Sequence record: PZ379179.1 | Length of the DNA stretch: 39,736 nt | Origin: a phage | Strand: one strand, 5' to 3' | Shown here: in pieces, positions 1 to 39,736 of the stretch | Layout of the letters: the number at the start of each line of letters is the position of its first letter | Numbering within the stretch: the first letter of the stretch is position 1 | Program-made: the position numbers and the translations under genes | The notes under the pieces: model-generated | The model's input: the letters and a program-made list of their open reading frames with translations, nothing else | What the model was told of the DNA's origin: nothing | The model's database searches: none

Positions 1-161
1 CCTCAAGTCTCCCCATAGGCCCTCTTTAAGTCAAGACCAAAGGCCCTACCCATAGACCTTCGGTCTAAACTTCAGGTCATTGACTCAAGGTTGACCAAAA
101 GTCATGACGATAGGTCTAGGCTATGGCTTAGGGAAGGACGATAGGTAGGGACTATTGGTCT
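1..161. repeat. Left direct terminal repeat (161 bp)
   Basis: Bases 1-161 are identical to 39576-39736 (CCTCAAGTCTCCCCATAGG...GGGACTATTGGTCT); T7-like genomes carry ~160-bp direct terminal repeats. Confidence 0.9.
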
Positions 162-164
162 GTC

Positions 165-340
165 TTTGAGTCTCTATCTGTATAACCATAAGTCACAACC
201 ATAGGTCACAGCCTACCTCTCACAACCATAAGTCATAACCTACAGTCTCACTAACCTACAGTCTCAACCATAAGACACCAACACCTACAGTCATAGACCT
301 ACAGTTAATAGACACAAGGCTATAGACTTAAGGTCTAAGA
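165..340. repeat. Array of short degenerate direct repeats inside the left end
   Basis: Reiterated units such as AACCATAAGTCA and CCTACAGTC (e.g. 195-310); no coding signal. Comparable to T7 end-proximal short repeats. Confidence 0.5.
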
Positions 341-556
341 CATGTTAGTCAAAGACTATATCCTCTTACACCATGGGGCCGACGATAGCTTAATCAATAT
401 TATTTCGAATTACCTATTGACTATAGGTCCAGACTATGGCCTAATAGCTTCCGTCAACACGACACGGCAACAACCGGATAGTGAAGACGCCGGTCCGGTC
501 CGGTTAAGTAGTCAGCCTGTAAGACATACGAACAACAGGCAACCGACAGAAAGTAG

Positions 557-586
557 TTGACAGGCAGTAACGACTTAAAGTAATAT
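557..586 (+). promoter_or_regulatory. Candidate host sigma70 early promoter (A1-like)
   Basis: TTGACA (557-562), 18-bp spacer, TAATAT (581-586); lies upstream of the first early gene, where T7 has its strong E. coli promoters. Confidence 0.45.
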
Positions 587-736
587 GTACCACATCGAAA
601 CAACGGTGATGACCAACACTGAATGGTCTACCTGAAGTCCTCTGACTGAAGGGAATGCTCTTTAACAATCTGGATAAACTCTTAATGTGCGCCGATAGCG
701 ACTAACTACAGGGCCTTTGAGTCTACATCTGAAGGC

Positions 737-756
737 CCTGACTGATAGTCACTAAC
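737..756 (+). promoter_or_regulatory. Conserved early-region box CCTGACTGATAGTCACTAAC, copy 1
   Basis: 20-nt box also at 1054-1073 and 1782-1801, each preceded by ACTACAGG and 8-29 nt upstream of an early gene start; candidate RNase III processing or regulatory site. Confidence 0.35.
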
Positions 757-772
757 TTAAAGGATGGACACT

Positions 773-1018
773 ATGAAACACTTAAGCACAATCACTAATC
801 GCAATGAAGTATTCGTGAACACTAAAGGTTATGCGTGGATTCAGCTTAAAGAGGTGACAGGAGCGCGTCACCGTGTGGTAGTGCGCAAGGTATCAAGCAA
901 GCAGTTCAGCAACTACAGCGTCGATACTGTGCGTATAGACAACGAGACATACCTGATAGACTCGCAGATAACCGTGAGTCCTACAGTGGGCGTCTCAGCT
1001 CCTTATTTCGCTAACTGA
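773..1018 (+). CDS. Hypothetical early protein, first gene of the genome (81 aa)
   Basis: Track ORF 764..1018; the AGGA overlaps the ATG at 764, so the ATG at 773 (8 nt downstream) is the better start. No recognisable domain. Confidence 0.55.
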   Translation: MKHLSTITNRNEVFVNTKGYAWIQLKEVTGARHRVVVRKVSSKQFSNYSVDTVRIDNETYLIDSQITVSPTVGVSAPYFAN

Positions 1019-1053
1019 GAGTGATTAACTACAGGTCGTTAGACTGATAGCGG

Positions 1054-1073
1054 CCTGACTGATAGTCACTAAC
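1054..1073 (+). promoter_or_regulatory. Conserved early-region box, copy 2
   Basis: Identical 20-mer CCTGACTGATAGTCACTAAC, 29 nt upstream of the Ocr-like gene start. Confidence 0.35.
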
Positions 1074-1101
1074 ACATACTTAACTTTGAGAGGATATAAC
1101 T

Positions 1102-1605
1102 ATGGAACGTAATGCTAACGCATTCTATGAGCTGCTGGCTGCAACCGTTGAGGCATTTATCGAGCGTATTCAGTACGACCACCTGACTCAAGATGACGAC
1201 TACAGCGCTGCGCTGCATGAGGTCGTAGACGGTCAGGTTCCACACTATTACCACGAGATTTTTACGGTGATGGCTGCTGATGGTATAGACAACGAGTTCG
1301 AAGACTCTGGGATGATACCTGAAACCAAGGACGTAACGCGTATCCTACAAGCTCGCATCTATGAGGCACTTTATAACGACGTGTCTAATAGCTTGGATGT
1401 AGTCTGGTTTGAGGATGAAGAGGCAGACGAAGAGGATGAATATTGGGTAGTTGACGCTAAAACAGGCGCAATAATTGTGCAAGCTGTAGCTCTTGAGGTC
1501 GCTACTGCATGTGCCAAGGTCAACTATGTGATAGGTCGCCACCTTCAGGTGGAAGACATCAATGATAACGTAGTGTTTGACCCTGCTGCTGAGGACTGCG
1601 AGTGA
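1102..1605 (+). CDS. ocr: Ocr-like anti-restriction DNA-mimic protein (T7 gp0.3 homolog) with C-terminal extension
   Basis: 167 aa; [43 protein letters not shown] matches recalled T7 Ocr ([43 protein letters not shown]). Acidic run [10 protein letters not shown], then ~50 extra residues absent from the 117-aa T7 protein. GAGAGGA RBS 7 nt upstream. Confidence 0.85.
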   Translation: [167 protein letters not shown]

Positions 1606-1781
1606 TGGTAACTTATGGCCTCTGCCAGCACCACGTCACTAACGCCCGGCTTATGGTCAAGACCGGGCAGTTAGACCACGATTGGGCTATGCGTCTCTTG
1701 AAAGTGGTCTACAGGAGACGCAAGCGTATACACGACAGTTTACACGCTAAGTGACAGACTACAGGTCATCAATGCTGGTGG

Positions 1782-1801
1782 CCTGACTGATAGTCATTAA
1801 C
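1782..1801 (+). promoter_or_regulatory. Conserved early-region box, copy 3 (CCTGACTGATAGTCATTAAC)
   Basis: One mismatch to copies 1 and 2; 8 nt upstream of the ATG at 1809. Confidence 0.35.
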
Positions 1802-1808
1802 AACTGAG

Positions 1809-2045
1809 ATGGAAGATATGAACACAATCACTGGTGCCATAACCAAAGGTTTTCGAGCAATTTTCGGTGAAACGCAAGAAGTATGCACCAATCATAAATT
1901 CGTACTTTCTTGCGTAGCAGGTGACGAGTTTGACGGGTTCGATAAACTGGTGGTTTGCGACCATTGCGGACAAGAGGCTATCCAACACTCAAACGGTAAA
2001 TTTGAATTAATAGACGATAGCCTTACAGAAGGAGACGGCGAGTAA
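1809..2045 (+). CDS. Hypothetical early protein, Cys-containing (78 aa)
   Basis: Track ORF with ATG start; contains CDHCG and other Cys residues (possible metal site). Sits where T7 has genes 0.4-0.6; no similarity recognised. Confidence 0.5.
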   Translation: MEDMNTITGAITKGFRAIFGETQEVCTNHKFVLSCVAGDEFDGFDKLVVCDHCGQEAIQHSNGKFELIDDSLTEGDGE

Positions 2046-2177
2046 CCTAAATAAACAGGAGAGAACCAAATCATAGCTTGACCATAACACTGACGTGATG
2101 GTACTGAGTGATAGACGAGAGGTCATCGACTGATAGGTGGCCTCAAAGATTACCACTTACATTGATAGGATTTAACT

Positions 2178-2282
2178 ATGAGCACTGCAATCATCTGGAC
2201 TATCTCAGGCTTCGTAGCGTGGGGAATGTTTACTCTAGTCTGCAAACTACCGGTCCTTACTCAACTGTTATGGGGCTTATGA
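2178..2282 (+). CDS. Small hydrophobic peptide (34 aa), candidate membrane protein
   Basis: ATG at 2178 with TAGGA RBS 7 nt upstream; MSTAIIWTISGFVAWGMFTLVCKLPVLTQLLWGL is one predicted TM helix. Below the track size cut-off. Confidence 0.35.
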   Translation: MSTAIIWTISGFVAWGMFTLVCKLPVLTQLLWGL

Positions 2283-2482
2283 CTATGGGTCTTGCACTAT
2301 TGATAGCCATAGGCTATGGACTTATCGCCTACGTGCTGGTGAGAGACATCAACAAATCGCGTAAAGTCTACAAATTCAAATATGTACGTCTGGGTAGCTG
2401 GACTGTACGTCAACCTAACGGACGATTCATGCGTAACTTAGCGAACGTCTGGGATATAGCAACACTTGGGAGCAAACTGTAA
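2270..2482 (+). CDS. Small membrane protein (about 65-70 aa), start uncertain
   Basis: The track ORF 2108..2482 opens with GTG and no RBS. In-frame ATGs at 2270, 2279 and 2285 (the last is 3 nt after the stop of the 2178 ORF) precede a hydrophobic segment LALLIAIGYGLIAYVLV. Stop overlaps the next ATG. Confidence 0.35.
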   Translation: MGLMTMGLALLIAIGYGLIAYVLVRDINKSRKVYKFKYVRLGSWTVRQPNGRFMRNLANVWDIATLGSKL

Positions 2483-2808
2483 TGAACAAGTCATACGGGA
2501 TTAATCTGGTACACTCTATGGACGCAGACATGCAAATGTTAAGCCTACTGGCTACCGGGTATCGTCACGGAACGTCAAGTCACTCCGCACGTCAACAGCA
2601 GGAGCGGGACCGGGTACTGCAAGCAAGACTCCGGGCTGAGGGCCATAAGTCCGAACTAATGTGTCTGGCGTATGGTGGACGACCAATCACTGACGATGGT
2701 AAACTTTTAGTCTCAGGCTGGAAGGCGATAGACCAACGGTCAACCATCAAGCACACGACTCATGGTGACTTCAGTCATCTCCACGCTAACCCGCTGATAT
2801 GCAAGTAA
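2482..2808 (+). CDS. Hypothetical early protein (108 aa)
   Basis: ATG overlaps the upstream stop (TAATG), suggesting translational coupling. Last ORF before the RNA polymerase; no recognisable domain and no kinase motifs. Confidence 0.5.
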   Translation: MNKSYGINLVHSMDADMQMLSLLATGYRHGTSSHSARQQQERDRVLQARLRAEGHKSELMCLAYGGRPITDDGKLLVSGWKAIDQRSTIKHTTHGDFSHLHANPLICK

Positions 2809-2813
2809 TTCTG

Positions 2814-2836
2814 ACTTAACTATCACTATAGGACTC
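2814..2836 (+). promoter_or_regulatory. Phage RNAP promoter upstream of the RNAP gene
   Basis: TTAACTATCACTATAGGA matches the genome-wide promoter consensus; predicted +1 G at 2831. Followed by direct repeats AAGTGAAAGAC (x2) before the RNAP start. Confidence 0.6.
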
Positions 2837-2905
2837 AAGGTCTAAGACTCCAAGTGAAAGACCAAAGAGACTTTAAGTGAAAGACTAATAACAAGGACTT
2901 TAAGT

Positions 2906-5587
2906 ATGAGCGTCATCTCTATTGACAAGCACGACTTCTCTGATGTATCGAACGCCATTGAGCCGTTTAACCTACTGGCTGACCACTACGGGCAAGACCT
3001 TGCAGTCAAACAGCTTCAGCTTGAGCACGAGGCATACACTGAAGGCGAGCGACGTTTCATCAAGAACCTTGAGAGACAGACTGAGCGAGGGGAACTGGCA
3101 GACAATCAGGTCGCCAAGCCTTTGATGCAGACTCTGGTCCCTAAGATTGCGCAAGCCGTCAAGGAGTGGCATGAAGGTCCAGACGGGAAGCTGTCAACCT
3201 CTCGTCCGAGCGTAGCGTTCACCATGTTGAGCACTGAAGAGAAGGCCGTAAAGGTCCGCTCTTTGCGCATCTCCTGCGAGTCTGCTGCGGTTATCATACT
3301 GAAGGTCATACTCTCCAAGCTGGTCAAGCCTGAAGGGATACCGATTACACCGATGGCCTCAGCGATAGGTCGCACACTTGAGGACGAAATCCGCTTCGGT
3401 CGCATCCGTGACAAGGAGAAAGAGCACTTCAAGAAGGCGATAGCTGATAACCTGAATAAGCGGGCCGGGGCGTCCTACAAGAAAGCCTACATGCAAGCGG
3501 TCGAGGCATCCATGCTGGAGCAAGGCCAACTGGAAGATGCGTGGGGGACTTGGAGTCCGACCGAGGCTGTCCACGTTGGAATCAAGATGCTGGAGATTGT
3601 CATCCAGTCCACACAACTGGTCGAGCTTAAGCGTTACGGTGCTGGCAATGCAGCGGCTGACGTTGAGATGGTCCACCTGTCAGACTTCTGGGTCAAGAAG
3701 ATGGCACAACGAGGATTCAGCCTTGCGGGTATAGCTCCAGTCTACCAGCCTTGCGTCGTTCCACCTAAGCCGTGGACTGGTGTCGTAGGCGGTGGGTACT
3801 GGGCCAAAGGACGCAGACCATTACCACTGATTCGCTTAGGGTCTAAGTCTGCGGTAGCACGCTACGAAGACGTGTATATGCCTGAAGTCTATGACGCTGT
3901 GAACATCATTCAGAATACACCTTGGAAAGTGAACAAGAAGGTTCTGGAAGTGGTGAACATGGTCGAGAAGCTGAACAACACGCCTATTGATGACATCCCT
4001 CAGATGGAACCGCTGAAGCCTGAGGACTATGCGGGTGAGACTGAAGAAGAACTCAAGGCATGGAAGAAGGCTGCTGCTGGTATCTATCGCCGCGAGAAGG
4101 CCAGACAGTCACGAAGATTGTCACTGAGCTTTATCGTCAACCAAGCGAACAAGTTCTCTCAGTTCAAGGCCATCTGGTTCCCGTATAACATGGACTGGCG
4201 CGGTCGCGTCTACGCTGTGCCGATGTTCAACCCTCAGGGTAACGACATGCAAAAGGGTCTTCTGACTCTGGCAGTCGGTAAGCCTATTGGTGCTGATGGT
4301 TTCAAATGGCTGAAGGTCCACGGTGCAAACTGCGCGGGTGTCGATAAAGTCACCTTCGAGGAGCGTATCAAGTGGGTGGAAGATAACCACGAAAACATCA
4401 TGGCTGCTGCCAAGGCACCGATGGATAGCATTGAGTGGTGGGGCAAGTTAGACTCTCCGTTCTGCTTCCTAGCGTTCTGCTTCGAGTATGCTGGCGTAAT
4501 GCACCACGGCTTGTCTTACTCCTGCTCGCTGCCGATAGCGTTCGATGGGTCCTGCTCTGGGATTCAGCACTTCAGCGCTATGCTTCGCGACCACATCGGT
4601 GGACATGCAGTAAACCTGACGCCATCCGGTAAGGTACAAGACATCTACCGAATTGTGTCTGACCGCATTGAGGAGCAGCTTAAAGTCCTGCTGATTAACG
4701 GTACTGACAACGAGATGGTCACTCACGAGGATAAGAAAACTGGTGAGATTACCGAACGTATCAAGCTGGGGACACGAGAGCTGGCCCGTCAGTGGCTGAC
4801 ATACGGTATGTCACGCAAGGTCACTAAGCGTTCAGTCATGACTCTGGCATACGGGTCGAAAGAGTACGGCTTCGCAGACCAAGTTTACGAGGACATCGTG
4901 ATGCCAGCGATTGACTCAGGGTATGGCGCTATGTTCACCGAGCCAAGCCAAGCGTCTCGATTCATGGCTAAGATGATTTGGGAAGCTGTGAGTGTGACCG
5001 TAGTTGCTGCGGTTGACGCGATGAAGTGGCTTCAAGGTGCTGCCAAGCTGCTGGCTGCTGAAGTGAAGGACAAGAAGACTGGCGAAATCCTGAAGCCATG
5101 CCTTCCGGTACACTGGGTAACACCTGATGGTTTCCCTGTCTGGCAGGAATACCGCAAGAAGGATACCACTCGTCTGAACCTGATGTTCTTAGGGTCATTC
5201 AACCTTCAGCCTACAGTCAACAAAGGAACGAAGAAAGAGCTTGACAAGCACAAGCAGGAGTCAGGCATTAGCCCTAACTTCGTCCACTCACAAGATGGTA
5301 GCCACCTGCGGAAGACTGTAGTCCACACTCACCGCAAGTATGGCGTGATGTCATTCGCAGTGATTCACGATAGCTTCGGGACCATCCCTGCTGACGCTGA
5401 GTATCTGTTCCGTGGTGTCCGTGAGACGATGGTCGAGACATACCGCGATAATGATGTGCTGCTTGACTTCTACGAGCAGTTCGAATACCAGCTTCATGAA
5501 AGTCAGCGCGACAAGTTGCCTGAGCTTCCGAAGAAAGGTAAACTGAATATCGAAGACATCTTGTCTTCAGACTTTGCATTCGCTTAA
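2906..5587 (+). CDS. Single-subunit DNA-directed RNA polymerase (T7 gene 1 homolog)
   Basis: 893 aa; collinear with recalled T7 RNAP, including AFDGSCSGIQHFSAMLRD, VIHDSFGTIPAD and the C-terminal DFAFA. AAGGA RBS 8 nt upstream. Confidence 0.97.
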   Translation: MSVISIDKHDFSDVSNAIEPFNLLADHYGQDLAVKQLQLEHEAYTEGERRFIKNLERQTERGELADNQVAKPLMQTLVPKIAQAVKEWHEGPDGKLSTSRPSVAFTMLSTEEKAVKVRSLRISCESAAVIILKVILSKLVKPEGIPITPMASAIGRTLEDEIRFGRIRDKEKEHFKKAIADNLNKRAGASYKKAYMQAVEASMLEQGQLEDAWGTWSPTEAVHVGIKMLEIVIQSTQLVELKRYGAGNAAADVEMVHLSDFWVKKMAQRGFSLAGIAPVYQPCVVPPKPWTGVVGGGYWAKGRRPLPLIRLGSKSAVARYEDVYMPEVYDAVNIIQNTPWKVNKKVLEVVNMVEKLNNTPIDDIPQMEPLKPEDYAGETEEELKAWKKAAAGIYRREKARQSRRLSLSFIVNQANKFSQFKAIWFPYNMDWRGRVYAVPMFNPQGNDMQKGLLTLAVGKPIGADGFKWLKVHGANCAGVDKVTFEERIKWVEDNHENIMAAAKAPMDSIEWWGKLDSPFCFLAFCFEYAGVMHHGLSYSCSLPIAFDGSCSGIQHFSAMLRDHIGGHAVNLTPSGKVQDIYRIVSDRIEEQLKVLLINGTDNEMVTHEDKKTGEITERIKLGTRELARQWLTYGMSRKVTKRSVMTLAYGSKEYGFADQVYEDIVMPAIDSGYGAMFTEPSQASRFMAKMIWEAVSVTVVAAVDAMKWLQGAAKLLAAEVKDKKTGEILKPCLPVHWVTPDGFPVWQEYRKKDTTRLNLMFLGSFNLQPTVNKGTKKELDKHKQESGISPNFVHSQDGSHLRKTVVHTHRKYGVMSFAVIHDSFGTIPADAEYLFRGVRETMVETYRDNDVLLDFYEQFEYQLHESQRDKLPELPKKGKLNIEDILSSDFAFA

Positions 5588-5602
5588 CAGGAGGAGAAGT
5601 AT

Positions 5603-5833
5603 ATGTCAATGAAACTTGTAGCACACAACAGGACATACAACGATGGGTCGGGACGTTGCCACGTAGAGCTGACTTATAAGGATTTAATCATTCTCCGAGA
5701 CAGATTACAGTCGGGTGTGACTGGGTGGATTCAACCTAACGAGTACAACCTTATAGCTTCGATTGATGAAGTTCTTAACGCGTGGATGGAAGACGAGCGC
5801 ATTCAGTATCCGTCATTCCCTCTAATTAGATAA
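5603..5833 (+). CDS. Hypothetical protein downstream of RNAP (76 aa)
   Basis: ATG with GGAGGAG RBS; no T7 counterpart at this position that I recognise. Confidence 0.55.
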   Translation: MSMKLVAHNRTYNDGSGRCHVELTYKDLIILRDRLQSGVTGWIQPNEYNLIASIDEVLNAWMEDERIQYPSFPLIR

Positions 5834-5843
5834 GGAGAGAGTT

Positions 5844-6059
5844 ATGAAATTTGCACACAAGCATACTGGCGTTAATGGTGGGACTCAAATCGTGACCGTA
5901 ACAGAACACAACGGCAAGGGTCTGGTGAAGACCACGGTCATCCCTACCGAGATGTCCAAGCAGCTTAACATCCCGTTCAAGACTCTTGTATATCTGGTCG
6001 AGTCCAGCCACGAGAAGTACCTGAAGGACGCAGTGTCCAAGCTGGAGCAGGCCAAATGA
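5844..6059 (+). CDS. Hypothetical protein (71 aa)
   Basis: ATG with AAGGAGA RBS; phage-typical codon usage. Confidence 0.55.
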   Translation: MKFAHKHTGVNGGTQIVTVTEHNGKGLVKTTVIPTEMSKQLNIPFKTLVYLVESSHEKYLKDAVSKLEQAK

Positions 6060-6124
6060 CAGACATACAGTTACTGGCCCTGTGGCTGGGAGCACTCGCA
6101 GTATTCACTTTAATCCAACGCAGA

Positions 6125-6147
6125 AGAGGTTAACCCTAAACTATCAC
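6125..6147 (+). promoter_or_regulatory. Phage RNAP promoter (phi1.1-like)
   Basis: CCTAAACTATCACTATAGGA; predicted +1 G at 6142. Confidence 0.7.
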
Positions 6148-6200
6148 TATAGGATTAGACTCAAGGTCATGACTCAAAGTCGTGGCCTTCATGATTAACC
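6144..6200 (+). ncRNA. Candidate RNase III processing hairpin (R1.1-like)
   Basis: GATTAGACTCAAGGTCATGACTCAAAGTCGTGGCCTTCATGATTAACC; related copies at 13375-13417 and 36131-36171. Resembles the T7 R1.1 site as I recall it (ACTCAAGGTCATTCGCAAGAGTGGCCTTTATGATTGACC). Confidence 0.45.
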
Positions 6201-6230
6201 CTAAATAAACACTACTGGAGATTTAACCGT

Positions 6231-6410
6231 ATGTATCAGAACACTATCAACTTCGAGCGCATCCGCGAACGTCAGCAGACTGAAGGTTACATCCCTAAGG
6301 GCCGCAAGCTGAACAAGACTAAACGTGGAGGAGGTATCAAAGGTGCTTTCCGTAACGCTGAAGGTAAAGACTCTATGGTTAACCAAGAGAAATACTTCGT
6401 AGGAGCATAA
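6231..6410 (+). CDS. Gene 1.1-like small basic protein (59 aa)
   Basis: GRKLNKTKR matches recalled T7 gp1.1; below the track size cut-off, found by manual translation. Confidence 0.65.
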   Translation: MYQNTINFERIRERQQTEGYIPKGRKLNKTKRGGGIKGAFRNAEGKDSMVNQEKYFVGA

Positions 6411-6414
6411 CCAA

Positions 6415-6678
6415 ATGGGCCGACTTTATAGTGGCAACCTCAACGATTTCAAAGCAGCGTGTCACAGGCTTTATCAGTTAGACTTCGCTGTCATATCTCA
6501 GGAGTTTCAAGACTATACGTCACGCCAAGAGTGTATGAAACTCAGGGTGGAGGACCGAGCTGGTAACATCTTCGCGCTTGAGACCTTCGCACACTACGAT
6601 GAAGACGTGCTGTATAATACCGCAACCGACTACCTCAACGGTCTCGCTGACCATCTCGACACATGGAGAAAAGAATAA
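6415..6678 (+). CDS. Gene 1.2-like inhibitor of host dGTPase (87 aa)
   Basis: MGRLYSGNLNDFKAA...LRVEDRAGN...HYDEDVLYN closely matches recalled T7 gp1.2 (MGRLYSGNLAAFKAA...LRIEDRSGN...HHDEDVLFN). AGGAG RBS. Confidence 0.85.
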   Translation: MGRLYSGNLNDFKAACHRLYQLDFAVISQEFQDYTSRQECMKLRVEDRAGNIFALETFAHYDEDVLYNTATDYLNGLADHLDTWRKE

Positions 6679-7706
6679 TGACAACTATCAAAACTAACCC
6701 TCACCGCGCTGTAGATTACTCTGAGTCTGGAATTAAGAAGGCACTGGAAGCAGCCGGGTCTCTGGAAGCTGAAGTGAAGTACGATGGTGTGCGCCTGAAC
6801 CTCCTGGTCCTGCGTGAAGGTGAGACCTACTGGCTTAGCCGCGAGTCGAAACCTCTACCAGCCTTGGAGTGGATGAACTCTGAGTTAGGTAATGCGTGGA
6901 CCCAAGCTGACTGGCGATGGTTCCTGCGTCAATCCGGCTACGAAGGTGTGGGCATGATGATTGATGGCGAGGTCATGGTCAAAGGTGTAGACTTCAACAC
7001 CTCCTCAGGTCTCATCCGAACGAAGTGGCTCAAGCCTAACAACGAGGAGTTCGCTGAATACTATTCGCCGGCGACTGGTGGAAAGAAGCTCCCGTTCTGG
7101 GGATCCCGGTCACGACTTCAGGTTGTGGTCTACGGTGTCATTGACATGACAACCATTGCTGACCCGAAAGCCGAAGGTCCTATCCATAGCGTAACCCGCC
7201 TGAAGGCCGAAGCTATCGTCCCTCTTCTCCAGAAATACTTCCCGGAAATCGACTGGGTTCTGTCTGAGAGTCATACAGTGTTCAACCTTGAGTCTCTTCG
7301 TGATTTGTACGAGGAGAAGCGAGCAGATGGACATGAAGGTCTGGTAGTCAAGGACCCACTGGGCAAATACAAGCGTGGTAAGAAGTCTGGTATGTGGAAG
7401 ATGAAGCCGAGTGAAGAGGCAGATGGTCACGTTGTTCGCCCGGTGTGGGGAACAGAAGGCCTAGCCAACGAAGGCATGGTCATCGGCTTTGACGTTATGC
7501 TCGAGAACGGGATGGAGGTCTCCGCAACTAACATTAGTCGCGCCCTTATGTCCGAGTTCACGGAGAACGTTAAGTCAGACCCTGACTACTACAAAGGGTG
7601 GGCTTGCCAGATTACCTACATGGAGGAGACACCAGATGGCTCATTGCGACACCCCTCGTTCTACCAGTGGCGTGGAACTGAGGATAATCCTACAGTCAAG
7701 ATTTAA
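6678..7706 (+). CDS. ATP-dependent DNA ligase (T7 gene 1.3 homolog)
   Basis: Adenylation motif KYDGVR; MTTIKTNP...SYWLSRESK...HEGLVVKDP...KRGKKSGMWKMKP...WACQITYMEETPDGSLRHPSF collinear with T7 ligase. Track ORF begins at 6663; the ATG at 6678 overlaps the gene 1.2 stop. Confidence 0.93.
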   Translation: MTTIKTNPHRAVDYSESGIKKALEAAGSLEAEVKYDGVRLNLLVLREGETYWLSRESKPLPALEWMNSELGNAWTQADWRWFLRQSGYEGVGMMIDGEVMVKGVDFNTSSGLIRTKWLKPNNEEFAEYYSPATGGKKLPFWGSRSRLQVVVYGVIDMTTIADPKAEGPIHSVTRLKAEAIVPLLQKYFPEIDWVLSESHTVFNLESLRDLYEEKRADGHEGLVVKDPLGKYKRGKKSGMWKMKPSEEADGHVVRPVWGTEGLANEGMVIGFDVMLENGMEVSATNISRALMSEFTENVKSDPDYYKGWACQITYMEETPDGSLRHPSFYQWRGTEDNPTVKI

Positions 7707-7707
7707 A

Positions 7708-8118
7708 GTGGACGAAAGGTCGGCCTCCGGGCTGGCACTCCACTCTGGACGAAAGGTAGGAAGTAAGAAGAAGTCCGGCTATTGGACGATAAACGTCAGG
7801 ACACCGTGGGGCCGAAAGCATCTACAGGTTCATAGGGTAATATGGGAGATGACACACGGTCCCATACCAGACGGCATGGAGATTGACCACATTGACCGGA
7901 ACCCTTCTAATAACAGGCTGTCCAACCTGCGACTGGTGACTCACTCCGAGAACAACCAGAACAAAGGACAGATGTCCACCAACACTACCGGAGAACGTCA
8001 CATCTCAAAGGTGAAAGGTCGAGAGCTTTACTGTATCAAGAAGGTGGTCAACGGAGAGCGCTTGGTCCTATATGCCAAGACCATAGCCGAGGCAGTAGCC
8101 TTAAGAGATTCATTATAA
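7708..8118 (+). CDS. HNH homing-type endonuclease (copy A)
   Basis: HNH core [46 protein letters not shown]. The track ORF starts inside the ligase gene; alignment with the paralog at 36668 puts the N-terminus at GTG 7708, directly after the ligase stop. No in-frame ATG is available. Confidence 0.7.
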   Translation: MDERSASGLALHSGRKVGSKKKSGYWTINVRTPWGRKHLQVHRVIWEMTHGPIPDGMEIDHIDRNPSNNRLSNLRLVTHSENNQNKGQMSTNTTGERHISKVKGRELYCIKKVVNGERLVLYAKTIAEAVALRDSL

Positions 8119-8123
8119 TGTCA

Positions 8124-8156
8124 ACCCAGTGGTCTTATGACTGCTGGGTTTCTTTG
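8124..8156 (+). terminator. Rho-independent terminator (TE-like early terminator)
   Basis: ACCCAGTGG-loop-CTGCTGGGT hairpin followed by TTTCTTTGCG, resembling the T7 TE tail TTTCTGCG; sits after the ligase/HNH unit. Confidence 0.6.
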
Positions 8157-8177
8157 CGTACGGGCCACCAGCTAGAC

Positions 8178-8200
8178 CCTAAGCTATCACTATAGGACAA
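8178..8200 (+). promoter_or_regulatory. Phage RNAP promoter
   Basis: CCTAAGCTATCACTATAGGACAA; predicted +1 G at 8195. Confidence 0.65.
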
Positions 8201-8226
8201 CCCTAACCGACCAAAGGAGAAACCTT

Positions 8227-8481
8227 ATGTCTAAAAACTTAATGTTCAACCGATTTACTCGAAGCTTCCACCTGTCGCATAGCCCATTCAGCTTCCATAA
8301 ATCTAATCAACCATTACCCCGCTTTGGTAAGACAGTGGCTCTGTCTCCCACAGTTCATGCGCTAGTCACCCGCAAGTCTATGCTGAAGGCTATGGATAAA
8401 GAACAAGTCGATGTACCTGTTGTCGTTACAAAATGGCCTCGCATTAAGCTGGCCCTTCTGGTAATTAAGGAGGTGTTTTGA
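8227..8481 (+). CDS. Hypothetical protein (84 aa), gene 1.6 position
   Basis: ATG with GGAG RBS 7 nt upstream; no recognisable domain. Confidence 0.5.
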   Translation: MSKNLMFNRFTRSFHLSHSPFSFHKSNQPLPRFGKTVALSPTVHALVTRKSMLKAMDKEQVDVPVVVTKWPRIKLALLVIKEVF

Positions 8482-8819
8482 TGGCATATTGTGATAGCAC
8501 CACATACTGTGAAGCATGTAATGGTGATGACCGCTTCCCACACGTTGGTAAACTTGTAGGTAACAAGCTGCAAGAAATTGATGGTGTACGCAAGCCATCC
8601 CACTATCAGGTCTTTGATGGCGTGGAATCCATTGAGATTATCGCACGGTCAATGACTGTGAGTGAGTTCCGTGGGTTCTGCATGGGTAACGTCCTGAAGT
8701 ATCGACTCCGGGCTGGTAAGAAGTCAGAGCTGGCAACTATGGAGAAGGACCTGAACAAAGCAGCCTTCTATCAGGAGCTATTCGACCTGCACAAAGGTAA
8801 GTGCTATGACTCCGAGTAA
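8481..8819 (+). CDS. DUF3310 / gp1.7-like protein (putative nucleotide kinase family)
   Basis: 112 aa from the ATG at 8481 (the track ORF opens at TTG 8478); AAGGAGGTG RBS. Motif FCMGNVLKYRLRAGKK resembles the DUF3310 signature associated with T7 gp1.7. Confidence 0.55.
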   Translation: MAYCDSTTYCEACNGDDRFPHVGKLVGNKLQEIDGVRKPSHYQVFDGVESIEIIARSMTVSEFRGFCMGNVLKYRLRAGKKSELATMEKDLNKAAFYQELFDLHKGKCYDSE

Positions 8820-8901
8820 GTGGTGTGAAATGATGTTCGAGAAGACAGGTAACACTGACTACCTTGAATTGTATAACCAGTGGAAGGAGCGCGGTTTATG
8901 A
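8806..8901 (+). CDS. Small ORF (31 aa), gene 1.8 position
   Basis: ATG 8806, stop overlapping the gp2 start; [31 protein letters not shown]. Short and without homology support. Confidence 0.3.
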
Positions 8902-9056
8902 CTGAGGTTGAGAAGAAATACATCGTGGAGCTTGAGGGTCGCGTTCAGTCCTTCGAGGTTCCGTTGTACGCAAAGTCTCTTGAAGAGGCTACCCTGAAGT
9001 CCCAAGAGTATGAGGACGCTGGGTTTGTGGTCGGACGGATTCGCCCTGAGACCTAA
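8898..9056 (+). CDS. Gp2-like inhibitor of host RNA polymerase (52 aa)
   Basis: [14 protein letters not shown]...[10 protein letters not shown] matches recalled T7 Gp2 (SFEVPIYAETLDEA...AGFEVTRVRP). Below the track size cut-off. Confidence 0.8.
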
Positions 9057-9074
9057 ACTATCACTGTAGGACAG
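9052..9074 (+). promoter_or_regulatory. Phage RNAP promoter, variant (CACTGTAGG)
   Basis: CTAAACTATCACTGTAGGACAGA, with G at -2 relative to the consensus; upstream of the SSB gene. Confidence 0.55.
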
Positions 9075-9114
9075 ACGTCCAGTTAGTAACTTTTAAATTA
9101 GGAGATTTACACCG

Positions 9115-9809
9115 ATGGCTAAAGAGCAACTGAAGACTTTCACCACTCCGGTAGCTGGTATCGTTGAGCCTTACGCATGGCTGAACAAAGCAGACACCAA
9201 GTTTAACGAGCGTGGTGAGCATAAGGTTAACCTGACGTTCGACCTGAGCGACCCGAAGGTCCGTAAGATGATTGATGTCTTACAGAAGATTCACGACGAT
9301 GCGTATGCAAAAGCACTCGCAGACCACGAGAAGAACCCCCTCAGGTTCAGCGTGGCAAGAAGCCTATTGAACCACGAGAAGGCGACATGCCGTGGATTGA
9401 GAATGGTGACGGTACTGTTACCCTTAAGTTTAAATGCTTTGCGTCTTACCTGAAAGACGGCAAGTCCGAGCCTATCGTATTACGGTTCTACGACACCGAT
9501 GCTAAACTCATCCGTGACGTCCCGAATATCTGCGCTGGGTCTAAGCTGAAGGTCAAGTTTAAAGTCCTGCCGTTCAAGTGGAACGCTGCGACTGGTGCAA
9601 GCGTTAAGCTCCAGCTTGAGTCCTGCCTTCTGGTAGAACTGAAGGAGTGGAAAGGCGATGGTGGCGATGGTGGCTGGGGTGATGATGAAGACCTTGGTAC
9701 TGGCTACAAAGCGTCAACCGTTGGTGACTTCGGTGGTGATGACTTTGGGTCTGACGATGGTTCCGAAGGTGGTGACGACTCCAGCTCTGATGGCGATTAC
9801 GACTTCTAA
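9115..9809 (+). CDS. ssDNA-binding protein (T7 gp2.5 homolog), frame interrupted at a C5 run
   Basis: Track ORFs 9115..9453 and 9387..9809 together align with T7 gp2.5 (N-terminal part in one frame; PPQVQRGKKP...MPWIENGDGTVTLKFKC...GSKLKVKFKVLPFKWNAATGASVKLQLE and the acidic C-terminus ending DGDYDF in the other). The frames meet at CCCCC 9336-9340. Confidence 0.85.
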
Positions 9810-10261
9810 TGGCCCAATGGTCTGCAAAACGGGGGCACTCTGTGGGTGCCTACCGCTCTGGACTTGAAGCCAAGAACCAGCAGTGGCTGGAACAGAACGG
9901 CGTCAAAGCGGAGTACGAAAGCCATTATATCAACTATGTGATTCCGGCTTCCGACCACAAGTACACACCAGATTTTATCCTTCCTAACGGTATCATCGTG
10001 GAGACCAAAGGTATCTTCGATAGTGATGACCGTAAGAAGCACCTTCTGGTACGAGAACAGCACCCAGAGTTAGACATCCGGTTCGTGTTCTCAAGTTCAC
10101 GCTCCAAGTTATACAAAGGGTCTCCAACCACGTATGGCGCATGGTGCGAAAAGAACGGCTATAAGTATGCCGATAAATTCATCCCGGTTGAGTGGCTTCG
10201 AGAGGCGACTGTACGTCTGCCTTCAGGTATACTCATCCCCAAGAAGAAAGGAGTTAAGTGA
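9809..10261 (+). CDS. Endonuclease I, Holliday-junction resolvase (T7 gene 3 homolog)
   Basis: 150 aa; VGAYRSGLE...YVIPASDHKYTPDFILPNGIIVETKG...DDRKKHLLVREQHPELDIRFVFSSSRSKLYKGSPTTYG nearly collinear with T7 endonuclease I. Confidence 0.93.
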   Translation: MAQWSAKRGHSVGAYRSGLEAKNQQWLEQNGVKAEYESHYINYVIPASDHKYTPDFILPNGIIVETKGIFDSDDRKKHLLVREQHPELDIRFVFSSSRSKLYKGSPTTYGAWCEKNGYKYADKFIPVEWLREATVRLPSGILIPKKKGVK

Positions 10262-10485
10262 TGACTCAAGAATTTAAGGTCGTTCGTAAGCGTCTGACCA
10301 TTGATAAAATCCCGGTAGGCTATGCGTTTATCGTCCACGGTAAGCCGGGTGAAGTGTACGTGAAGATTAGTAACTCTCACGTCTTCAACCATAAGTTGCT
10401 CCAGATGCACACCACGGATGCTAACCGCTTCCAACGTCATCTGAACCTCGTAGCTGTAGAGCTGGTGGTGTACGATGGTGAGTAA
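10261..10485 (+). CDS. Hypothetical protein (74 aa) between endonuclease I and lysozyme
   Basis: ATG at 10261 overlaps the upstream stop (TGATG), with AGGAG 7 nt upstream; the track ORF opens at GTG 10258. No T7 gene occupies this position. Confidence 0.5.
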   Translation: MTQEFKVVRKRLTIDKIPVGYAFIVHGKPGEVYVKISNSHVFNHKLLQMHTTDANRFQRHLNLVAVELVVYDGE

Positions 10486-10933
10486 GGTTCAGTTCAACCC
10501 ACGGTCCCTGACTGACGCTATCTTCGTTCACTGTAGCGCAACCAAGCCAGAGATGGACATCGGGGTAGAGACCATCCGTATGTGGCACAAGCAGCAAGGC
10601 TGGCTGGATGTAGGCTACCACTTTATCATCAAGCGTGACGGTACTGTGGAAGAGGGTCGCCCGGTCAATGTCGTAGGGTCACACGTTAAGGACTGGAACT
10701 CCAAGTCCGTAGGCGTCTGCCTTGTAGGTGGCATCAACGCTAAGGGTCAGTTTGAAGCTAACTTCACTCCAGCCCAGATGAACTCCCTGCGCAACAAGCT
10801 GGCTGACCTGAAGGTCCTGTATCCTCAGGCAGAAATCAAAGCACACCATGACGTAGCACCTAAGGCGTGTCCAAGTTTTGACTTGCGATGGTGGCTAGAT
10901 ACCAATGAACTGGTAACTTCCGACCGTGGTTAA
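10475..10933 (+). CDS. Lysozyme / N-acetylmuramoyl-L-alanine amidase (T7 gene 3.5 homolog)
   Basis: 152 aa; DAIFVHCSATKP...WLDVGYHFIIKRDGTVEEGR...GVCLVGG...APKACPSFDL...ELVTSDRG matches T7 lysozyme. Confidence 0.95.
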   Translation: MVSKVQFNPRSLTDAIFVHCSATKPEMDIGVETIRMWHKQQGWLDVGYHFIIKRDGTVEEGRPVNVVGSHVKDWNSKSVGVCLVGGINAKGQFEANFTPAQMNSLRNKLADLKVLYPQAEIKAHHDVAPKACPSFDLRWWLDTNELVTSDRG

Positions 10934-10954
10934 TAAACTCTAAAGGAGAGTGAT

Positions 10955-11218
10955 ATGGCAACTTTAACAAAAAAAGAACGGGCATGGTTGAACGAATTAC
11001 AGGACGTTCTTGATCGCTGTCCATCACCGAAAAAAATTGGCTTTTACACCATTGGCGATAAAAGCATTTACCTGTATGACCTGCGCCGCATGGATGAAAT
11101 AATGGAGGCTCTTGATAATCGTTCGTCGATGGATTGGTGTGTTGCTGTTCATGATATGAATGCAGGGTTTGATGAAAAGATTTTGTTCCCCTCATCAGTT
11201 GAAAGCACTGCGGGTTAA
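10955..11218 (+). CDS. Hypothetical accessory protein (87 aa) with atypical codon usage
   Basis: ATG with AAGGAGAG RBS. Lower GC and AAA-rich lysine codons (ACAAAAAAAGAA, CCGAAAAAAATT), in contrast to the AAG-rich backbone. No recognisable domain. Confidence 0.6.
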   Translation: MATLTKKERAWLNELQDVLDRCPSPKKIGFYTIGDKSIYLYDLRRMDEIMEALDNRSSMDWCVAVHDMNAGFDEKILFPSSVESTAG

Positions 11219-11228
11219 GGACTAACAC

Positions 11229-11426
11229 ATGACCACTATTACAAAAGAGCGACTACTGACAATCAAGCAGTGGCGCGAAACATACGGACATGGTAGCAAC
11301 GTTGTACTGCCAGCAGAAGAAGCGGAAGAACTGGAACGAATTGCACTTGCGTCACTGGAAGCTGGCATGAAGGCACGTCAAGCTGACACCAAAGCTGACC
11401 AGTTGGCTCAGTTCTTCAAAGCCTAA
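11229..11426 (+). CDS. Hypothetical accessory protein (65 aa)
   Basis: ATG with AAGGA RBS 8 nt upstream; the stop codon is part of the following promoter. No recognisable domain. Confidence 0.55.
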   Translation: MTTITKERLLTIKQWRETYGHGSNVVLPAEEAEELERIALASLEAGMKARQADTKADQLAQFFKA

Positions 11427-11444
11427 ACTATCACCTTAGGGATT
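11422..11444 (+). promoter_or_regulatory. Phage RNAP promoter, variant (CACCTTAGGG)
   Basis: CCTAAACTATCACCTTAGGGATT; upstream of the primase-helicase gene. Confidence 0.5.
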
Positions 11445-11491
11445 GGACCTTGAGTCCTTTCCCTTTGTTCGCATTTGTGAGTAAGGAGTGA

Positions 11492-13195
<1,704 letters not shown>

Positions 13196-13374
13196 GGAGG
13201 AGTACATTGCTAAGAAAACTTAAAGCTCGATACCATAGGTTCATGTACAAATGGTGGAGTGATGAAGCAACCTGCCTGTCCAACATTCTGGGAGACCAGA
13301 GGTTCGACTCTAAGGCATGGAAGAAAGCTAACCGGAAGTTTATGTACCACTTCTTGCGTACAGACTTCTAGGTC

Positions 13375-13417
13375 TAGACTCAAGGTCATTCATAGCGAGT
13401 GGCCTTTATGATTAGAC
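13375..13417 (+). ncRNA. Candidate RNase III processing hairpin
   Basis: TAGACTCAAGGTCATTCATAGCGAGTGGCCTTTATGATTAGAC, closely resembling the recalled T7 R1.1 site; lies between the gene 4 and gene 5 homologs. Confidence 0.45.
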
Positions 13418-13435
13418 TAAAGCGGAGGATTAACC

Positions 13436-15607
13436 ATGTTTGACCTTAAGAGTATCTGGGGTTCTGACATCGAGACCAACGGTCTCCTTGATACAGTCTC
13501 CCAGTTTCACTGTGGGGTCCTGATTAACGCCGAGTCGAATGAGACCCTTAAGTATGGGGTAGCTCCGATGGTCGGTATCGTCGGTGGCTTCAAAGAGTAT
13601 GTGCAGAAGGTGGAAGAGATTGCCGCATCACCTGATGGTATGCTGGTATTCCACAACGGTATCAACTATGACGTCCCGGCTATTGACAAGCTGAAGCGTC
13701 TGTACTTCGGGAAACGCTTTAACTTCCCGAAACACAAGATGATTGATACCTTGGTGCTGGGTCGCTTGATGTATCCCAACATTAAGTTCTCAGACATGGG
13801 CGCGGTGAAAGCTGGTCGTCTGCCTCCTAAGATGATGGGACGCCAGTCTCTTGAGGCTTGGGGCTATCGTCTCGGTGAGATGAAAGGTGAGTACAAACAC
13901 GATTACGTTGCCAAATGCAAGGCTGAAGGTATTGAATATAAGGCTGGTGACGAATGGTTGTTCCCATCTCAGGAGATGCTGGACTATAACGTTCAAGACG
14001 TTGTGGTCACACTGGCGTTGTTCAAGAAGTTCCTGACTGACAAGTATTACTTCCAGTCTGAACAGTTCGCTTTCGACCAGATTTATGCGTTGCGTCTGGA
14101 ACATGATGCTGCGTGGACCTGTGCGAAGATGGAACGTAACGGCTATCCGATGAACACCGAGATGGTCGAAGGCTTATATCGTGAACTAACCGTCAAACGT
14201 GCAGAGCTACTGGACAAGCTGCGCTCTACTTTCGGTAGCTGGTATGCACCAAAGGGAGGCAAGGAGTTCTTCAGGCATCCACGGACAGGTAAGGATCTTC
14301 CGAAGTATCCGAGAGTCGTGTATCCCAAGGTCGGTGGCATCTTTAAGAAGCCTAAGAACAAAGCTCAACGCTTAGGTCTTGAACCTTGTGAACGCGATAC
14401 GCGAGACACGATGGAGGGAGCACCATTCACGCCAATCACTTACGTTGAGTTTAATCCGGGAAGCGGAGACCACTTAGCGAAAGTCCTGATGGAGCGTGGC
14501 TGGGAGCCTGTGGACTTTACTGACACCGGGAAACCTGTAGTCGATGACGAGACGTTGGAACACGTTAAGTTACCAGACGCAGAGGCTCAGGCTTGCGTAG
14601 AGCTGGTCCGTGAGTATCTGGTAGTCCAGAAGCGCATCGGTCAGGCGGCTGAAGGTAAGAACGCATGGTTGAAACTTGTAGGTCCAGACGGACGTATGCA
14701 CGGCTCAATAAACCCATGCGGGGCAGTAACCGGACGTGCGACCCATAGTTCACCAAACATGGCTCAGGTCCCGGCTAACGGTGCTCCATATGGTGAGACT
14801 TGCCGTGGTGCTTTCGGTGCAGCGTGGAACAAGAAGGACGGTAAGCCAGACCCTTGGATTCAAGTTGGTGTGGATGCCTCAGGTCTTGAGCTTCGTTGTC
14901 TTGGGAACAGAGCGGCTCCGTTTGATGGTGGTGCATATGCGAAGACTGTGGTAGAAGGTGACATCCACTGGGCCAACGCAGTAAACGCTGGGTTAGCACC
15001 TAACGTCCAACGCGATAAGTCTAACCACGACCATGAGGCTTTCCGTAACAACGCTAAGACGTTCATCTACGCGTTCCTGTATGGTGCAGGGGCCGCTAAG
15101 ATTGGACTGATAGTAGGCGGTGGTAAGAAGGAAGGTTCAGCTCTGATGAAGAAATTCATTGAGGGTACACCAGCCATCAAGGACCTCAGGGAAGCTGTGA
15201 GTAATACGTTAATCTCAGACTCTAAGTGGGTGGACGGAGAGAACATCGTTAAGTGGAAACGCCGTTGGCTGCGTGGACTTGATGGTCGCCGCATACACAT
15301 CCGGTCGCCACACTCAGCACTTAACGCCCTACTTCAGGGTGATGGTGCGGTTGTCTGTAAGCACTGGATGGTACTGACTGAGAAGAAACTTGAAGAGGCT
15401 GGTTACGGTAACGGATGGGACGGCGACTTTGCGCTAATGGCTTGGATTCACGATGAATTGCAGATAGCGTGCCGTACTCAGGAGATAGCAGAAGATGTCG
15501 TCCGTATTGCTCAAGAGGCGATGCGCGAGGTCGGACGCTTCTATAACTTCAAGTGTGAACTTGATACGGAGGGTAAGATTGGACCAACGTGGAAAGAGTG
15601 TCATTGA
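13436..15607 (+). CDS. DNA polymerase (T7 gene 5 homolog, family A)
   Basis: 723 aa; exonuclease and polymerase motifs (DIETNGL, DASGLELRCL, IHDELQ); GCGGAGGAT RBS. Confidence 0.96.
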   Translation: MFDLKSIWGSDIETNGLLDTVSQFHCGVLINAESNETLKYGVAPMVGIVGGFKEYVQKVEEIAASPDGMLVFHNGINYDVPAIDKLKRLYFGKRFNFPKHKMIDTLVLGRLMYPNIKFSDMGAVKAGRLPPKMMGRQSLEAWGYRLGEMKGEYKHDYVAKCKAEGIEYKAGDEWLFPSQEMLDYNVQDVVVTLALFKKFLTDKYYFQSEQFAFDQIYALRLEHDAAWTCAKMERNGYPMNTEMVEGLYRELTVKRAELLDKLRSTFGSWYAPKGGKEFFRHPRTGKDLPKYPRVVYPKVGGIFKKPKNKAQRLGLEPCERDTRDTMEGAPFTPITYVEFNPGSGDHLAKVLMERGWEPVDFTDTGKPVVDDETLEHVKLPDAEAQACVELVREYLVVQKRIGQAAEGKNAWLKLVGPDGRMHGSINPCGAVTGRATHSSPNMAQVPANGAPYGETCRGAFGAAWNKKDGKPDPWIQVGVDASGLELRCLGNRAAPFDGGAYAKTVVEGDIHWANAVNAGLAPNVQRDKSNHDHEAFRNNAKTFIYAFLYGAGAAKIGLIVGGGKKEGSALMKKFIEGTPAIKDLREAVSNTLISDSKWVDGENIVKWKRRWLRGLDGRRIHIRSPHSALNALLQGDGAVVCKHWMVLTEKKLEEAGYGNGWDGDFALMAWIHDELQIACRTQEIAEDVVRIAQEAMREVGRFYNFKCELDTEGKIGPTWKECH

Positions 15608-15638
15608 CCCTCGAACCCAGACCCTACGCTTCCACACC

Positions 15639-15920
15639 ATGCCTACCGGATGTATCGTCTGCGTGTCCCACAAGAGGAACCAAGATGGGTACTTCCGGTA
15701 CTCCATGGGAAGCTACAGGAAGGGCAACAAGTTCGCCTTCATGTTCCACCGATGGGTGTGGGAGCAGAAGCGCGGACCTATACCAAATGGCTACGAAATA
15801 GACCATTTGTGCTTGAACCGTGGGTGCTGCAACATAGAGCATCTACAGTGTATTCCAAAACGCGAACACGTCATTAAGACGAACCGTGAGCGCAAACTTG
15901 TTAAGAAGGAGTGTCACTAA
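15639..15920 (+). CDS. HNH endonuclease (T7 gene 5.3 position)
   Basis: 93 aa from the ATG at 15639 (the track ORF starts inside the polymerase gene); HNH with Cys ligands, HRWVWEQKRGPIPNGYEIDHLCLNRGCCNIEHLQ. Confidence 0.65.
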   Translation: MPTGCIVCVSHKRNQDGYFRYSMGSYRKGNKFAFMFHRWVWEQKRGPIPNGYEIDHLCLNRGCCNIEHLQCIPKREHVIKTNRERKLVKKECH

Positions 15921-16204
15921 TGGCTATTACTAAACGTATTCGTGTGAGTTTTGATCTGAAGATGGTTGTTAACTCAAAGGAAGAAGATACCATGTGTCGC
16001 CAACTGGCTGAGATGACTAAAGCCTACGCTGAGGGTGAGGAGCTGGATGGTCTTCAGTTGGCTCTGGTCAAAACCGCAATCGAGTCAGGCCCTGAGTCTG
16101 CCCTTGAAATTGCCCTCAAGAAGACCATCAAGGAGGAGCTGGTAGACGACTTTGGTTATGGCCAGTTCGGAGTATCTAACCTGCGATTCGAGGTCAAGCA
16201 ATGA
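15920..16204 (+). CDS. gp5.5-like protein (putative H-NS-binding)
   Basis: ATG at 15920 overlaps the upstream stop; AAGAAGGAG RBS. N-terminus MAITKRIRVSFD resembles recalled T7 gp5.5 (MAMTKKFKVSFD). Confidence 0.6.
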   Translation: MAITKRIRVSFDLKMVVNSKEEDTMCRQLAEMTKAYAEGEELDGLQLALVKTAIESGPESALEIALKKTIKEELVDDFGYGQFGVSNLRFEVKQ

Positions 16205-16410
16205 GTGAATACTTACGGGTCCTAGCGGCCCTTAAGTCCTGCCCGAAGACCTTCCAGTCCAACTACGTGCGCAACAATGCGGCACTGGTGGCTGAGGCTG
16301 CGAGTCGTGGACATCTGAGCTGTCTGTCTATGGACGGGCGTAACAACGGTGCGTGGGAGATTACCGCTGCTGGCACCAAGTTCCTGAACCAACATGGAGG
16401 ATGCCTGTGA
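16201..16410 (+). CDS. gp5.7-like protein
   Basis: 69 aa; LKSCPKTFQSNYVRNNAALVAEAASRGHLSC...GAWEITAAGTKFL nearly identical in pattern to recalled T7 gp5.7. Confidence 0.85.
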   Translation: MSEYLRVLAALKSCPKTFQSNYVRNNAALVAEAASRGHLSCLSMDGRNNGAWEITAAGTKFLNQHGGCL

Positions 16411-17273
16411 GCGAAAAGAAAATAGCTCTTGTGTTAGATGGTGACTATCTGGTCTTCTCTTCTATGGCTGCTGCCGAGGACGAGACAGACTGGGGCGATG
16501 ACATCTGGACCCTTATCTGCGACCATGCAAAGGCTCGTCGTATCCTTGAGAACACCATCGCTGAAATCGTTAAGAAGCGCAAGGCGTGGAAAGACGCTAA
16601 GATTGTGATGTGCTTCACTGACGATTACAACTGGCGTAAGGACGTCCTACCTACCTATAAGGCCAACCGTAAAGGTTCTCGCAAGCCTGTAGGTTACAAG
16701 AAGTTCGTAGCCGAAGTGATGGCTGACCCACGGTTCAACAGCTTCCTGCGTCCTGCGCTTGAAGGCGATGATTGTATGGGTGTCATCGGGACCAGACCTC
16801 AGATTGTAGGCTGTGACCATGCTGTTCTGGTGTCCTGTGATAAGGACTTCAAGACCATCCCTAACTGTGAGTTCTTCTGGTTAACCACTGGTGAAATCCT
16901 GAGTCATACGACTGCTGAGGCAGACTACTGGCACATGGAGCAAACCATCAAGGGTGACACCACAGATGGCTACGGTGGCATTCCGGGGATGGGTGAGGAT
17001 ACCACACGCGCGTTCCTTGACGAGCCGTACTACTTCGTACAGGAGAGCCGTGAGCTTAAGACTGGTAAGAACAAAGGCCAGATTAAGACTGAGTGGAAGA
17101 AGTATCCAAAGCGTGACGACATGACGCTGTGGGACTGCATGGTGACTCTGGCTGCTAAAGCTGGGATGACCGAGGAGGAACTTCTGGTCCAAGCTCAGGT
17201 CGCTCGTATTTGCCGAGCCTCCGACTACGACCCTAAGTCCAAGGAGGTCATCCTATGGACACCATCCATGTAA
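16401..17273 (+). CDS. 5'-3' exonuclease (T7 gene 6 homolog)
   Basis: LVLDGDYLVF...CDHAKARRILE...YKANRK...KPVGY...SCDKDFKTIPNC...KGDTTDGYGGIPG...LWDCM...AKAGMTEEE collinear with T7 gp6. The track ORF opens at 16353 inside gp5.7; start is the ATG at 16401 or GTG at 16407 after GGAGG. Confidence 0.92.
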   Translation: MPVSEKKIALVLDGDYLVFSSMAAAEDETDWGDDIWTLICDHAKARRILENTIAEIVKKRKAWKDAKIVMCFTDDYNWRKDVLPTYKANRKGSRKPVGYKKFVAEVMADPRFNSFLRPALEGDDCMGVIGTRPQIVGCDHAVLVSCDKDFKTIPNCEFFWLTTGEILSHTTAEADYWHMEQTIKGDTTDGYGGIPGMGEDTTRAFLDEPYYFVQESRELKTGKNKGQIKTEWKKYPKRDDMTLWDCMVTLAAKAGMTEEELLVQAQVARICRASDYDPKSKEVILWTPSM

Positions 17274-17347
17274 TTTACTGGGTCGGACTTCTGGCCCTTT
17301 ACTGCATGTACAAGTGGTTCGGGTCGAACAACCGTCCGAAACACTAA
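17255..17347 (+). CDS. Small hydrophobic ORF (30 aa), gene 6.3 position
   Basis: ATG with AAGGAGG RBS 7 nt upstream; MDTIHVIYWVGLLALYCMYKWFGSNNRPKH. Below the track size cut-off. Confidence 0.4.
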   Translation: MDTIHVIYWVGLLALYCMYKWFGSNNRPKH

Positions 17348-17399
17348 GTCTAACCGATAGTCATATCCTATCAATCCAACAGTCATCCATAGGTGAAAC

Positions 17400-17422
17400 A
17401 CTAAACTATCACTATAGGGACT
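17400..17422 (+). promoter_or_regulatory. Phage RNAP promoter (phi6.5-like)
   Basis: ACTAAACTATCACTATAGGGACT; predicted +1 G at 17417. Confidence 0.75.
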
Positions 17423-17483
17423 TTAGGACCTAAGATATGACTATAAGATAGACTTTAGTCTTAACTTAAAGAGGAGATTCAAG

Positions 17484-17756
17484 ATGGCGCTTAATGCTAT
17501 TGAAAACGTTGTTAAGCAATTACAGGAAGAAAGACTTGATGTCCCGAACATCTCCCAGTCTGCCATCCAGTTCCTGCACGTACTGTTCAACGCAAGCTAC
17601 GCTGAGAAGATGGGAGCTATCAGTCTCCTCAAGCAGCAAGGCTACAGCGATGCGTTCATTGCCGGGTTCATCAAGGGTCTCCAGTATTGTTCTGACACTC
17701 TCGACTCTGCGATTGCTATGCGTCGTGAGCTGAAAGATACCGTTCAGTTCGATTAA
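17484..17756 (+). CDS. gp6.5-like protein (90 aa)
   Basis: ATG with GAGGAG RBS; position and size match T7 gene 6.5. Confidence 0.6.
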   Translation: MALNAIENVVKQLQEERLDVPNISQSAIQFLHVLFNASYAEKMGAISLLKQQGYSDAFIAGFIKGLQYCSDTLDSAIAMRRELKDTVQFD

Positions 17757-17770
17757 CTGTAGGAGGGACT

Positions 17771-17995
17771 ATGTGTTTCAGTCCAAAGATTAGCACTCCG
17801 AAGCCTTCGGTCCAAGCACCTGAACCAGCACCTCTGAGTGAGGAAGTTGCGTCAGTTGACATCGGGGCCGAATCGGATGTGGACACCAACGAGACCAAAG
17901 GTATCAAAGACCTTAAGGTTAAGAAGGAGTCTGCACCTAAAGATAAATCGTCAGTGAGTCGCGCTATGCGAGCCTCTGGCGTAAACATGGGGTAA
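17771..17995 (+). CDS. gp6.7-like virion protein (74 aa)
   Basis: N-terminus MCFSPKISTPK matches recalled T7 gp6.7 (MCFSPKIKTPK); AGGAGGG RBS. Confidence 0.8.
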   Translation: MCFSPKISTPKPSVQAPEPAPLSEEVASVDIGAESDVDTNETKGIKDLKVKKESAPKDKSSVSRAMRASGVNMG

Positions 17996-17999
17996 GACA

Positions 18000-18422
18000 A
18001 TGCTACCATATCTCAACTCACGCGAAGGTCGCCACATGTGCGCCTGCCGCCTCTGGGAAGACGGGCAGTCTAACTTCAAGTCATTCGAGGACTTCAAGGC
18101 TCATACTTACCGTATGGCTGACGAGTTCGACGGTGAAGAATACACGATCTACGATGTCTCAGGTCAACCAGTAGCGTATCTCTACATGCTGGCTACCACA
18201 TCTTGGCACCGACCGACTCCCGGTCTTGACCTTTCAATCGTCGCTATTCGTCGTGACTCGCAGTCCTCCCGCAAGGTTCTTGAGACTGTCAGGTACATCA
18301 TAGACGAAGAGTGCAAGCGTTGGGGTCTTGGCTGGTATTCTCGTGTCAAGCATGTTTCCGGGTCGGTAGACATCGTAACAACCAAGTGCGTTAGCACGAA
18401 CAAGGAGATTAACCGTGGGTAA
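18000..18422 (+). CDS. gp7-like virion / host-range protein (140 aa)
   Basis: ATG ORF at the T7 gene 7 position; assigned by position and size only. Confidence 0.5.
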   Translation: MLPYLNSREGRHMCACRLWEDGQSNFKSFEDFKAHTYRMADEFDGEEYTIYDVSGQPVAYLYMLATTSWHRPTPGLDLSIVAIRRDSQSSRKVLETVRYIIDEECKRWGLGWYSRVKHVSGSVDIVTTKCVSTNKEINRG

Positions 18423-18663
18423 ATCAATCAGTAAGGCCTTCAGTAAAGTAGTAAAAGGTGCTTTAGGGACCGTTGGTCTTGGTTCTAACGATGCACCTAA
18501 GGTTGTTGAGGCTCAGACCCCAGCAGCGCCAGTGGAAGTACCGAACGACAAAGTGGAAGATGTGGATACCGAAGCGACTGCATCTGACGAGAAGAAAGTG
18601 AAGCGTTCCGGTAAGCGGAGCCTTCAGGTCTCTCGCACCTCTGGTGGCGGTATTTCTATATAG
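18415..18663 (+). CDS. gp7.3-like tail protein (82 aa), GTG start
   Basis: MGKSISKAF...RSGKRSLQVSRTSGGGISI resembles recalled T7 gp7.3 (MGKKVKKA...SLSVARSSGGGINI). GTG start with AAGGAGA 7 nt upstream. Confidence 0.75.
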   Translation: MGKSISKAFSKVVKGALGTVGLGSNDAPKVVEAQTPAAPVEVPNDKVEDVDTEATASDEKKVKRSGKRSLQVSRTSGGGISI

Positions 18664-18673
18664 GAGGTGACGG

Positions 18674-20242
18674 ATGGCTGAACGTGAAGGATTTGCTGCT
18701 GAAGGCGCGAAGTCAGTTTATGATAGACTGAAGAACGGTAGACAGCCATACGAGACACGCGCTCAGAACTGTGCTGCTGTCACTATCCCGTCACTGTTTC
18801 CTAAGGAGTCCGACAACTCGTCTACGGAATACGTGACGCCGTGGCAAGCTGTAGGTGCTCGCTGTTTGAACAACTTGGCTGCAAAGCTGATGTTGGCGTT
18901 ATTCCCTCAGTCACCGTGGATGCGACTGACAGTCTCCGAATATGAGGCTAAGACATTAAGTCAGGACTCAGAGGCTGCTGCTCGTGTTGACGAGGGGCTT
19001 GCTATGGTCGAGCGTGTGTTGATGGCCTACATGGAGACAAACAGTTTCCGTGTTCCATTGTTCGAAGCTCTGAAGCAGCTTATAGTCTCCGGTAACTGTC
19101 TGCTCTACATTCCAGAGCCTGAACAGGGAACCTACAGTCCTATGCGAATGTACCGCTTAGTGTCCTACGTTGTCCAACGTGATGCGTTCGGTAACATCTT
19201 GCAGATTGTGACTCTCGACAAGGTAGCGTTTAGTGCTCTACCGGAAGACGTGAAGTCTCAACTCAACGCAGACGACTATGAGCCTGACACCGAGCTTGAA
19301 GTGTATACGCACATATACCGTCATGACGACGAGTATCTGCGTTACGAGGAAGTGGAAGGCATTGAGGTGACAGGGACCGATGGTTCCTACCCGCTGACTG
19401 CATGTCCATACATCCCTGTACGAATGGTTCGACTGGATGGTGAAGACTACGGTCGTTCTTATTGCGAGGAGTATCTGGGGGACCTGAACTCGCTGGAGAC
19501 GATTACAGAAGCTATCACCAAAATGGCTAAGGTAGCCTCCAAGGTGGTGGGCCTCGTTAACCCGAACGGTATCACGCAACCTCGTCGTCTGAACAAGGCG
19601 GCTACAGGTGAGTTCGTGGCTGGTCGCGTTGAGGACATCAACTTCCTGCAACTGACGAAAGGTCAGGACTTTACGATTGCCAAGTCGGTGGCTGACGCTA
19701 TCGAGCAACGTTTAGGATGGGCCTTCCTTCTTAATAGTGCTGTTCAGCGTAATGCTGAGCGCGTGACTGCTGAAGAGATTCGTTATGTTGCTGGCGAACT
19801 GGAGGCGACCTTAGGTGGCGTGTACTCAGTGCAGTCACAAGAGCTTCAGTTACCTATAGTCCGTGTGCTGATGAACCAACTTCAGTCTGCTGGCATGATT
19901 CCTGACCTTCCGAAAGAAGCGGTAGAGCCTACTGTCTCCACTGGTCTGGAAGCTCTGGGCCGTGGTCAGGACTTAGAGAAGCTAACTCAGGCAGTCAACA
20001 TGATGACTGGGCTACAACCTCTGCAACAGGACCCAGACATTAACTTGCCGACCCTGAAGCTGCGACTGCTGAATGCCTTAGGTATTGACACTGCTGGTTT
20101 GCTGCTGACGCAAGACGAGAAGATTCAGCGCATGGCTGAGCAGTCGTCACAACAGGCAGTTGTCCAAGGTGCTAGTGCTGCTGGTGCTAACATGGGTGCT
20201 GCTGTAGGTCAGGGAGCTGGTGAGGACATGGCTCAAGCCTAA
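18674..20242 (+). CDS. Portal (head-to-tail connector) protein (T7 gene 8 homolog)
   Basis: 522 aa; ETRAQNCA...TIPSLFPK...TPWQAVGAR...LYRLVSYVVQRDAFGN...RMVRLDGEDYGRSY...ERVTAEEIRYVA collinear with T7 gp8. Confidence 0.96.
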   Translation: MAEREGFAAEGAKSVYDRLKNGRQPYETRAQNCAAVTIPSLFPKESDNSSTEYVTPWQAVGARCLNNLAAKLMLALFPQSPWMRLTVSEYEAKTLSQDSEAAARVDEGLAMVERVLMAYMETNSFRVPLFEALKQLIVSGNCLLYIPEPEQGTYSPMRMYRLVSYVVQRDAFGNILQIVTLDKVAFSALPEDVKSQLNADDYEPDTELEVYTHIYRHDDEYLRYEEVEGIEVTGTDGSYPLTACPYIPVRMVRLDGEDYGRSYCEEYLGDLNSLETITEAITKMAKVASKVVGLVNPNGITQPRRLNKAATGEFVAGRVEDINFLQLTKGQDFTIAKSVADAIEQRLGWAFLLNSAVQRNAERVTAEEIRYVAGELEATLGGVYSVQSQELQLPIVRVLMNQLQSAGMIPDLPKEAVEPTVSTGLEALGRGQDLEKLTQAVNMMTGLQPLQQDPDINLPTLKLRLLNALGIDTAGLLLTQDEKIQRMAEQSSQQAVVQGASAAGANMGAAVGQGAGEDMAQA

Positions 20243-20260
20243 ACTATCACTATAGGAACA
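20238..20260 (+). promoter_or_regulatory. Phage RNAP promoter (phi9-like)
   Basis: CCTAAACTATCACTATAGGAACA; the portal stop codon TAA is embedded in the promoter. Confidence 0.7.
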
Positions 20261-20336
20261 ACACCGTAAGTCCAACTCTAGGTGAGTCAACTAGACGAGG
20301 CAGGTGTTACCTATTAACTACCAAAGGAGAGACTTA

Positions 20337-21221
20337 ATGTCCCAATCAGTTTATGCCGAGTTCGGCGTTAGCTCTAATGCAATCACTGGTTCCGTTGAGG
20401 ACCTGAACGAACACCAGAAGTCTATGCTTGAACAGGACGTAGCGGTACGTGATGGCGACGACGCTATTACCTTCAAGCAACTGGAAGCCGAAAACGAAGA
20501 GGCTGCCGAAGAAGACGAGAACGTCGAAGAGACTGAAGGTGAAGAAGACCACGAGTCCGATGACGAAGAGTCTGAGACCGATGGTGAACAACCTGAGTTC
20601 GTCGAACTGGGTGATGCACCTAAAGAGCTGACCGAAAGTGTCACCGCTCTGGATGAAAACGAAGCTGCATTTGACGACATGGTGTCTTCTGCTGTAGAAG
20701 CTGGCAAGGTCACTGCTGATGAAATTACCGCTATCAAGGCTGAATACGCCAAGGACGGTAAGCTGTCTGACGCATCCTACGCTAAGTTGCAGGAAGCAGG
20801 TTACACCAAGCGCTTCGTAGATTCGTTTGTCCGTGGTCAGGAAGCTCTGGCTGAACAGTATGCCGCTGGTGTGGTTCGCTACGCTGGTGGTGCTGAACAG
20901 TTTAATCGCATCCTGTCACACCTTGAGTCCAACGACCCGTCAACTCGTGAAGCATTGGAAGCTGCCATCGTTCGTAAGGACATTGCGACTACCAAAGCTC
21001 TGCTGAATCTGGCTGGCAAGACTCTGGGTAAAGCTGTGGGTGTTAAACCTCAGCGTACCATCACCACTCAGGCTAAACCTGTGGTCGCACCTAAGGCTCC
21101 TCAGACCGAAGCATTCAGCTCCAAGGCTGACATGATTAAGGCTATGAGTGACCCGCGATACCTGCGTGACGCTAAATACACGATGGAAGTTCGCGCTAAG
21201 GTAGCTGCCTCAAGCCTGTAG
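20337..21221 (+). CDS. Capsid assembly (scaffolding) protein (T7 gene 9 homolog)
   Basis: 294 aa from the ATG at 20337 with AAGGAGAG RBS (the track ORF opens at GTG 20304); strongly acidic central region; lies between portal and capsid. Confidence 0.85.
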   Translation: MSQSVYAEFGVSSNAITGSVEDLNEHQKSMLEQDVAVRDGDDAITFKQLEAENEEAAEEDENVEETEGEEDHESDDEESETDGEQPEFVELGDAPKELTESVTALDENEAAFDDMVSSAVEAGKVTADEITAIKAEYAKDGKLSDASYAKLQEAGYTKRFVDSFVRGQEALAEQYAAGVVRYAGGAEQFNRILSHLESNDPSTREALEAAIVRKDIATTKALLNLAGKTLGKAVGVKPQRTITTQAKPVVAPKAPQTEAFSSKADMIKAMSDPRYLRDAKYTMEVRAKVAASSL

Positions 21222-21222
21222 G

Positions 21223-21245
21223 ACTAAACTATCACTATAGGGAGA
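21223..21245 (+). promoter_or_regulatory. Phage RNAP promoter (phi10-like, full consensus)
   Basis: CTAAACTATCACTATAGGGAGA, including the GGGAGA initiation region typical of strong late promoters; upstream of the capsid gene. Confidence 0.85.
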
Positions 21246-21347
21246 CCAAGAGAAAGACTCAAGGTTTCCCTATTACTTCAGTCCATACGGATTGGGCATA
21301 CAGTAAGTAATAAACTTTATCTTTCAATTGAATAGGAGAATTATCAT

Positions 21348-22397
21348 ATGGCAAACGTTCCGGGTCAGAAAGTTGGTACAGACCAAGGTAAAGGCAAATC
21401 TGGTTCCGACGCTCTGGCGTTGTTCCTGAAGGTCTTTGCTGGCGAAGTCCTGACAGCATTCACTCGCCGCTCTGTAACTGCTGACAAGCATATTGTCCGT
21501 ACCATTCAGAACGGTAAGTCTGCTCAGTTCCCGGTCATGGGTCGCACCTCTGGTGTGTATCTGGCTCCGGGTGAGCGACTGTCCGATAAGCGTAAAGGTA
21601 TCAAACATACCGAGAAAGTGATTACCATTGATGGTCTGCTGACTGCCGATGTGATGATTTTCGACATTGAAGACGCGATGAACCACTATGACGTGGCTGG
21701 CGAGTACTCCAACCAGTTGGGCGAAGCTCTGGCTATCGCTGCCGATGGTGCGGTACTGGCTGAGATGGCTATTCTGTGTAACCTACCGGCTGCATCTGAT
21801 GAAAACATCGCTGGTCTTGGCAAAGCGTCTGTGCTGAAAGTTGGTACTAAAGCAGACCTGAACACTCCGGCTAAGCTGGGTGAAGCAATCATCGGTCAAC
21901 TGACCATTGCTCGTGCGAAGCTGACATCCAACTACGTTCCTGCTGGCGACCGTTACTTCTACACCACACCGGACAACTACTCTGCAATCCTCGCGGCTCT
22001 GATGCCGAACGCTGCTAACTATGCTGCGCTGATTGACCCAGAGACTGGTAACATCCGTAACGTAATGGGCTTCGTGGTTGTTGAAGTTCCACACTTGACT
22101 CAGGGTGGTGCTGGGGAAACTCGTGGTGCCGATGGTATCACTATTGCGACTGGTCAGAAGCACGCCTTCCCAGCTACTGCTACTGGTGATGTTAAAGTTG
22201 CTCTGGACAACGTTGTGGGCCTGTTCTCTCACCGTTCTGCTGTAGGTACTGTTAAGCTGCGTGACTTGGCGCTGGAACGTGACCGCGACGTCGATGCTCA
22301 GGGCGACCTGATTGTTGGTAAGTACGCTATGGGCCACGGTGGTCTGCGTCCAGAAGCAGCAGGCGCACTGGTTTTCACAGCGGCGTCAGCGGGTTAA
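21348..22397 (+). CDS. Major capsid protein 10A
   Basis: 349 aa; LALFLKVF.GEVLTAF...SGKSAQFPV...HTEKVITIDGLLTADV...EDAMNHYDV...AILAALMPNAANYAALIDPE...RNVMGF.VVEVPHLT...RSAVGTVKLRDLALER...AMGHGGLRPEAAGA matches T7 gp10A. Confidence 0.97.
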   Translation: MANVPGQKVGTDQGKGKSGSDALALFLKVFAGEVLTAFTRRSVTADKHIVRTIQNGKSAQFPVMGRTSGVYLAPGERLSDKRKGIKHTEKVITIDGLLTADVMIFDIEDAMNHYDVAGEYSNQLGEALAIAADGAVLAEMAILCNLPAASDENIAGLGKASVLKVGTKADLNTPAKLGEAIIGQLTIARAKLTSNYVPAGDRYFYTTPDNYSAILAALMPNAANYAALIDPETGNIRNVMGFVVVEVPHLTQGGAGETRGADGITIATGQKHAFPATATGDVKVALDNVVGLFSHRSAVGTVKLRDLALERDRDVDAQGDLIVGKYAMGHGGLRPEAAGALVFTAASAG

Positions 22398-22660
22398 CGA
22401 CCTTTAAGGCCCTCTCTACAGAGGGTCCTACCTTAGAGACGTATAGTTCTACGGTGGGAACCAGCCTGAAGGTTGACTTCCCTGAGCTTTCAGATGTGAC
22501 CGATTGGTCGCTGCTTGAGGTGACTACGCCTGATGGTGTTAGCTACTCCCGTAGAACCAACAGTCTCTACTTCAAGGCCACCTCTGGCGTGGAAGGTCTG
22601 GTGATTGTTGGGTATGACGGTACGCCTGTGCGTTCCTTCAACGTATCTTTCACAAACTAA
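21348..22660 (+). CDS. Minor capsid protein 10B, predicted -1 ribosomal frameshift product
   Basis: Slippery G_GTT_TTC at 22370-22376 lies 7 codons before the 10A stop. The -1 frame is open from there to 22660 (about 94 extra residues), analogous to T7 10A/10B. Confidence 0.5.
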
Positions 22661-22664
22661 TTGA

Positions 22665-22703
22665 AACCCCTTGGGTGCCTTCGGGTGCTTGAGGGGTTTT
22701 TTG
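22665..22703 (+). terminator. Tphi-like late terminator
   Basis: AAACCCCTTGGGTGCCTTCGGGTGCTTGAGGGGTTTTTTG: GC-rich hairpin plus U-tract, closely resembling the T7 Tphi terminator downstream of gene 10. Confidence 0.85.
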
Positions 22704-22717
22704 CTTAAGGAGGGACT

Positions 22718-22807
22718 ATGGTCCTTATTTACACAGGGTTAGCACTATTCGTCTTATTCTGGGCGTACCTGCTGTCCAGCTCACCGTCTAGCGCCTATGA
22801 CCGTTAA
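22718..22807 (+). CDS. Small hydrophobic ORF (29 aa)
   Basis: ATG with AAGGAGGG RBS just after the terminator; MVLIYTGLALFVLFWAYLLSSSPSSAYDR is one predicted TM helix. Below the track size cut-off. Confidence 0.4.
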   Translation: MVLIYTGLALFVLFWAYLLSSSPSSAYDR

Positions 22808-22818
22808 GGAGTAAACCT

Positions 22819-23385
22819 ATGGCTCAATACATTCCACTGAATGCTAACGATGACTTAGATGCCATCAACGATATGTTAGCAGCTATCGGTGAACCAGCAG
22901 TCCTACAGCTTGACGAAGGTAACGCTGACGTCTCGAACGCTCAACGTATCCTGCATCGTGTCAATCGTCAGGTCCAAGCTAAAGGCTGGAACTTTAACAT
23001 CAACGAAGCTGCTGTCCTGACACCTGATGTCCAAGACAATAGGATTCGATTCCTGCCGTCTTACCTTCGGGTCATGACTGCTGGTGCTACCAGTTACTAC
23101 AGCAACATGGGGGGCTATCTCTATGACCTCTCCACTCAGTCCACGACCTTCACTGGACCAATTACAGTCGAACTGGTGGAGATGAAACCGTTCGCTGAGA
23201 TGCCTGTAGTATTCCGTGACTACATCGTTACCAAGGCTAGCCGTGAGTTCAACGCTAAGTTCTTCGGTAGCCCAGAGTCTGAACTGTACCTTCGTGAGCA
23301 GGAAGCAGAACTCTACCAGCAGGTGATGGAGTACGAGATGGACACTGGTCGCTACAACATGATGTCCGACATCGGGAGGGACTAA
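22819..23385 (+). CDS. Tail tubular protein A (T7 gene 11 homolog)
   Basis: 188 aa; AINDMLAAIGEP, RILHRVNRQVQAKGWNFN and IVTKASREFNAKFFG match T7 gp11 motifs. Confidence 0.93.
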   Translation: MAQYIPLNANDDLDAINDMLAAIGEPAVLQLDEGNADVSNAQRILHRVNRQVQAKGWNFNINEAAVLTPDVQDNRIRFLPSYLRVMTAGATSYYSNMGGYLYDLSTQSTTFTGPITVELVEMKPFAEMPVVFRDYIVTKASREFNAKFFGSPESELYLREQEAELYQQVMEYEMDTGRYNMMSDIGRD

Positions 23386-23612
23386 TGGCTAGTCACAACC
23401 TGAAGATTCACCGCCAGCACTTTGGTCCGGTACAACTAGGTCTAAAGACAGCAGAGCTGAGACTTAACGACCGGGACTTTAAGGTTGGCGACTGGCTTAT
23501 CCTGAATGAGTGGGACAACGGGTATACTGGACAACAGGTAGCACGTAAGGTTGTCCACATTGCTGACGTTGGTGACATCGCTGAGGGATACGTCCTAATG
23601 AGTATGATTTAA
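23385..23612 (+). CDS. ASCH / DUF3850-like (PUA-fold) small protein inserted between tail genes 11 and 12
   Basis: 75 aa; start overlaps the gp11 stop. LKIHRQHFGPVQLGLKTAELRLNDRDFKVGDWLILNEW fits the DUF3850/ASCH pattern as I recall it (ELKIWPEYF...GRKTFE.RKNDRDYKVGD.L.L.E). Confidence 0.6.
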   Translation: MASHNLKIHRQHFGPVQLGLKTAELRLNDRDFKVGDWLILNEWDNGYTGQQVARKVVHIADVGDIAEGYVLMSMI

Positions 23613-23621
23613 GGAGGGCCT

Positions 23622-25979
23622 ATGCCACTAATTACTCAATCAATCAAGAACCTTAAAGGTGGCATTAGCCAGCAGCCAGACATCCTGAGGTTCTCGGACC
23701 AAGGAGAGGAACAGGTAAACTGCTGGTCATCAGAGAGTGATGGCCTACAGAAGCGTCCACCTACAGTCTTCAAGAGACGTCTTAACATCGACGTTGGGAG
23801 CAACCCTAAGTTCCACCTGATTAACCGTGACGAGCATGAGCAGTATTACATCGTGTTCAACGGGTCAAACATTCAGGTAGTTGACTTGAGTGGTAATCAA
23901 TACTCAGTTTCCGGTGCGGTAGATTACGTTAAGTCGTCCAACCCGCGAGATGACATCCGTGTCGTTACTGTTGCAGACTATACGTTCATCGTGAACCGTA
24001 AGGTTGTCGTTAAAGGTGGAAGCGAGAAGTCACACTCTGGTTATAACCGCAAAGCACGAGCTTTAATTAACCTGCGTGGCGGACAGTATGGTCGAACCCT
24101 TAAGGTGGGAATCAACGGTGGCGTTAAGGTCTCGCATAAGCTACCAGCAGGTAATGATGCCGAGAATGACCCACCTAAGGTGGACGCTCAAGCCATCGGT
24201 GCAGCTCTGAGAGACCTTCTTGTTGCTGCTTACCCTACCTTCACGTTCGACCTTGGGTCTGGATTCCTGTTAATCACTGCCCCTTCAGGGACTGACATTA
24301 ACTCAGTGGAGACGGAGGATGGCTATGCTAACCAGCTAATCAGCCCAGTACTCGACACGGTGCAAACAATCTCTAAGTTGCCTCTTGCAGCTCCAAATGG
24401 GTACATCATTAAGATTCAAGGTGAGACCAACAGTAGCGCCGATGAATATTACGTGATGTATGACTCCAACACTAAGACGTGGAAGGAGACAGTAGAGCCG
24501 GGAGTGGTCACTGGGTTCGATAACACCACAATGCCTCATGCTCTGGTGAGACAATCTGACGGCTCCTTTGAGTTCAAGACTCTGGACTGGTCTAATCGTG
24601 GTGCTGGTAATGATGACACAAACCCTATGCCTAGCTTCGTGGATGCTACGATTAACGATGTGTTCTTCTACAGGAATAGGCTGGGGTTCTTGTCAGGCGA
24701 GAACGTAATCATGAGCCGTTCAGCCAGCTACTTTGCGTTCTTCCCTAAGAGTGTGGCTACACTGAGTGATGATGATCCTATTGACGTAGCTGTAAGTCAT
24801 CCTAGAATCTCAATCCTTAAGTATGCCGTTCCGTTTAGCGAGCAGCTACTACTTTGGTCGGATGAGGTGCAGTTCGTGATGACAAGCTCTGGGGTCCTTA
24901 CCTCGAAGTCTATCCAGCTTGATGTAGGCTCAGAGTTTGCTTTAGGAGATAATGCCAGACCGTTCGCTGTAGGACGCTCAGTCTTCTTCTCAGCGCCTCG
25001 TGGGTCATTCACCAGCATTAAGCGATACTTCGCTGTAGCAGATGTGTCTGACGTGAAGGATGCTGATGATACCACTGGACACGTACTATCCTATATCCCT
25101 AACGGGGTGTTTGACATTCAAGGTACAGGGACTGAGAACTACATCTGCGTCAACTCTACAGGTGCATACAACCGAATCTACATCTACAAGTTCTTGTTTA
25201 AGGACGGCGTACAGCTTCAAGCCTCTTGGTCGCACTGGGAGTTCTCTAAATCTGATAAGATTCTGGCGTCTGCGTCGATTGGCTCTACCATGTTCATTGT
25301 TCGTCAGCACCAAGGCGGAGTGGACCTTGAGCACCTTAAGTTCATCAAGGAGGCAACCGACTTTCCGTTAGAGCCATATAGACTCCACGTTGACTCCAAG
25401 GTGTCTATGGTAATACCAATTGGCTCATACAACGCTGACACCTATAAGACTACGGTTGACATTGGTTCTGCTTATGGTGGAAACGCTCCGTCTCCCGGTA
25501 GGTACTATCTGATTGACAGTCAGGGTGCCTACGTGGACCTTGGTGAATTGACCAGCATCTCAACTGTGTCTGTACTCAATGGCGATTGGTCAGGACGTAC
25601 AGTGTTCATCGGACGGTCTTATCTGATGTCCTACAAGTTCTCACGGTTCCTGATTAAGATTGAAGACGAGAGTGGCACTCAGTCTGAAGACACTGGTCGT
25701 CTACAGCTTCGTCGTGCTTGGGTAAACTACAAGGACACTGGCGCTCTGAGACTCATTGTCAGAAACGGTGAGCGGGAGTTCGTGAACACCTTTAATGGGT
25801 ACACCCTTGGTCAGCAAACCATAGGGACTACCAACATTGGGGATGGTCAGTATCGATTCGCTATGAATGGCAACGCATTAACCACGAGTCTAACCTTAGA
25901 GTCCGACTATCCTACCCCAGTGTCCATCGTTGGGTGTGGCTGGGAGGCGTCATACGCTAAGAAAGCTCGTTCCGTTTAA
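23622..25979 (+). CDS. Tail tubular protein B (T7 gene 12 homolog)
   Basis: 785 aa ORF with TAAGGAGGG RBS, at the T7 gene 12 position and of matching size. Confidence 0.9.
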   Translation: MPLITQSIKNLKGGISQQPDILRFSDQGEEQVNCWSSESDGLQKRPPTVFKRRLNIDVGSNPKFHLINRDEHEQYYIVFNGSNIQVVDLSGNQYSVSGAVDYVKSSNPRDDIRVVTVADYTFIVNRKVVVKGGSEKSHSGYNRKARALINLRGGQYGRTLKVGINGGVKVSHKLPAGNDAENDPPKVDAQAIGAALRDLLVAAYPTFTFDLGSGFLLITAPSGTDINSVETEDGYANQLISPVLDTVQTISKLPLAAPNGYIIKIQGETNSSADEYYVMYDSNTKTWKETVEPGVVTGFDNTTMPHALVRQSDGSFEFKTLDWSNRGAGNDDTNPMPSFVDATINDVFFYRNRLGFLSGENVIMSRSASYFAFFPKSVATLSDDDPIDVAVSHPRISILKYAVPFSEQLLLWSDEVQFVMTSSGVLTSKSIQLDVGSEFALGDNARPFAVGRSVFFSAPRGSFTSIKRYFAVADVSDVKDADDTTGHVLSYIPNGVFDIQGTGTENYICVNSTGAYNRIYIYKFLFKDGVQLQASWSHWEFSKSDKILASASIGSTMFIVRQHQGGVDLEHLKFIKEATDFPLEPYRLHVDSKVSMVIPIGSYNADTYKTTVDIGSAYGGNAPSPGRYYLIDSQGAYVDLGELTSISTVSVLNGDWSGRTVFIGRSYLMSYKFSRFLIKIEDESGTQSEDTGRLQLRRAWVNYKDTGALRLIVRNGEREFVNTFNGYTLGQQTIGTTNIGDGQYRFAMNGNALTTSLTLESDYPTPVSIVGCGWEASYAKKARSV

Positions 25980-26003
25980 CTTATTGAAGGGCCTATAGAT
26001 TTA

Positions 26004-26026
26004 CCTTAACTATCACTATAGGGACT
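26004..26026 (+). promoter_or_regulatory. Phage RNAP promoter (phi13-like)
   Basis: CTTAACTATCACTATAGGGACT; predicted +1 G at 26021. Confidence 0.75.
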
Positions 26027-26055
26027 ATAGGCCCTTAAGGTTATAAGGAGACTTT

Positions 26056-26526
26056 ATGTATATTCGCAAGGCTACGGAACAGGATGTCCGCTACTTTCTG
26101 TGGCATCTTTCAGTAGATGACGTTAAGGAATGCAAAGCAAACTACGGGTCAACCGTGGGTCTCTCTGAAAGACTGCTTACGCATCTAACTCCGTCATCTG
26201 TGGTTTTAACTAACTGTGTAGGAGAAGTGTTTGCCTATGGTGGGAACCAAGGTGATAACGTGTGGTTCCTGACTTCCGGTCTTGTCCATAAGCTGAGACC
26301 TAAAGAGAAGAGAGAGTTCATTCAGCGCATCTCTGAGTACAGGGACTTAATGTTAGACCAATACGGGACCATCTGGAACTACGTGTGGTCAGGCAATAAG
26401 TCTCACATTAAATTCTTGAAGTTGCTTGGGGCTAAGTTCCATGATGATTGGACTATCAGCCCGGTAACTGGTGAGCATTTTCAATTATTCACTATCTCTA
26501 AGGAGGACGTATGTGTGAACCCGTAA
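26056..26526 (+). CDS. Internal virion protein A (gp13-like)
   Basis: 156 aa, AAGGAG RBS; precedes gp14 as in T7. Confidence 0.6.
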   Translation: MYIRKATEQDVRYFLWHLSVDDVKECKANYGSTVGLSERLLTHLTPSSVVLTNCVGEVFAYGGNQGDNVWFLTSGLVHKLRPKEKREFIQRISEYRDLMLDQYGTIWNYVWSGNKSHIKFLKLLGAKFHDDWTISPVTGEHFQLFTISKEDVCVNP

Positions 26527-27098
26527 GTATCGGCATGGGTATCATGGCTGTAGCCGGGGCCACTATGTCCGCATCCCAGCAGGCAAAGGCCGAAGGTGCA
26601 GCAATTGACGCTCAGAACCGACAGGCTCAGGAAATGGTTAAGCAGATGAACTACTCTGACGCCAACCTGAGAATGCAGGAGCGAGACCTGAAGGAGCAGC
26701 AGATGGCTGAACTGACAGAGACCACGCTCAACGGTATTCGCAATCAGGGTATGGTACGAGCTGCGGTGGCTGAGTCCGGTCTGGAAGGTAACTCTATGGA
26801 CAGGATTGAACGTCAGGTCGCAGGAGATACAGTCAAGGAGCGAGCAGGGATTACCGAAAGTTACAACCGAGACTATGCGGCTATCTTCGGGAACCGTATC
26901 GCCAACATTGAGAACACCAAGTCTGCTATCCGTGGTCAGGGTAAAATCATCAAGACCAGCCCACTGGCTCATGCACTTAATGTTGCTACCGCCGGGATGC
27001 AAGGTTACGCCGCTGGTAAGTCAATCTCTGGAGCGTCCAGCTCTGGCGGTGCTGCACCAATTAGTGCTGCTAAAGGTACACCTACAGGTCATAGCTAA
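26511..27098 (+). CDS. Internal virion (core) protein B (T7 gp14 homolog)
   Basis: 195 aa; NSMDRIERQVAGDTVKERAGITESYNRDYAAIFGN...ISAAKGTPTG resembles T7 gp14 (SSMDRIKRVTEGQFIREANMVTENYRRDYQAIFAQ...VAAKGTKTG). Confidence 0.85.
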   Translation: MCEPVSIGMGIMAVAGATMSASQQAKAEGAAIDAQNRQAQEMVKQMNYSDANLRMQERDLKEQQMAELTETTLNGIRNQGMVRAAVAESGLEGNSMDRIERQVAGDTVKERAGITESYNRDYAAIFGNRIANIENTKSAIRGQGKIIKTSPLAHALNVATAGMQGYAAGKSISGASSSGGAAPISAAKGTPTGHS

Positions 27099-27109
27099 GA
27101 GGAGGACTA

Positions 27110-29392
27110 ATGGCTAGTAATATTGAATCAGCTCTGGCTAATCGGACTATGGGTCGTGGCAGAGCGCCTGGTAAAACTATAGCCGTCAACTATCAAGCAG
27201 CCAACGTTCAGGCCCCTACTGGTGACTCAGGTCTGGCTCGTGCGTTAACCAACTTCGTTGAGTCTGGGACTGGATTATACAAGCAGTTCAAAGACGATGA
27301 GAAGACACGGGCCGACGAGCGGTCTAACGAGATTATCCGTAAGCTGACACCTCAGCAAAGACGTGAGGCTATCCAGAACGGCACATTGCTGTATCAGGAT
27401 GACCCTTACGCTATGGAAGCACTTCGAGTCAAGACTGGTCGTAATGCTGCCTTTGCGGTGGATGACGAGATTAACGTTAAGATTCAGAACGGTGAGTTCC
27501 GTACACGTCAGGACATGGAAGAGTATCGCCACCAGCGACTTCAGGACGCCGCTAAGTCCTATGCTGAAGAGGCGGGTATTAACCCTACCGATGAGTTCTT
27601 CCAGCGCGGGTTCAACGATAACATCACAGACCGCAACATCGCTATCTATGGGTCTTTCAATAAGTATTTCAGCAAGCAGTCTGAAGAGACAGCAATGTTG
27701 AACACTCGTATTGAGATGAACTCATTCCTGAACGATGGGGACCTGATGCGTTCTCCTGAGTCTGGAAAGACCTTCATGGCCTACCTTCGGGATGGACTAA
27801 CGACTGCTGCTATCCCTTCGGACCAGCGAGCACGAGAGGTCATTACCCAGACGGTCAGTGACGCAATCCAGAAGTCAGGCGGCTCAAACTTCCTACAGCA
27901 AGTACGAGGCGAGCGAATCACCCTTAACGGCGTGGACGCTACAGTCGAAGAGATTGTAGGACCTGATGTCTTCAACGCTGCTATTGTTGAGGCACAAGGA
28001 ACTGAGTACAAGCTGGTGGCTAAGTATCAGGAGGACTTATCGTTAGGCGTTCAGTCTGCGATTCTTCAGGACGACCCAACCATCGGTCTTGCCCAGATTC
28101 AGAAACTCAAGGAGCAGAACAACCTGCTTCAGCCGGGTGAAGAACTCACGCCTCAGCGTCAGATGCTTATTAATGCTGAAGCGAGCTTACTGGAAGCGGT
28201 CAAGCGTAAGTCTGCTGAACAGGCTAAGGAGAACACTAAGTTAATCCAGACTCAGAACAAGCAACTGGTCATTGACCAAGTGTATCAGCGACGTCTGGCT
28301 GGAGACAATGTGTCCACCAACTATGAGGACCTTCCGGTATCAGATGCTACAGGAGAGTTCAAGCGTTCGGACATGAACAACTATGCGTCTTCTAAGCTAC
28401 AGCAGATTGACCATATGGACATCCCTGAGGCTGCTAAGGACGCACAGAAGGTTGCATTATTAAGAGCTGACACTAACAACGGTCCGTTCCGTAATGCCTT
28501 CCAAACGCTTACTCAGGACGCTGCTGGTGAGTGGCAAGCTGCTGTCATCCGTGGACAGTACGACCCAGACAAGATGAAACGCTTCGAGTCTCTTCGTCGT
28601 GCCTACACTCAGGACCCTTCAAGTTTCGCTGCTCTGTATCCTGACCAAGCTCAGTTGTTCTCTACGTTCGACCAGATGGACAAGATGGGTCTGGACCCTC
28701 AGACGATGATTGAAGCTGATAAGCAAGCTGCAAGTCAAAGCCGTGAGATGCGCATGGAGTCAGACAAGGCGTGGCAGGAGTTGAAGAACGACTCTCGGAA
28801 TAAGGACCTTTCGCGTCTTCCTACATCTCTGGACGCAAGTGCTCGTAAGGTCTGGGACTCATGGTACTATCGTACAGGTAACGCTGACGCTGCAACTCAG
28901 CAGACTCAACGCTGGCTGAATGAGAACACCGTAACGTTCCAGTCTGAGGGTTCTGATGGTAAGTCCATAGGCATGGTGTCCAAACACCAGCTTATGGTCG
29001 GGGATAACCCAGAGTCGTGGCAGGTGGGGCGAGACATTATCGACACCGCTCGTAAGCAGCTCATTAAGGCTAACCCTTGGGTAGTGAACTCTCAGTTGTC
29101 CGTTGTTGAACAGAACGGCTCTATCTTCCTCCAAGACGCTACAGGGACTATTCGTATTCGCTACGATAAAGAACTTGTAGGTAAACTCTACCGCGAACAA
29201 CAGCAGAAGGCACAAGATGCCGCATATGCTCAGGCAGAACGTGACGCTAACAAGAGAGCGCGTATCGTCGGGACTAAAGCTGCTGGTGACAAACGTCGAG
29301 CTGACCGAGAGGCCAACATCGAGAAGCGCGGAGGGATGTACAATGACGTCTCACTGGAGGGTATCGCAAACGTACTAATCGGTAAGGAGTAA
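27110..29392 (+). CDS. Internal virion (core) protein C (T7 gp15 homolog)
   Basis: 760 aa; DERSNEIIRKLTPQQRREAIQNGTLLYQDDPYAMEALRVKTGRNAA and IRIRYDKEL align with T7 gp15. Confidence 0.93.
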   Translation: MASNIESALANRTMGRGRAPGKTIAVNYQAANVQAPTGDSGLARALTNFVESGTGLYKQFKDDEKTRADERSNEIIRKLTPQQRREAIQNGTLLYQDDPYAMEALRVKTGRNAAFAVDDEINVKIQNGEFRTRQDMEEYRHQRLQDAAKSYAEEAGINPTDEFFQRGFNDNITDRNIAIYGSFNKYFSKQSEETAMLNTRIEMNSFLNDGDLMRSPESGKTFMAYLRDGLTTAAIPSDQRAREVITQTVSDAIQKSGGSNFLQQVRGERITLNGVDATVEEIVGPDVFNAAIVEAQGTEYKLVAKYQEDLSLGVQSAILQDDPTIGLAQIQKLKEQNNLLQPGEELTPQRQMLINAEASLLEAVKRKSAEQAKENTKLIQTQNKQLVIDQVYQRRLAGDNVSTNYEDLPVSDATGEFKRSDMNNYASSKLQQIDHMDIPEAAKDAQKVALLRADTNNGPFRNAFQTLTQDAAGEWQAAVIRGQYDPDKMKRFESLRRAYTQDPSSFAALYPDQAQLFSTFDQMDKMGLDPQTMIEADKQAASQSREMRMESDKAWQELKNDSRNKDLSRLPTSLDASARKVWDSWYYRTGNADAATQQTQRWLNENTVTFQSEGSDGKSIGMVSKHQLMVGDNPESWQVGRDIIDTARKQLIKANPWVVNSQLSVVEQNGSIFLQDATGTIRIRYDKELVGKLYREQQQKAQDAAYAQAERDANKRARIVGTKAAGDKRRADREANIEKRGGMYNDVSLEGIANVLIGKE

Positions 29393-29396
29393 CATA

Positions 29397-32300
29397 ATGG
29401 CGACTCGTGGTATTCGCAATAACAATCCGGGTAATATCCGGGTAAGTAAGGACCAATGGGAAGGAATGACTGGAGATGATGGCGCATTCGTCACCTTCGA
29501 TAGTCCAGAGTCTGGCGTCCGAGCTTTAGGTAAAAACCTGCTGTCCTACGGTCGCCAAGGTTATGACTCTATCGAGAAGATTATCAACCGATGGGCGCCT
29601 CCTAACGAGAACGACACTAAGGCTTATATTGACTCAGTAGTGGCTGCAACTGGTATTCCAGCTACCCAGAGTCTCGACCTATCGAACCCGGACACCCTGT
29701 CTTCTCTGGCTCAAGCTATTAGCTTCCATGAGACAGGCTCCCGGTACAATCCTGAAGTCTATCAGAAGGGAGTCGAAAGAGCACTTAACGGCATTAGCCC
29801 AAAGACTCCACCAGTAAGCGCTAACGTATTTGACGCACTCACGGAAGGACTCAAGGCTAAACCTAAAGTAGCTCTGGGTGAGAACCTTCCGACCGCTGCT
29901 GGTCTAAACATTGAGGGTCAAGCACCTGAAGCTCCCAACGAATCGTTCGGTGAGATGTTCTATAAGTCTACTGGCGAGACCATGCAGGAACGAGAGGATC
30001 GCTCTACGTGGTTCGGTTTCGGCTCGGCTACAGAAGCTGAAGTGAAGAACTCTATGGTCGGCGTGGCTATCCGCGCTGGTCAGACCGAGGACTCACTTGA
30101 TGTCATTGGCGATGTGTTCAACCCTACCCGCTGGAACAACCATAAGTGGTCTCGTGAGGAGCTGGACCAGATTCGTAACGCTGGAGTTCTCCCTCAGTAT
30201 TACGGTGTCATTACTGGTGGCTCTCCTCAGAACCTGACCGAGCTTATTAACTTGGCGCTTGAGAACCAGAAGTTGGACCAAGAGAAGGCCAAGGCTGGGA
30301 CTGGTGCTCAGCTAGCAGCTGGTGTGATTGGTGCTGGTGTAGACCCGCTGACCTACGTTCCTATCGCTGGACAGGTTGGCAAAGGTGCGAAGCTGGTCAA
30401 CAAGATGTTCGCCGTGGCTGCTCAATCTGGAGCACTTGCTGGTGTATCAGAGATGGCCCGTACCTCAGTGGCTGGTGGGGATGATCATGTGGCTGAAGCT
30501 ATCCTTGGTGGTGCTCTCTTTGGTGCTGGTATGACTACCATCGCTGATGGGTTAGGCAGAGCCTTAGGTCGAAACACTAATGAGTTTGCTGGCCCAGCTA
30601 CACGTCTGGAAGCTCGTGAGACCGCTCGTAACGTTGATGGTCAGGACCTGTCTCGTCTTCCTATTCAGGAAGGTGAGCAGACCTTTAGTCATCAAGGCGT
30701 TAAGTTCGCTGACGTTCAGAACGAGCCGGGTAGTGTACGACTGGAAGATGGTTCAATCCTGATTGGTGAGAACCCTCTGAACCCTAAGACACGTCAAGTC
30801 TTTGACGAAGTGATTGAGCCTGAACGTGCCGCTGCGGGTGTGAACCTTGGTGGGCTGACTGAGATTGGCCTGAAGCTGCTTCGGTCTGAGAACCCTGAGA
30901 TTCGTGGAGTCGCTGCGGACTTAGTGCGTTCACCGACTGGTATGCAGTCCGGGGCCTCAGGTAAAATCGGGACCACTGCGTCAGACGTATTCGAGAGACT
31001 TCGTGCTGTGGACCATCGGTTCTACAACGACATCGACGATGCGGTTACTGAGGCACTAAAGGACCCGTACTTCCAGACAGCATTCTGGCGAGACTCTGGC
31101 GCATTCCGTCAGGACATCTACCAGCGTGTGTCTATGGCTATCGAAGATGGTAGCGGAAACCTGAAGGCTGAACTGACTCCGGGAGAACTGAAAGTCTATG
31201 ACCTACTGAAGAACCAGTTTGACGCCAAGCGTGAGATGATGGAGAACCCAGCGATGTTTGGTCGCCCAGACGCTAAGTCTATCTTTCCGGGCAGCCGCTT
31301 CAAGGGAACATACGTCCCGCATGTGTATAGCAACCAGATGAAGGAGCTGTACATCAAGGAGCTTGGGAGGCCAGAGGCACTACAGGAGGCCATCAAGAAG
31401 TCATGGTTGACCAGCTATGCGTCTCGACCTGAAGTCAAGAAACGTGTGGACGAGGCACTCTTAGAGGCTGACCCTACGTTGACTCCAGAAGGACTTGCGG
31501 CTGCGGTCGATAAGTACGCCAACGATAAGGCTTATGGTATCTCTCACACCGAGCAGTTCGAGCGTTCATCCATAATGGAAGAGAACATCAATGGTCTGGT
31601 GGGTCTGGAGAACAACAGCTTCCTTGAGGCTCGTAACCTGTTCGATAGCGATATGTCAATCGTCCTACCTAACGGTCAGACCTTCAGTGTCAACAACCTG
31701 CGTGAGTGGGACATGGACAAGATTGTCCCGGCCTACAACCGTCGAGTTAATGGCGATATTGCTATCATGGCTGGTACAGGCAAGACCACGAAGGACATGA
31801 AGGACTTGGTTGAGACCCTGATGAACAAGGCTGGGGATGACGGTAAGTTGAAAGGTGAAGTATCTACCTTACGTGGCACTTTGAAGATTCTAACTGGTCG
31901 TGCTCGACGTGATGGTGCTGATGATGCGGCCTTCGCTACCGTGATGCGCACAATGACAGACCTATCGTTCTTCGCTAAGAATGCCTACATGGGTGTTCAG
32001 AACTTAACGGAGATTGGTGGTATGCTGGCTCGTGGTAACGTTCGTGCAATGCTTCATGGAGTCCCAATTTTCCGTGACCTAGCATTCCGTAACAAGAAGG
32101 TTGGGGCCTCAGAGATTAAGGACCTGCACAATGTTATCTTCGGTAAGGAACTGGATGACTCAATCCGTCCGTCTAAACAGGATGTCATTGACCGTCTGCG
32201 ATCTTACAGTGACCTCGGTCGTGGTACAGCTACAGCTCTTGGGACTGCCAAGTATTACACTGGCGAACTTGCAGTACGCTCTCCGTTCACTAAAGTCCTC

Positions 32301-33284
32301 AACGGTACGACCAACTACCTGTTAGATGCTGGACGTCAAGGCTTCCTGTCTGACATCGTGGAGCACAGCCTGACTGGTAGTAAGCGTAAGTTCGATGACC
32401 GCTGGCTGAAGACCGCTGGTATCTCTGACGAGCAGTGGAAGGGCATTAAGTCCCTAATCCGTGAGTCAGTGACTCGTGGTCCAGACGGGAAGTACACCAT
32501 CAAGGATAAGAAGGCGTTCAGTCAGGACCCAAGGGCTATGGACCTGTGGCGTATGGGTGACACCATCGCTGACGAAACGTTACTCCGGCCCCACAAGCTG
32601 TCAAACATGGACGCCAAGGCTTATGGTCCTCTCGCTAAGACTGTCCTTCAGTTTAAGAACTTCGTCATCAAGTCTATCAATGGGAGAACCATGCGAACCT
32701 TCTATAACGCCACGAAGAACAACAGAGCGATTGACGCTGCACTGTCGACCGTGATGTCTATGGGTCTGGCTGGTATCTACTACATGGCTCAGGCGCATGT
32801 CAAGGCTTATGCTATGCAGGATGGTCGAGACCGTGACTACCTTAAGCAAGCTCTGGACCCAACGATGATTGGCTATGCGGTCCTGTCCCGTAGTTCACAT
32901 CTTGGTGGCCCACTTGGGGTAGCTAACATTCTGGGGGGCATCGCTGGGTATGAGGACACTAAGATGCTCCGTTCGTCTATCCTACCTCGTTCGCCTACAG
33001 AGAAGCCTGAGCGTGCCATCGCGTATGGTGCAGCTACAAGTGACCCTGTGATGAATGTTGTTGGTAACTTCTTGGAGCAGGTTCCAGCTTTCGGATATGC
33101 TGCTAACGTTGGCGCTTCGGCTTACAACTTGGCTGGCTACCTCAAGGCTGATACTCGTGTCAACGAGCGTGACTACATGACCGGGATGTATAATACGTTC
33201 CGTGAACTGGTTCCGAACGACCCAATTACCCAGAAGCTGCTGCTTGGAACGTTTGAGGAGCAAGGCATCCACATCAAGGACTAA
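29397..33284 (+). CDS. Internal virion protein D (T7 gp16 homolog) with divergent N-terminal domain
   Basis: 1295 aa; from about residue 200 collinear with T7 gp16 (TWFGFGSATEAE, RWN.H.W..EELD.IR, GVDPLTYVP, MRLEARETARN, SPTGMQSGASGK, GTYVPHVY, NNSFLEARNLFDSD). The first ~130 aa (MATRGIRNNNPGNIR...) do not resemble the T7 lytic-transglycosylase N-terminus as I recall it. Confidence 0.93.
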   Translation: MATRGIRNNNPGNIRVSKDQWEGMTGDDGAFVTFDSPESGVRALGKNLLSYGRQGYDSIEKIINRWAPPNENDTKAYIDSVVAATGIPATQSLDLSNPDTLSSLAQAISFHETGSRYNPEVYQKGVERALNGISPKTPPVSANVFDALTEGLKAKPKVALGENLPTAAGLNIEGQAPEAPNESFGEMFYKSTGETMQEREDRSTWFGFGSATEAEVKNSMVGVAIRAGQTEDSLDVIGDVFNPTRWNNHKWSREELDQIRNAGVLPQYYGVITGGSPQNLTELINLALENQKLDQEKAKAGTGAQLAAGVIGAGVDPLTYVPIAGQVGKGAKLVNKMFAVAAQSGALAGVSEMARTSVAGGDDHVAEAILGGALFGAGMTTIADGLGRALGRNTNEFAGPATRLEARETARNVDGQDLSRLPIQEGEQTFSHQGVKFADVQNEPGSVRLEDGSILIGENPLNPKTRQVFDEVIEPERAAAGVNLGGLTEIGLKLLRSENPEIRGVAADLVRSPTGMQSGASGKIGTTASDVFERLRAVDHRFYNDIDDAVTEALKDPYFQTAFWRDSGAFRQDIYQRVSMAIEDGSGNLKAELTPGELKVYDLLKNQFDAKREMMENPAMFGRPDAKSIFPGSRFKGTYVPHVYSNQMKELYIKELGRPEALQEAIKKSWLTSYASRPEVKKRVDEALLEADPTLTPEGLAAAVDKYANDKAYGISHTEQFERSSIMEENINGLVGLENNSFLEARNLFDSDMSIVLPNGQTFSVNNLREWDMDKIVPAYNRRVNGDIAIMAGTGKTTKDMKDLVETLMNKAGDDGKLKGEVSTLRGTLKILTGRARRDGADDAAFATVMRTMTDLSFFAKNAYMGVQNLTEIGGMLARGNVRAMLHGVPIFRDLAFRNKKVGASEIKDLHNVIFGKELDDSIRPSKQDVIDRLRSYSDLGRGTATALGTAKYYTGELAVRSPFTKVLNGTTNYLLDAGRQGFLSDIVEHSLTGSKRKFDDRWLKTAGISDEQWKGIKSLIRESVTRGPDGKYTIKDKKAFSQDPRAMDLWRMGDTIADETLLRPHKLSNMDAKAYGPLAKTVLQFKNFVIKSINGRTMRTFYNATKNNRAIDAALSTVMSMGLAGIYYMAQAHVKAYAMQDGRDRDYLKQALDPTMIGYAVLSRSSHLGGPLGVANILGGIAGYEDTKMLRSSILPRSPTEKPERAIAYGAATSDPVMNVVGNFLEQVPAFGYAANVGASAYNLAGYLKADTRVNERDYMTGMYNTFRELVPNDPITQKLLLGTFEEQGIHIKD

Positions 33285-33302
33285 ACTATCACTATAGGAA
33301 AC
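33280..33302 (+). promoter_or_regulatory. Phage RNAP promoter (phi17-like)
   Basis: ACTAAACTATCACTATAGGAAAC; the gp16 stop TAA is embedded in the promoter. Confidence 0.7.
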
Positions 33303-33348
33303 GGGAGGCGCTACCATAGGTCTCCCTTTAAATCACAAAGGAGGCATA

Positions 33349-35529
33349 ATGTCCACGATTACACAATTCCCTTCAGGAAACACTCAGTACAGGATTGAGT
33401 TCGACTACCTAGCCAGAACGTTTGTTGTTGTTACGCTGGTGAATAGCTCTAACCCTACCCTGAACCGTGTACTGGAAGTTGGTCGAGATTACCGATTCCT
33501 TAATCCAACGATGATTGAGATGTTGGCTGACCAATCAGGTTTCGACATCGTTCGTATTCACCGTCAGACTGGAACTGACTTAGTGGTAGACTTCAGGAAT
33601 GGCTCAGTGTTGACGGCTAGTGACCTGACAAATTCAGAGCTTCAGGCTATCCATATTGCAGAAGAAGGTCGAGACCAAACGGTTGACTTAGCGAAGGAAT
33701 ATGCCGATGCTGCTGGTAGCTCTGCTGGCAACGCTAAGGATAGCGAGGACGAAGCACGCCGAATCGCTGCGAGTATCAAGGCAGCTGGTAAAATTGGCTA
33801 TATTACCCGTCGCTCCTTCGAGAAAGGCTTCAACGTTACAACATGGAACGAGGTCCTGCTATGGGAAGAGGATGGTGATTATTACCGCTGGGATGGTACA
33901 CTTCCAAAGAACGTTCCCGCTGGTTCAACTCCTGAATCATCTGGTGGTATTGGGCTGAGTGCGTGGGTTAGTGTTGGGGATGCGTCACTTAGAGCAAACC
34001 TGTCTGATAGTGATGGCGCTAAATACATAGGCAGTGGAGAAAGGACATTACTTGAGCACAGCAATGATGTTTTGCACTCAAAAGACTTTCCAACACTGCA
34101 GGCAGCTATAGATGCATCTTTGCAAAAAAATGATCTACTGGTGTCTCCTGGCAATTATACTGAAAAAGTTACTATTGGAAACGCGCAGTTAAAAGGTGTT
34201 GGCGGGGCCGCGGTACTAAAAACTCCGGCAGACTTTACAAACACTGTTCAGGTTAATTTAGCTACACCTCATTGGCAATTCCGCCATAGTGGTGGTTTTG
34301 CTATAGATGGTTCCGGGACAACCGGAGCCGTAGGTATTAGTTTTGACCCGTCAGACCAATATTCCGGACGTCATAATTTTAGTGATGTATACATCCACAA
34401 CATCAACAAGGCCCTTCAGAAGCCTTCCGGGAACATCGGCAATACTTGGAGAAATATTGGGATATCTACGTGTGATTGGGGGTATTACGCGATTAGTGGC
34501 TCAGAGACGCATTGCGGGGCCGATACCCTCTACAATATCCACTTCGATGGCATCTCCACCTATGCAGTCTATCTAGACGGCACTGTCGATAATGGCGGGG
34601 TGGGCGCATGGTGGCTTAAAGACTCCATTATTGAGGCTTCCGGAGGTGGCGGGATATACTTAAAAAGTAAATCGGGCGACTGTCCTACATCTCCATGCGG
34701 GGTATCCAATATATGGATGGAAGCTATCGCAACATCACCGGCTGTTCAGGTAGACGGCGTGGCGCAAAAACCGCGAGTTCTCAAGTTGGTAGACACAGCG
34801 ATATTCTTTGCTGAGTATTCTTATCTCAACAACATCGAGCTATCCAACTCCAACTTAGTAACTTATGGTTGCCGTTTTGACAACGCTGATGGCAATCAGG
34901 ATATTGTCGTGGATGCACAAAGTACCATTGTAGCCCATGACGTGTATTTAAACGGCAGTTCTGGAAAGGACGTTATTGTGGAGTCCGTAGCATCGCAATC
35001 TGCAACGATAGCTGCCACAAACTTATCTCTGAGGGGCAACTTAACAAGAGGGAGAGTATTTAATACGCCGACAGGGAATAAATTAATGGCTATCACATTT
35101 GACTCAGGTAGCCATTATTTTTCTGGCAGCGGCACCGTTAACGGTTCGACTGTATCTGACGGACTTCACTCCGCTACATGTACCGAATTTTCATTCCCCG
35201 GAGCCGGTTTATATGAAATGGGAGCGACAAGAACAGCCATTACATCCGGTAGATGGTACGTGTGGGGAGTTAACTCACGCCTACAATCTGGCTCGGCGGA
35301 TATTAGTATAACGTCAGGTATTACCATGGGTAGTGTTTACACAAAGCCGGGGGAGTGGATTAGCACTTTCGGTGTAGGAAAGGCATCTACCACTGGCACT
35401 GTAGCGCTATACGTTTCCACAGGAGGAGGTTCGGGAGCTACGGTCAGATTCAGTGACTTTTTCATCGCTGAGTTTACGACGCAAGCTCAGGCTTTAGCTT
35501 TCGCCAATTCAAGGATGTCGTTATCATAA
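33349..35529 (+). CDS. Tail fibre / tailspike: T7 gp17-like N-terminal anchor fused to a beta-helix (depolymerase-like) C-terminal domain
   Basis: 726 aa; N-terminus (EFDYLARTFVVVTLVN, DYRF, LVVDFRNGSVLTASDL, AIHIAEEGRDQTV) matches the T7 gp17 tail-attachment domain. From about nt 34000 codon usage becomes AT-rich and the protein shows Gly/Asn/Ser-rich repeats typical of right-handed beta-helix tailspikes. Confidence 0.9.
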   Translation: MSTITQFPSGNTQYRIEFDYLARTFVVVTLVNSSNPTLNRVLEVGRDYRFLNPTMIEMLADQSGFDIVRIHRQTGTDLVVDFRNGSVLTASDLTNSELQAIHIAEEGRDQTVDLAKEYADAAGSSAGNAKDSEDEARRIAASIKAAGKIGYITRRSFEKGFNVTTWNEVLLWEEDGDYYRWDGTLPKNVPAGSTPESSGGIGLSAWVSVGDASLRANLSDSDGAKYIGSGERTLLEHSNDVLHSKDFPTLQAAIDASLQKNDLLVSPGNYTEKVTIGNAQLKGVGGAAVLKTPADFTNTVQVNLATPHWQFRHSGGFAIDGSGTTGAVGISFDPSDQYSGRHNFSDVYIHNINKALQKPSGNIGNTWRNIGISTCDWGYYAISGSETHCGADTLYNIHFDGISTYAVYLDGTVDNGGVGAWWLKDSIIEASGGGGIYLKSKSGDCPTSPCGVSNIWMEAIATSPAVQVDGVAQKPRVLKLVDTAIFFAEYSYLNNIELSNSNLVTYGCRFDNADGNQDIVVDAQSTIVAHDVYLNGSSGKDVIVESVASQSATIAATNLSLRGNLTRGRVFNTPTGNKLMAITFDSGSHYFSGSGTVNGSTVSDGLHSATCTEFSFPGAGLYEMGATRTAITSGRWYVWGVNSRLQSGSADISITSGITMGSVYTKPGEWISTFGVGKASTTGTVALYVSTGGGSGATVRFSDFFIAEFTTQAQALAFANSRMSLS

Positions 35530-35673
35530 AAACAACCTCAGCCGAATCGGGTTATTTATCATCAGAACGGTATTGAATCATCGAAGGTTGTGGAGGTAGA
35601 GGCTAACTACACGTTGACCAACGTATGATAACAACTTTGGGTCACGGACGACCCGCTTTAAACTGGAGGTTTT

Positions 35674-35868
35674 ATGATTGAGTTAGACTTCAAGAATGAG
35701 GTCCTCAAAGCCTCGCCTATCGTCGGGACCGCTGCGGCTGATGGTGCCAGTCGGTTCTTCTTTGGGCTAACGCTCAACGAATGGTTCTACGTCGCTGCTA
35801 TCGCGTACACCGTGGTGCAGATTGGCGTCCTAATTTACAAGACGATTAAGAGCGGAGGTAAGACATGA
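35674..35868 (+). CDS. Class II holin (T7 gp17.5 homolog)
   Basis: 64 aa; FFGLTLNEWFYVAAIAYTVVQIG matches T7 holin FFGLSLNEWFYVAAIAYTVVQIG. Confidence 0.9.
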   Translation: MIELDFKNEVLKASPIVGTAAADGASRFFFGLTLNEWFYVAAIAYTVVQIGVLIYKTIKSGGKT

Positions 35869-36128
35869 CGCAGATGGACTTAGAGAAGTTCCTGTTAATG
35901 CTGGACACAGAACGTGCTAGACTAATGCTGCAAGACCTGCGGGATGACTCTAAGCGTTCGCCCCAGCTCTACAACGCCATTGAGAAGCTACTGGCTCGTC
36001 ACAACTTCGTGCTAAGCAAGGTGTCTGTTGACGAGAAGACGCTCGCTGATATGGAGGCCCTGAACGCAGAGTACGATAAGGTGCTCTCCGCTACGGAAGA
36101 TAATGACACAGGGTATGGTGTTCAATAA
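35865..36128 (+). CDS. Terminase small subunit / DNA maturation protein A (gp18-like)
   Basis: 87 aa ORF between holin and spanin with overlapping start; assigned by position and size. Confidence 0.65.
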   Translation: MTQMDLEKFLLMLDTERARLMLQDLRDDSKRSPQLYNAIEKLLARHNFVLSKVSVDEKTLADMEALNAEYDKVLSATEDNDTGYGVQ

Positions 36129-36130
36129 GT

Positions 36131-36171
36131 GTTAGACTCAAGGTCATCGTCAGGTGGCCTTTATGGTTAAC
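36131..36171 (+). ncRNA. Candidate RNase III processing hairpin (R18.5-like)
   Basis: GTTAGACTCAAGGTCATCGTCAGGTGGCCTTTATGGTTAAC, the third copy of the element at 6144 and 13375; at the position of T7 R18.5. Confidence 0.45.
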
Positions 36172-36224
36172 ACTAACTAGTGGAGGAGACTCTACGTGAA
36201 ATCTGATAAACCGGGAGGGCAACT

Positions 36225-36671
36225 ATGCTCGAATTTTTAAAGAGAGCGGCTCCGTGGTTACTTTCAGCAGTGATATTTGCTGGTGGCTACCACACCGCTA
36301 ACAATAAGTGGGAGGCTAAGGTCAATGCAGAATACACCTCGAATCTTAAGGCATCGGAGGATACAAGACTTGCTGTCCAAGCTGAAGTCAACAAAGTGTC
36401 CAAACGGTTTCAGGACGAAATGTCCTCGCTGGAAGGCAGCACTGATAGGATTATTGCTGACCTTCAGTCTGACAATAAGCGGTTGCGCATCCGAGTCAAA
36501 CCTACGAGTGGAACCACGCAAAGTGACGGTCGATGCGTCATTGATGGTTACGCCGAACTTGACGAACGAGATGCTAAACGTCTTATCGCCATCGGAGTGA
36601 AAGGAGACAAATGGATTAAGGCGCTTCAGGACACTGTGAGAGCCTTGCAGCAAGATAAGGAGGCCCAATGA
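36225..36671 (+). CDS. i-spanin, Rz-like (T7 gp18.5 homolog)
   Basis: 148 aa; MLEFLKRAAPWLL...LEGSTDRIIADLQSDNKRLRIRVK...LDERDAKRLIA...GDKWIKALQDTVRALQ matches T7 gp18.5; N-terminal TM segment. Confidence 0.9.
   Translation: MLEFLKRAAPWLLSAVIFAGGYHTANNKWEAKVNAEYTSNLKASEDTRLAVQAEVNKVSKRFQDEMSSLEGSTDRIIADLQSDNKRLRIRVKPTSGTTQSDGRCVIDGYAELDERDAKRLIAIGVKGDKWIKALQDTVRALQQDKEAQ
36325..36600 (+). CDS. o-spanin, Rz1-like lipoprotein embedded in the +1 frame of the i-spanin gene
   Basis: Track ORF 36277..36600 in an alternative frame inside gp18.5; contains a lipobox-like LTISGC after a hydrophobic stretch LIGLLLTFS. Start uncertain (first ATG at 36325). Confidence 0.45.
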   Translation: MQNTPRILRHRRIQDLLSKLKSTKCPNGFRTKCPRWKAALIGLLLTFSLTISGCASESNLRVEPRKVTVDASLMVTPNLTNEMLNVLSPSE

Positions 36672-37108
36672 TGCTCAGTGATTCGTATGTCTATGATGAG
36701 TCCAGTAAGTCTGGCCTGAAGTCCCTGCGTTCTGGTAAGGACGTGGGGTGTGTGGGAAACCACGGGTATTATCAGGTAGGAACTCGACGTCATGGACTCC
36801 TACTGGCCCATAGAGTCGTCTGGGAACTAACCCACGGTCCTATACCAGAAGGTATGGAGATTGACCATATTGACCGCTGCCGGACTAACAACAGGCTGGA
36901 CAACCTCCGGCTAGTTACTTCAAGCGAGAACTCCTGCAACACCTCAGGACATTCTGACTCAAAGACTGGAGTTAAGAACATATCGTTCCATCAGAATGGC
37001 TACGCTATCGAGGTCATGCGTAAGGGAGTCCGTATGCGAACAACACGTCCTACTTTAGAGGAGGCTATCTCTGTCCGGGACCTAATGCTGGAGGGACTCT
37101 ATGTCTAA
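36668..37108 (+). CDS. HNH homing-type endonuclease (copy B, paralog of 7708..8118)
   Basis: 146 aa; [13 protein letters not shown]...[41 protein letters not shown], about 60% identical to copy A across the core. Overlaps the gp18.5 stop and the terminase start. Confidence 0.8.
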
Positions 37109-38867
37109 GAAAACACCTGCTGAAAGACAGGCTGAAATGACCCAAAGGATGAGGGACGACTTCGTGTTCTTCATCTTCGTTCTCTGGAAAGCTCTTAGCC
37201 TTCCGGTTCCAACCCGCTGCCAGATAGATATGTGTAAGAAGCTGGCTGCTGGGGATAATCGCCGCTTCATCCTTCAGGCTTTCCGTGGTATTGGTAAGTC
37301 GTTTCTGACCTGTGGTTTCGTGGTCTGGAAGCTATGGAACAACCCAGACTTGAAGTTCATGATTGTGTCGGCCTCAAAGGAACGAGCTGATGCTAACTCC
37401 ATCTTCATCAAGCGAATCATCGACCTCATGCCTCAGCTTCAGGAACTCAAACCTAAGCAGGGACAGCGAGATGCGGTTATCAGCTTCGACGTTGGTCCCG
37501 CCAAGCCAGACCACTCACCTTCGGTTAAGTCCGTTGGTATCACTGGTCAGTTGACTGGTAGTCGTGCTGACATCCTGATTGCTGATGACGTGGAGGTTCC
37601 GAACAACTCAGCGACTCAGGCTGCCCGGGACCGTCTGTCAGAGCTTGTGAAAGAGTTCGACGCTATCCTGAAGCCTGGAGGTACAATCATCTATCTGGGT
37701 ACTCCTCAGAACGAGATGACCCTATACCGTGAGCTGGAAGGTCGTGGGTACACCACTACTATCTGGCCCGCTCGTTATCCACGCGACAGGAAGGACTGGC
37801 AGTCTTACGGCGACCGTCTGGCTCCTATGCTTCAGGCAGAGCTGGAAGAGGACCCTGAGTCCTTCTACTGGCGTCCGACTGATGAAGTACGCTTCGATGA
37901 TACGGACCTGAAGGAACGTGAGCTGTCCTACGGTAAAGCTGGCTTCGCTCTACAGTTCATGCTTAACCCTAACCTGAGTGATGCCGAGAAGTACCCTCTG
38001 AAGCTCCGTGACCTTATCGTAGCAGACTTGGACCCAGCGTCTAGCCCAATGGTCTACCAATGGCTTCCTAACCCTCAGAACAAGCGTGAGGACGTTCCTA
38101 ACGTTGGACTCATGGGTGACTCGTACCACACGTATCAGACTGTAGGCTCTGCCTTCAGCGCGTACACTCAGAAGATTCTGGTCATTGACCCTAGTGGTCG
38201 TGGTAAGGATGAGACTGGCTACGCTGTTCTGTACCAGCTCAACGGCTACATCTTCGTGATGGAAGCTGGTGGTATGCGCGGTGGGTATGAGGACTCTACG
38301 CTGGAAGCACTGGCTAAGATTGGTCGTAAGTGGAAGGTCAACGAATACGTCATTGAGGGTAACTTCGGTGATGGTATGTACCTTGAGCTATTCAAGCCTG
38401 TAGCGGCCCGTATACATCCTGCTGCTGTAACTGAAGTGAAGAGTAAGGGTCAGAAAGAACTCCGCATCTGTGACGTTCTGGAGCCTATCATGGGGTCTCA
38501 CCGACTTATCGTCAACGCTGCTGCTATCGTCCAAGACTACCAGTCGGCCTCTGATAAGGATGGTGTTCGTAACCCTATCTACTCTCTCTTCTACCAGATG
38601 ACACGTATCTCTCGTGAACGTGGAGCCTTGGCACACGATGACAGACTTGATGCTCTGGCTATCGGTGTACAGTTCTTCGTTGAGTCTATGGCTAAGGATG
38701 CCAACAAAGGCGAACGTGAAGTCACTGAGGAGTGGCTGGAGGAACAGATGGAGAACCCACGGAAAGGCTTCGAGTCCATCCACACTGAGTTCTGGGACAA
38801 TGGGGTCCGGGTGACTCACGATACGGACGACGAGCTGGGACTAGGGTCCTACGTTACGTTCCACTAG
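37101..38867 (+). CDS. Terminase large subunit / DNA maturation protein B (T7 gene 19 homolog)
   Basis: 588 aa; Walker A-like [10 protein letters not shown], ATPase and nuclease regions; position and size match T7 gp19. GGAGGGA RBS. Confidence 0.95.
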
Positions 38868-38961
38868 CTGAATGAATAACTATAGGCGAAAACTGAGTTA
38901 ATAAGCAGTTAGTAACCTATAGTTACTACCAGTCTAACCTACTGTTTTACAAGGAGTTTGG

Positions 38962-38984
38962 ACTTAACTATCACTATAGGGAAG
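38962..38984 (+). promoter_or_regulatory. Phage RNAP promoter near the right end (phiOR-like)
   Basis: CTTAACTATCACTATAGGGAAGA; flanked by degenerate promoter-like palindromes (AACTATAGGCG, AACCTATAGTTACT, TATTACTATAGTGAAT). Confidence 0.7.
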
Positions 38985-39163
38985 ACCCCCGGTTACTTAT
39001 AGTATTACTATAGTGAATATACATATGCAGACTTTATGCAAGACCTTAGGAGGCAGACTCCGAGTTCTTACCTAAGGCTTGCACCGATGGGAGGAGGTGA
39101 TATTAATCATAATACCTCCAATACAGATAGTCACAGACCATAGATACAGGAGGTATGTAGCAT

Positions 39164-39322
39164 ATGGCAAAGACCAAAGCTGTACTTAAAGCTCTGGCGA
39201 CCAATCGAGCTACATACAGGTTTCTTGCTGCTGTTCTACTTGCTGCTGGCGCTACTACTGGAAGTCAGTGGGTCGGGTGGGTCGAGACTCTCGTATGTTC
39301 TCTGGTGTCTGAGTGTCGTTAA
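39164..39322 (+). CDS. gp19.5-like small protein (52 aa)
   Basis: ATG with GGAGG 10 nt upstream; MAKTKAVLKALATNRATYRFLAAVLLAAGATTGSQWVGWVETLVCSLVSECR. Last ORF before the right terminal repeat, as T7 gene 19.5. Below the track size cut-off. Confidence 0.45.
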   Translation: MAKTKAVLKALATNRATYRFLAAVLLAAGATTGSQWVGWVETLVCSLVSECR

Positions 39323-39352
39323 CGCCGTAATGGTAACAATCAACGAAAGCAA

Positions 39353-39397
39353 GACCTAAGGTCAGTTCATAGCTGACGCTACTCTACTGACCTTAGC
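39353..39397. repeat. Inverted repeat / hairpin (10-bp stem) downstream of the last gene
   Basis: CCTAAGGTCAG (39355-39365) pairs with CTGACCTTAG (39387-39396) around a 21-nt loop; no U-tract follows, so it is not a classic terminator. Confidence 0.4.
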
Positions 39398-39439
39398 TAC
39401 TGTAGTCAAGGACTTTAGGTAACACCTTAATAGAAGCTC

Positions 39440-39575
39440 ACTTAGGGTCATCCTACTTATTGGTCTATCCTAGTGTCGCCTGACCTACGGTCCTTGACCT
39501 ACAGTGGCTGTGGCCTACAGTAGTGACGATGAGTTTTGGACCAAAAGTTTGAGACCACATCTCACAGTTCAAGAA
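39440..39575. repeat. Short degenerate direct repeats inside the right end
   Basis: Reiterated CCTACAGT / CCTACGGT / GACCTAC units (e.g. 39481-39535), mirroring the array at the left end. Confidence 0.45.
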
Positions 39576-39736
39576 CCTCAAGTCTCCCCATAGGCCCTCT
39601 TTAAGTCAAGACCAAAGGCCCTACCCATAGACCTTCGGTCTAAACTTCAGGTCATTGACTCAAGGTTGACCAAAAGTCATGACGATAGGTCTAGGCTATG
39701 GCTTAGGGAAGGACGATAGGTAGGGACTATTGGTCT
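39576..39736. repeat. Right direct terminal repeat (161 bp)
   Basis: Identical to bases 1-161. Confidence 0.9.

Follow-up and report, generated by a model that had tools for sequence, protein, structure and literature searches.

Repeated T7-type hairpins in the genome of a K1F-like phage: probable processing signals for host RNase III

The cutting of polycistronic RNAs by host RNase III in T7-type phages has been known since the 1970s–80s. In the phage genome analyzed here—sequence record PZ379179.1, whose whole stretch of 39,736 nucleotides is referred to as the window—the 14-mer AGACTCAAGGTCAT occurs exactly three times (6157, 13376, and 36134, all on the + strand), and so does GTGGCCTTYATGRTTA (6182, 13399, and 36154). 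This three-copy repeat is not a matter of chance. What, then, are these elements, do they act as RNA or as DNA, and how many of them does the genome hold? A sequence-only reading had proposed three copies of an RNase III-type hairpin at 6144-6200, 13375-13417, and 36131-36171. The motif indeed lies inside each of these intervals, the first of which starts 13 nt too early, with the +1 region of a phage promoter inside it. The three copies are real as well, but they undercount the element, which is present at least seven times in the genome.

The genome is that of a complete linear K1F-like phage (Kayfunavirus, Studiervirinae), T7-like and transcribed from left to right, as follows from an exact 161-bp direct terminal repeat (1-161 = 39576-39736) together with 11 copies of the promoter core AACTATCACTATAGG, where 1 is expected by chance. 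The 1.2 kb around the first site (5800-7000) share 99.7% identity with LM33_P1 and 93.7% with K1F, both members of the genus Kayfunavirus. The three repeated hairpins and the promoter at the first of them are:

6130..6154, + strand: phage RNA polymerase promoter, phi1.1 equivalent; carries the exact 15-mer common to the 11 promoter copies of the genome
6149..6206, + strand: site 1, R1.1 equivalent; covariance model 60.8 bits, E = 1.4e-11
13368..13423, + strand: site 2, R4.7 equivalent; covariance model 60.8 bits, fold z = -4.4
36126..36178, + strand: site 3, R18.5 equivalent; covariance model 68.8 bits, E = 1.8e-13, z = -6.0

RNA structure prediction bears out the irregular hairpin that had been expected, and covariation—discussed below—backs it further. 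Around cores at 6157-6197, 13376-13414, and 36134-36169, each of the three sites shows, in the MFE and the centroid structure alike, a lower and an upper stem separated by a 4x5 internal loop; the free energies range from -19.4 to -21.1 kcal/mol and the z-scores from -4.4 to -6.0 (site 1: -20.2 kcal/mol, z = -4.5). None of 200 shuffles is as stable, and the covariance-model E-values of the three lie at about 1e-11 to 1e-13.

The sites differ in their upper stems. Site 1 contains a 13-nt tandem duplication at 6158-6183 (GACTCAAGGTCAT / GACTCAAAGTCGT)—kept in K1F, EcoDS1, and ASO2B—which extends its upper stem to 12 bp. Site 3 has an upper stem of 9 bp only, closed by a GUCA loop, and this short apex is common to LM33_P1. 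In an alignment of ten Kayfunavirus orthologs, site 3 shows no change in its lower stem, in the loop, or at the foot of its upper stem; the apex varies in length with its pairing kept.

The close resemblance to T7 R1.1 that had been proposed holds against the actual T7 sequence. For site 2 the cores are identical: 14 of 14 positions in the 5' core ACTCAAGGTCATTC and 17 of 17 in the 3' core GAGTGGCCTTTATGATT agree, as do the entire upper stem (AAGGUCAUUC/GAGUGGCCUU) and the internal loop (ACUC/UAUGA). A BLAST search with site 2 additionally gives a direct match to T7 R0.5 at 92.5% identity. Sites 1 and 3 have the first 8 bp of the R1.1 upper stem and the internal loop in common with it, and carry G-C or C-G at the distal-box position instead of U-A; site 3 is in addition 1 bp shorter. 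More generally, T7 R0.5, R1.1, R4.7, and R18.5 bear the same core ACUCAAGGUC...GUGGCCUUUAUGAUU as the sites of this genome and fold into the same shape, and the T7 sites agree with the present ones in architecture, strand, and gene neighborhood. Lower stems and apical loops, on the other hand, are of other sequence than in T7, with compensation, and neither the 13-nt duplication and 12-bp upper stem of site 1 nor the 9-bp upper stem of site 3 has its like there.

The genomic positions parallel those of T7 R1.1, R4.7, and R18.5, as had been claimed: the ORF map, PHROG identities, and the T3 annotation place the sites between genes syntenic with those that flank the T7 and T3 sites. Site 1 lies 5' of a gene 1.1 homolog, ORF 6231-6410, which matches T7 gp1.1 by BLASTP at E = 7e-6, has the KGRKLNKTKR motif in common with it, and whose ortholog is called gp1.1 in the EcoDS1 record and 1.15 in the K1F record. 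Directly downstream of site 2 follows the DNA polymerase gene (13436-15607), the homolog of gene 5. Whereas T7 has gene 4.7 between R4.7 and gene 5, no gene intervenes here, exactly as in T3, whose R4.7 lies directly 5' of gene 5. Site 3 is flanked by the small-terminase gene 18 (35865-36128) and an Rz-like (spanin) gene at 36225-36671, the gene 18.5 homolog, an arrangement also seen in T7 and T3. The records of two phages, Providencia phage EPr2 and Citrobacter phage CR44b, show HNH or other endonuclease genes immediately beside the site 2 homolog in place of the DNA polymerase gene, which suggests that mobile nuclease genes have inserted at this junction.

Site 1 is closely interwoven with promoter sequences. 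It begins within the +1 region of the promoter at 6130-6154 (+1 at ~6152), and the initiating region of this promoter supplies the 5' arm of its lower stem; the homolog of this promoter in ASO2B carries a "promoter" annotation, and site and promoter together are invariant in K1F, EcoDS1, and ASO2B. T7 R1.1 likewise follows right after a phage promoter, phi1.1A, and T3 R1.1 overlaps the phi1.1 promoter. Directly after site 1, at 6195-6219, lies a degenerate copy of the promoter with 80% identity to 6130-6154, whose 5' part supplies the 3' arm of the site 1 lower stem. Site 1 hence stands between promoter-like sequences, similar to T7 R1.1 between phi1.1A and phi1.1B. Judged by its sequence, the degenerate copy is probably inactive, since TATAGG has changed to TACTGG and its middle is variable among kayfunaviruses.

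The number of sites becomes apparent from a covariance model built from 12 sequences, namely five sites of this genome and seven of T7. Their alignment shows invariant AGG...GTG..CT blocks and compensatory changes in 10 of 18 pairs, with a consensus structure in which a 4x5 loop separates a lower stem of 8 bp from an upper stem of 10 bp. Searched against the genome, the model returns seven sites, all on the + strand—the three above and four in the early region:

695..757, + strand: early site of the T7 R1-like subclass ACUACAGG...CCUGACUGAUAGUCAC; model 35.3 bits, E = 1.6e-5, untrained
1018..1074, + strand: early site, R0.3 equivalent; model 51.3 bits, E = 2.5e-9, untrained; z = -4.8
1748..1802, + strand: early site; model 60.7 bits, in the training set; fold z = -2.8
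2105..2161, + strand: early site; model 57.1 bits, in the training set; fold z = -2.6

Three of the four early sites form a subclass of their own, ACUACAGG...CCUGACUGAUAGUCAC, which is similar to T7 R1 and sets this genome apart from T3. The site at 695-757 (MFE -25.6 kcal/mol, z = -5.9) lies 5' of ORF 764-1018, a homolog of K1F gp0.2; the one at 1018-1074 precedes an Ocr-like gene (1102-1605, PHROG match), the one at 1748-1802 an ORF at 1809-2045, and the one at 2105-2161 an ATG at 2178. This last start codon opens a 34-codon ORF (2178-2282) for a very hydrophobic peptide, MSTAIIWTISGFVAWGMFTLVCKLPVLTQLLWGL. All seven sites are intergenic or touch only the stop end of the upstream ORF, and each lies 20-60 nt 5' of a start codon.

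How well the model recognizes such sites can be appreciated from genomes outside its training. It detects T7 R6.5, on which it had not been trained, and in T3 (NC_003298)—absent from training altogether—it matches eight of the 10 stem-loops that carry the label "RNase III recognition site", with ends that lie no more than a few nt from the annotated ones, and has no further match in that genome. R3.8 and R13, the two left undetected, have an atypical structure. Among the IMG/VR loci carrying the seed pattern (927 kb in total), which are for the most part chance matches, the model hits are confined to contigs of ~38-45 kb, the size of T7-like genomes, and one fragment of 4.6 kb. Pseudomonas phage gh-1 (NC_004665) bears putative RNase III sites R1-R13 of the same annotation kind—intergenic stem-loops, often beside promoters—but these have no sequence relationship to the present sites, and the model finds no match in gh-1 even at E = 1 with filters off. 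Among the tested genomes, the conserved core is confined to four enterobacterial genera (T7, T3, K11, and Kayfunavirus). A search of the whole genome against Rfam 15 is without a match, both at the gathering threshold and at E <= 0.5.

The base pairs are kept through compensatory changes, between sites as well as between phages. Across 77 sites from at least eleven phages (T7, T3, K11, K1F, EcoDS1, this genome, and T7-like contigs of IMG/VR), 95.1% of cells are paired, against 76% in shuffles and 31-49% in slid controls, and double changes occur in 16 of 18 pairs; none of 500 shuffles reaches the observed values, although the pair counts lean toward structure because the alignment was fitted to the model.

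The level on which the element acts is indicated by its strand asymmetry. In five of the seven sites, the + strand has about double the folding stability of its reverse complement—an advantage that stems from G-U pairs—while the sites at 695 and 6149 show no such asymmetry. This asymmetry of the five sites points to a function in RNA. An action as DNA, in the form of cruciforms or of recombination or replication signals, might be thought of for site 1, which occupies the place where T7 has its primary replication origin region and T3 a rep_origin just 5' of R1.1; the hairpin is moreover a conserved island amid diverged flanks in distant phages, and HNH genes have inserted beside the site 2 homolog in two phages. 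Such an action is nevertheless highly improbable, and we reject it on the grounds of strand asymmetry: on the opposite strand the conserved G-U pairs of the helices become C-A mismatches, five of the seven sites reach only about half their folding stability as reverse complements, the covariance model scores ~12 bits on the minus strand against 60-69 bits on the plus strand, and all seven copies lie on the transcribed strand.

An RNA hairpin between genes might also be an intrinsic transcription terminator, and precisely this label is attached to the site 1 homolog in ASO2B (MZ726794, 6255-6291, "rho-independent terminator", a WebGeSTer prediction). The element is a stable, GC-containing hairpin, which suits the label. 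However, none of the three hairpins is followed by a T-run, whereas the genuine terminators TE (~8120-8160) and Tphi (~22660-22700) of this genome do carry them. A terminator scan of 1-8500 calls neither the site at 6149 nor any of the four early sites, and site 1 stands directly after a promoter and ahead of genes that need to be expressed. Termination has hence scarcely any probability left and is rejected for want of a T-run, and the label in ASO2B is very likely a misannotation.

We conclude that the hairpins are very probably T7-type processing signals for host RNase III—unannotated members of a known and ordinary family of T7-like phages. Their membership in the sequence family, their fold and covariation, their synteny, and the strand specificity of five of the seven are direct observations; from these we infer cleavage by RNase III and what would follow from it. 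T7 R1.1 is a biochemically defined substrate of the Escherichia coli enzyme, studied in the Nicholson laboratory (PMC1540722, PMC4858673), and internal loops allow only one strand to be cut and leave behind hairpins that protect 3' ends (PMC1540722). For a minimal substrate, reactivity depends strongly on helix length and on the sequence of the distal box.

Carried over to this genome, the process would run as follows. The sites would be transcribed within long polycistronic RNAs, the early ones made by E. coli RNA polymerase and the remaining ones by the phage RNA polymerase from its 11 promoters. Each element forms a hairpin of ~55 nt with an 8-bp lower stem of free sequence, the conserved asymmetric loop ACUC/UAUGA, and an upper stem of 9-12 bp (AAGGUCAU.../...GUGGCCUU), whose stacked helices a dimer of host RNase III would bind, by homology with T7 R1.1. 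Within the internal loop, only the 3' side would be cut, at a single phosphodiester: CCUU(U/C)AU↓G(A/G)UUA (the arrow marks the cut). The upstream message would thereby keep a stable 3' hairpin as protection from 3' exonucleases, and the downstream message would receive a new 5' end 20-60 nt ahead of its start codon.

The cut positions rest on T7, whose RNase III cleavage coordinates, with the sites R0.5, R1.1, R4.7, and R18.5, were reportedly given by Dunn and Studier in 1983. The feature tables of T7 V01146 and NC_001604 as displayed are without RNase III features. Placed on the T7 sequence, seven of the coordinates come to lie at one and the same homologous position, which serves as a consistency check only. 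This position is just after the last U of the internal loop, behind the conserved (G)GCC(Y)U arm; in R1.1, for instance, the cut reads CCUUUAU↓GAU. Transferred to the present sites, the cut is predicted after U6192 in site 1 (CCUUCAU↓GAUUA), 39 nt 5' of the gene 1.1 homolog; after U13409 in site 2, 27 nt 5' of gene 5; and after U36164 in site 3 (CCUUUAU↓GGUUA), where the G-G after the cut is common to T7 R18.5. For the early sites, the predicted cuts fall after 743, 1060, 1788, and 2147, the last of them 31 nt ahead of the start of the hydrophobic 34-codon ORF.

Could the hairpins be structured RNAs that are cleaved poorly or not at all, acting as stabilizers, translational modulators, or noncatalytic binding sites for RNase III or another protein? 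The shortened upper stem of site 3, which is without the canonical distal box, would fit this, as both features affect the reactivity of the minimal substrate, and RNase III, with its loose sequence rules, would not seem to need so strict a conservation of the ~30-nt core. Yet site 2 equals the cleaved T7 R1.1 substrate over its upper stem and internal loop, sites 1 and 3 have the first 8 bp and the internal loop of R1.1, and cleavage sites are on record at the equivalent positions of T7 and T3. Taken together, we regard a general lack of cleavage as quite improbable. At the level of a single site, the matter differs: site 3 may be cut poorly in this lineage, as its upper stem of 9 bp is 1 bp shorter than that of R1.1 and has no U-A/U-G distal box. 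A further difference to T7, which also counts against the RNase III reading, concerns the kinase encoded by gene 0.7, which stimulates RNase III in that phage (PMC4858673); no homolog of it is found in this genome (tblastn best E = 1.3).

Beyond the seven model sites, two hairpins resemble atypical sites of T7 and T3:

11435..11466, + strand: candidate of the atypical R3.8 type; 3' side UUUCCCUUUGUUCGCAUU equal to T7 R3.8; fold z = -3.0
25987..26036, + strand: candidate of the atypical R13/R6.5 type; perfect 12-bp stem AAGGGCCUAUAG/CUAUAGGCCCUU; fold z = -2.7

The first, which has no covariance-model match, is a probable R3.8-type site when its sequence is compared with T7 and with the annotated R3.8 of T3. 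It lies 5' of gene 4 (11495), and its 5' arm is the transcribed start of a variant promoter at 11426-11440. This gene 4 promoter departs from the consensus, reading ATCACCTTAGG against ATCACTATAGG. The second is a possible site of the R13/R6.5 type: its stem encloses the phi13 promoter (26008-26022) 5' of gene 13 (26056), just as R13 and R6.5 enclose promoters in T3, and the stretch is identical in EcoDS1. Other sites of T7 and T3 have no counterpart here. No credible R1 equivalent is found 5' of gene 1 (2826-2900, fold z = 0.16) and no credible R6.5 equivalent at the phi6.5 promoter (17416-17480, fold z = 0.34), in which the genome differs from T3. An R1.3 site, present in both T7 and T3, is impossible because genes 1.2 and 1.3 overlap in this genome.

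The strict conservation of the core deserves attention of its own. The site 2 region has BLAST matches in 295 phage records, and distant phages match the query by the hairpin alone (query nt 26-73 or 26-65); in these relatives, the ~30-nt core is an island whose flanks are too diverged for BLAST to detect. Since the core is nearly unchanged over four genera—much stricter than the rules of RNase III require—a second role comes into consideration: the hairpins might be recognized by a phage or host factor other than RNase III, or might serve as homology patches for module swapping and as landing sites for homing endonucleases, HNH genes being present straight behind the site 2 homolog in EPr2 and CR44b. 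We consider such a second role unlikely. If the homology-patch version were true, coinfecting T7-like phages would swap gene modules at the hairpins.

For the biology of the phage, the RNase III reading changes little, as the genome follows the known T7 pattern. Its use is rather in annotation. The records of the kayfunaviruses K1F, EcoDS1, and ASO2B, seen in full or in part, and the feature listings under the BLAST matches mark no RNase III sites, and a literature search for such sites in K1F or Kayfunavirus, whose reach did not extend to the K1F genome paper, returned no relevant paper. A small covariance model could annotate these sites across enterobacterial T7-like phages, given how cleanly it separates true sites from background, and the predicted cuts would provide exact expected mRNA ends for the engineering or profiling of K1F-like therapeutic phages.

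Further structures and repeated words appear elsewhere in the genome. The phi10 transcript opens with a strong hairpin at 21237-21273 (GGGAGACC...GGUUUCCC; -27.5 kcal/mol and z = -5.3 for 21235-21300), which we take to be similar to the stem-loop at the 5' end of the gene 10 leader in T7. An 11-bp hairpin (CCUAAGGUCAGU...ACUGACCUUAGC region, z = -2.6) is located at 39356-39396, past the last promoter (38966) and ahead of the right terminal repeat. The word GACTTTARG has six occurrences against 0.67 expected—2869, 2896, 17419, 23475, and 39411 on the + strand and 4679 on the - strand—with copies close to the right end and just past two promoters, those at 2818 and 17404. Lastly, words resembling AGAC-N-AAGGTC are enriched, with 32 matches at <=3 mismatches to the 14-mer of the three repeated hairpins against 4.6 expected.

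Follow-up and report, generated by a model that had tools for sequence, protein, structure and literature searches.

The HNH endonuclease gene that follows the DNA ligase gene of this phage most probably begins inside the ligase gene, at ATG 7636, and encodes a protein of 160 residues, according to comparison of the window (the whole stretch of 39,736 nucleotides that we analyzed, record PZ379179.1) with related loci. A sequence-only reading had placed its start at the GTG at 7708, just past the ligase stop codon; that codon is a GTG at only 2 of 16 HNH-bearing loci and lacks a Shine-Dalgarno (SD) sequence, while ATG 7636 is shared and is preceded by a strong one. Taken as a whole, we consider it likely that 7636-8118 is a gp1.45-group gene for an I-HmuI-like HNH_3 enzyme that starts at ATG 7636 and whose spread by homing we infer from its distribution. 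Features are listed in Table 1.

Table 1. Coordinates of the HNH gene, its parts, and neighboring features in the window
Feature	Coordinates	Strand	Remarks
gp1.2-like gene	6415-6678		Upstream of ligase
DNA ligase gene (T7 gene 1.3 homologue)	6678..7706	+	ORF list; Pfam DNA_ligase_A_M and DNA_ligase_C; annotation of K1F and Vec13
SD sequence GGAGGAG	7622..7628	+	In the ligase Glu-Glu codons (MEETPDG), 7-9 nt upstream of ATG 7636
HNH endonuclease gene (gp1.45 type, allele type A)	7636..8118	+	160 codons plus stop; most probable full gene
Dual-coding overlap	7636..7706	+	71 nt; ligase C terminus in frame 0, HNH residues 1-24 in frame +1
Segment missing from empty-site alleles	7707..8115	+	About 407-409 bp; right junction ambiguous within about 3 nt
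GTG	7708..7710	+	Probable codon for internal Val25
HNH_3 catalytic (beta-beta-alpha-metal) domain	7825..7959	+	Residues 64-108; Pfam
C-terminal three-strand plus helix module	8002..8112	+	Residues 123-159; AlphaFold2
TE-type terminator hairpin	8123..8150	+	12-bp stem, UUAU loop, then UCUUUG
Phage RNA-polymerase promoter AAGCTATCACTATAGGACAA	8181..8200	+	Drives gene 1.6 onward
Gene 1.6	Start 8227		3' of promoter 8181-8200
Paralogous HNH_3 gene	36668..37108	+	146 aa; between ORFs 36225-36671 (148 aa) and 37101-38867 (588 aa)

Phage and transcriptional context

The source phage is a K1F-like T7-family coliphage (Kayfunavirus), and its genome is complete or near complete. In a whole-genome comparison against a phage collection, the best matches were members of the LM33_P1 species group (∼96% identical). 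The ligase ORF is open from ATG 6663 and ends with TAA at 7704-7706; the likely start codon, ATG 6678, shares bases with the stop codon (TAA) of the gp1.2-like gene upstream.

The window contains five matches to the phage promoter, where none was expected. The nearest copy upstream of the HNH gene lies at 6138, so the gene has no promoter of its own; our consensus scan for promoters or intrinsic terminators between 7400 and 8300 detected nothing. The hairpin that follows the gene, described in the sequence-only reading as a TE-like terminator, is predicted by RNA folding to be stable (−19.8 kcal/mol, z = −3.47) and is invariant among relatives. The HNH gene is part of the ligase transcription unit, upstream of this TE-type terminator.

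The start codon of the HNH gene

We sampled relatives among GenBank phages, metagenome contigs encoding the closest proteins, and IMG/VR. Sixteen distinct HNH-bearing loci in three genera were found; they reflect few insertion events, so counts across them are not phylogenetically independent. Six carry an allele that we call type A (the window, RDN8.1, TH16, and three metagenomic contigs) and five carry type B (CLB_P1, PE3-1, PH1061, and two contigs); the remaining carriers are phiYeO3-12 (Teetrevirus), Ebrios and JeanTinguely (both Teseptimavirus), and two IMG/VR contigs. Patroon (L071) has the same gene as phiYeO3-12.

The HNH frame is open upstream to 7489 and ends with the TAA at 8116-8118, confirming that an HNH ORF lies directly after the ligase gene and runs to 8118. 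Besides the in-frame GTG, which is separated from the ligase TAA by one base, the frame has an in-frame ATG at 7636, within the ligase gene and in its +1 frame, such that the two genes would overlap by 71 nt. The sequence-only reading had stated that no in-frame ATG follows the ligase stop. This is correct as far as the conserved N terminus; beyond it, there are two internal ATGs (Met72 and Met81). It had also allowed for an upstream ATG, present in relatives and lost here by sequencing error: relatives do have an upstream ATG, but it is retained in the window, where it lies inside the ligase gene.

Several observations argue for use of ATG 7636. The GGAGGAG sequence preceding it is kept in all relatives, and its predicted duplex with the anti-SD has an energy of −9.3 kcal/mol, versus −0.7 kcal/mol for GTG 7708 and a mean window background of −2.9 kcal/mol. 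Starts of other ORFs in the window pair at −5 to −13 kcal/mol, and values of −8 or lower occur at just 3.8% of window positions. The codon equivalent to 7636 is the sole start-capable codon common to all 16 loci: it is ATG in 15 and GTG in one (PH1061). In every carrier, the frame from this codon to the HNH domain is contiguous and free of stops. In seven of the 16, no ATG, GTG, or TTG separates the conserved ATG from the invariant His66, which means that a complete enzyme in those phages needs this ATG or something further upstream.

The protein itself gives similar indications. The paralogue encoded at 36668-37108 is 45% identical to the ligase-adjacent HNH protein (E = 3e-36), and the N-terminal alignment between the two, on which the GTG start had been based, holds; however, the paralogue's N terminus aligns with IILQSRFKVDERSASGL, i.e., homology reaches upstream of 7708. 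R-F-K-V-D of the window protein fits the consensus x-[Y/F]-x-[V/I/Y]-D of an alignment of 42 family sequences. AlphaFold2 predicts a helix at residues 12-22 and a strand at residues 23-25, in a model whose overall mean pLDDT is 89.3; block means rise from 49 (residues 1-10) to 90 (residues 11-20) and 97 (residues 21-30). Position 7707 varies between A and G with Lys kept, and position 7710 varies among G, A, and T, both synonymously in the HNH frame. The 7708 codon is most likely read as a variable internal Val/Leu/Tyr within an N-terminal motif, [F/Y]-K-[V/L/Y]-D. Starting at ATG 7636, ribosomes would read 24 codons of the 3' end of ligase in the +1 frame; an unconstrained leader would be formed by residues 1-16, and residues ∼17-25 (I-L-Q-S-R-F-K-V) would supply the N-terminal helix and strand of the family.

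Initiation at GTG 7708 would instead yield a 136-residue protein through SD-less termination-reinitiation. The ligase stop lies 1 nt upstream, a geometry able to support such coupling, the codon is present both here and in metagenomic locus L009, and HNH-frame variation of the synonymous type begins just past the ligase stop. Nonetheless, we regard this start as improbable. GTG is confined to the window and its near-twin L009; across 15 loci, the equivalent codon is GTG in two, GTT in six, GTA in one, TTA in two, CTA in one, and TAT in three, and it is GCA in PH1061, so that 14 of the 16 carriers have a codon there at which translation cannot start and yet maintain an intact, selected ORF. As the sequence-only reading recognized in calling the ribosome-binding site weak, GTG 7708 has essentially no SD pairing, and starting there would remove the conserved aromatic residue Phe23 as well as the predicted N-terminal helix. 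Some termination-reinitiation at the GTG may occur in the window phage and in L009.

We also considered a noncanonical ATA or ATC start (7684 and 7687), aligned with Met1 of the paralogue, and rejected it: relatives have ACA/ATC or ACA/ACC at these positions, so the codons are not conserved.

Two carriers have acquired further ATGs. In PH1061 (L005, 2520-2620), a Ser in place of Asp in the ligase MEETPDG peptide turns the shared ATG into GTG, and a Thr-to-Met change makes a new ATG 81 nt downstream, which is the annotated start. An Arg-to-Met change in L007 lies at a distance equal to that of the new ATG of PH1061. These new ATGs may be alternative or compensatory starts.

Enzyme family and selection

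The ORF encodes a full-length HNH_3 domain: Pfam PF13392 is matched at profile positions 2-46 of 46 with 83.3 bits (cutoff, 24.8; E = 9e-24), and the phrog_99 "HNH endonuclease" family is matched with an E value of 1.2e-41. All family-invariant residues in the 42-sequence alignment (H66, D84, H85, N97, L98, R99, and N109) are kept in the window protein. AlphaFold2 predicts that the C-terminal module consists of three strands (residues 123-125, 132-138, and 141-147) followed by a helix (residues 150-159). This module is probably an AP2-like DNA-binding domain: many homologues have Pfam AP2 (PF00847), and Foldseek matches of the window model to AP2 domains are weak.

Between type A copies, dN/dS is 0.05 to 0.13 over 136 codons, with dS up to 0.8. 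These values indicate that the HNH gene is under strong purifying selection, and we predict it to be a translated gene and not a decaying remnant. The opposite view, that it is an untranslated homing endonuclease remnant that has lost its start codon, draws on the fact that no SD-equipped start codon lies downstream of the ligase stop, and some relatives do have true remnants (Vec13 and CR44b have a 39-nt scar, and the ORFs of L077 and L100 are truncated to 56 codons; see below). That view is quite unlikely given the low dN/dS, the retention of every invariant catalytic residue, and the finding that none of the 16 carriers has a frameshift or a stop.

Probable dual-coding overlap with ligase

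The ATG at 7636 is embedded as gATGg in the Asp-Gly codons of the ligase peptide MEETPDG. Because the SD and the ATG are imposed by this conserved peptide, their conservation is no independent proof of use, and this is the main caveat on the start assignment. HNH-less phages also have both signals, which there open only 9 to 29 codons (24 in K1F and 9 in several IMG/VR genomes). An open +1 frame throughout the overlap does not discriminate either: the frame is open in 15 of 15 HNH-bearing rows and in ∼86% of HNH-less rows.

Within the overlap, ligase-synonymous changes vary HNH residues 2-16 freely, and the five sense codons at the end of ligase (CCT ACA GTC AAG ATT) are identical at 10 of the 11 Kayfunavirus HNH-bearing loci. 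The final ligase codon encodes Ile or Val in all 15 HNH-bearing rows (ATT, ATA, or GTA, followed by TAA), which gives Phe or Tyr in the HNH frame, whereas 32 of 44 HNH-less rows end in Met, for which the HNH frame would read Cys; the rows in these counts are not phylogenetically independent. We see about an even chance that these patterns reflect a single arrangement, in which the HNH gene supplies no translation signals itself and relies on the SD and ATG encoded by MEETPDG, with its register locked across at least three genera, the last ligase codon forced to coevolve (Ile or Val, not Met), and the gene's interior swappable between HNH lineages. If true, this would be a neat case of a selfish gene parasitizing host coding sequence for its expression.

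Production of the HNH domain as a ligase fusion by programmed +1 frameshifting near the ligase stop (AAG ATT TAA A) is very unlikely: although the HNH frame is +1 to ligase and open from 7489, such that any shift in the last 200 nt would suffice, there is no conserved shift-prone site (ATT TAA A in Kayfunavirus, GTA TAA G in phiYeO3-12, and ATA TAA G in Ebrios), re-pairing in the P site is expected to be poor, there is no stimulatory SD at prfB-like spacing, and a canonical SD and ATG are on hand instead. RNA folding predicted no stable regulatory or frameshift structure in 7590-7730 (z = +1.31). A −1 slippery heptamer, T TTA AAG, is present at the ligase stop; it lies in the third frame, where no ORF runs into it, and we discarded it.

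Distribution, empty sites, and possible mobility

The HNH gene is present in RDN8.1, TH16, L007, L009, and L010 and absent from K1F, L042, L044, L050, and the LM33_P1 group. Comparison with relatives lacking the insert, as the sequence-only reading had proposed, defined the insertion boundaries (Table 1). At occupied sites, the segment has the ligase TAA on its left and, on its right, the TAATGT ahead of the hairpin. The empty site reads ...AAGATTTAA/CTAAATGT/CAACCCAGTGG in L044 and L050 and ...AAGAGCTAA/CTAAATGT/CAACCC in K1F; the K1F/L044-type empty-site allele includes ...AAGATTTAACTAAATGTCAACCC....

Other alleles appear to record loss. In Vec13 (L002, 2602-2640) and CR44b (L048, same site), a 39-nt scar, AGTGGACGAAAGGT/AGCCTTGAGAGATTCATTATAATGT, consists of 14 nt from the 5' end of the type A segment fused at a GT microhomology to 25 nt from its 3' end; read from the ligase-internal ATG, the ORF that remains has 28 codons. 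By this match, the scar is evidently a type A HNH gene lost by internal deletion.

In two IMG/VR loci, L077 and L100, the ORF from the ligase-internal ATG keeps the gp1.45 N terminus (…RKYKYSKAAPSGVV…) and stops after 56 codons; these ORFs are truncated gp1.45 remnants. Another IMG/VR T7-like genome, L078, has the ligase 3' motif MEETPDGSLRHPSF... twice (7630-7664 and 7757-7791, 127 nt apart); the ligase end seems to have undergone partial tandem duplication at the place where HNH genes of other phages insert.

The window differs from its closest genomes in a mosaic block. At 7521-8115, LM33_P1 (L069, 1741-2159) has a different ligase C-terminal domain and a 59-aa ORF instead; identity to the LM33_P1 group is 95 to 99% on both sides of the block, and its right edge coincides exactly with the HNH stop. 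Identity of the window to RDN8.1 and TH16 is 86 to 87% in the HNH gene, 79 to 80% in the 5' part of ligase, and 71 to 72% in downstream DNA. This foreign tract and the pattern of identities are compatible with homing and also with ordinary modular recombination. In a mixed infection, the enzyme would nick or cut HNH-less phage genomes near the ligase/TE junction, and recombinational repair would then copy the HNH gene along with the neighboring 3' end of ligase; such copying would explain why 7521-8115 is foreign relative to the closest genomes.

Patchy presence, empty sites, and footprints are suggestive of a free-standing homing endonuclease gene under gain, replacement, and loss. The sequence-only reading had reached a mobile homing endonuclease from layout; what favors mobility is the distribution (empty sites in K1F, L044, and L050, footprints in Vec13 and CR44b, and absence from the nearest genomes). 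In the layout it described, the position between ligase and the terminator is supported and the GTG start is not. Strong purifying selection, dS of 0.6 to 0.8 between carriers, and a fixed position in three genera are as compatible with a gene that has long been resident and was lost repeatedly as with active homing.

Alleles at the ligase site and the paralogue

Types A (the window, L001, L003, L007, L009, and L010) and B (L006, L008, L046, L047, and L005) share the first ∼8 nt and the last ∼37 nt of the segment, and inside these ends their proteins are just 46 to 50% identical. The common ends encode an N-terminal ...LQSRFKVD and a C-terminal TIAEAVALRDSL. Type B is 63 to 71% identical to gp1.45 of other genera (70 to 71% for Kayfunavirus type B versus phiYeO3-12 gp1.45). 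The type A allele of the window is as near to its own paralogue (∼50%) as to any gp1.45, and type A resembles the lineage of the 36668 paralogue in its HNH core and in the length of its C-terminal hairpin. Together, these comparisons suggest replacement or swapping of cassettes between HNH lineages at a fixed site.

The paralogue overlaps both of its neighbors, by an ATGA at its 5' end and by 8 nt at its 3' end, and its SD pairing is −12.2 kcal/mol. From T7 gene order, we take the neighbors to be an Rz-like gene (36225-36671) and the gene for the large terminase subunit (37101-38867). CR8, NS1, and Enterobacter phages have genes similar to this paralogue at the corresponding site.

Annotation and significance

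Public records disagree on the length of the HNH protein: 80 aa in RDN8.1, 118 in CLB_P1, 126 in PH1061, 99 in Patroon, and 133 or 89 in metagenome gene calls. Several of these shortened versions would drop the invariant His66-Arg67. At least five internal starts are used in public annotations or gene calls (L001, 2711-2953; L006, 2666-3022; L071, 594-893; P0001; and P0002).

The chief value of our analysis is for annotation, as it provides a corrected gene model, 7636-8118, with one consistent ligase-internal start. Biologically, it adds a further case of patchy HNH genes in T7-family phages and opens no long-standing question. The series of occupied, empty, and scarred alleles could be used in homing or phage-competition experiments.

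Comparison with known systems

The HNH gene is of an already known kind, the gp1.45-type gene that follows ligase in T7-family phages, and HNH genes are described in the literature as sporadic among T7-like phages. Orthologues in RDN8.1 and others are annotated "HNH homing endonuclease." In phiYeO3-12, gene 1.45 (GenBank AJ251805, CDS 7903..8376, "homologous to HNH endonuclease") overlaps ligase (..7973) by the same 71 nt that we propose for the window, and the records of Ebrios and JeanTinguely have an identical overlap. Gene 1.45 has counterparts in Ebrios, JeanTinguely, CLB_P1 ("gp1.45-like"), and PE3-1. In our search of the literature on gp1.45, phiYeO3-12, and the ligase overlap, no published account of the gene's expression or homing was found.

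Like the gene 1.45 group, the window gene lies directly after ligase gene 1.3 in the +1 frame, has its ATG within the MEETPDG codons, and encodes an HNH_3 domain followed by a C-terminal beta-sheet/helix architecture, with the same N-terminal motif. It aligns over its full length with phiYeO3-12 gp1.45, with 45% identity outside the overlap. Unlike gp1.45 and type B, which are closer to each other, the window allele is just 43 to 50% identical to them outside the overlap; it is homologous to gp1.45 and occupies the same site, possibly as the result of cassette replacement. A further difference concerns the terminator: the phiYeO3-12 record places a putative TE inside gene 1.45, whereas the window has its TE-type hairpin downstream of the gene. 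The putative early terminator TE of phiYeO3-12 (L070, 503-518) is GGCTCC-TTCG-GGAGTC and encodes APSGV; a similar sequence, GGCTCCTTC(T/G)GGAGTC, is found in Kayfunavirus type B alleles and is absent from the type A allele of the window.

The free-standing homing endonucleases of T-even phages are encoded by seg and mob genes; most of these enzymes are GIY-YIG nucleases (Seg) or belong to another HNH group (Mob). Homing or marker exclusion has been demonstrated for several of these genes; the window gene is a candidate for homing. As in the T-even systems, the window gene is small, encodes a nuclease, sits between conserved genes, is patchily distributed among close relatives, has no promoter of its own, and is likely subject to low or controlled translation.

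Among solved structures, the best match of the AlphaFold2 model is I-HmuI (PDB 1u3e), a nicking HNH homing endonuclease encoded in an intron of Bacillus phage SPO1 (Foldseek alignment of 142 columns, E = 2.1e-4, probability 1.00; identity is just 20% and the TM-score 0.46). In both, a DNA-binding extension appears to come after an HNH beta-beta-alpha-metal core. Unlike intron-encoded I-HmuI, the window gene is free-standing, in an intergenic or overlapping position, and its C-terminal module is predicted to be AP2-like.

Follow-up and report, generated by a model that had tools for sequence, protein, structure and literature searches.

Gene 2.5 of the phage whose sequence was deposited as PZ379179.1 encodes the essential replication SSB and strand-annealing protein of this T7-like coliphage. 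A tblastn map places it between the gene for the gp2 RNA polymerase inhibitor and that for gp3 endonuclease I; its stop codon overlaps the start of gene 3, and the order 2 / 2.5 / 3 is repeated in 10 independent contigs. The window, by which we mean the whole 39,736 bp analysed, contains the entire genome of a T7-like phage, and its two ends (1-161 and 39576-39736) are exact direct repeats of 161 bp. It has 94-96% identity across 25 kb to Escherichia phages of Kayfunavirus, species LM33P1, and K1F is a relative as well; the window is a finished Kayfunavirus genome, that of a T7 relative resembling K1F and LM33_P1. The phage collection does not contain the PZ379179.1 genome itself, and its top match across the gp2.5 region has 98.5% identity. 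No exact match to the two SSB ORF products, to the repaired protein described below or to the ligase was found in the public protein and contig collections. ARAGORN found no tRNA gene in the whole window; in the relative U8 (MT862763) a tRNA-Thr is annotated at 3374-3452, between gene 3.7 and the primase gene.

The ribosome-binding site of gene 2.5 is intact, and upstream of it lies a promoter-like motif. Copies of this motif, AACTATCACT(A/G)TAGGA, occur on the + strand at 2818, 6139, 8182, 9056, 20242, 33284 and 38966, that is, seven with at most three mismatches on that strand, against 0.04 expected by chance. Only the copy that precedes gene 2.5 has G instead of A at the variable position. 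Presumably the phage RNA polymerase uses all seven as promoters, an assignment made by analogy with those of the T7 type. The features of the locus are the following.

9056-9073, + strand: promoter-like motif (phage RNA polymerase), AACTATCACTGTAGGACA, upstream of gene 2.5.
9100-9104, + strand: Shine-Dalgarno AGGAG, read from the sequence, 10 nt ahead of the ATG at 9115 with which gp2.5 starts.
9115-9339, + strand: codons 1-75 of the gp2.5 SSB in the initiating frame (MAKEQLK...ADHEKNP), from translation; PF21265 positions 2-73.
9336-9340, + strand: C5 run at the frame junction, also containing a C_CC.C tetramer able to shift -1, from alignments and a site census.
9339-9809, + strand: codons 76-231 of the gp2.5 SSB and the stop codon, in the -1 frame, from translation, tblastn (frame 3), PF21265 positions 83-169 and the 1JE5 alignment.
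9340-9453, + strand: out-of-frame tail of the unshifted product, LRFSVARSLLNHEKATCRGLRMVTVLLPLSLNALRLT followed by TAA, from translation.
9344-9373, + strand: hairpin of 7 bp plus 3 bp, -11 kcal/mol, z = -3.07, from folding, 4 nt after the tetramer.

As deposited, gene 2.5 has no single uninterrupted frame, and the frame changes at 9339. The 0-frame codons at 9328-9345 are GAG AAG AAC CCC CTC AGG, within which AACCCCCTC occupies 9334-9342; the deposited form of the junction is AACCCCCTCAGG, with C5 and the extra base absent. An earlier, sequence-only reading had assigned the two halves of the protein to two frames and had located a C5 junction at 9334-9342, and both observations are borne out. 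The product of codons 1-75 has 98.7% identity to residues 1-75 of the MZ234024 SSB. Read without a shift, the ORF has 112 residues, 75 of them sensible and 37 junk, and ends at TAA 9451-9453. The -1 frame, which reads PQVQRGKKPIEPREGDMPW..., is open from 9276, and from 9339 it reads PQVQRGKKPIEPREGDMPWIENG..., the two ORFs overlapping from 9276 to 9450. Codons 76-231 supply the remaining OB fold and the acidic tail, which ends ...DGDYDF before TAA at 9807-9809; this C-terminus, ...GSDDGSEGGDDSSSDGDYDF, is an acidic tail with a terminal aromatic residue (Phe). In T7 gp2.5 the acidic C-terminal tail contacts the polymerase and the helicase. A -1 shift would give the peptide ...ALADHEKNPPQVQR across the junction, the unshifted counterpart being ...NPLR.

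Against PF21265, the T7 SSB family model of 169 positions, the N-terminal ORF matches positions 2-73 (E = 5e-20) and the C-terminal ORF positions 83-169 (E = 1e-36). Once one base is inserted, the repaired protein spans positions 2-169 of 169 (E = 1e-72). The repaired 231-residue protein also aligns with residues 7-201 of T7 gp2.5 (PDB 1JE5, E = 6e-54), and the alignment runs unbroken through the junction, heknppqvqrgkkpiepregdmpw standing against YEANPPAVARGKKPLKPYEGDMPF. The match to T7 gp2.5 and the restoration of the frame by one extra base, both of which had been claimed from the letters, are thereby confirmed. The pattern is a genuine split of one gene, and a chance arrangement of ORFs is excluded. 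T7 gene 2.5 (PDB 1JE5; Pfam PF21265 SBB_T7) is like that of the window in the repaired protein, the Phe-ended acidic tail and the position of the gene, and is unlike it in that the gene of the window has a 1-nt deletion after codon 75, a break that by our own count corresponds to Pro77/Pro78 of T7. Frame continuity aside, gene 2.5 is in every feature a typical T7 gp2.5 family member.

Alignments set AACCC-CCTCAGG of the window against AACCCACCTCAGG of its relatives. The codons in the relatives are AAC CCA CCT CAG (Asn-Pro-Pro-Gln) and those of the window AAC CC- CCT CAG, which makes the lost base the third (wobble) position of the Pro75 codon, between 9338 and 9339. This base is present in all 53 relatives fetched from the phage, IMG/VR, metagenome and assembly collections (A in 40, G in 11, C in 1 and T in 1), and is A in 7/7 complete close relatives. 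A C6 run is found in one relative only (L007), with 87% identity across the gene; those with 96-98% identity all have CCCACC. From this comparison, the C5 run was most likely created by loss of the lone A from CCCACC, and it would therefore be newly made rather than a shortened C6. Contraction of C6 to C5 was rejected as the most parsimonious history on the same distribution, C6 being confined to the 87% level. An alternative route, possible but in need of two events, is a synonymous A-to-C change private to this genome and then an undercall of the resulting homopolymer. The sequence-only reading had taken the junction for a C6 homopolymer read as C5, which is not supported by the CCCACC of the relatives at 96-98%. 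Of its wider proposal, a homopolymer sequencing error, the sequence error remains the favoured part, and the homopolymer mechanism gives way to loss of a lone A.

The deletion was found in 0/53 of the fetched relatives, all of which have six bases (CCN CCT) at the site, and in none of the seven complete close relatives. With a search pattern that permitted 0 or 1 base at the site, none of 22 contigs in IMG/VR and none of 16 in metagenomes had the deletion, all being of the 23-nt one-base form. An 81-nt query with the site at its centre matches 218 records of the phage collection, none of them at 100% identity; in the fully listed top score classes every row spans 82 nt against the 81 nt of the query, the records with at least three additional mismatches being listed in part. 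When the 112-residue ORF was used as the query in a collection of 5.8 billion protein clusters, the out-of-frame tail had no match and the best hits covered the 75 in-frame residues only. GTDB genome contigs were scanned for the site as well, and none matched. In 10 further contigs with an identical endonuclease I, a single SSB gene of 230-232 codons lies directly upstream, and the SSB ORF is unbroken, with 230-233 codons, in every relative examined. The lesion is private to the PZ379179.1 genome.

The remainder of gene 2.5 is undergoing no decay. In the OB-fold core downstream of the junction the differences from relatives are mainly synonymous; compared with K1F, codons 76-180 include 6 codons that differ synonymously and 2 non-synonymously, and the variable acidic tail holds most of the amino-acid changes in gp2.5. 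Either the lesion is very recent or the DNA lacks it altogether. When the 54 proteins of MZ234024 were searched by tblastn, gp2.5 alone was split across frames, the extra hits of one other protein being HNH paralogues elsewhere in the genome. Three such HNH-endonuclease-like paralogues lie at 15639-15917, 7822-7953 and 36770-36946. The two weaker copies sit in stretches that cannot be aligned with MZ234024 (about 7520-8116 and 36663-37158) and may be homing-endonuclease insertions beside the ligase and terminase genes. Among the isolated 1-2 nt indels relative to the seven complete relatives, only that at 9339 is private against all seven, and the remaining ones are intergenic and variable among the relatives themselves. 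No genome-wide homopolymer-error signature was found in this comparison with the seven. A generally error-prone assembly was considered and rejected, there being no other frame breaks and no private homopolymer indels. Since the genome is clean elsewhere, we have dropped poor assembly as an argument for an artefact, and a real lesion is not dismissed outright.

The flanks of the junction, about 40 nt per side, match those of intact relatives except for one synonymous difference per side at most, and no recoding signal has evolved along with the frameshift. The junction lacks an X_XXY_YYZ heptamer, the 0-frame C CCC CTC breaking the YYZ rule; the sole shift-capable motif is the C_CC.C tetramer (9336-9339). 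When no stimulator is present, Z_ZZ.N tetramers shift in E. coli at 0.147%, which is about background, constructs lacking a motif giving 0.112% (PMC4066793). C_CC.C is one of only six such tetramers that are shift-prone in E. coli with a stimulator; combined with the strong IS3 pseudoknot, the six gave 0.26-5.6%, C_CC.C being near the bottom (PMC4066793). The rare AGG codon two codons past the site was considered as the cause of a useful shift and rejected, on the reasoning that tRNA-Leu(GAG) on CUC re-pairs poorly with the -1 codon CCU.

Intact relatives carry the hairpin of 9344-9373 with the same sequence, and many other relatives have a synonymous ATT-to-ATC substitution that disrupts an A-U pair and is uncompensated. 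The spacer of 4 nt is short compared with the 5-9 nt downstream that is the criterion for a stimulator, and the folding of the 100 nt downstream of the junction is not unusual (z = -1.09). Because its sequence is common to intact relatives and synonymous changes break the pairing uncompensated, the hairpin is judged incidental, a by-product of the coding sequence; on the same two grounds it was ruled out as an evolved stimulator. Nor does the site have the form of a contingency locus, in which a homopolymer varies in phase: the tract is C5, the relatives have CCCACC or CCCGCC and in one case C6, and tract length at the site does not vary among relatives. The cut-off for contingency tracts is at least 6 nt, and the repeat density of Kayfunavirus is very low (bioRxiv 10.1101/2025.10.21.683753). 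Of the tests applied to programmed frameshifts, conservation in homologues and a maintained stimulator (a structure downstream or a Shine-Dalgarno-like element upstream) give a negative answer at this junction; as to the slippery site, there is no heptamer, and the tetramer that is present is weakly shift-prone, and that only with a strong stimulator.

A comparison is offered by T7 gene 10A/10B, where, as at the gp2.5 junction, the ORFs overlap and the shift between them is of -1, again in a phage of the T7 type. Gene 10 of the window has the canonical G_GTT_TTC at 22370-22376, the 10A stop at 22395-22397 and a -1 extension ORF reaching 22660, and the overlapping -1 ORF of gene 10 is also present in the relatives examined. 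The records of the relatives list this ORF on its own, under 'hypothetical protein', instead of as the 10B extension. Gene 10 has a tandem-slippage heptamer, and its protein is functional without the shift, by which a minority of the molecules gain an optional extension, whereas the gp2.5 junction has a bare tetramer, is found in one genome only and needs the shift for any functional product. The thymidine kinase of herpes simplex virus, in which a 'savior indel' has been described, resembles the gp2.5 case in that a 1-nt indel falls in a run of C or G and the viral gene affected is a needed one (PMC5009743). The herpesvirus case concerns a run of seven G's, is recurrent under drug selection and has had its frameshifting measured (PMC5009743), whereas that of the window is a C5, a single event, known from sequence alone.

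The herpesvirus precedent of compensated indels in a G run (PMC5009743) bears on an explanation in which the deletion is real and a trickle of full-length gp2.5 is made by spontaneous -1 slippage. In this route a tRNA-Pro in the P or A site would re-pair from CCC 9337-9339 to CCC 9336-9338, the next codon being CCU 9339-9341, and the slip would restore the exact ancestral ...NPPQVQ... protein. The membership of C_CC.C among the six tetramers that are shift-prone with a stimulator (PMC4066793), the -11 kcal/mol hairpin 4 nt downstream with its z of -3.07 and a genome that is otherwise error-free are all in its favour. The indel might possibly even have been selected, as a means of lowering SSB under a defence system that senses it, and Retron-Eco8, Hachiman and ShosTA do sense SSBs. 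If true, the dosage of SSB would be down by two to three orders of magnitude and the phage might avoid abortive infection triggered by these systems. However, the yield would be about 0.1% without a strong stimulator, the 0.26-5.6% of the six tetramers having been obtained with a pseudoknot (PMC4066793), and gp2.5 is highly abundant and required in stoichiometric amounts. The hairpin is the same in intact relatives, shows no covariation in others and has a short spacer, the lesion occurs in no second genome, and the SSB changes in T7 escapers of the SSB-sensing Retron-Eco8 are missense only (bioRxiv 10.1101/2022.08.27.505566). We consider this explanation unlikely, and its strict form, in which C5 is true in a viable phage that obtains gp2.5 only by rare C_CC.C re-pairing, perhaps aided by the hairpin, very unlikely.

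A real deletion might equally have gone uncompensated, the deposited sequence being that of a defective variant with a null allele that arose late or was complemented by co-infecting wild type. Single-base deletions are ordinary replication errors, and a private, apparently very recent lesion with unchanged flanks and an undecayed downstream frame is what such a variant would present; yet in a stock that forms plaques no lethal allele should rise to consensus frequency, and complementation at high multiplicity seldom makes the defective genome the majority, which leaves this explanation improbable. An evolved -1 frameshift or transcriptional slippage, serving SSB dosage or the production of two proteins, would parallel T7 gene 10A/10B or dnaX. 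The overlap of the ORFs at 9276-9450 does contain a shift-capable tetramer, and with the G_GTT_TTC site of gene 10 in the same genome the lineage does use -1 frameshifting. However, not one of more than 90 relatives has the two-ORF arrangement, an X_XXY_YYZ heptamer is lacking, the flanks are as in intact relatives, the hairpin is unconserved, and translation with no shift would yield a fragment of the OB fold, 75 residues long, with 37 junk residues attached. For transcriptional slippage in particular, C5 is far too short a run for RNA polymerase. A programmed event is barely credible on this evidence, and the ranking of sequence error above programmed slippage in the sequence-only reading agrees with the private lesion, the lack of a co-evolved signal and the weak tetramer. 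The same very low credence is given to a truly split gene, in which residues 1-75 with their junk tail would reassemble with a 140-residue product starting at ATG 9387. That start is preceded by GAGAAGG, which is Shine-Dalgarno-like, and each half still matches its own part of PF21265. Against this, the break falls inside a single OB-fold domain (residues 15-176 form one PF21265 match), residues 76-91 are in neither piece, no relative examined has such a split, and we know of no precedent in the SSB family of the T7 gp2.5 type.

Related records offer precedents for artefacts in essential genes. In LT594300 (LM33_P1), the gene for the essential RNA polymerase has a stop codon, and none is present in the re-sequenced OZ035813. 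The lesion in LT594300 consists of 12 substitutions within 19 nt at 4891-4909, which create a stop at codon 656 and left the annotated gene split in two; these substitutions are absent from OZ035813. A simple inversion was considered as their origin and rejected, the segment not being a reverse complement. In OP272490 the SSB gene is in three pieces and that of endonuclease I in two. The fragmented stretch of this 56-kb record (OP272490.1, Enterobacter phage 01_vB_Eclo_IJM) is 2501-3627, the assembly appears to be full of frameshifts, and the SSB break is at another position and in another frame than that of the window. The precedent records have many lesions or were corrected by re-sequencing, whereas in the window the lesion is a solitary one and a second record for comparison is lacking.

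Taken together, the one-base deletion is probably an error in the deposited sequence, a reading to which we assign a probability of about 80% on the comparisons described above. It is favoured because the lesion is unique, shows no adaptation around it, affects an essential gene and coincides with a weak shift site, and because there are precedents for such artefacts. The single base would have been lost in sequencing, consensus calling or assembly, and the phage itself would express an ordinary, unbroken gp2.5 of 231 residues by means of its own promoter and ribosome-binding site; we infer that the deletion is absent from the physical DNA. As a biological feature, the junction is most likely not real. 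With the frameshift at codon 75 fixed, a viable plaque-forming stock would have to make do with about one thousandth of the usual SSB level. Where most of a genome is coding, one random error usually falls within a gene. Some observations count against an error: the genome is clean and gives no separate hint of an error-prone platform, the loss of a lone A between C's, unlike a homopolymer miscount, is an error less typical of flow-based chemistries, and the exact 161-bp terminal repeat suggests careful finishing.

If the deletion is an artefact, the consequence is one of curation only, with one gp2.5 gene of 231 codons to be annotated in place of two fragments or a pseudogene. Left uncorrected, the record would cause automated annotation and proteome comparisons to miss an essential replication protein. 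If C5 were instead confirmed in a viable phage, T7-like replication would be proceeding on a tiny fraction of the normal SSB and a bare C_CC.C tetramer would be giving biologically sufficient frameshifting, which would come as a surprise to specialists in T7 replication and in recoding.

Follow-up and report, generated by a model that had tools for sequence, protein, structure and literature searches.

Gene 3.2 of a K1F-like phage encodes the shortest form in a modular protein family with a predicted SH3-like barrel

The class II host-takeover proteins of phage T7 include Gp2, which inhibits the host RNA polymerase, and Gp5.5, which binds H-NS. T7 has nothing between the endonuclease I and lysozyme genes: in its reference record, gene 3 (10257-10706) runs directly into gene 3.5 (10706-11161). 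This slot is filled in phage K1F, whose record (AM084414) annotates a 157-aa "gp3.2 protein" (CAJ29361) that directly follows gene 3 and overlaps gene 3.5. EcoDS1 also uses the name gp3.2 for this position, and both proteins correspond to PHROG 16385. A shorter form of 74 to 75 aa, corresponding to PHROG 15211, occurs between the same neighbors in Cronobacter phage Dev2 and in Citrobacter phages SH1 and SH2, where a 75-aa ORF was listed as matching the 74-aa gp3.2 of Dev2 and assigned no function (PMC4925675). This entry was the only one found in a published annotation table. Our literature search returned no functional study of gp3.2 and no published expression data, and a preprint on a phage accessory-gene screen (10.1101/2023.04.06.535777) makes no mention of K1F or T7-like phages.

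We examined the corresponding locus in sequence record PZ379179.1. The window is the whole of this record, 39,736 nucleotides, and represents a complete linear K1F-like (Kayfunavirus) T7-group genome with exact direct terminal repeats. At the whole-genome level it is closest to vB_EcoP-101136BS1 and LM33_P1 (~96% identity). The features of the genome and locus that bear on gene 3.2 are as follows.

1-161 and 39576-39736: direct terminal repeats, 161 bp (repeat finder)
2809, 6130, 6195, 8173, 9047, 11417, 17395, 20233, 21218, 25999, 33275 and 38957: the twelve CTAAACTATCACTATAGGA promoter-like repeats
9047-9071, plus strand: one of the twelve promoter-like repeat copies, upstream of gene 2.5
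9809-10261, plus strand: gene 3, endonuclease I, 150 aa (Pfam Phage_endo_I, E 2.8e-81)
10249-10253, plus strand: Shine-Dalgarno sequence AGGAG for gene 3.2, within the end of gene 3 (read from the sequence)
10261-10485, plus strand: gene 3.2, short allele, 74 aa, 8.6 kDa, pI 9.45
10464-10470, plus strand: weak Shine-Dalgarno-like GGTGGTG, within the last codons of gene 3.2 (read from the sequence)
10475-10477, plus strand: lysozyme ATG, embedded in the part of gene 3.2 that encodes the tail ELVVYDGE
10475-10933, plus strand: gene 3.5, lysozyme/amidase, 152 aa (Pfam Amidase_2, E 1.5e-15; PHROG 822 amidase, E 3e-78)

On the basis of T7-group biology, the repeats would be promoters for the phage RNA polymerase. 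The nearest copy upstream of genes 2.5, 3, 3.2 and 3.5 is the one at 9047-9071, and the next lies at 11417-11441. In the same interval, gene 2.5 (9115-9809), which encodes the essential ssDNA-binding protein, is split into overlapping ORFs at 9115-9453 and 9387-9809. Compared with K1F and PRF-SP1, the split results from a 1-base deletion around 9338-9339 (AACCCACCTCAG to AACCC-CCTCAG, a C5 run), and two later indels are in frame. Faulty sequencing or assembly probably explains the split, but a defective or frameshifting allele could also do so.

A preliminary description of this DNA had proposed an uncharacterized 74-aa gene between endonuclease I and lysozyme, translationally coupled to the first and overlapping the second. 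Its coordinates were exact. The TGA stop codon of gene 3 (10259-10261) and the ATG of gene 3.2 (10261-10263) form a TGATG overlap, and the GGAG of the ribosome-binding site ends 7 nt upstream of the ATG. The sequence AAAGGAG(T/C)TAAG is kept upstream of the start in all the Kayfunavirus and CR8-type loci examined. Automatic ORF calling begins the gene at GTG 10258, giving 75 aa; however, relatives with ...AAGAAATG lack this GTG, and ATG 10261 is therefore the conserved start. At the other end, the gene terminates at TAA 10483-10485, and the lysozyme ATG produces an 11-nt overlap. The gene 3.2 tail is conserved at the nucleotide level despite low model confidence for the residues that it encodes (pLDDT <50 at residues 67-74), which is consistent with dual coding with the lysozyme start region. 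For SH1 and SH2, published tables give the amidase ribosome-binding site as GCTGGTGGT (PMC4925675).

Comparative sequence data indicate that gene 3.2 is a real, conserved coding gene under purifying selection. Using tblastn, we detected its protein in 221 phage records, mostly from Kayfunavirus and its neighbors; the hosts are chiefly Escherichia, Salmonella, Enterobacter, Citrobacter, Shigella, Cronobacter and Klebsiella. Proteins 97-99% identical to this one occur in FFK3, HC13, vB_EcoP_F and the Salmonella ST (Typhi) phages. The frame is open in all 25 distinct homologous loci, against a mean of 0.7-6.4 stops in the other five frames of the same sequences. The median pairwise dN/dS is 0.12 (Nei-Gojobori; 297 pairs with dS >0.05; 64 codons, lysozyme overlap excluded), and comparisons of this phage with its relatives reach dS values >1 at a dN of only 0.1-0.19. 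We found no Rfam match, sigma-70 promoter, terminator or phage promoter copy within the ORF or at its ends, and the RNA fold of the junction is not unusual (z = 0.4), so these scans do not support an embedded RNA or regulatory element. Given the open frame, the dN/dS ratio and the absence of such an element, the conservation acts at the protein level, except in the last few codons. The conservation in related phages that the preliminary description had proposed as a check is thus clear.

Two further features of the locus were considered. In codons 34-50 (10360-10412), synonymous variation is almost nil across 25 distinct relatives, with invariant nucleotide runs of up to 11 nt that include 4-fold-degenerate Val codons, against an overall dS of ~1. 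This pattern may reflect codon bias on invariant residues or an added nucleotide-level constraint. Transcription in T7-group phages proceeds from one strand only. A 93-aa antisense ORF (10159-10440, minus strand) was rejected for this reason and because it is open in only 10 of the 25 relatives.

Database searches placed the protein in a catalogued but functionally unannotated family. Residues 1-74 match positions 1-74 of the 74-position PHROG 15211 (E 9.1e-51), and the protein matches the 157-position PHROG 16385 at positions 90-157 only (E 1.6e-33); these two function-unknown families were the only hits in PHROGs. The preliminary description had seen no recognizable motif. This held for Pfam (no family at E ≤1, bacterial SH3b profiles such as SH3_3 and SH3_5 included), for NCBIfam, for PDB sequences searched with the family profile (no match at E ≤10) and for PADLOC-DB (no hit at E ≤1), a collection of defence systems rather than anti-defence proteins and hence a weak test for the latter; it did not hold for PHROG 15211, which is matched over its full length. 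An exhaustive HMMER run with the family profile against 1.84 billion cluster representatives recovered only 17 clusters, and viral contig searches with the divergent members P0019 and P0020 returned nothing. Every context that we examined was a T7-like phage genome or a contig with T7-type neighbors, and neither these contexts nor the profile search revealed a cellular homolog or a fusion to a known domain. Because it is catalogued (gp3.2, PHROG 15211) and 97-99% identical to many deposited sequences, gene 3.2 is not novel as an object. The description of the gene as uncharacterized was nonetheless apt, as existing annotations read gp3.2 or hypothetical, without a function, although the name already existed in the K1F group. 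One record departs from this: Escherichia phage YZ1 (MG845865.1, 9144-9365) carries the same 74-aa ORF, 97% identical, labeled "RNA polymerase inhibitor." Since all other records say hypothetical, this is probably a mislabel derived from the neighboring lysozyme or from gene 2 annotation.

We then compared the gp3.2 gene extracted from 26 related loci, together with database proteins. The C-terminal ~68 residues are the only part shared by the family, and the upstream parts differ widely. The forms without an N-terminal part are 74-76 aa long (this phage and the Dev2 type), forms of 87-107 aa carry short N-terminal remnants, and others carry one N-terminal module of 55-90 aa; protein P0017 (226 aa) has two N-terminal modules in tandem. 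Most relatives carry one or two N-terminal modules, and the module seen most often is β-rich and predicted with confidence. Long forms connect the N-terminal part to the constant domain by a linker rich in Pro and Ser (VLPASSVPPVTVKREV). In K1F gp3.2, for example, the C-terminal 68 residues share 78% identity with residues 7-74 of the protein studied here, which lacks both the additional ~85-aa N-module and the Pro/Ser-rich linker (VLPTSSVPPVTVKREV) of K1F. The Dev2 and SH1/SH2 proteins, likened to ours by annotation, have the same single-domain architecture, and the short forms of Cronobacter phage GW1 and related loci are ~80% identical to our protein, with allelic differences only. Among the natural alleles of this modular family, that of 74 aa is the shortest.

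The N-terminal modules are far more variable than the constant domain. By inspection, they fall into roughly ten mutually dissimilar sequence types, including the K1F type (GWPxGTIVTKC...GMWGAWV) and the CR8, PRF-SP1, IMM-002, Providencia and P0010 types. Among the same 122 proteins, the K1F-type N-module has a mean pairwise identity of 63%, compared with 92% for the C-terminal domain. Types A and D were linked by hhalign (probability 93%, E 3e-7). Sequence support for the N-modules as duplicates of the C-terminal barrel was absent: a C-domain profile searched against the N-modules gave hmmsearch E values of at least 0.28, and hhalign of types A or D against the C-domain gave probabilities <1%.

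Within the constant domain, 13-18 amino acid columns are invariant in alignments that include relatives of only 33-43% identity. Those invariant down to this level are Y33, S37-N-S-H-V-F-N43, Q48, H50-T-T52 and R56, with little or no variation at M49 and F57 (alignments A1 and A2). The resulting SNSHVFN ... QMHTT ... RF motif spans residues 37-57 in this phage and is retained in Providencia-type relatives of roughly 40% identity. On the genome, this signature and the confidently modeled core described below map as follows.

10288-10455, plus strand: predicted SH3-like barrel core, residues 10-65, the confident region of the model
10369-10431, plus strand: family signature S37-N-S-H-V-F-N43 ... 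Q48-M-H-T-T52 ... R56-F57 (alignments A1 and A2)

The preliminary description had also suggested structure prediction. Modeled with AlphaFold2 from a 12-sequence alignment, the 74-aa protein yielded a mean pLDDT of 74.9 and a pTM of 0.63. Confidence is concentrated in the core, where 10-residue blocks over residues 11-60 average pLDDT 83-90, and falls below 50 in the tails (residues 1-7 and 67-74). Five β-strands are assigned in the model (residues 22-25, 28-35, 40-43, 48-51 and 61-64); residues 11 and 12 form a bridge, and a short helix (residues 55-58) precedes the last strand. We read this prediction as a single putative SH3-like β-barrel. In the AlphaFold2 model of P0017 (132 sequences), the first module is β-rich and very confident (pLDDT 84-94), the second module is of moderate confidence and the overall pTM is 0.37. 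The linker is predicted with very low confidence (pLDDT 30-44) and is therefore probably flexible. Taking the models together, we read the family as a putative array of one to three small β-barrels, at least some of them SH3-like.

The putative SH3-like fold resembles EF-P domain I/KOW (6j7m_M), FeoA (3e19_A) and the C-terminal domain of DtxR/IdeR, as well as ribosomal protein L2 and Tudor SH3-like barrels. Identity to these barrels is only 5-17%, there is no profile relationship (Pfam and NCBIfam searches gave no match to FeoA, DtxR-type or EF-P KOW profiles) and their functional motifs were not found in gp3.2. The modeled likeness is one of fold and not of family membership. A Foldseek search of BFVD returned the gp3.2 family itself and, beyond it, only uncharacterized small phage proteins.

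These data bear on whether the peptide matters at all. Gene 3.2 might be a mere translational bridge from gene 3 to lysozyme that encodes a functionless peptide, or a chance ORF. Both of its ends are overlap-coupled, the lysozyme Shine-Dalgarno sequence (GGTGGTG) is weak and lies inside gene 3.2, and T7 couples gene 3.5 directly to gene 3, all of which would fit a bridge. However, a spacer would not retain the invariant SNSHVFN..QMHTT..RF motif, nor would it be expected to combine a dN/dS of 0.12, 13-18 columns invariant down to 33-43%-identical relatives and a confidently predicted compact fold; the RNA structure of the junction is also ordinary. We consider this explanation very improbable.

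The genomic arrangement of the gp3.2 gene is strongly conserved upstream. In every locus examined (27 loci, the Providencia phage included, and the metagenomic contigs L027 and L029), the gene starts on the endonuclease I stop codon with a 1- or 4-nt overlap, and the annotations of K1F, PRF-SP1, CR8 and PSTRCR_120 likewise place it after gene 3. Comparison with the nearest whole-genome relative (L031; MZ234024.1, 1137-1815) over 10150-10560 revealed 100% identity through gene 3 up to the gene 3.2 ATG. Past the ATG, the relative has 267 extra nucleotides, corresponding to an N-module and linker, and the shared C-domain is ~80% identical. Gene 3.2 is therefore an exchange cassette, replaced as a whole in this phage when compared with its closest genome relatives, with its 5′ breakpoint at the start codon. 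The 97-99% matches to the 74-aa allele come from phages that are otherwise more distant than this relative.

The strict linkage to gene 3 raises the alternative that gp3.2 is a partner or modulator of endonuclease I, in the form of a small basic protein with an SH3-like fold that binds DNA or DNA junctions. Coupling would supply the two proteins in a fixed ratio, and gp3.2 would tune, target or restrain the Holliday junction resolvase or the breakdown of host DNA. The invariant coupling and the basic charge of gp3.2 are in line with such a role. On the other hand, T7 endonuclease I works without such a factor and T7 has no gene at this position; no covariation of gp3 with gp3.2 was seen, an endonuclease of 100% identity being found beside a very different gp3.2 allele; and a fixed gene order is normal in T7-like genomes and need not imply interaction. 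A partnership with endonuclease I is, in our judgment, rather unlikely.

Downstream, the usual neighbor is the amidase, with an 11-nt overlap. An extra hypothetical gene separates the two in Salmonella phage PRF-SP1 (149 aa; positions 1697-2146 of locus L002) and in Providencia phage PSTRCR_120 (117 aa; positions 1659-2012 of locus L004), and that of PRF-SP1 begins at the 11-nt overlap position normally used by lysozyme. The overlap of gene 3.2 with gene 3.5 could suggest that gp3.2 is an accessory of the lysozyme/amidase, either a separately encoded SH3b-like peptidoglycan-binding module or a modulator of the interaction between lysozyme and RNA polymerase. Since genes intervene before the amidase in some phages and gp3.2 matches no SH3b profile, we regard this role as improbable.

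Other features of the genome were also noted. Between lysozyme and primase/helicase lie two small function-unknown genes, at 10955-11218 (87 aa, PHROG 1714) and 11229-11426 (65 aa); vB_EcoP-101136BS1 and K1F have a single 71-aa gp3.7 there, making this interval another variable slot. Two paralogous HNH_3 homing-endonuclease-like genes, at 7489-8118 and 36668-37108 (Pfam E 1.4e-23 and 1.9e-21), have a 132-nt stretch in common that is 75% identical according to the repeat finder. One is located in the early/class II region and the other beside an Rz-like lysis gene.

The explanation that we favor, by a modest measure of confidence, is that gene 3.2 is a genuine gene whose product, the shortest allele of its family, folds as an SH3-like barrel and serves as a non-catalytic binding module. 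We infer a binding function from the small size and basic charge (pI 9.45) of the protein, its predicted SH3-like fold and the lack of a match to any catalytic family, and also from the invariant polar patch, the tether to fast-evolving sister modules and the absence of the gene from T7. Gene 3.2 would share its transcription with the class II genes of DNA metabolism, and its translation would be coupled to that of endonuclease I; its last codons contain the lysozyme start codon and ribosome-binding region. In most relatives, the predicted barrel is the constant C-terminal part of a protein built like beads on a string, in which one or two N-terminal modules hang from the Pro/Ser-rich linker. 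Through its invariant SNSHVFN/QMHTT/RF polar patch, the barrel may dock on one conserved macromolecule, either a protein or a nucleic acid, at the stage of infection when DNA metabolism takes place. In long alleles, the fast-evolving N-modules would provide a second contact or redirect it; the 74-aa allele would be the bare docking unit. Such a protein would probably have an accessory, host-interaction role.

A more specific version, which we hold only tentatively, is that gp3.2 acts in host interaction or counter-defence as a modular factor with one to three SH3-like barrels. The invariant C-terminal barrel, which makes up the whole of the 74-aa protein, would be the effector that docks on a conserved target in the host or the phage. 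The N-terminal barrels, diversifying rapidly and swapped by recombination, would serve in an arms race to retarget or protect this effector. If this were true, the single-barrel allele would be the smallest active form and a useful handle for identifying the target.

As a binding module, gp3.2 would resemble T7 proteins of the Gp2 and Gp5.5 type, which are small, non-enzymatic, encoded among DNA-metabolism genes and variably present in T7-like genera. The likeness is one of analogy, as no sequence or structural relationship to either protein was found. What this analysis adds to the catalogued gene is modest, namely a predicted fold, a modular organization and evidence that the gene behaves as a cassette. 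The combination of a predicted SH3-like barrel, a constant C-terminal unit, exchangeable and fast-evolving N-modules and strict coupling to endonuclease I is a pattern typical of host-interaction genes. The family is an orphan in phages that are under development against E. coli K1, Salmonella Typhi and other enterobacteria, and, if its target is found, gp3.2 would be one more small host-takeover protein of the T7 group.

Follow-up and report, generated by a model that had tools for sequence, protein, structure and literature searches.

Sequence evidence for the capture of a prophage Orf-87 gene by a Kayfunavirus within resident gene 3.7

Introduction

We consider it likely that a block of prophage DNA replaced the 5′ end of the resident gene 3.7 in the phage genome PZ379179.1, and that, of the two open reading frames now present at this site, the second (ORF2) is a by-product of the exchange; the first (ORF1) may be an effector of lytic growth. 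The stretch of DNA analysed, which we call the window, is 39,736 nucleotides long and represents a complete Kayfunavirus genome of 39.7 kb (K1F-like, T7-group). The region from 8000 to 15000 is approximately 96% identical to Kayfunavirus phages such as vB_EcoP-101136BS1, LM33_P1 and U8. In an initial annotation based on the letters of the window, the two ORFs were described as a two-gene accessory cassette of atypical codon usage that had been recently acquired by horizontal transfer. The features required for the argument are as follows.

9056-9072, + strand: K1F-type phage RNA-polymerase promoter-like site, the nearest upstream of ORF1
10475-10933, + strand: lysozyme/amidase, gp3.5 homologue, left backbone flank (Pfam Amidase_2, E = 1.5e-15)
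10940-10949, + strand: left crossover microhomology CTAAAGGAGA, the RBS of resident gene 3.7
10950-11347, + strand: donor-specific DNA from the exo-xis ('ea') region of a lambdoid/P22-like prophage
10955-11218, + strand: ORF1, 87 aa, an intact gene of the Orf-87 family (PHROG 1714)
11229-11426, + strand: ORF2, 65 aa, an in-frame chimera
11349-11362, + strand: right crossover region GCGTCACTGGAAGC, codons A-S-L-E-A
11363-11426, + strand: 3′ remnant of resident gene 3.7 (…GMKARQADTKADQLAQFFKA-stop)
11426-11442, + strand: K1F-type phage promoter-like site before the primase/helicase, belonging to the backbone and overlapping the ORF2 stop codon
11495-13195, + strand: primase/helicase, gp4 homologue, right backbone flank

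Results

The slot between lysozyme and primase

The two ORFs and the strong Shine-Dalgarno sites reported for them were all found at their coordinates: AAGGAG lies 6 nt 5′ of the ATG of ORF1, AAGGA lies 7 nt 5′ of the ATG of ORF2, and the ORFs are spaced 10 nt apart. The same annotation had equated their position, between the lysozyme (labelled amidase or endolysin in relatives) and the primase, with the slot of T7 gene 3.8, and the T7 annotation does show gene 3.8 there. Gene 3.8 encodes an HNH endonuclease, is placed between genes 3.5 and 4 and, like ORF1 and ORF2, is non-core and variable. No similarity of sequence or domains links ORF1 or ORF2 to T7 gp3.8, and both lack an HNH motif and a Pfam match.

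In related Kayfunaviruses, the interval between lysozyme and primase is occupied by a gene of 66-71 aa, which corresponds to PHROG 1950, is named gp3.7 in K1F, EcoDS1 and Dev2, and occurs in 183 phage records. Deletions and frameshifts of gp3.7 are common among contigs of ~39 kb, and seven such natural alleles are either frameshifted or shortened by internal in-frame deletions, with both conserved ends left in place in the latter. Because of these natural alleles, Kayfunavirus gene 3.7 appears to be dispensable and the site permissive. A second variable slot is located just 5′ of ORF1, between endonuclease I and the lysozyme (10258-10485). It holds a 75-aa ORF with a GTG start (phrog_15211) in the window and a 163-aa gene (phrog_16385) in 101136BS1, and only the C-terminal ~68 aa are common to the two.

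Expression context

A search with the K1F-type promoter consensus AACTATCACTATAGGGA, allowing up to 3 mismatches, returned 11 matches on the + strand genome-wide (2818, 6139, 8182, 9056, 11426, 17404, 20242, 21227, 26008, 33284 and 38966), compared with 0.10 expected. The sites of the early/class II group have GGAC or GGAT replacing GGGA. The same search found no promoter-like site between 9056 and 11426, and the site at 11426 is conserved in ZG49 and 101136BS1. The class II unit headed by the site at 9056 comprises the SSB gene, endonuclease I, the 75-aa ORF, the lysozyme, ORF1 and ORF2. Given the sites at 9056 and 11426, ORF1 and ORF2 would be the last class II genes, and the phage promoter at 9056 would serve ORF1 as it would the rest of the unit.

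The insert itself contains no terminator and only three weak promoter-like sites, compared with 1.3 ± 1.2 expected, and two of the three are on the wrong strand. Autonomous expression of the moron type was therefore rejected, and the insert should not be considered a classical moron, because it has no convincing sigma-70 promoter or intrinsic terminator of its own. We also judged an antisense ORF of 122 aa that overlaps ORF1 (10860-11228, minus strand) to be a chance product, because the substitutions relative to the prophage copies sit at third codon positions of the + strand (9/10 in the comparison with strain 90-9281 and 5/5 in that with 689R5). Moreover, every annotated gene of the compared region is on one strand in T7, ZG49 and 101136BS1, which was counted against this ORF.

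Prophage origin of the block

BLAST homology to prophage DNA spans positions 10942-11362, and nowhere else in the 39.7 kb is there a match to E. coli genomes. In a megablast search of the whole genome, run in two halves against 5,426 complete E. coli genomes, every sampled match fell within 10941-11364, bases 20001-39736 gave zero matches, and the numbers of matching records and genomes were equal to those obtained with the block alone. The block was matched in 1,519 of the 5,426 genomes, always in the exo-xis or 'ea' region of lambdoid or P22-like prophages, with a best identity of 96.4% over the full length. The ORF1 part alone (10942-11228) was matched in 976 of these genomes at identities of up to 99.0%, and the ORF2 part was up to 95.1% identical to E. 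coli copies. Because the best full-length donor is only 96.4% identical, the true donor is unsampled.

Among the 50,697 phage records of INPHARED, none covers at least 80% of positions 10900-11500 in a megablast search. Kayfunaviruses match the flanks only, and their lysozyme-to-primase interval is 253 bp shorter than that of the window. The middle part is matched at 94-98% by lambdoid, Stx-converting and P22-like phages, by Nonanavirus PJ16 and by two records of ~100-110 kb that are probably phage-plasmids. The block is absent from all other Kayfunavirus/Autographiviridae records searched, and neither IMG/VR nor metagenome contigs contain the junction strings TAAACTCTAAAGGAGAGTGATATGGC and …ATTGCACTTGCGTCACTGGAAGCTGG. 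Across INPHARED, IMG/VR, the metagenome contigs and comparisons with the exact ORF2 protein, the arrangement was found in one genome only.

In the donors, the block is part of the early-left operon, with recombination genes (erf/RecT, anti-RecBCD) on one side and xis/int on the other, and this context was seen in E. coli 90-9281, in Salmonella phage ST64T (Orf-87) and in Edwardsiella and Serratia prophages. The donor context and the confinement of the E. coli matches to this block indicate that the direction of transfer was from the prophage pool to the Kayfunavirus. Horizontal acquisition of the block by this phage is strongly supported by these comparisons. Its recency, as initially proposed, is borne out by the identity to prophage DNA (96.4% for the block and 99.0% for ORF1) and by the absence of the block from the Kayfunavirus relatives searched.

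The codon usage of the two ORFs was compared with that of 799 in-frame backbone segments of 86 codons each. ORF1 has the lowest GC (0.420) and the second lowest GC3 (0.402) among the 45 + strand genes. Relative to the backbone segments, its percentile is 0.3 for GC, 3.5 for GC3 and 1.3 for a CAI-like index. Lysine is encoded by AAA and AAG at a ratio of 5:1 in ORF1, compared with 190:526 in the backbone (Fisher p = 0.006). ORF2 is inside the backbone range (33rd percentile for GC, 13th for the CAI-like index). The atypical codon usage that had been attributed to the pair is thus true of ORF1, for which it is extreme, and not of ORF2. Composition alone would not prove the origin of ORF1, because certain early genes (342-560, 1809-2045 and 2108-2482) are nearly as A/T-rich. 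The origin is settled by the direct DNA comparisons rather than by composition.

The genes of the prophage exo-xis region have the appearance of cassettes whose boundaries are conserved. In three donors of the E. coli type (PJ16, 689R5 and 90-9281), the genes located 5′ of Orf-87 terminate in K-G-E-stop (AAAGGAGAGTGA), and this string at the same time forms the RBS of the next gene. The gene 3′ of Orf-87 starts 9-10 nt past its stop codon in every locus examined except that of Chivirus FSL SP-030, where the two genes overlap by 4 nt, and in the four enterobacterial donors that were translated it usually begins MTTITKE…. The BLAST matches break at ~11248-11251 and at 11362, which are recurrent mosaic breakpoints.

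Junctions resolved to the base

Both junctions were compared base by base, and a slash marks the junction in the strings below. On the left, the backbone of ZG49 reads ...AACTCTAAAGGAGA/ACAACTCAATG (with the start codon of gene 3.7 included, the backbone reads …TAATAAACTCTAAAGGAGA/ACAAC…ATG(gp3.7)), and the donors read ...CTAAAGGAGA/GTGATATGGCA (PJ16) or AAAGGAGA (90-9281). The window has backbone sequence through CTAAAGGAGA (10940-10949) and donor sequence to its right, so that the Shine-Dalgarno site of ORF1 straddles the junction. The string CTAAAGGAGA is identical to the RBS/'KGE-stop' boundary 5′ of the prophage Orf-87 gene. In the prophages, it constitutes both the Orf-87 RBS and the 'K-G-E-stop' end of whichever gene precedes.

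On the right, the donors read …ATTGCACTgGCaTCgCTGGAAGC/AGAGCC… and the backbone reads …ACCATCGCGTCACTGGAAGC/TGGCATG…. The crossover region matches the backbone at 14/14 positions and the sampled donors (GCaTCgCTGGAAGC) at 12/14. The sequence follows the donors as far as 11347 and the backbone from 11349 onwards: donor-specific bases are last seen at 11345-11346, the backbone-type bases are 11351 and 11354, and base 11348 (T) agrees with neither parent reference. From 11363 to 11426, the window is identical, in frame, to gp3.7 of ZG49, 101136BS1 and K1F. The exchange brought in ~399 bp and removed ~146 bp, the 5′ end of gene 3.7, for a net gain of 253 bp. The source of the incoming DNA was a prophage of the lambdoid or P22-like kind or else a phage that has the same module.

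Common ancestry of gp3.7 and the prophage N-terminal module was considered as an explanation for the shared ASLEA codons and was rejected. A BLASTP comparison of gp3.7 with the prophage N-module proteins produced no alignment, and diverged gp3.7 members lack the ASLEA motif. For these two reasons, the match is best regarded as a coincidental microhomology.

ORF2 is a fusion of a prophage leader and the gp3.7 tail

By its alignments, ORF2 is a fusion made by recombination and not an acquired gene. Approximately residues 1-40 represent a prophage N-terminal leader, and approximately residues 41-65 (the last ~24) represent the gp3.7 C-terminus. The PHROG matches are split in the same manner, with phrog_60, phrog_3323 and phrog_660 on aa 1-45 to 51 and phrog_1950 on aa 30-64, the latter covering profile positions 39-70 of 70 only. 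The leader is a module of ~45 aa that is common to prophage genes of the Eaa, DUF550 (dATP/dGTP pyrophosphohydrolase) and DUF551 types ('MTTITKERLL…ARIALASLEAE'), and it is ~96% identical to ORF2 aa 1-45. Prophages have a mosaic breakpoint at its usual end, ALASLEAE, and the crossover in the window is at the same spot.

Unlike the prophage leader proteins, ORF2 lacks a C-terminal effector domain and carries the substitutions P21H and A36E. His21 (window 11290) and Glu36 (window 11335) are unique to ORF2, since nearly all of the 23 aligned prophage homologues have P21 and all of them have A36. None of the domains PF13935, PF04447 and PF04448 was found in ORF2 by the Pfam search, and it shares just the ~45-aa leader with Ead/Ea22-like, Eaa, DUF550 and DUF551 proteins; its Pfam and NCBIfam matches are sub-threshold and unrelated, and it has no HNH motif. 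With K1F gp3.7, ORF2 shares the last ~24 codons, the stop codon, the downstream promoter and the lysozyme-primase position; it keeps the C-terminal …QL.(Q)FFK motif and its place between the lysozyme and the gene-4 promoter. Compared with K1F gp3.7, it lacks the conserved N-terminal two-thirds (MIKLIEFLGRLVVRGYRR…), and its pI is shifted from 10.1 to 5.8. The conserved N-terminal segment MIKLIEFLGRLVVRGY is missing, and the gp3.7 profile is not matched at full length. The initial description of the pair as a two-gene cassette is not supported, because only ORF1 is a complete import and ORF2 joins a prophage N-module to the gp3.7 C-terminus. Part of ORF2 is thus derived from a conserved protein of the T7 group (K1F group).

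Among 5.8 billion sequences, no protein identical or nearly identical to ORF2 at full length was found, and AF2 produced a low-confidence two-helix model (pLDDT 67, pTM 0.26). ORF2 is probably a by-product, and the function of gp3.7 has probably been lost. The donor-derived part of ORF2 is more diverged from E. coli copies (95.1%) than is ORF1 (99.0%), which would be compatible with relaxed constraint, in numbers too small for significance.

ORF1 is an intact member of the Orf-87 family

ORF1 is, as judged from the alignments, the only complete imported gene. It matches phrog_1714 with E = 9.6e-51, residues 1-87 aligning with profile positions 1-87 of 87, and its protein is 100% identical to the copies in phages 689R5 and AVIO78A. 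All 5 nt differences from 689R5 are at third codon positions of the + strand and are synonymous; the synonymous-only pattern rests on just 3-7 nt differences and has low statistical power. In an alignment of 32 sequences, ORF1 carries 11/11 family-invariant columns, the invariant residues being W11, C22-P-S-P, G29-F-Y-T-I-G-D, Y41-D42, F78-P-S and the C-terminal G87. ORF1 thus appears to be intact and constrained. It shares with ST64T Orf-87 the full length of 87 aa, the invariant residues and the 10-nt spacing to the next start. The contexts of the two differ: in prophages, Orf-87 belongs to the early-left operon of PL, whereas ORF1 lies among the class II (DNA metabolism) genes of a virulent podovirus of the T7 group, with a promoter of the phage-RNAP type.

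A profile search of 1.84 billion representatives placed the PHROG 1714 family in 217 clusters at 50% identity. Nearly all members are standalone proteins of 80-90 aa in early or accessory regions of phages and prophages. We looked to domain fusions within the 217 clusters for a functional clue and discarded them, since the longer members have no Pfam domain and look like gene-call read-throughs. The family is present in temperate phages, in virulent lineages (Nonanavirus PJ16, Chivirus FSL SP-030 and records of 77-141 kb), in Lederbergvirus, and in records of 99.6 and 109 kb that are probably phage-plasmids. A tblastn search with ORF1 returned no Autographiviridae phage among the matches listed (60 of 81 records), and its organism summary contained no T7-group name.

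ORF1 is acidic (pI 4.8), and its AF2 model (pLDDT 93.6) has the order α1-β1-β2-α2-α3-β3, for which fold comparison identified no structural relative. No family in Pfam, NCBIfam or PADLOC matches ORF1, and no conserved partner gene was found in the loci compared. Our literature search found no paper on PHROG 1714, and the supplements of two accessory-gene screens do not contain the Orf-87 motif.

Discussion

How the exchange may have occurred

Phages of the T7 group degrade host DNA and recombine efficiently by means of the gp6 exonuclease, gp2.5 annealing and the gp4 helicase. The exchange may have taken place during lytic growth within a lysogen or in a mixed infection, and the likely mechanism would be short-homology annealing, in which this T7-type recombination machinery uses DNA of the degraded host or prophage. 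The observed replacement is exactly what would result from annealing at the two microhomologies, the RBS and ASLEA.

Transfers of this kind are not without precedent. According to a survey published in 2021 (PMC8136500), they occur mainly in virulent phages with large genomes. As in the cases of the survey, a small accessory gene has recently passed between phages that differ in lifestyle. What sets the present case apart is its recipient, a T7-like phage of 40 kb, and the resolution of both breakpoints to single bases. We therefore regard it as a clean case of gene capture that is not unprecedented, involving a family, PHROG 1714, that is catalogued but uncharacterised.

What ORF1 contributes

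The main competing reading, to which we give a low probability, is that ORF1 is a neutral passenger of no benefit to this phage, delivered into a dispensable gene by accidental recombination at microhomologies and intact only through its recency. With the arrangement occurring in a single genome, selection for it is not demonstrable, and the substitutions are likewise too few to demonstrate selection. In addition, the frequent natural deletions and frameshifts of gp3.7 imply that the site tolerates damage, and the net gain is merely 253 bp. However, ORF1 arrived complete with its start codon and RBS, and the family has been kept independently in several virulent phage lineages, which argues for a use in lytic growth. 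With low confidence, we regard ORF1 as a lytic-growth effector.

The lambda exo-xis region, which is the positional equivalent of the block in the donors, is reported to affect the physiology of the host and the choice between lysis and lysogeny (PMC7093339, PMC4699033). For ORF1, predicted to be a small, acidic, compact alpha/beta protein, an anti-defence or host-takeover role is a plausible and reasonable guess. A role as an enzyme seems unlikely. More specifically, and as a tentative suggestion, ORF1 might act in early lytic growth by binding a conserved enterobacterial host or defence factor, for takeover or anti-defence. A role as a lysogeny function or as a prophage defence gene seems unlikely. 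In its developed form, the latter reading holds that ORF1 is a superinfection-exclusion or defence gene of the prophage that the lytic phage now uses against competitors. Its prophage origin is in keeping with this, and lambdoid accessory regions do carry defence genes (cf. PMC8585504, BstA). However, Orf-87 is part of the repressed early-left (PL) operon, between the recombination genes and xis/int, it has no promoter or terminator of its own, its family is present in virulent phages, and PADLOC returned no match; the reading is accordingly very improbable.

It is equally hard to believe that ORF1 and ORF2 form a functional two-gene module of a toxin-antitoxin-like or anti-defence type. The ORFs are adjacent, 10 nt apart, each with its own Shine-Dalgarno site, and the same N-terminal module follows ORF1 in 119 E. 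coli genomes. However, the last ~24 aa of ORF2 come from gp3.7, the fusion was found nowhere else, and two positions that are otherwise conserved are substituted in ORF2. In the prophage mosaic, ORF1 and the N-module each form a unit of their own, divided by a breakpoint at ~11248-11251, and many different genes follow ORF1. This variability of the downstream gene in the donors, together with the absence of any toxin-antitoxin or defence HMM match for either ORF, speaks against the toxin-antitoxin-like function that had been suggested at the outset.

The quality of the record bears on a last alternative. The gp2.5 SSB gene (9115-9809) is split into the overlapping ORFs 9115-9453 and 9387-9809 by a 1-nt deletion near 9338 relative to vB_EcoP-101136BS1 (GAACCCACCTC -> GAACCC-CCTC). 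Because gp2.5 is essential in T7, this frameshift is probably a sequencing indel error, and it flags the sequence quality of the record. Such an error in an essential gene of the same sequence, and the very common occurrence of the donor sequence in E. coli hosts, could be taken to favour an assembly artefact in which host prophage reads were mis-joined into the phage contig, but this is most unlikely: two mis-joins would be needed just 420 bp apart, each at 8-14 bp of shared sequence (below the usual k-mers of assemblers), within one gene, with the RBS and reading frame preserved and the flanks perfectly collinear.

Conclusions

This case provides a base-resolved natural example of a strictly virulent T7-group phage with a small genome that has taken up a gene belonging to the temperate-phage pool of the host, with no more than 8-14 bp of shared sequence used in the capture. 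The case is relevant to how phages of 'low gene flux' come by accessory genes, and to safety assessments where therapeutic phages are propagated on lysogenic hosts. It also indicates that gene 3.7 of Kayfunavirus is a usable insertion site. Furthermore, the confident orphan fold, the occurrence in 976/5,426 E. coli genomes and the presence in several virulent lineages flag Orf-87 / PHROG 1714 for screens of anti-defence and host-takeover functions.

A broader and rather speculative proposal is that the Orf-87 proteins represent a new class of small orphan-fold effectors that inhibit a conserved enterobacterial defence or host factor in lytic growth and are useful enough to have been repeatedly captured, with the exo-xis boundaries acting as portable recombination linkers. 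If this is true, independent captures would have been made by lambdoid, P22-like, Chi-like, 9NA-like and large virulent phages, by probable phage-plasmids and now by a T7-like phage, and the 'KGE-stop/RBS' and 'ALASLEAE' linkers would let even virulent phages sample the exo-xis gene pool.

Follow-up and report, generated by a model that had tools for sequence, protein, structure and literature searches.

Our analysis of gene 10 of this phage points to a second, longer capsid protein, 10B, which is very probably made by a -1 ribosomal frameshift at positions 22370-22376, close to the end of the major capsid gene 10A. One gene 10 mRNA would give rise to two capsid proteins, 10A and 10B. The case is built on comparison of nucleotide and predicted protein sequences among related phages. 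The frameshift itself is no novelty, since features of this kind are known and near-identical phages have it annotated; what is modestly new is confined to the predicted Ig-like, possibly BACON-related phrog_7473 fold of the extension and to its cassette-like exchange at the slip site.

Gene 10 and its two predicted products

The window, that is the whole stretch of DNA that was analyzed (39,736 bp), is a complete genome of the T7 family, genus Kayfunavirus, with an exact 161-bp direct terminal repeat. Its gene 10 region shares 99.6% identity with Escherichia phage vB_EcoP-U8 and 99% with LM33_P1; both of these phages belong to the genus Kayfunavirus (K1F-like, Studiervirinae). The features discussed below are the following.

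21223..21245, plus strand: phage-RNA-polymerase promoter-like 23-mer, actaaactatcactatagggaga, upstream of gene 10
21348..22397, plus strand: gene 10A, major capsid protein, open reading frame of 349 aa, 36.3 kDa
22370..22376, plus strand: slippery heptamer G GTT TTC, Val342-Phe343 in the 0 frame
join of 21348..22376 and 22376..22660, plus strand: gene 10B, predicted minor capsid protein, 437 aa, 45.9 kDa
22376..22435, plus strand: linker, extension residues 1-20, HSGVSGLTTFKALSTEGPTL, predicted to be disordered
22436..22657, plus strand, -1 frame: predicted Ig-like beta-sandwich, extension residues 21-94, phrog_7473
22663..22702, plus strand: Tphi-like intrinsic terminator, hairpin followed by a T6 run, with CCCC at 22667-22670

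The 10A product matches the Pfam family PF21703 (Gp10A-like, E 6e-105), which places it in the T7 gp10A family, and in the PDB it matches T7 10A (2xvr, E 9e-145) and 9vvq (E 1.6e-213). These capsid-body structures end at query residue 344-345. Upstream of the gene lies the promoter-like 23-mer, which includes an exact TCACTATAGGGAGA at 21232-21245 and has four more copies with 2 mismatches on the plus strand, against 0.3 expected. Given its likeness to the T7 promoter consensus, we take it to be a promoter, the counterpart of T7 phi10.

The end of the 10A frame reads GCA CTG GTT TTC ACA GCG GCG TCA GCG GGT TAA. The preliminary description of this sequence had placed the heptamer 7 codons before the 10A stop, and so it is: the TTC is codon 343 of 349 and the TAA (22395-22397) follows 7 codons later. 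It had also noted a -1 frame open for about 94 codons up to 22660 and ending just before a Tphi-like terminator, which agrees with what we found. Between 22322 and a TAA at 22658-22660 the -1 frame has no stop, which leaves 94 sense codons after a slip on the heptamer (22376..22657), and the terminator hairpin starts 3 nt past the 10B stop. Only 1.7% of shuffles of this 282-nt stretch were free of stops, and its other two frames contain 6 and 9 stops. The heptamer in itself is not significant, as GGTTTTC occurs in 2 copies genome-wide where about 4 are expected; the case therefore rests on position, frame and conservation. A capsid isoform of roughly 47 kDa had been anticipated in the same description: a larger species is indeed predicted, but its computed mass is 45.9 kDa. 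The predicted junction peptide of 10B is YAMGHGGLRPEAAGALVFHSGVSGLTTFK, and the peptides predicted from its extension are ALSTEGPTLETYSSTVGTSLK, VDFPELSDVTDWSLLEVTTPDGVSYSR and ATSGVEGLVIVGYDGTPVR.

Conservation of the slip site

We compared 24 related loci, comprising 11 GenBank records (Peacock, U8, KKP_3263, KP32, CR8, K11, Kc166A, EV136_1, K1F, T7 and T3) and 13 IMG/VR contigs. In all loci other than T3 (23/23), GTTTTC stands in one and the same frame with the -1 frame open behind it, and the base preceding GTTTTC is G in each of them with the sole exception of contig L016, which reads A GTT TTC. The heptamer is thus common to T7, K1F, K11, KP32, CR8 and 18 Kayfunavirus-type loci, bar the first base in L016. 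From GTTTTC to the 10A stop there are 3-6 codons among these 23 loci. The T7 gene reads GTG GTT TTC AAA GTG GAG TAA, with 3 codons between TTC and stop compared with 6 here. At the equivalent position T3 has C CCA AAG, and there too the -1 frame is open downstream. Across all 24 loci the -1 frame remains free of stops for 44-100 codons beyond the end of 10A, and the +1 frame closes after 3-17.

We further inspected codon usage by aligning 13 diverse capsid genes codon by codon. Among 196 degenerate columns with a conserved amino acid, 35 were codon-invariant. Only one of the 15 conserved valine columns was invariant at the codon level, namely the GTT of the heptamer, and the TTC of the heptamer was codon-invariant likewise. 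The third positions of the Ala, Gly and Ala codons directly upstream vary freely. Codon invariance of GTT and TTC is the mark of selection on the RNA sequence itself; judged by this alignment, the nucleotides of the slip site are kept beyond what the protein needs.

Reading of the extension in the -1 frame

A tblastn search with the 94-aa extension matched 455 phage records, with identities falling to about 42%; they come from Kayfunavirus, Przondovirus, Caroctavirus, Ningirsuvirus and from Pectobacterium and Cronobacter phages. Wherever we inspected the locus, gene 10 stands immediately before the match. Pairwise dN/dS values in the -1 frame (Nei-Gojobori) ranged from 0.13 to 0.45, and among 14 close relatives the variable columns were distributed over codon positions 1, 2 and 3 as 26, 17 and 48. 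The motifs VTDWS, RRTNSLYFK and YDG are near-invariant. By these substitution patterns, the extension is evidently under purifying selection in the -1 frame, across genera.

The likeliest alternative is that the downstream frame is an independent, unfused 68-aa "hypothetical protein" with its own initiation at GTG 22454. Gene callers annotate a separate open reading frame in many if not most GenBank relatives, and the database homologues are all short stand-alone reading frames of 49-87 aa. The starts so called are nevertheless inconsistent between relatives, giving products of 54-87 aa, and we found no in-frame start that is conserved in the extension. The GTG at 22454, extension codon 27, is the first in-frame start candidate in the window, and it is missing in L012, in CR8 and in the L014 lineage. 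It has no Shine-Dalgarno sequence, and none that convinced us precedes any start candidate before the folded domain, whereas the small open reading frame at 22718 and gene 11 are preceded by AAGGAGG and AAGGAG, respectively. Moreover, amino-acid similarity and the open frame run from the heptamer onward, ahead of all the candidate starts, and initiation at codon 27 would fall after the first predicted beta-strand (residues 21-26) and so delete it. We consider an independent gene improbable. In the sequences compared, no expression route other than a -1 shift that joins the extension to 10A is consistently available.

Predicted fold and family of the extension

An AlphaFold2 model built on a 20-sequence alignment gave the extension a mean pLDDT of 81. 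Residues 1-20 were modeled as disordered (pLDDT 46-52), and residues 21-94 as a seven-strand beta-sandwich (pLDDT about 90). The sequence of the linker differs between lineages, and the frame is open through it in all of them. The extension is accordingly predicted, from this model, to be an Ig-like beta-sandwich preceded by a linker of about 20 aa.

Among the PHROGs, the extension falls in phrog_7473 (E 6.7e-37), a family of unknown function. Neither the extension nor any of the 20 homologues scanned had a significant Pfam family, Big_2 (PF02368) included, and no PDB entry was found to cover the extension; weak PDB matches to carboxypeptidase and Rab proteins were dismissed as spurious. In a Foldseek comparison with viral models, a homologue from Pectobacterium phage PP81, named "minor capsid protein", came first (E 6e-9); BIG2, Ig-like and decoration proteins ranked next. 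A profile search against 1.84 billion protein representatives found few relatives outside T7-like phages. Most matches to large proteins in that search were confined to 25 residues of repeat proteins built on the "LYF..DG..ELWKYDG" pattern and were set aside as motif coincidence. The sole credible outside match was a 398-aa BACON-repeat protein (E 1e-12 over 5 stretches), and hhalign against one BACON repeat returned a probability of 83% (E 8e-6). A direct Pfam match to BACON (PF13004 or PF19190) was found neither for the extension nor for the 20 homologues. The phrog_7473 extension is possibly related to BACON domains, and we treat this as a lead suggested by profile similarity and not as an assignment.

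In the metagenomic relative L013, the C-terminal half of the domain has been lost by deletion, and the domain may therefore be dispensable. This loss, the small share of stop-free shuffles and the dispensability of T7 10B could all be read in favor of a non-expressed remnant or chance open frame, with 10A as the only product; purifying selection in exactly the -1 frame across genera, the confidently predicted compact fold, the 455 records that hold the domain, behind gene 10 wherever inspected, and the many stops in the other two frames make such a reading highly implausible.

Terminator and RNA structure around the slip site

The terminator behind the extension forms a 17-bp hairpin (22663-22700) with a UUCG loop (dG -25.2 kcal/mol, z -3.86) and closely resembles T7 Tphi. 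The only 3' effect on frameshifting reported for T7 acts at long range, is unexplained and involves a CCCC situated over 200 nt downstream in the terminator (PMC5009743). Here a CCCC (22667-22670) is part of the terminator stem, some 290 nt away from the slip site; it is expected of any Tphi-like hairpin, so its presence proves nothing about stimulation.

Closer to the heptamer, we found no stable structure 5-9 nt past it. The 104 nt that follow the heptamer fold with z = -2.3, but this structure starts only about 21 nt downstream. The consensus computed with RNAalifold for 15 relatives was weak (-4.5 kcal/mol, 11 pairs). When the 60 nt downstream were set against 60-nt segments taken from the capsid gene of the same phage, they were unremarkable in 9 of 10 lineages, KP32 alone standing out. 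By eye, hairpins particular to one lineage or another can be made out 28-38 nt downstream, without statistical support. A scan of 22250-22800 against Rfam returned no relevant family. The GGN codon that might serve as a Shine-Dalgarno-like stimulator, 8-10 nt upstream of the heptamer, varies freely (GGC, GGA or GGT) and is thus unconstrained, and we rejected this candidate. Overall, no convincing RNA stimulator was found, which matches the situation in T7.

Proposed mechanism

Under the proposed -1 ribosomal frameshift, most ribosomes would pass G GUU UUC and terminate 7 codons later, at the UAA, yielding the 349-aa 10A. A minority would slip one base back on the heptamer. The A-site tRNA-Phe would move from UUC to UUU and re-pair perfectly, and the P-site tRNA-Val would move from GUU to GGU and re-pair imperfectly. 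The slipped ribosomes would then translate 94 codons of the -1 frame before terminating at 22658-22660, just ahead of the Tphi-like terminator. The resulting 10B would consist of the HK97-fold capsid body through Phe343, a flexible linker of about 20 residues and a 74-residue Ig-like beta-sandwich. By co-assembling with 10A, it would decorate the outer face of the head with Ig-like domains in sub-stoichiometric number. We infer both the occurrence of the slip in this phage and its rate, as well as the incorporation of 10B into virions. By analogy with what has been proposed for other phage Ig-like domains, the domain may bind weakly to glycans or surfaces. Among the observations counted against the frameshift were the imperfect re-pairing in the P site and the A GTT TTC of L016, along with the failure to find a stimulator, the ordinary genome-wide count of the heptamer and the truncated domain of L013.

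Nearly the same product would result from transcriptional slippage, should the phage RNA polymerase drop one U in the T4 run of the site, and the computed results do not directly separate a slip of the ribosome from one of the polymerase. A run of four Ts, however, falls well below the homopolymer lengths at which polymerases slip efficiently, and what is conserved is the full heptamer in a fixed frame, which matters to ribosomes and not to a polymerase. The identical site of T7, an X_XXY_YYZ variant with G_GU in the place of X_XX, is classed as -1 ribosomal frameshifting with tRNA re-pairing (Atkins et al. 2016, PMC5009743), and about 10% of ribosomes shift there (PMC1635266). We regard polymerase slippage as very unlikely and the ribosomal shift as by far the better account of 10B.

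Unrelated extensions behind the gene 10 slip site

The -1 programmed frameshift of T7 gene 10A/10B was reportedly described by Condron, Atkins and Gesteland in 1991; PMC5009743 is a review that covers it. Our phage resembles T7 in the identical heptamer, in its frame and in its place near the 10A stop. The capsid proteins are homologous (70% identity), and in both phages the -1 open reading frame ends before a Tphi-type terminator that contains CCCC. The extensions, in contrast, have no homology, and the similarity of the two sequences stops at the heptamer. That of T7 is a charged, low-complexity tail of 56 codons with no Pfam domain; that of our phage has 94 codons with a predicted Ig-like domain. 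The preliminary description had remarked on an extension longer than that of T7, and the extra length is explained by a different, separate domain-sized module, similar in size to that of T3, and not by elongation of the T7 tail.

Phage Ig-like domains added by frameshift are said to form a class recognized by Fraser et al. in 2006, with T3 10B and Lactobacillus phage A2 among its members, and the C-terminal extension found here, with its predicted Ig-like beta-sandwich, has the defining feature of that class. In T3 and phiYeO3-12, too, a -1 shift near the end of 10A adds an Ig-like extension of domain size (89 codons). T3 differs in that the slip occurs at C CCA AAG (Lys), and the T3 domain belongs to Big_2 (E 4e-10), whereas the extension of our phage belongs to no Pfam family; BLASTP found no similarity between the two extensions. 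According to Atkins et al. (PMC5009743), the extension of T3 is Ig-like and that of T7 is not, and Ig-like domains have been appended repeatedly by frameshifting in phages.

K1F, the type species of the genus, has the same heptamer and a capsid protein 95% identical to that of our phage, but it carries a short tail of the T7 type in place of the Ig-like module. This tail is charged and of low complexity and comprises 48 codons after the slip, 44 of them past the 10A stop. Similarity between the two phages stops exactly after GGTTTTC, which makes the heptamer a mosaic boundary. The phrog_7473 extension (91-96 codons) is found in our phage, CR8, K11 and KP32. Going by these alignments, at least three unrelated classes of extension evidently stand behind the frameshift site. 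A bolder proposal, which we put forward tentatively and with more doubt than confidence, is that phrog_7473 might be a possibly BACON-related Ig-fold binder of glycans or mucin, with the heptamer serving as a fixed dock for the exchange of capsid-display cassettes across genera of Studiervirinae.

Precedents and significance

Some close relatives already carry the annotation proposed here. In Peacock (MK903279), with 98.5% DNA identity over the query, the same join is annotated as a minor capsid protein, and its extension differs from that of our phage at 4 of 94 residues. Citrobacter phage CR8 (HG818824) shares the heptamer, and its 10B, with an extension homologous to ours (about 50% identity), is annotated as a product of -1 frameshifting. 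The GenBank note for CR8 states "matches in mass spectrometry analysis" and is silent on whether peptides of the extension were seen; the genome announcement of CR8 mentions neither 10B nor mass spectrometry, so this claim comes from the GenBank note alone. We found no difference in kind between these two cases and ours, and both are database annotations rather than published experiments. In Kluyvera phage Kvp1, 10B was confirmed by MS/MS, with a -1 shift at TTTTCA (PMC2579914). In K1F, fusion of GFP to g10b in the -1 frame yielded fluorescent virions (PMC6277420), a functional verification of the -1 product in that phage. The K1F and Kvp1 results and the CR8 note lend indirect support to a larger capsid species in virions. 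The suggestion in the preliminary description that a T7-type -1 frameshift is conserved here is well supported by the shared heptamer, frame and position, by the selected -1 extension, by the annotated joins of relatives and by these K1F virions.

Most other relatives have the extension entered as a separate hypothetical protein, or the 10A open reading frame labeled "minor capsid protein". Most deposits of Kayfunavirus and Przondovirus would then mis-model the extension or 10A, and the gene is properly modeled with a join placed at the heptamer. Binding to host or mucosal glycans has been proposed for T3 10B and T4 Hoc. The Ig-like domain of our phage, if it binds in this way, could influence the mucosal persistence of therapeutic Kayfunavirus phages, which is speculation at this point. 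For engineering, the 10B frame is an established low-copy site of capsid display in T7 and K1F, and K1F 10B has been used for display of an adhesin (PMC13370021); in our phage, this same site is predicted to hold a natural folded domain.

Sequence around the slip site

Besides the heptamer at 22370-22376, near the end of gene 10A, GGTTTTC occurs only once more in the whole genome, on the + strand at 1848-1854. The related IMG/VR contig L016 (IMGVR_UViG_2974609768_000001) differs at the slip site, which reads A GTT TTC (GCA GTT TTC) at positions 1899-1905, and the homologous extension behind it comprises 103 codons. P-site re-pairing at this variant would be even poorer, a hint that the essential part is the slip on U_UUC in the A site.

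A GC-rich hairpin lies 28-38 nt 3' of the heptamer and differs from lineage to lineage, being found at 22409-22429 in the window (GGCCCTCT-ctac-AGAGGGTCC) and at equivalent sites in the related locus L014 and in phages CR8 and KP32. The CR8-type and L014-type hairpins are stems with a UUCG loop, and that of KP32, the only one of these lineage-specific hairpins to reach significance against background, has a 9-bp stem. At such a distance they are too far 3' for a canonical stimulator.

Region between the 10B extension and gene 11

Past the Tphi-like terminator, a strong Shine-Dalgarno sequence (AAGGAGG) precedes a further small reading frame:

22718-22807, + strand: 29-aa hydrophobic ORF MVLIYTGLALFVLFWAYLLSSSPSSAYDR, between the Tphi-like terminator and gene 11

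Of the loci compared, only phage vB_EcoP-U8 (L002), L010 and the IMG/VR contig L013 have this ORF in detectable form, and it was not detected in Peacock or the remaining ones. The ORF has the look of an insert, variable between phages, that encodes a small membrane peptide.

L013 (IMGVR_UViG_2974604219_000001) also carries a deletion of roughly 160-200 nt at ~2159-2200 (window equivalent ~22534-22690). It takes out the Ig-like domain's C-terminal half together with the 10B stop codon and most of the stem of the terminator, and the -1 frame continues past the deletion into the small hydrophobic ORF. This suggests either that the phage can do without the Ig-like domain and the terminator or that the contig was misassembled.

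Annotation and genome-wide features

Annotation of gene 10 is inconsistent in GenBank relatives (e.g. MT862763, OK210074, MH172261): some place the 'minor capsid protein' label on the 10A ORF; others list the extension as a separate 'hypothetical protein' or give the name 'minor capsid protein' to the extension.

One motif is present in 5 copies vs 0.3 expected:

17409, 20247, 21232, 26013 and 38971, all + strand: TCACTATAGG-type motif

All five are presumably phage RNA polymerase promoters. Finally, positions 1-161 are repeated exactly at 39576-39736, and this 161-bp direct terminal repeat at both ends identifies the window as a complete linear T7-like genome.

Follow-up and report, generated by a model that had tools for sequence, protein, structure and literature searches.

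Small hydrophobic ORFs have been recognized in T7-type genomes since the first annotation (genes 0.5, 1.4, 1.5, 6.3, and 19.5). Genes 0.5, 1.4, 1.5, and 19.5 encode products of 29 to 51 amino acids with one hydrophobic helix, have a Shine-Dalgarno (SD) site of their own, and lie between larger genes; they are either nonessential or without an assigned function. The ORF at positions 22718 to 22807 (+ strand) of the phage DNA analyzed here (39,736 nucleotides, referred to as the window) resembles them in all of these respects, but it sits between a Tphi-like terminator and gene 11, where T7 has nothing. Another difference is that T7 gp1.5 has its own family (phrog_12128), whereas the Kayfunavirus alleles of this 29-amino-acid (29-aa) product match no family at E ≤ 1 in PHROGs v4 and have no match in Pfam-A or NCBIfam. 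We consider it quite likely, judging from sequence comparisons, that 22718..22807 is a genuine translated accessory gene whose predicted product is a 29-residue single-pass inner-membrane peptide. What is new here is an uncharacterized 29-aa member of a kind of small hydrophobic gene that has long been known in T7-like phages.

The source genome is that of a Kayfunavirus, a K1F-like coliphage podophage of the T7 group, with T7 gene order and every gene on the + strand. The 1.1 kb around the 29-aa ORF matches 258 phage records, the closest of which are Kayfunavirus, with 99.6% identity to Escherichia phage vB_EcoP-U8 and 98.9% identity to LM33_P1. The phage promoter core AACTATCACTATAGG is found in 11 copies in the window, against about one expected by chance, and these copies mark out the transcription units. 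A Tphi-like intrinsic terminator for the phage RNA polymerase (22664..22703, +), seen in the MFE fold and in a terminator scan as a GC-rich hairpin with a U-run, closes the capsid (gene 10A/10B) transcription unit and is near-identical to the T7 Tphi region. The 29-aa ORF follows directly 3' of this hairpin and U-run and ends 11 nt short of gene 11 (22819..23385, +), the coupled downstream gene, identified as that of tail tubular protein A from the annotations of relatives. Because the small ORF and genes 11 and 12 lie behind Tphi, and because the promoter-core scan of the window found no phage promoter between 21227 and 26008, they can be transcribed by read-through only.

Two further ORFs in this part of the window can be mentioned in their own right. 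The first, of 68 aa (22454..22660, +), follows capsid gene 10A and is the extension through which a −1 frameshift yields minor capsid protein 10B. Phage Peacock has it as part of a joined CDS, several records treat it as a "hypothetical protein" of its own, and Cronobacter phage Dev2 names it gp10.1. The Dev2 gp10.1 (PMC4925675) was considered as a membrane ORF and rejected, as it is this same 10B extension. Between genes 11 and 12, a 75-aa ORF (23385..23612, +), named "RNA-binding protein" in the RefSeq record of LM33_P1, has a start that overlaps the gene 11 stop codon; it is found in Peacock and not in K1F or T7, which makes it another accessory insertion, the second within the tail-tube operon.

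The 29-aa ORF starts with an ATG and is preceded by the SD site TAAGGAGG (22706..22713, +), whose duplex with the anti-SD sequence has an energy of −12.6 kcal/mol; the 4 nt between the SD site and the ATG are fewer than optimal, and this counts against reading the ORF as a gene. Its product, MVLIYTGLALFVLFWAYLLSSSPSSAYDR, has a predicted N-terminal transmembrane (TM) helix spanning about residues 2 to 20, a stretch without charge and with a mean Kyte-Doolittle (KD) value of 2.2 over 19 residues, followed by the polar tail SSSPSSAYDR. The strong ribosome-binding site (RBS) and the clear TM helix that a first-pass annotation had ascribed to this ORF are thus both borne out. When every start of every ORF of 20 to 59 aa on both strands was scored for SD energy and hydrophobicity, the 29-aa ORF proved to be the strongest combination of SD site and hydrophobic stretch in the window. 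At cutoffs of SD ≤ −7 kcal/mol and KD17 ≥ 2.0, it is the sole + strand ORF of this size range to pass, and no − strand ORF passes; 40 second-order Markov simulated genomes, used as a control for chance, gave a mean of 0.075 passing ORFs per genome.

Homologues fall into four sequence types. Kayfunavirus allele A, the sequence of the window, was found by tblastn in 47 phage records, and Kayfunavirus allele B (MFYLLTALGLFVSFWAIILLTGPCSPYDR) in about 19; a Klebsiella Przondovirus type (MFIVLSAVSLAVATMLYVVVTGPCSPYDK) is present in 6 phage records, and a Klebsiella/Proteus Molineuxvirinae type of 37 aa (MYYLLCVTLLLFASFWCYVLATGPVSVAERRDNANSK) is present in 17. Wherever the flanking DNA was read, it is the slot between the capsid-gene terminator and gene 11 that holds the homologue. 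Alleles A and B are only 54% identical at the nucleotide level, within flanks that are otherwise 95 to 100% identical; their synonymous sites are saturated and their nonsynonymous difference is 0.33 to 0.38 per site, and both still have 29 codons with start and stop preserved, 15 of the 29 residues being the same. The eight codons for TGPCSPYD, common to allele B and the Przondovirus type, differ at synonymous third positions only, the next residue being R versus K. A search of IMG/VR with the back-translated pattern TGPCSPYD[RK]-stop returned only three contigs that had already been found.

These comparisons bear most directly on the possibility that the frame is open by chance within a noncoding spacer, or that the conserved entity is a cis-acting RNA or DNA element. 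The ORF is indeed very short, and many depositors have left it unannotated. Against a chance frame, the three 29-codon types keep frame, length, start, and stop at 45 to 57% nucleotide identity (the Molineuxvirinae type has 37 codons), and neither alternative frame is open in more than one of 10 variants. Residue similarity also exceeds that of shuffled sequences for every pair of types (p ≤ 4e-4), with at most one of 5,000 shuffles, in which the compositions of helix and tail were kept apart, reaching the score of the pair. The dN/dS in within-type comparisons is about 0.25 to 0.6 (NG86) and the between-type E-values range from 1e-2 to 2, values that rest on 29 codons and are individually weak. 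An RNA element is opposed by the absence of a conserved structure (RNAalifold −0.25 kcal/mol, single-sequence z-score −1.56) and of any match in an Rfam scan. A chance frame or cis-acting element is thus largely refuted already, and we regard it as very improbable.

What is kept across the types is the hydrophobic helix, the length, and a juxtamembrane P-x-S, usually followed by Y-D-R/K. This C-terminal stretch is the best conserved part of the peptide, with only P23 and S25 invariant in the tail across the four types; the C-terminal motif is lost in the Molineuxvirinae type and in phage vB_EcoP-22664UKE3-2. In the latter phage, a 1-nt deletion rewrites the last four residues, so that the Y-D-R end gives way to ...SSPSSPMTAKE and the new stop falls between the SD site and the ATG of gene 11; the deletion reflects a frameshift that the phage tolerates or else an error in sequencing. 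A lipoprotein or o-spanin (Rz1-like) identity was also considered and rejected, as the lipobox [LVI][ASTVI][GAS]C is missing after the helix: no Cys follows the helix in allele A or in the Molineuxvirinae type, and allele B and the Przondovirus type have T-G-P-C, with Pro at −1. Within allele A, the changes are mostly nonsynonymous (V2F, G7W, A9V, S20P, A26P/L, and R29H/C; pairwise dN/dS of 0.6, again over 29 codons), suggesting that individual residues are loosely constrained.

The way in which the ORF is fitted to gene 11 gives further insight into its translation. In relatives that do not have the 29-aa ORF, GCTTAAGGAGGGCCTATGGCT right after the terminator opens gene 11 directly; this is the case in Peacock, CLB_P1, and K1F and in the IMG/VR loci L013, L014, L016 to L018, L020, and L022. 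In the window, that same SD site and ATG open the 29-aa ORF instead. The start site of the ORF must therefore be translation competent, because the identical site serves the essential gene 11 in the relatives. Gene 11 is provided with a second SD site, TAAGGAG (22805..22811, +), which contains the TAA stop of the 29-aa ORF, and this placement of the stop inside the gene 11 SD points to translational coupling. The same arrangement is found in allele B (TAGGAGG) and in the Przondovirus type (TAAGGAGG), and in the Molineuxvirinae type the small ORF runs 17 nt beyond the SD-preceded ATG of gene 11. All four sequence types consequently place a short, coupled ORF directly upstream of a gene, the position occupied by leader peptides of the TnaC, SecM, and MifM type. 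In such arrest peptides, a conserved C-terminal motif acts within the ribosome tunnel, and in those of the MifM type a TM segment is already outside the ribosome when arrest occurs.

It could be, then, that the ORF is mainly a translational device, in which ribosomes stop in or just past the gene 11 SD and reinitiate, thereby controlling how much tail tubular protein A is produced from the rare transcripts that read through Tphi, with the peptide itself incidental or rapidly degraded. The stop embedded in the gene 11 SD in three types, the 17-nt overlap in the fourth, the takeover of gene 11's own initiation region, and the loose residue-level constraint within allele A would all agree with such a device. 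However, most relatives, including T7 and K1F, express gene 11 without an ORF of this kind, and a device for coupling has no need for a hydrophobic helix of 19 to 20 residues and a P-x-S tail that are kept through synonymous saturation. We therefore think it unlikely that coupling is the main purpose of the ORF, and we prefer to view it as a gene for a membrane peptide whose translation is linked to that of gene 11.

The distribution of this gene is that of an accessory element. Allele A or B is present in about 66 of the 258 records that match the region, roughly a quarter, and of 24 Kayfunavirus loci sampled from IMG/VR, 4 have the ORF. It is absent from T7, K1F, Peacock, CLB_P1, and most IMG/VR relatives, and none of 48 more distant gene 11 loci (51 to 56% gp11 identity) has any hydrophobic small ORF in the slot. 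Because the ORF is missing from very close relatives, it must be dispensable. No host or prophage copy was found by blastn against 5,426 complete E. coli genomes, and no correlation with host was seen in the record metadata. From these patterns, the 29-aa ORF appears to behave as a cassette between the conserved terminator and gene 11 flanks, one that would be exchanged between co-infecting podophages by way of those same flanks. In the Przondovirus type, the cassette is bracketed by a repeated RBS, with AGGAGGCTTTATGTT on both sides.

In its presence or absence between exact conserved flanks, the ORF is comparable to morons and other accessory cassettes, such as HNH homing endonucleases, but it differs from the HNH-type cassettes in having no nuclease or mobility function and in being transcribed by read-through, with no promoter of its own. 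In one Kayfunavirus contig from IMG/VR (L005, IMGVR_UViG_3300045988_000061, around positions 9800 to 10000), the 29-aa ORF is replaced by an ORF whose end resembles an HNH endonuclease (…CQRCNCAIGLL…), which suggests that the slot is a recurrent insertion site.

On the reading that we favor, a dispensable gene for a membrane peptide, the transcript would arise only by Tphi read-through from late promoters of the phi9/phi10 type. Translation would start at the RBS that drives gene 11 in relatives lacking the ORF and would end inside the second gene 11 RBS, so that the peptide would be made together with the tail tube proteins. The predicted product would then consist of the hydrophobic helix, from residue 2 to about residue 20, and a polar tail of 9 to 10 residues. 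With 29 residues, barely more than the ribosome tunnel holds, the helix could not have left the tunnel at termination, and membrane insertion would accordingly be posttranslational. The positive-inside rule places the tail, probably but weakly, in the cytoplasm.

Antiholins such as T4 RI and the bacterial proteins AcrZ, MgrB, and KdpF are small regulators that bind a larger membrane protein. The 29-aa peptide is like them in size class and in combining a single helix with a short tail, but its sequence is unrelated to theirs, and it is coded outside the lysis cassette. The peptide probably acts late in infection by binding a membrane protein of the phage or the host. Our preferred specific guess, offered tentatively and with low confidence, is that it modulates holin triggering or lysis timing. 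This guess comes first because the peptide would be coexpressed late with the structural and lysis proteins, and such late expression is compatible with a role in lysis timing. The lysis cassette itself (genes 17.5 to 18.7) does not include the 29-aa ORF, which sits between genes 10 and 11, about 13 kb upstream of the homologues of holin 17.5 and spanin 18.5 (35674..36671).

The first-pass annotation had pointed to superinfection exclusion, besides lysis timing, as a possible role for small membrane peptides of this kind, and the peptide might on that account block the ejection or entry of a second phage's DNA at the inner membrane. A small single-pass membrane peptide that is accessory and patchily distributed is typical of exclusion genes and morons, and two of the similar ORFs in the window (2178..2282 and 6056..6133) lie in the early region, 5' of the promoters at 2818 and 6139, where exclusion would be useful. 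The 29-aa ORF, on the other hand, would be expressed late only, behind Tphi and with the tail proteins, when exclusion brings little benefit to a fast lytic phage. Exclusion proteins of the T4 Imm/Sp type are made early, a timing that an ORF in a late unit with no promoter of its own does not share, and the family and structure libraries contain no known exclusion protein with similarity to the peptide. Placement in the late Tphi read-through unit is easier to reconcile with a membrane function late in infection than with exclusion of the classical early type. Exclusion is accordingly improbable for the late 29-aa ORF and plausible for the early ORFs 2178 and 6056.

A late membrane role could also be directed at host defense, with the peptide neutralizing an abortive-infection effector that is associated with the membrane and responds to a late trigger such as the capsid protein. 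The F-plasmid PifA system is an abortive-infection system triggered by T7 gp10, in agreement with a note in the T7 RefSeq record. The gene lies directly after the capsid gene and would be made at the same time, and its presence or absence among near-identical phages and its spread over three lineages infecting Enterobacteriaceae are both typical of counterdefense genes. This case is purely circumstantial, however, with no homology to known antidefense proteins found and no host correlation seen in the metadata, and we judge an antidefense function on its own to be quite improbable. A broader and more speculative formulation, to which we give a small but slightly better chance, is that of a horizontally exchanged late membrane microprotein, always coupled to tail tubular protein A, which would confer a conditional advantage either by neutralizing a membrane abortive-infection effector triggered by capsid or other late proteins or by retuning holin triggering. 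If this were true, a counterdefense or holin-retuning microprotein of only 29 residues would represent a new class of phage factor.

These possibilities have some practical weight. The 29-aa gene is spread over three Autographiviridae lineages used in phage therapy against capsulated E. coli and Klebsiella, and should it prove to affect lysis timing, exclusion, or host range, the choice and engineering of therapeutic phages would have to take it into account. If it has no measurable effect, it is one more accessory microprotein of the T7 type. Natural pairs of phages that are close to isogenic with and without the gene exist in the form of the window or LM33_P1, on the one side, and Peacock or CLB_P1, on the other.

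Database and literature searches added little to the interpretation of the peptide. The Przondovirus and Molineuxvirinae types gave only weak, chance-level family matches (E of 0.06 to 0.3), and the best PDB chain profile had a nonsignificant E of 3.1. When 1.84 billion cluster representatives were searched by phmmer with a 30-residue translation, the sole match apart from the ORF's own cluster was a repeat protein of 237 aa, which is spurious, and literature searches found no paper on the ORF. Four GenBank records and one UniRef entry contain the exact 29-aa protein under the name "hypothetical protein," and other variants are deposited likewise. The first-pass annotation had described the small ORFs of the window as missed by the ORF track. 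The 29-aa ORF is unannotated in many records, but exact 29-, 30-, and 34-aa proteins already stand as "hypothetical protein" in some GenBank records. More generally, phage annotation routinely drops small hydrophobic genes, as seen in the 25-aa ORF at 6056 and in the absence of the 29-aa ORF from PHROGs.

Some of the existing annotations of the slot are themselves questionable. In phage Pipis, the call CPT_Pipis037 (220..324 of the extracted locus, L118) is a TTG-start ORF in the wrong frame that begins inside the terminator hairpin; its frame is closed in the window, and it is likely a misannotation. In several Klebsiella/Proteus Molineuxvirinae records (position 1553 of loci L031 and L032), gene 11 is started at an ATG 45 nt before the SD-preceded one, likewise a probable misannotation, which hides the small ORF.

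The three ORFs that had been listed as similar to the 29-aa ORF are found, as it is, at the coordinates given to them (2178..2282, 6056..6133, and 17255..17347, all on the + strand). The four share one architecture, with a very short N terminus, one helix, and a polar or basic C-terminal tail, and each is translationally linked to a neighboring gene. All four frames are open in every relative that carries them, with an excess of third-position changes, so that the lack of frame conservation that would have spoken against them was not encountered. The core of the earlier claim, that these are real small hydrophobic genes with translation signals, is thereby backed, with conservation supporting all four; ORFs 2178 and 6056, in the early region, and ORF 17255, in the middle region, are conserved genes of the same small hydrophobic kind. 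The individual features are more uneven than had been claimed. A strong RBS is seen for 22718 and 17255 (SD AAGGAGG, −12.1 kcal/mol) but not for 6056 (moderate, −5.6 kcal/mol) or 2178 (SD AGGA, weak, −4.0 kcal/mol), and a TM helix is evident in three of the ORFs but borderline in 17255 (KD19 of 1.29).

ORF 17255 (30 aa, phrog_28149) is the positional counterpart of T7 gene 6.3. It overlaps the 3' end of gene 6 (exonuclease, ending at 17273) by 19 nt, with a phi6.5-type promoter following at 17404. In T7, where gene 6 ends at 18406, gene 6.3 (18394..18507) likewise begins within the final codons of gene 6, follows a strong SD, and lies upstream of a phi6.5-type promoter. Both products have a helix and a basic tail, but T7 gp6.3 is longer (37 aa), belongs to DUF5516/phrog_11345, and is more hydrophobic (KD19 of 2.05 versus 1.29). 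Sequence homology between the two was considered and rejected, since there is no BLASTP alignment at E ≤ 100, no Pfam DUF5516 match, and a different PHROG. The ORF is kept in 24 of 24 sampled relatives, mostly with a GTG start and with in-frame length variation that keeps the NRPKH end; its variable sites by codon position number 3, 3, and 9, and it is annotated in many records. T7 gp6.3 has been reported to be nonessential (PMC9825161).

The 25-aa ORF at 6056 (MTDIQLLALWLGALAVFTLIQRRRG) is clearly hydrophobic. Its start overlaps the stop of an upstream 71-aa gene (ATGA), and its own stop edges the promoter at 6139. The ORF was found in 176 phage records, which span several host genera, and is intact behind three unrelated upstream genes, with the ATGA overlap every time. 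The variable sites by codon position number 12, 7, and 19, and the most distant copy (L048) has mostly synonymous changes. In the two records inspected for annotation, it is unannotated in K1F and replaced by a wrong-frame call in MZ234021, and among deposited proteins a single variant was found. The last nine codons (6105..6133, +; TLIQRRRG and the stop) are almost invariant, even synonymously, among 22 variants. Together with the abutment of the ORF's end on the promoter at 6139, this near-invariance hints at an overlapping constraint at the nucleotide level.

The 34-aa ORF at 2178 is moderately hydrophobic (KD19 of 1.82), and by its sequence features taken alone it does not rise above background: at its own cutoff, 8 ORFs pass on the + strand and 4 on the − strand, versus 2.5 in the simulations. 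At 2279, an ATGA joins its stop to the start of the next gene, which ends at 2482 and encodes a 70-aa single-TM protein of the widely conserved phrog_2385. ORF 2178 is present in 43 records, some of which annotate it, and in CR8-like phages it keeps its 34 codons at 47% amino acid identity, with 18, 14, and 28 variable sites by codon position. Downstream of it, a perfect phage promoter core (2818..2832, +) stands just 5' of the phage RNA polymerase gene (2906); the T7 record, by contrast, has no phage promoter annotated between phiOL and gene 1.

A further small hydrophobic ORF, absent from the first-pass list, lies at 39164..39322 (+). It encodes 52 aa, has an SD energy of −11.6 kcal/mol, and aligns with T7 gene 19.5, with which it shares a TYRFL...VCS motif (pairwise BLASTP E of 3e-5).

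Follow-up and report, generated by a model that had tools for sequence, protein, structure and literature searches.

Gene 11.5 of a T7-like phage: an accessory DUF3850 gene between tail genes 11 and 12, with a tentative function for its product

The window analysed here, a stretch of 39,736 bp, is a complete T7-like genome with direct terminal repeats of 161 bp, and between its genes 11 and 12 it carries a small gene, 11.5, whose product (gp11.5) is almost certainly a DUF3850, or mini-ASCH, protein with accessory status. Gene 11.5 is an ordinary accessory gene of a family that is known but uncharacterised, and it is itself already known at annotation level: deposited proteins 96-100% identical to gp11.5 are named ‘DUF3850 domain-containing protein’ or ‘RNA-binding protein’, the latter names being transferred annotations, and a counterpart is recorded as gene 11.05 in Citrobacter phage CR44b. 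Our literature search found no paper on the function of gene 11.5 or 11.05, and mentions of DUF3850 were either annotation-level or part of a survey of ParB fusions that is discussed below. DUF3850 is nevertheless a large phage and prophage family without experimental function, and a function found for gp11.5 would annotate thousands of phage genes.

The family assignment was supported by three profile matches and by a structure model. gp11.5 matched Pfam DUF3850 (PF12961) at 70.1 bits (E 1.9e-19; model positions 2-76 of 77; cut-off 22.9), Pfam ASCH (PF04266) at 26.2 bits (cut-off 21.2), only over model positions 2-61 of 103, and PHROG 986 at E 2.8e-35 over profile positions 95-171 of 253; an NCBIfam scan of the protein gave nothing meaningful. 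The model consists of one helix and five strands, ends at residue 75 and has the fold of PDB 3IUW, a solved DUF3850 structure, while a Foldseek search against viral models matched other phage DUF3850/ASCH proteins. The preliminary description of this DNA, which had proposed a DUF3850/ASCH protein of PUA-like fold, is thus borne out. A complete ASCH domain comprises a beta-barrel and C-terminal helices over about 100 residues or more; gp11.5 falls short of this and is a truncated ‘mini-ASCH’, lacking the helices with which canonical ASCH domains end. The 3IUW protein, an 83-residue ‘activating signal cointegrator’ of Enterococcus faecalis deposited as a structural-genomics entry and classed as Pfam DUF3850, is encoded in a bacterial genome, whereas gp11.5 is encoded in a T7-like tail operon, and neither has a reported function.

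Gene 11.5 is a genuine gene under purifying selection. The 75-aa, ATG-initiated plus-strand frame described previously was recovered at the same position, and the translational coupling to gene 11 that had been claimed is supported by a TAATG overlap, in which the gene 11 stop codon TAA (23383-23385) meets the gene 11.5 start codon (23385-23387); the gene 11.5 stop codon lies at 23610-23612. In a Kayfunavirus sample made up of the window, Vec13 and 12 IMG/VR contigs, the gene is intact and TAA-terminated in 14 of 14 copies, and pairwise dN/dS among these copies ranges from 0.04 to 0.47, with values of 0.1-0.3 where divergence permits an estimate and 0.10-0.14 for the most diverged pairs (dS about 1). 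Its GC content is 0.487 (whole genome 0.500), and its codon-adaptation index, with the phage's own genes as reference, is 0.68, inside the range of the other genes; both are native in character. A chance ORF was ruled out by the DUF3850, ASCH and PHROG 986 matches, the intact copies and the low dN/dS. Gene 11.5 is read in the -1 frame with respect to gene 11, and this frame stays open upstream; a gp11-gp11.5 frameshift fusion was rejected, since a slippery heptamer is missing and the start codon is provided with a Shine-Dalgarno sequence. The coordinates of the gene and its surroundings are collected in Table 1.

Table 1. Features in and around gene 11.5, in window coordinates
Feature	Coordinates	Strand	Basis or remark
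Nearest upstream phage-RNA-polymerase promoter, phi10-like, upstream of gene 10	21218..21242	+	Promoter repeat family
Tphi-like terminator: hairpin, then T run	22678..22695		Terminator-like hairpin
Gene 11, tail tubular protein A / Tube	22819..23385	+	Pfam Tube recorded in relatives
Shine-Dalgarno GGGAGG of gene 11.5	23374..23379	+	Within 3' end of gene 11, 5 nt before ATG
Gene 11.5, single-domain DUF3850 (predicted mini-ASCH, PUA-like beta-barrel)	23385..23612	+	75 aa, 8.5 kDa, pI 6.4
237-bp segment absent from K1F, ATG to ATG: ORF and new gene 12 Shine-Dalgarno	23385..23621	+	
Codons of ASCH octapeptide G19-L-K21-T-A-E24-L-R26	23439..23462	+	Alignments, HMM alignment to YqfB
Shine-Dalgarno GGAGGG for gene 12, directly 3' of gene 11.5 stop	23613..23618	+	
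Gene 12, tail tubular protein B / nozzle; ATG at 23622	23622..25979	+	Pfam Phage_nozzle in relatives
Next phage promoter, phi13-like, downstream of gene 12	25999..26023	+	Promoter repeat family

All major genes of the window lie on the plus strand. Since the region around gene 11.5 is 99.8% identical to Escherichia phage vB_EcoP-U8 and 90-97% identical to many Kayfunavirus records, the phage is a K1F-like member of the Studiervirinae. Its phage-polymerase promoter family, CTAAACTATCACTATAGG, has 12 sites in the window. No promoter of this family and no terminator was found in the interval from gene 11 to gene 12; the flanking promoters are the phi10-like and phi13-like sites of Table 1, which leaves gene 11.5 without its own promoter, and the layout of promoters and terminator implies that genes 11, 11.5 and 12 are transcribed by read-through of the Tphi-like terminator, as in T7. 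Matches to sigma-70-like promoters between 20000 and 27500 were not in excess (7, against 6.3 expected from shuffled sequence), and the only expression signal belonging to gene 11.5 itself is its Shine-Dalgarno sequence. An Rfam scan of the whole window matched no RNA family, and hence no hidden RNA element lies beneath the gene. These features bear on the earlier suggestion that gene 11.5 is a moron, which stands only in part: the gene is indeed present in only some close relatives, but it is old at its site, and since it lacks its own promoter and terminator and has native rather than atypical GC content and codon usage, it is not a classical moron.

H4, K21, E24, R26, D29, R30, D36, E42 and G49 never vary in an alignment of 80 multidomain relatives; in an alignment of 75 short relatives each is either invariant or conserved to at least 90%. 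K7 is nearly invariant in both alignments, and every one of these family-invariant residues is present in gp11.5. By alignment, F13 and Y68 are conserved aromatics of the family and candidates for the part that Tyr14 and Tyr81 play in TthASCH. The segment G19-L-K-T-A-E-L-R26 fits the ASCH superfamily octapeptide GxKxx[E/T/S]xR (Iyer, Burroughs and Aravind 2006, as quoted in 10.64898/2026.02.27.708502), in its ‘GKER’ type. Conservation of this kind would fit a ligand or catalytic site better than a scaffold.

We are confident that gp11.5 is a stand-alone minimal ASCH-superfamily beta-barrel, accessory and non-structural, and that it is produced late in infection: its gene shares with genes 11 and 12 the read-through transcripts of the phi9/phi10 promoters, and its translation is coupled to that of gene 11. 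We propose that the protein acts in the cytoplasm, where its ligand would be an RNA base or nucleotide, or else a free nucleoside, held in a conserved polar cleft formed by G19xK21xxE24xR26 together with H4, K7, D29, R30, D36 and E42. The most likely chemistry would be an ASCH-type hydrolysis, for example deacylation of N4-acylated cytosine (ac4C, in tRNA or nucleosides) by a Lys/Glu dyad. This proposal of a late, cytoplasmic, accessory mini-ASCH that binds a base or nucleoside and performs ASCH-type hydrolysis is, taken as a whole, quite possible, if still short of probable. Deacylation of the ac4C type is the only activity documented so far for GKER-type ASCH proteins. With the Lys/Glu octapeptide intact, the link to RNA modification raised in the preliminary description stays a plausible lead.

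The relevant biochemistry comes from a 2026 preprint in which 19 ASCH proteins of the GKTR and GKER types removed ac4C from tRNA in vitro, the octapeptide Lys and Glu being essential for the removal, and in which Tyr14 and Tyr81 of TthASCH position the nucleoside (10.64898/2026.02.27.708502). To enter the structure-based tree of that study, a protein had to align to YqfB over at least 80 residues; neither ‘phage’ nor 3IUW occurs in its text, and DUF3850 lies outside the proteins tested (10.64898/2026.02.27.708502). gp11.5 shares GxKxxExR and the Lys/Glu pair with the GKER-type proteins (TthASCH, 2DP9; EOLA1; the ASCH domain of TRIP4), but these are 120-160 residues long and have extra helices, whereas gp11.5 has 75 residues; moreover, compared with them, H4, D29, R30, D36 and E42 are invariant residues of DUF3850's own. 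The DUF3850-specific NDRD loop has no counterpart in the characterised ASCH enzymes, and because it is peculiar to DUF3850, the substrate may differ considerably from theirs. By analogy with the GKER-type enzymes, gp11.5 may be a hydrolase acting on a modified base, a view to which we attach guarded and tentative credence. The bare domain, combined with the recent demonstration of ac4C deacylation by ASCH proteins, offers a concrete assay for DUF3850.

E. coli YqfB, an N4-acetylcytidine amidohydrolase (1TE7, 9KYF), is 17% identical to gp11.5, which is 28 residues shorter, and its catalytic triad is Lys21/Thr24/Glu74 (PMC9599836). In the HMM alignment K21, E24 and R26 of gp11.5 fall on K21, T24 and R26 of YqfB, so that the nucleophile Thr24 is replaced by Glu24, and no equivalent of Glu74 can be aligned, the alignment stopping near residue 57 and gp11.5 being too short to reach such a residue; owing to these two differences, gp11.5 is not an enzyme of the YqfB type. 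ZmASCH (PDB 5GUQ) is a Mg-dependent, ssRNA-specific ribonuclease with a basic cleft and no conserved acidic residues (PMC5615036); it is 9% identical to gp11.5, and in DUF3850, by contrast, four acidic residues are invariant and the pI is close to neutral. The recorded activities of the ASCH fold also include that of a DNA glycosylase for 5hmC, which has ASCH-like barrels (10.64898/2026.02.25.707755).

Several observations argue against hydrolysis by gp11.5, namely the truncated domain, the NDRD loop of its own, the pI of 6.4 and the allele of CR44b. The product of gene 11.05 in that phage, 44% identical to gp11.5, carries E24D and no longer has the NDRD loop, so that the proposed site is not under constraint everywhere. 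The benefit to a lytic phage of removing ac4C late in infection is not evident either, which likewise argues against the proposal. The more specific idea that gp11.5 clears host tRNA of ac4C, or of some other N-acyl or modified base, late in infection, or that it reverses an acyl mark installed by a toxin, seems rather improbable to us. Should this eraser reading be true, however, gp11.5 would be the first viral enzyme to edit the host epitranscriptome in this manner, and a function would be gained for the DUF3850 family of about 5000 clusters.

The main rival to the hydrolase proposal is a purely binding, or reader, role, in which the barrel would bind RNA or DNA non-catalytically, perhaps at a modified or flipped base, and would serve as a regulator, chaperone or reader on late mRNA, host tRNA, or replicating or packaging DNA. 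Fusions of a ParB CTPase to DUF3850 hint at such a binding, rather than catalytic, role. They are enriched in phages and prophages, adjoin parA, and have a ParB part that binds CTP while the usual HTH is absent (10.1101/2025.10.10.680097, now in PNAS), which suggests that DUF3850 supplies the nucleic-acid binding; the survey itself states that the function of DUF3850 is unknown (10.1101/2025.10.10.680097). gp11.5 has the DUF3850 domain in common with these proteins but, unlike them, consists of that domain alone: a ParB-like module is missing, and parA is not among the neighbouring genes. Among 20 IMG/VR host ORFs scanned separately, one was a fusion to DnaA_C, a C-terminal HTH, which also speaks for binding, and the 80 multidomain relatives comprised DUF551 (9 of 80), one dATP/dGTP pyrophosphohydrolase and one DUF7415, none of these partners being mechanistically decisive. 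Database curators have named the family ‘RNA-binding protein’, but such names are annotation transferred between records rather than experimental findings. An invariant set of acidic and basic residues such as K21, E24, R26, D29, R30, D36, E42 and H4 would be expected in a catalytic or small-ligand site more than on a binding surface, and with a pI of 6.4 gp11.5 has no overall positive charge for binding nucleic acid. On balance, we consider a non-catalytic role somewhat unlikely.

The distribution of DUF3850 in other phages shows that its position in a late structural operon of Kayfunavirus is atypical for the family, and the earlier remark that the location is unexpected was well founded. 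An exhaustive profile search returned 5324 representative clusters at E<=1e-3 and 138 at E<=1e-10. In a Kagunavirus-like coliphage and in Tunavirus the gene is found among small early or accessory genes, in P2-like phages it directly follows replication gene A, and in a lambdoid Erwinia phage it belongs to the nin region after O- and P-like replication genes. When 100 genes neighbouring DUF3850 in about 50 IMG/VR loci were scanned against Pfam, no partner recurred; the matches were of a generic kind, from replication, recombination or the nin region (NinB, NinG, primases, RecU, Gam, methyltransferases, Mom, late sigma factors), and occurred one to three times each.

Within Kayfunavirus-like phages the gene is either present at one site or absent. 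T7 has no gene there, as had been pointed out, its genes 11 and 12 being parted only by a 23-nt gap. K1F, the type phage of the genus, lacks gene 11.5 through a clean 237-bp indel relative to the window, and yet the two phages share 99% identity in gp11 and 97% in gp12 (98-99% for gp11 when Vec13 is included); the same GGGAGGGACTAATG there starts gene 12, which is served by the GGGAGG. Ro45lw also lacks the gene and has an 11-nt spacer. Calling the gene ‘inserted’, as the preliminary description did, is therefore fair in the sense of a presence/absence polymorphism. Gene 11.5 is carried, always at this site, by 156 of the 211 Kayfunavirus-like phage records that matched the gene 11-12 junction, a carrier being a record that covers at least 80% of the junction query, of which the 237-bp segment makes up 28%; by tblastn, 155 records have at least 80% protein identity to gp11.5. 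Vec13, LM33_P1, EcoDS1, FFK3, CR44b and other Kayfunavirus records agree with the window in site, TAATG overlap and size of the gene. The window phage and phages with a K1F-type junction are natural near-isogenic phages with and without gene 11.5, and they make a clean genetic system.

The DUF3850 slot is old, with a mosaic boundary at the end of gene 11, because strongly diverged alleles (44-68% identity) sit at the same place: on metagenomic contigs, alleles of 67-68% identity are flanked by Pfam Tube and Phage_nozzle genes, and CR44b has gene 11.05 in the same slot. Gene 11 is 93-99% identical to that of the window in the loci compared and 81% in CR44b, and the divergence of gene 11.5 follows the gp12 type, with identities of 85%, 68% and 67% where those of gp12 are 75%, 74% and 71%. 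Recent horizontal acquisition was rejected on account of the native composition and codon usage and of the diverged alleles in the same slot. In the sample of loci examined, the order gene 11, DUF3850, gene 12 was confined to Kayfunavirus-like genomes.

A polymorphism of this kind among close relatives is typical of counter-defence genes, and the preliminary description had indeed suggested an anti-defence role, a suggestion that found no support in the searches. As an anti-defence effector, gp11.5 would disable an immune system of the host, for instance by sequestering or degrading a nucleotide signal or by reversing a nucleic-acid modification made by a toxin; as its synthesis coincides with that of virion proteins, it might enter the capsid and be injected. 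A conserved pocket in a small protein of one domain would suit such a task, as would the wide occurrence of the family in accessory regions of unrelated phages, as represented by the 5324 clusters. Late expression, however, would be mistimed unless the protein were packaged, and the mass-spectrometry notes on the CR44b virion do not include the homologue. A search of gp11.5 against PADLOC, which catalogues proteins of defence systems, gave only noise (14 bits, E 0.007); there is no conserved partner, and when all ORFs of the window were compared with CR44b, which has the gene, and with K1F and Ro45lw, which do not, only gene 11.5 itself fitted the pattern of presence. Selection at the site is ordinary purifying selection, with no arms-race diversification seen. 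We regard an anti-defence role as improbable.

Its place in the gene 11-12 operon, its coupling to gene 11 and a divergence that tracks the gp12 type could make gp11.5 a tail-assembly factor or a minor virion component working with gp11 and gp12. This is very unlikely, as T7, Ro45lw and K1F all do without the gene, and its absence from K1F, where gp11 and gp12 are nearly identical to those of the window, implies that it is dispensable for tail assembly. The family is found mainly outside structural regions, in siphoviruses, myoviruses and lambdoid phages, and co-divergence with gp12 is explained by linkage, gene 11 ending at the mosaic boundary. Mass-spectrometry matches in the CR44b record cover gp7.3, 8, 9, 10A, 11, 12, 14, 15, 16, 17 and 17.01, and hence gp11 and gp12, but not 11.05; small proteins are easily missed, and we take this as a weak negative with regard to a virion role.

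That gene 11.5 is a functionless passenger, either a decaying remnant or a chance ORF kept for translational coupling to gene 12, would accord with its dispensability in K1F and Ro45lw and with the changes at family-invariant positions in L016 (R30L) and CR44b (loss of the NDRD loop), but this explanation is scarcely credible and is largely refuted by the selection analysis, given a dN/dS of 0.1-0.3, a frame intact in 14 of 14 copies and in the relatives of 67-68% identity, the strong Pfam match and retention in about 156 of 211 related records. Two antisense ORFs (23408-23578 and 23442-23558) lie inside this selected coding region and were taken as chance.

At the 3' end of the capsid gene, the frame at −1 to gene 10 contains no stop codon across the final 75 nt of gene 10 and a further 88 codons, and a G GTT TTC read in the gene 10 frame is found at 22370-22376, a motif resembling the T7 gene 10 frameshift site. 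Because this frame is open from within gene 10 and accompanied by the T7-like motif, the listed 68-aa ORF probably represents the terminal part of a frameshift extension of the minor capsid protein 10B that, at approximately 95 aa, would be exceptionally long. Among the related loci compared with the window, the 10B-type extension, including the stretch 5' of the GTG, is retained at 81-98% in L001, L009, L012 and L015, at 96% in Ro45lw and at 48-53% in L019 and L090; it is absent from K1F and CR44b, and it had no match in Pfam.

Features of the window and related loci discussed in the text
Feature	Record	Coordinates	Strand	Remark
Gene 10	window	21348-22397		reference frame for the −1 reading
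Open −1 frame in and past the end of gene 10	window	22322-22660	+	listed ORF 22454-22660
29-aa hydrophobic ORF	window	22719-22808	+	MVLIYTGLALFVLFWAYLLSSSPSSAYDR; between Tphi-like terminator (22678-22695) and gene 11
DUF3850 allele '11.05'	Citrobacter phage CR44b, L092 (NC_023576)	22053-22277
DUF3850 allele	L016, IMG/VR	3001-3225
DUF3850 allele	L014, IMG/VR	589-813
97-aa ORF	window	15911-16204	+	in the gene 5 to gene 6 interval
Four small ORFs, 75-87 aa	window	1809-2045, 5603-5833, 10955-11218, 15650-15877	+
132-nt direct repeat, 75% identity	window	7822-7953 and 36800-36931

Ahead of gene 11 lies the 29-aa hydrophobic ORF, which falls below the 30-aa minimum of the window ORF listing and for which the Vec13 record carries no annotation. 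It is preceded by a strong Shine-Dalgarno sequence, AAGGAGGG, and is conserved at 79% in L001 and L015 and more loosely, at 45-52%, in L013 and L017, which have the same ...SPYDR end. This ORF may encode a small membrane peptide.

In the CR44b allele of the DUF3850 gene the octapeptide is retained as GIKTCDLR, with E24D, and the family-invariant NDRD loop is replaced by SIPE and K7 by Ile, substitutions that may reflect a relaxed or altered function of the gene in this lineage. The two IMG/VR alleles are otherwise near-identical and carry one substitution each, R30L at a family-invariant position (L016) and D31G beside one (L014).

At the position of the 97-aa ORF, gene 5.5 is annotated in K1F, Ro45lw and CR44b; with 91% identity to CR44b and only 31-36% to K1F and Ro45lw, the ORF appears to represent a second allele type of gene 5.5 within the genus. 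The four small ORFs gave no tblastn match in these three genomes and are candidates for strain-specific accessory genes or else chance ORFs.

The second copy of the direct repeat falls inside an ORF at 36668-37108, whose match in CR44b is 65% identical and spans 99% of the ORF; judged by position, the CR44b match is probably the HNH endonuclease gene 3.8A. Two related homing-endonuclease-like genes are therefore probably present in the phage.

Among the phage-collection records matching the window, several near-identical Kayfunavirus genomes are filed under implausible hosts, as Enterococcus phage EFA-1, Staphylococcus phage MBBL139, Acinetobacter phage vB_Aba_01KA and Klebsiella phage Pkp-1. 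Either contamination by coliphages or mislabelling of the records is the probable explanation.

Follow-up and report, generated by a model that had tools for sequence, protein, structure and literature searches.

The locus analysed here encodes a homolog of gp16, an ejected core protein that in phage T7 carries a small muralytic domain at its N terminus, and the question it raises is which module occupies that position in a protein that otherwise follows T7 closely. The answer bears on how the cell wall would be opened during genome delivery and on how several hundred database records for such proteins should be labelled.

The gp16 gene and its junction with T7 homology

The window, meaning the whole 39,736-bp stretch of phage DNA that was analysed (PZ379179.1), has exact direct repeats of 161 bp at both termini and is therefore probably a complete phage genome, that of a Kayfunavirus. 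Its structural block runs in the order gp12, gp13, gp14, gp15, gp16, gp17, which is the T7 order and agrees with the annotation of Escherichia phage vB_EcoA_ASO2B (Kayfunavirus, K1F-like). The gp16 gene (Table 1) has 96.9% nucleotide identity to the gene for "internal virion protein D" of that phage, and close relatives of it are found in more than 240 phage records. The encoded protein matches phrog_342 over its full length (E 0, PHROG profiles) and the T7 gp16 structures 7eyb and 6yt5 (E 0). A near-identical 1295-residue protein, "Gp29", is present as chain 9vvp_L in a solved structure released on 2025-11-12 under the title "Core proteins of the bacteriophage E1004". The deposited chain begins with the same residues, MATRGIRNNN, in agreement with the start assigned here. 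The near-identical chains of 9VVP and the title of that entry suggest, indirectly, that the window gp16 belongs to the virion core.

The alignment with T7 divides the protein into a conserved body, a diverged linker and a dissimilar N terminus (Table 1). Residues 155–1314 of T7 gp16 (7eyb_I) are collinear with residues 128–1294 of the window protein (E = 0), as the sequence-only reading had proposed for everything beyond the first 130 or so residues, and the body is 55% identical to T7 across 1084 aligned positions. Its companion claim, that those first residues are unlike the T7 N terminus, also held. Residues 1–127 show 19% identity to T7, which is noise level, and BLASTP of residues 1–150 against T7 gp16 residues 1–180 returned E 0.65. 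Residues 1–180 of T7 gp16 match the Pfam SLT family (PF01464) with E 3.7e-31, whereas residues 1–150 of the window protein matched nothing in Pfam at E ≤ 0.1 and did not match SLT even at E ≤ 1. Pfam and NCBIfam scans of the N terminus and of the whole window protein returned no family. The domain boundary lies at about residue 127/128 (nt 29777/29778); the region first marked as dissimilar, 29397–29800, thus had the correct start and an end placed slightly too far downstream. In T7, the transglycosylase domain comprises residues 1–156 and the gp15-binding "molecular tape" residues 157–228 (PMC8954989). The junction in the window protein coincides with the end of the former and the start of the latter and, as read from the aligned sequences, appears to be a clean domain-for-domain replacement.

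Table 1. Features of the gp14–gp16 region and the separate amidase gene, in positions of the window; region identities are from a multiple alignment of eleven gp16 proteins
Feature	Positions	Strand	Basis and remarks
N-acetylmuramoyl-L-alanine amidase, T7 gp3.5-type	10475..10933	+	Pfam Amidase_2, E 1.5e-15
gp14 homolog (internal virion protein B)	26511..27098	+	ORF, ASO2B synteny
gp15 homolog (internal virion protein C, periplasmic tunnel partner), 760 aa	27110..29392	+	ORF, synteny, ASO2B annotation
Shine-Dalgarno-like AAGGAG	29384..29389	+	read from sequence; 7 nt upstream of ATG 29397
gp15 stop codon TAA	29390–29392	+	directly after AAGGAG, before the gp16 ATG
gp16 homolog (internal virion protein D, inner-membrane DNA ejectosome component), 1295 aa	29397..33284	+	starts MATRGIRNNNPGNIRVSKDQWEGM
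Putative N-terminal muralytic domain, aa 1–127, PM2 structural protein P5/Enc34 endolysin type (PHA02564)	29397..29777	+	occupies the T7 SLT position
Motif GIRNNNPGNIR, aa 5–15	29409..29441	+	signature in the family alignment
Trp66 (RWAPP), equivalent to Enc34 Trp79, substrate groove	29592..29594	+	alignment; nearly invariant in the family; role from PMC8943055
Tyr77, equivalent to Enc34 Tyr95	29625..29627	+	alignment; invariant in the family
Glu112 (HETGS), equivalent to the proposed catalytic Glu131 of Enc34	29730..29732	+	alignment; invariant in the family
Linker, aa 128–200	29778..29996	+	T7 homology resumes; 31% identity; corresponds to the T7 "molecular tape"
Conserved gp16 body, aa 201–1295	29997..33284	+	identity: T7 55%, Dev2 94%, Minipunavirus 50–51%

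Family, predicted fold and signature residues of the N-terminal domain

Among the profile and sequence searches, only those against PHROGs and PDB sequences identified the N-terminal domain. [quoted passage not shown] At E ≤ 1e-3, 894 homologs of the window domain were found. The same module of about 130 residues also lies inside six other PHROG families, which are annotated as endolysin, head protein, tape measure protein, "tail injection transglycosylase" or unknown. An AlphaFold2 model of residues 1–150, computed with 34 homologs, has a mean pLDDT of 86 and consists of a small hairpin and five helices; it conforms to the family fold, in which the proposed catalytic Glu lies on the last helix but one, so that the window domain is predicted to be all-helical with a circularly permuted lysozyme-like arrangement. 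No GH23/SLT structure occurs among the top 60 structural matches to this model. Profile searching and structure prediction of residues 1–150 had been suggested as the means of checking the swap, and both led to the P5/Enc34-type family and not to a divergent family-1 lytic transglycosylase.

The family to which the domain belongs is PHA02564. Its members have the α-lobe of a lysozyme-like fold with a permuted order of helices: the helix bearing Glu131 is the last in the Enc34 core and the first in GH73 and GH23 enzymes (PMC8943055). The proposed catalytic residue Glu131 forms a conserved trio with Trp79 and Tyr95, and the isolated Enc34 catalytic domain lyses outer-membrane-permeabilised Escherichia coli, Pseudomonas aeruginosa and Hafnia alvei in turbidity assays (PMC8943055). 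In the 34-sequence alignment, the residues G5, I6, R7, N8, N9, N10, G12, N13, I14 and R15 of the signature motif are invariant and P11 is nearly so. All three residues of the Enc34 trio have counterparts in the window domain, namely Trp66, Tyr77 and Glu112, the last being the sole invariant Glu of the family. The copies are not uniform around these positions. The residue after Glu112 is Asn in at least 90% of the family but Thr113 in both the window protein and Dev2 (the segment reads HETG in the window and HENG in Enc34), and the alignment places Tyr at the position of Trp66 in Minipunavirus gp16. The "KRKAADGS" and "KKNGVV" loops are insertions in Enc34 that the window domain lacks. A further difference from the Enc34 endolysin and from M4Lys, a related endolysin from Salmonella phage BSPM4, is that the window copy forms the N terminus of a 1295-residue ejected core protein.

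Virion-borne members of the family are also known. The structural protein P5 of PM2 (PMC9502842) and GP11 of NO16 (PMC13552765) are virion proteins of non-tailed phages and belong to the same domain family. These Vinavirales proteins resemble the window domain in family, in virion location and, presumably, in use at entry. They differ in that they are small, either stand-alone or associated with a membrane, and come from icosahedral phages that contain a membrane, whereas the window copy is fused to a podovirus ejectosome subunit.

One muropeptide study is the sole basis for the bond specificity of the family. Mass spectrometry of muropeptides treated with M4Lys showed loss of GlcNAc, which its authors read as N-acetylglucosaminidase activity (PMC7143992). 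The same study raises the possibility of an additional endopeptidase activity, and the legend of its figure contradicts itself (PMC7143992); for the Enc34 domain, substrate complexes were unobtainable for its authors (PMC8943055). From the M4Lys muropeptide data and GH73-like structural neighbours, the window domain is probably a hydrolytic N-acetylglucosaminidase and not a lytic transglycosylase.

Taken together, we regard residues 1–127 of the window gp16 as a virion-associated peptidoglycan glycosidase of the PM2-P5/Enc34 type that replaces SLT, and we assign this reading a probability of roughly four in five. The proposal that a peptidoglycan-degrading module has been swapped onto the ejected core protein gains support, at the level of the sequence, from the match to 7Q47 and the P5 family and from W66, Y77 and E112.

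Proposed activity at entry and competing explanations

By analogy with T7, gp16 would form part of the internal core of the virion and leave through the tail when the phage infects a cell. The N-terminal domain would then refold in the periplasm beside the gp15 tunnel and cut the murein sacculus locally, which would allow the gp15–gp16 tunnel to reach the inner membrane. For T7, the ejection and murein-opening steps are described in PMC8954989, with Moak and Molineux 2000 and 2004 as cited there. Likenesses to T7 gp16 (PDB 7EYB, 7K5C, 6YT5) extend to the collinear body, the gp14-gp15-gp16-gp17 order and the presence of a small N-terminal muralytic domain. The difference lies in the enzyme, which in T7 is of the Pfam SLT/GH23 type with catalytic E37 and in the window of the P5/Enc34 type with E112.

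One alternative is that the domain is mainly structural, forming the "wings" of the gp15–gp16 tunnel in the periplasm, and that its catalytic activity in gp16 is weak or absent. Under standard conditions, T7 can do without its lytic transglycosylase activity (Moak and Molineux 2000, summarised in PMC8954989), and both Thr113, in place of the nearly invariant Asn beside the catalytic Glu, and the change of Trp66 to Tyr in Minipunavirus speak for this reading. We nevertheless consider this explanation unlikely. The gp16 copies differ by about 55–60% between genera and still keep E112, Y77, the GIRNNNxGNIR motif and other family-invariant positions, the pattern expected from selection on catalysis and not on the fold alone.

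A second alternative holds that no module was exchanged and that the N terminus is the ancestral T7-type SLT domain (a GH23 family-1 lytic transglycosylase) diverged past recognition. The window domain has the same position as the T7 domain and a similar size, and the Enc34 authors argue for a very distant common ancestry of the fold with GH73 and GH23 (PMC8943055). For a direct comparison, the family alignment was set against SLT-type gp16 N termini from seven phages in six genera. The hhalign probability was 0.4% (E 0.16), and this non-significant match, the only one returned, aligns a "P..xI.A.A..L" helix of both profiles. Residues of the SLT signature are invariant in the seven phages (E37-S38, G52/Q55 and Y108-N109-Q110-G111), but the corresponding motifs E-S, G-x-M-Q and A-Y-N-x-G are absent from window residues 1–127. 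The invariant Glu is residue 112 of 127 in the window domain and residue 37 of about 156 in T7, an arrangement that fits the permuted order of helices described for Enc34 and, at the level of the sequence, speaks directly against a diverged SLT. Identities point the same way: the window domain is 50–59% identical to stand-alone P5-type proteins and 12–23% identical to any gp16 SLT domain, whereas the bodies of the same SLT-type gp16 proteins are 35–56% identical to that of the window. An SLT identity was rejected on the Pfam, hhalign, motif and structural-match results, and divergence from SLT is highly improbable.

It is just as improbable that the domain is a late lysis endolysin and not an entry enzyme: the same family supplies bona fide endolysins in Enc34, BSPM4 and Chi-like phages, and probably D3112 orf21, but the window domain is covalently part of a 1295-residue core protein that is packaged in the capsid (judging from the 9VVP title), carries neither a signal sequence nor a transmembrane anchor, and shares its genome with a separate T7 gp3.5-type amidase, presumably the lysis enzyme of this phage, and an Rz-like spanin gene. 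Because these two genes are present, the gp16 N-terminal domain is not needed for lysis, and an identity as lysis endolysin was rejected on this ground.

If the domain is an active glycosidase, as preferred here, its chemistry probably differs from that of T7, a non-hydrolytic transglycosylase being replaced by what, by analogy with its relatives, would be a hydrolytic glycosidase. SLT enzymes are non-hydrolytic lytic transglycosylases that require a free MurNAc C6-OH and yield 1,6-anhydro-muropeptides, and O-acetylation of MurNAc is found in Proteeae such as Morganella and Providencia. It is conceivable, though doubtful, that the swap was adaptive, in that a hydrolytic N-acetylglucosaminidase might bypass host features that block transglycosylases or lysozymes. 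Speculative candidates for such features are MurNAc O-acetylation in Proteeae, the hosts of Minipunavirus, and periplasmic inhibitors of transglycosylases or lysozymes. Were this so, the domain would be a determinant of host range or condition range and not a neutral replacement.

Distribution, history and annotation of the domain

The domain is widespread. When 1.84 billion cluster representatives were searched with the family profile, 17,813 proteins matched at E ≤ 1e-3, 3,315 of them at E ≤ 1e-30. The domain occurs alone, in proteins of about 130–240 residues, or at the N terminus, in the middle or at the C terminus of proteins of 500–1400 residues, and many of the large phage proteins that carry it are annotated as virion proteins. 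In the phage collection, it is present in 753 records and the T7-type SLT N terminus in 1,223. Carriers include gp16 of Kayfunavirus and of Minipunavirus (the latter being Morganella and Providencia phages), D3112 orf21 (annotated "similar to PM2 P5"), Chi-like endolysins and a tape measure protein from a Bordetella phage. In the epsilon15-like phage SPN1S, a copy that is 55% identical to that of the window lies at an internal position of a 937-residue "minor structural protein".

Shuffling of lysins among podovirus ejection proteins is well documented, with K1E/K1-5 gp35 and phiKMV/Ar-KM gp42 as examples, and in a survey of 205 Autographivirales genomes, 86 of the 127 identifiable lysin domains were located at the N terminus of a gp16-like protein. 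The gp15-like C-terminal lysozyme of phiKMV/Ar-KM, K1E/K1-5 gp35, SP6 gp36 and the SPN1S minor structural protein share with the window gp16 a peptidoglycan-cutting module on an ejected internal protein, the identity and position of which are shuffled between lineages. They differ from it in the host protein or the position of the module and, in phiKMV, K1-5 and SP6, in the enzyme family as well.

Among the genera sampled, SLT-type gp16 N termini were found in Teseptimavirus, Przondovirus, Elunavirus, Berlinvirus, Ghunavirus and the more distant Wuhanvirus, and P5-type N termini in Kayfunavirus and Minipunavirus. As the sampled outgroups carry SLT, parsimony suggests that SLT is ancestral and that the P5-type domain is derived in the lineage or lineages leading to the latter two genera. 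A single exchange for both is favoured and two exchanges are possible. The P5-type N terminus of Minipunavirus gp16 is 40–46% identical to that of the window; in the domain tree, the gp16 copies of both genera group together with moderate support (68% bootstrap), and they are each other's best gp16-type matches. The identity of the window domain to that of SPN1S is nominally higher (55%) than its identity to that of Minipunavirus (45%). In the neighbour-joining tree of gp16 bodies, the deep nodes, on which a sister relationship of the two genera would depend, have bootstrap values of only 17–28. The GC content of the module (0.50, against 0.52 for the rest of the gp16 gene) lies within about one SD of 381-nt windows over gp15–gp16 (0.517 ± 0.016), and neither GC nor GC3 of the module, compared with the remaining gp16 gene, shows a trace of recent acquisition. 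Since its composition matches that of the remaining gene, the domain was not acquired recently.

The change at the gp16 N terminus is genuine but unremarkable, a module swap that draws on an enzyme family characterised before; it will not surprise phage specialists, and its main value is the correction of annotation. Hundreds of gp16 records from Kayfunavirus and Minipunavirus bear the name "peptidoglycan lytic exotransglycosylase" or "transglycosylase", which was inherited from T7, and the label "lytic exotransglycosylase" that GenBank gives these proteins is probably wrong. A 2025 survey reported no detectable domain in the 1295-residue internal virion proteins of LNA3, LNA5, SHAK7854 and SHAK9454 (PMC12031403); the close relatives of the window gp16 found here include those of LNA3 and SHAK7854. 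In the literature searched, no earlier assignment of the Kayfunavirus gp16 N terminus to the P5/Enc34 family was found; the E1004 structure paper lay outside that search and may describe the domain. The P5/Enc34 assignment corrects the gp16 labels and fills the gap left by the 2025 survey. It also provides a clean case of ejectosome mosaicism: one enzyme family has given way to another, yet the position and the junction, at the start of the "molecular tape", are preserved. The SLT domain of T7 and the P5 domain of K1F-type phages, on otherwise collinear proteins, form a natural pair with which the part played by murein-cleavage chemistry in genome delivery may be tested.

Domain copies in other proteins and the residue beside Glu112

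The muralytic P5/Enc34-type domain carried by the window gp16 also occurs in Salmonella phage SPN1S (Uetakevirus, an epsilon15-like podovirus), where it lies internally, at about residues 367-479 of a minor structural protein. The two domains are 55% identical, placing the SPN1S copy nominally nearer to the window domain than the copy in Minipunavirus gp16. SPN1S is a possible donor or sister lineage. The domain profile matches a metagenomic protein of 762 aa, P0121, at four separate places (E 6e-106), suggesting that this muralytic domain is tandemly arrayed within one polypeptide.

Thr113 of the window gp16 adjoins the proposed catalytic Glu112 in an HETGS motif, and Thr at this position is shared with Cronobacter phage Dev2. 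Asn occupies the equivalent position (HENG/QENG) in at least 90% of P5/Enc34 family members, Minipunavirus gp16 and Hafnia phage Enc34 among them.

Features of the window and of compared phage loci
Feature	Position	Strand	Description
Direct repeat	1-161; 39576-39736		Exact copies
Thr113 codon of gp16	29733-29735		
gp17 homolog	33349-35529	+	Tailspike, 726 aa; PF03906 and PF18668 matches
SPN1S minor structural protein	L012:2900-5713		937 aa
VB_Ship_A7 gp16	L008:4201-8835		Annotated 4935 nt (about 1645 aa)

Annotation of gp16 in public records

The name "peptidoglycan lytic exotransglycosylase" or "transglycosylase" is given to gp16 of the P5/Enc34 type in many GenBank records; one record has "endo-type membrane-bound chitopentaose" (matched examples are MT496969, OR228483, MN518893, and MW358931). 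The domain actually present gives no support to the T7-derived transglycosylase labels. The gp16 genes of PV615262.1 ("Acinetobacter phage vB_Aba_01KA") and LC799501.1 ("Morganella phage MopsHU1") match those of E. coli Kayfunavirus at 95-97% nucleotide identity; Acinetobacter and Morganella host attributions are unexpected for relatives this close. The gp16 annotated in Shigella phage VB_Ship_A7 (Berlinvirus) is longer than the other gp16 proteins, which have about 1300-1390 aa. No stop codon was found in its 1545 translated codons, and the extra length could reflect fusion to a downstream gene or a sequencing frameshift.

Genome ends and the tailspike

The same 161 bases stand at both ends of the window, which suggests a complete linear genome of the T7 type, bounded by terminal repeats. 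In the window gp17 homolog, a T7 tail-fibre N-terminal adaptor (PF03906) precedes the Tail_spike_N TSP1/Gp66 domain (PF18668). In Escherichia phage vB_EcoA_ASO2B, whose gp16 is the most similar, a 1064-aa K1F-like endosialidase takes the place of this tailspike; exchange of the receptor-binding module was therefore independent of gp16.
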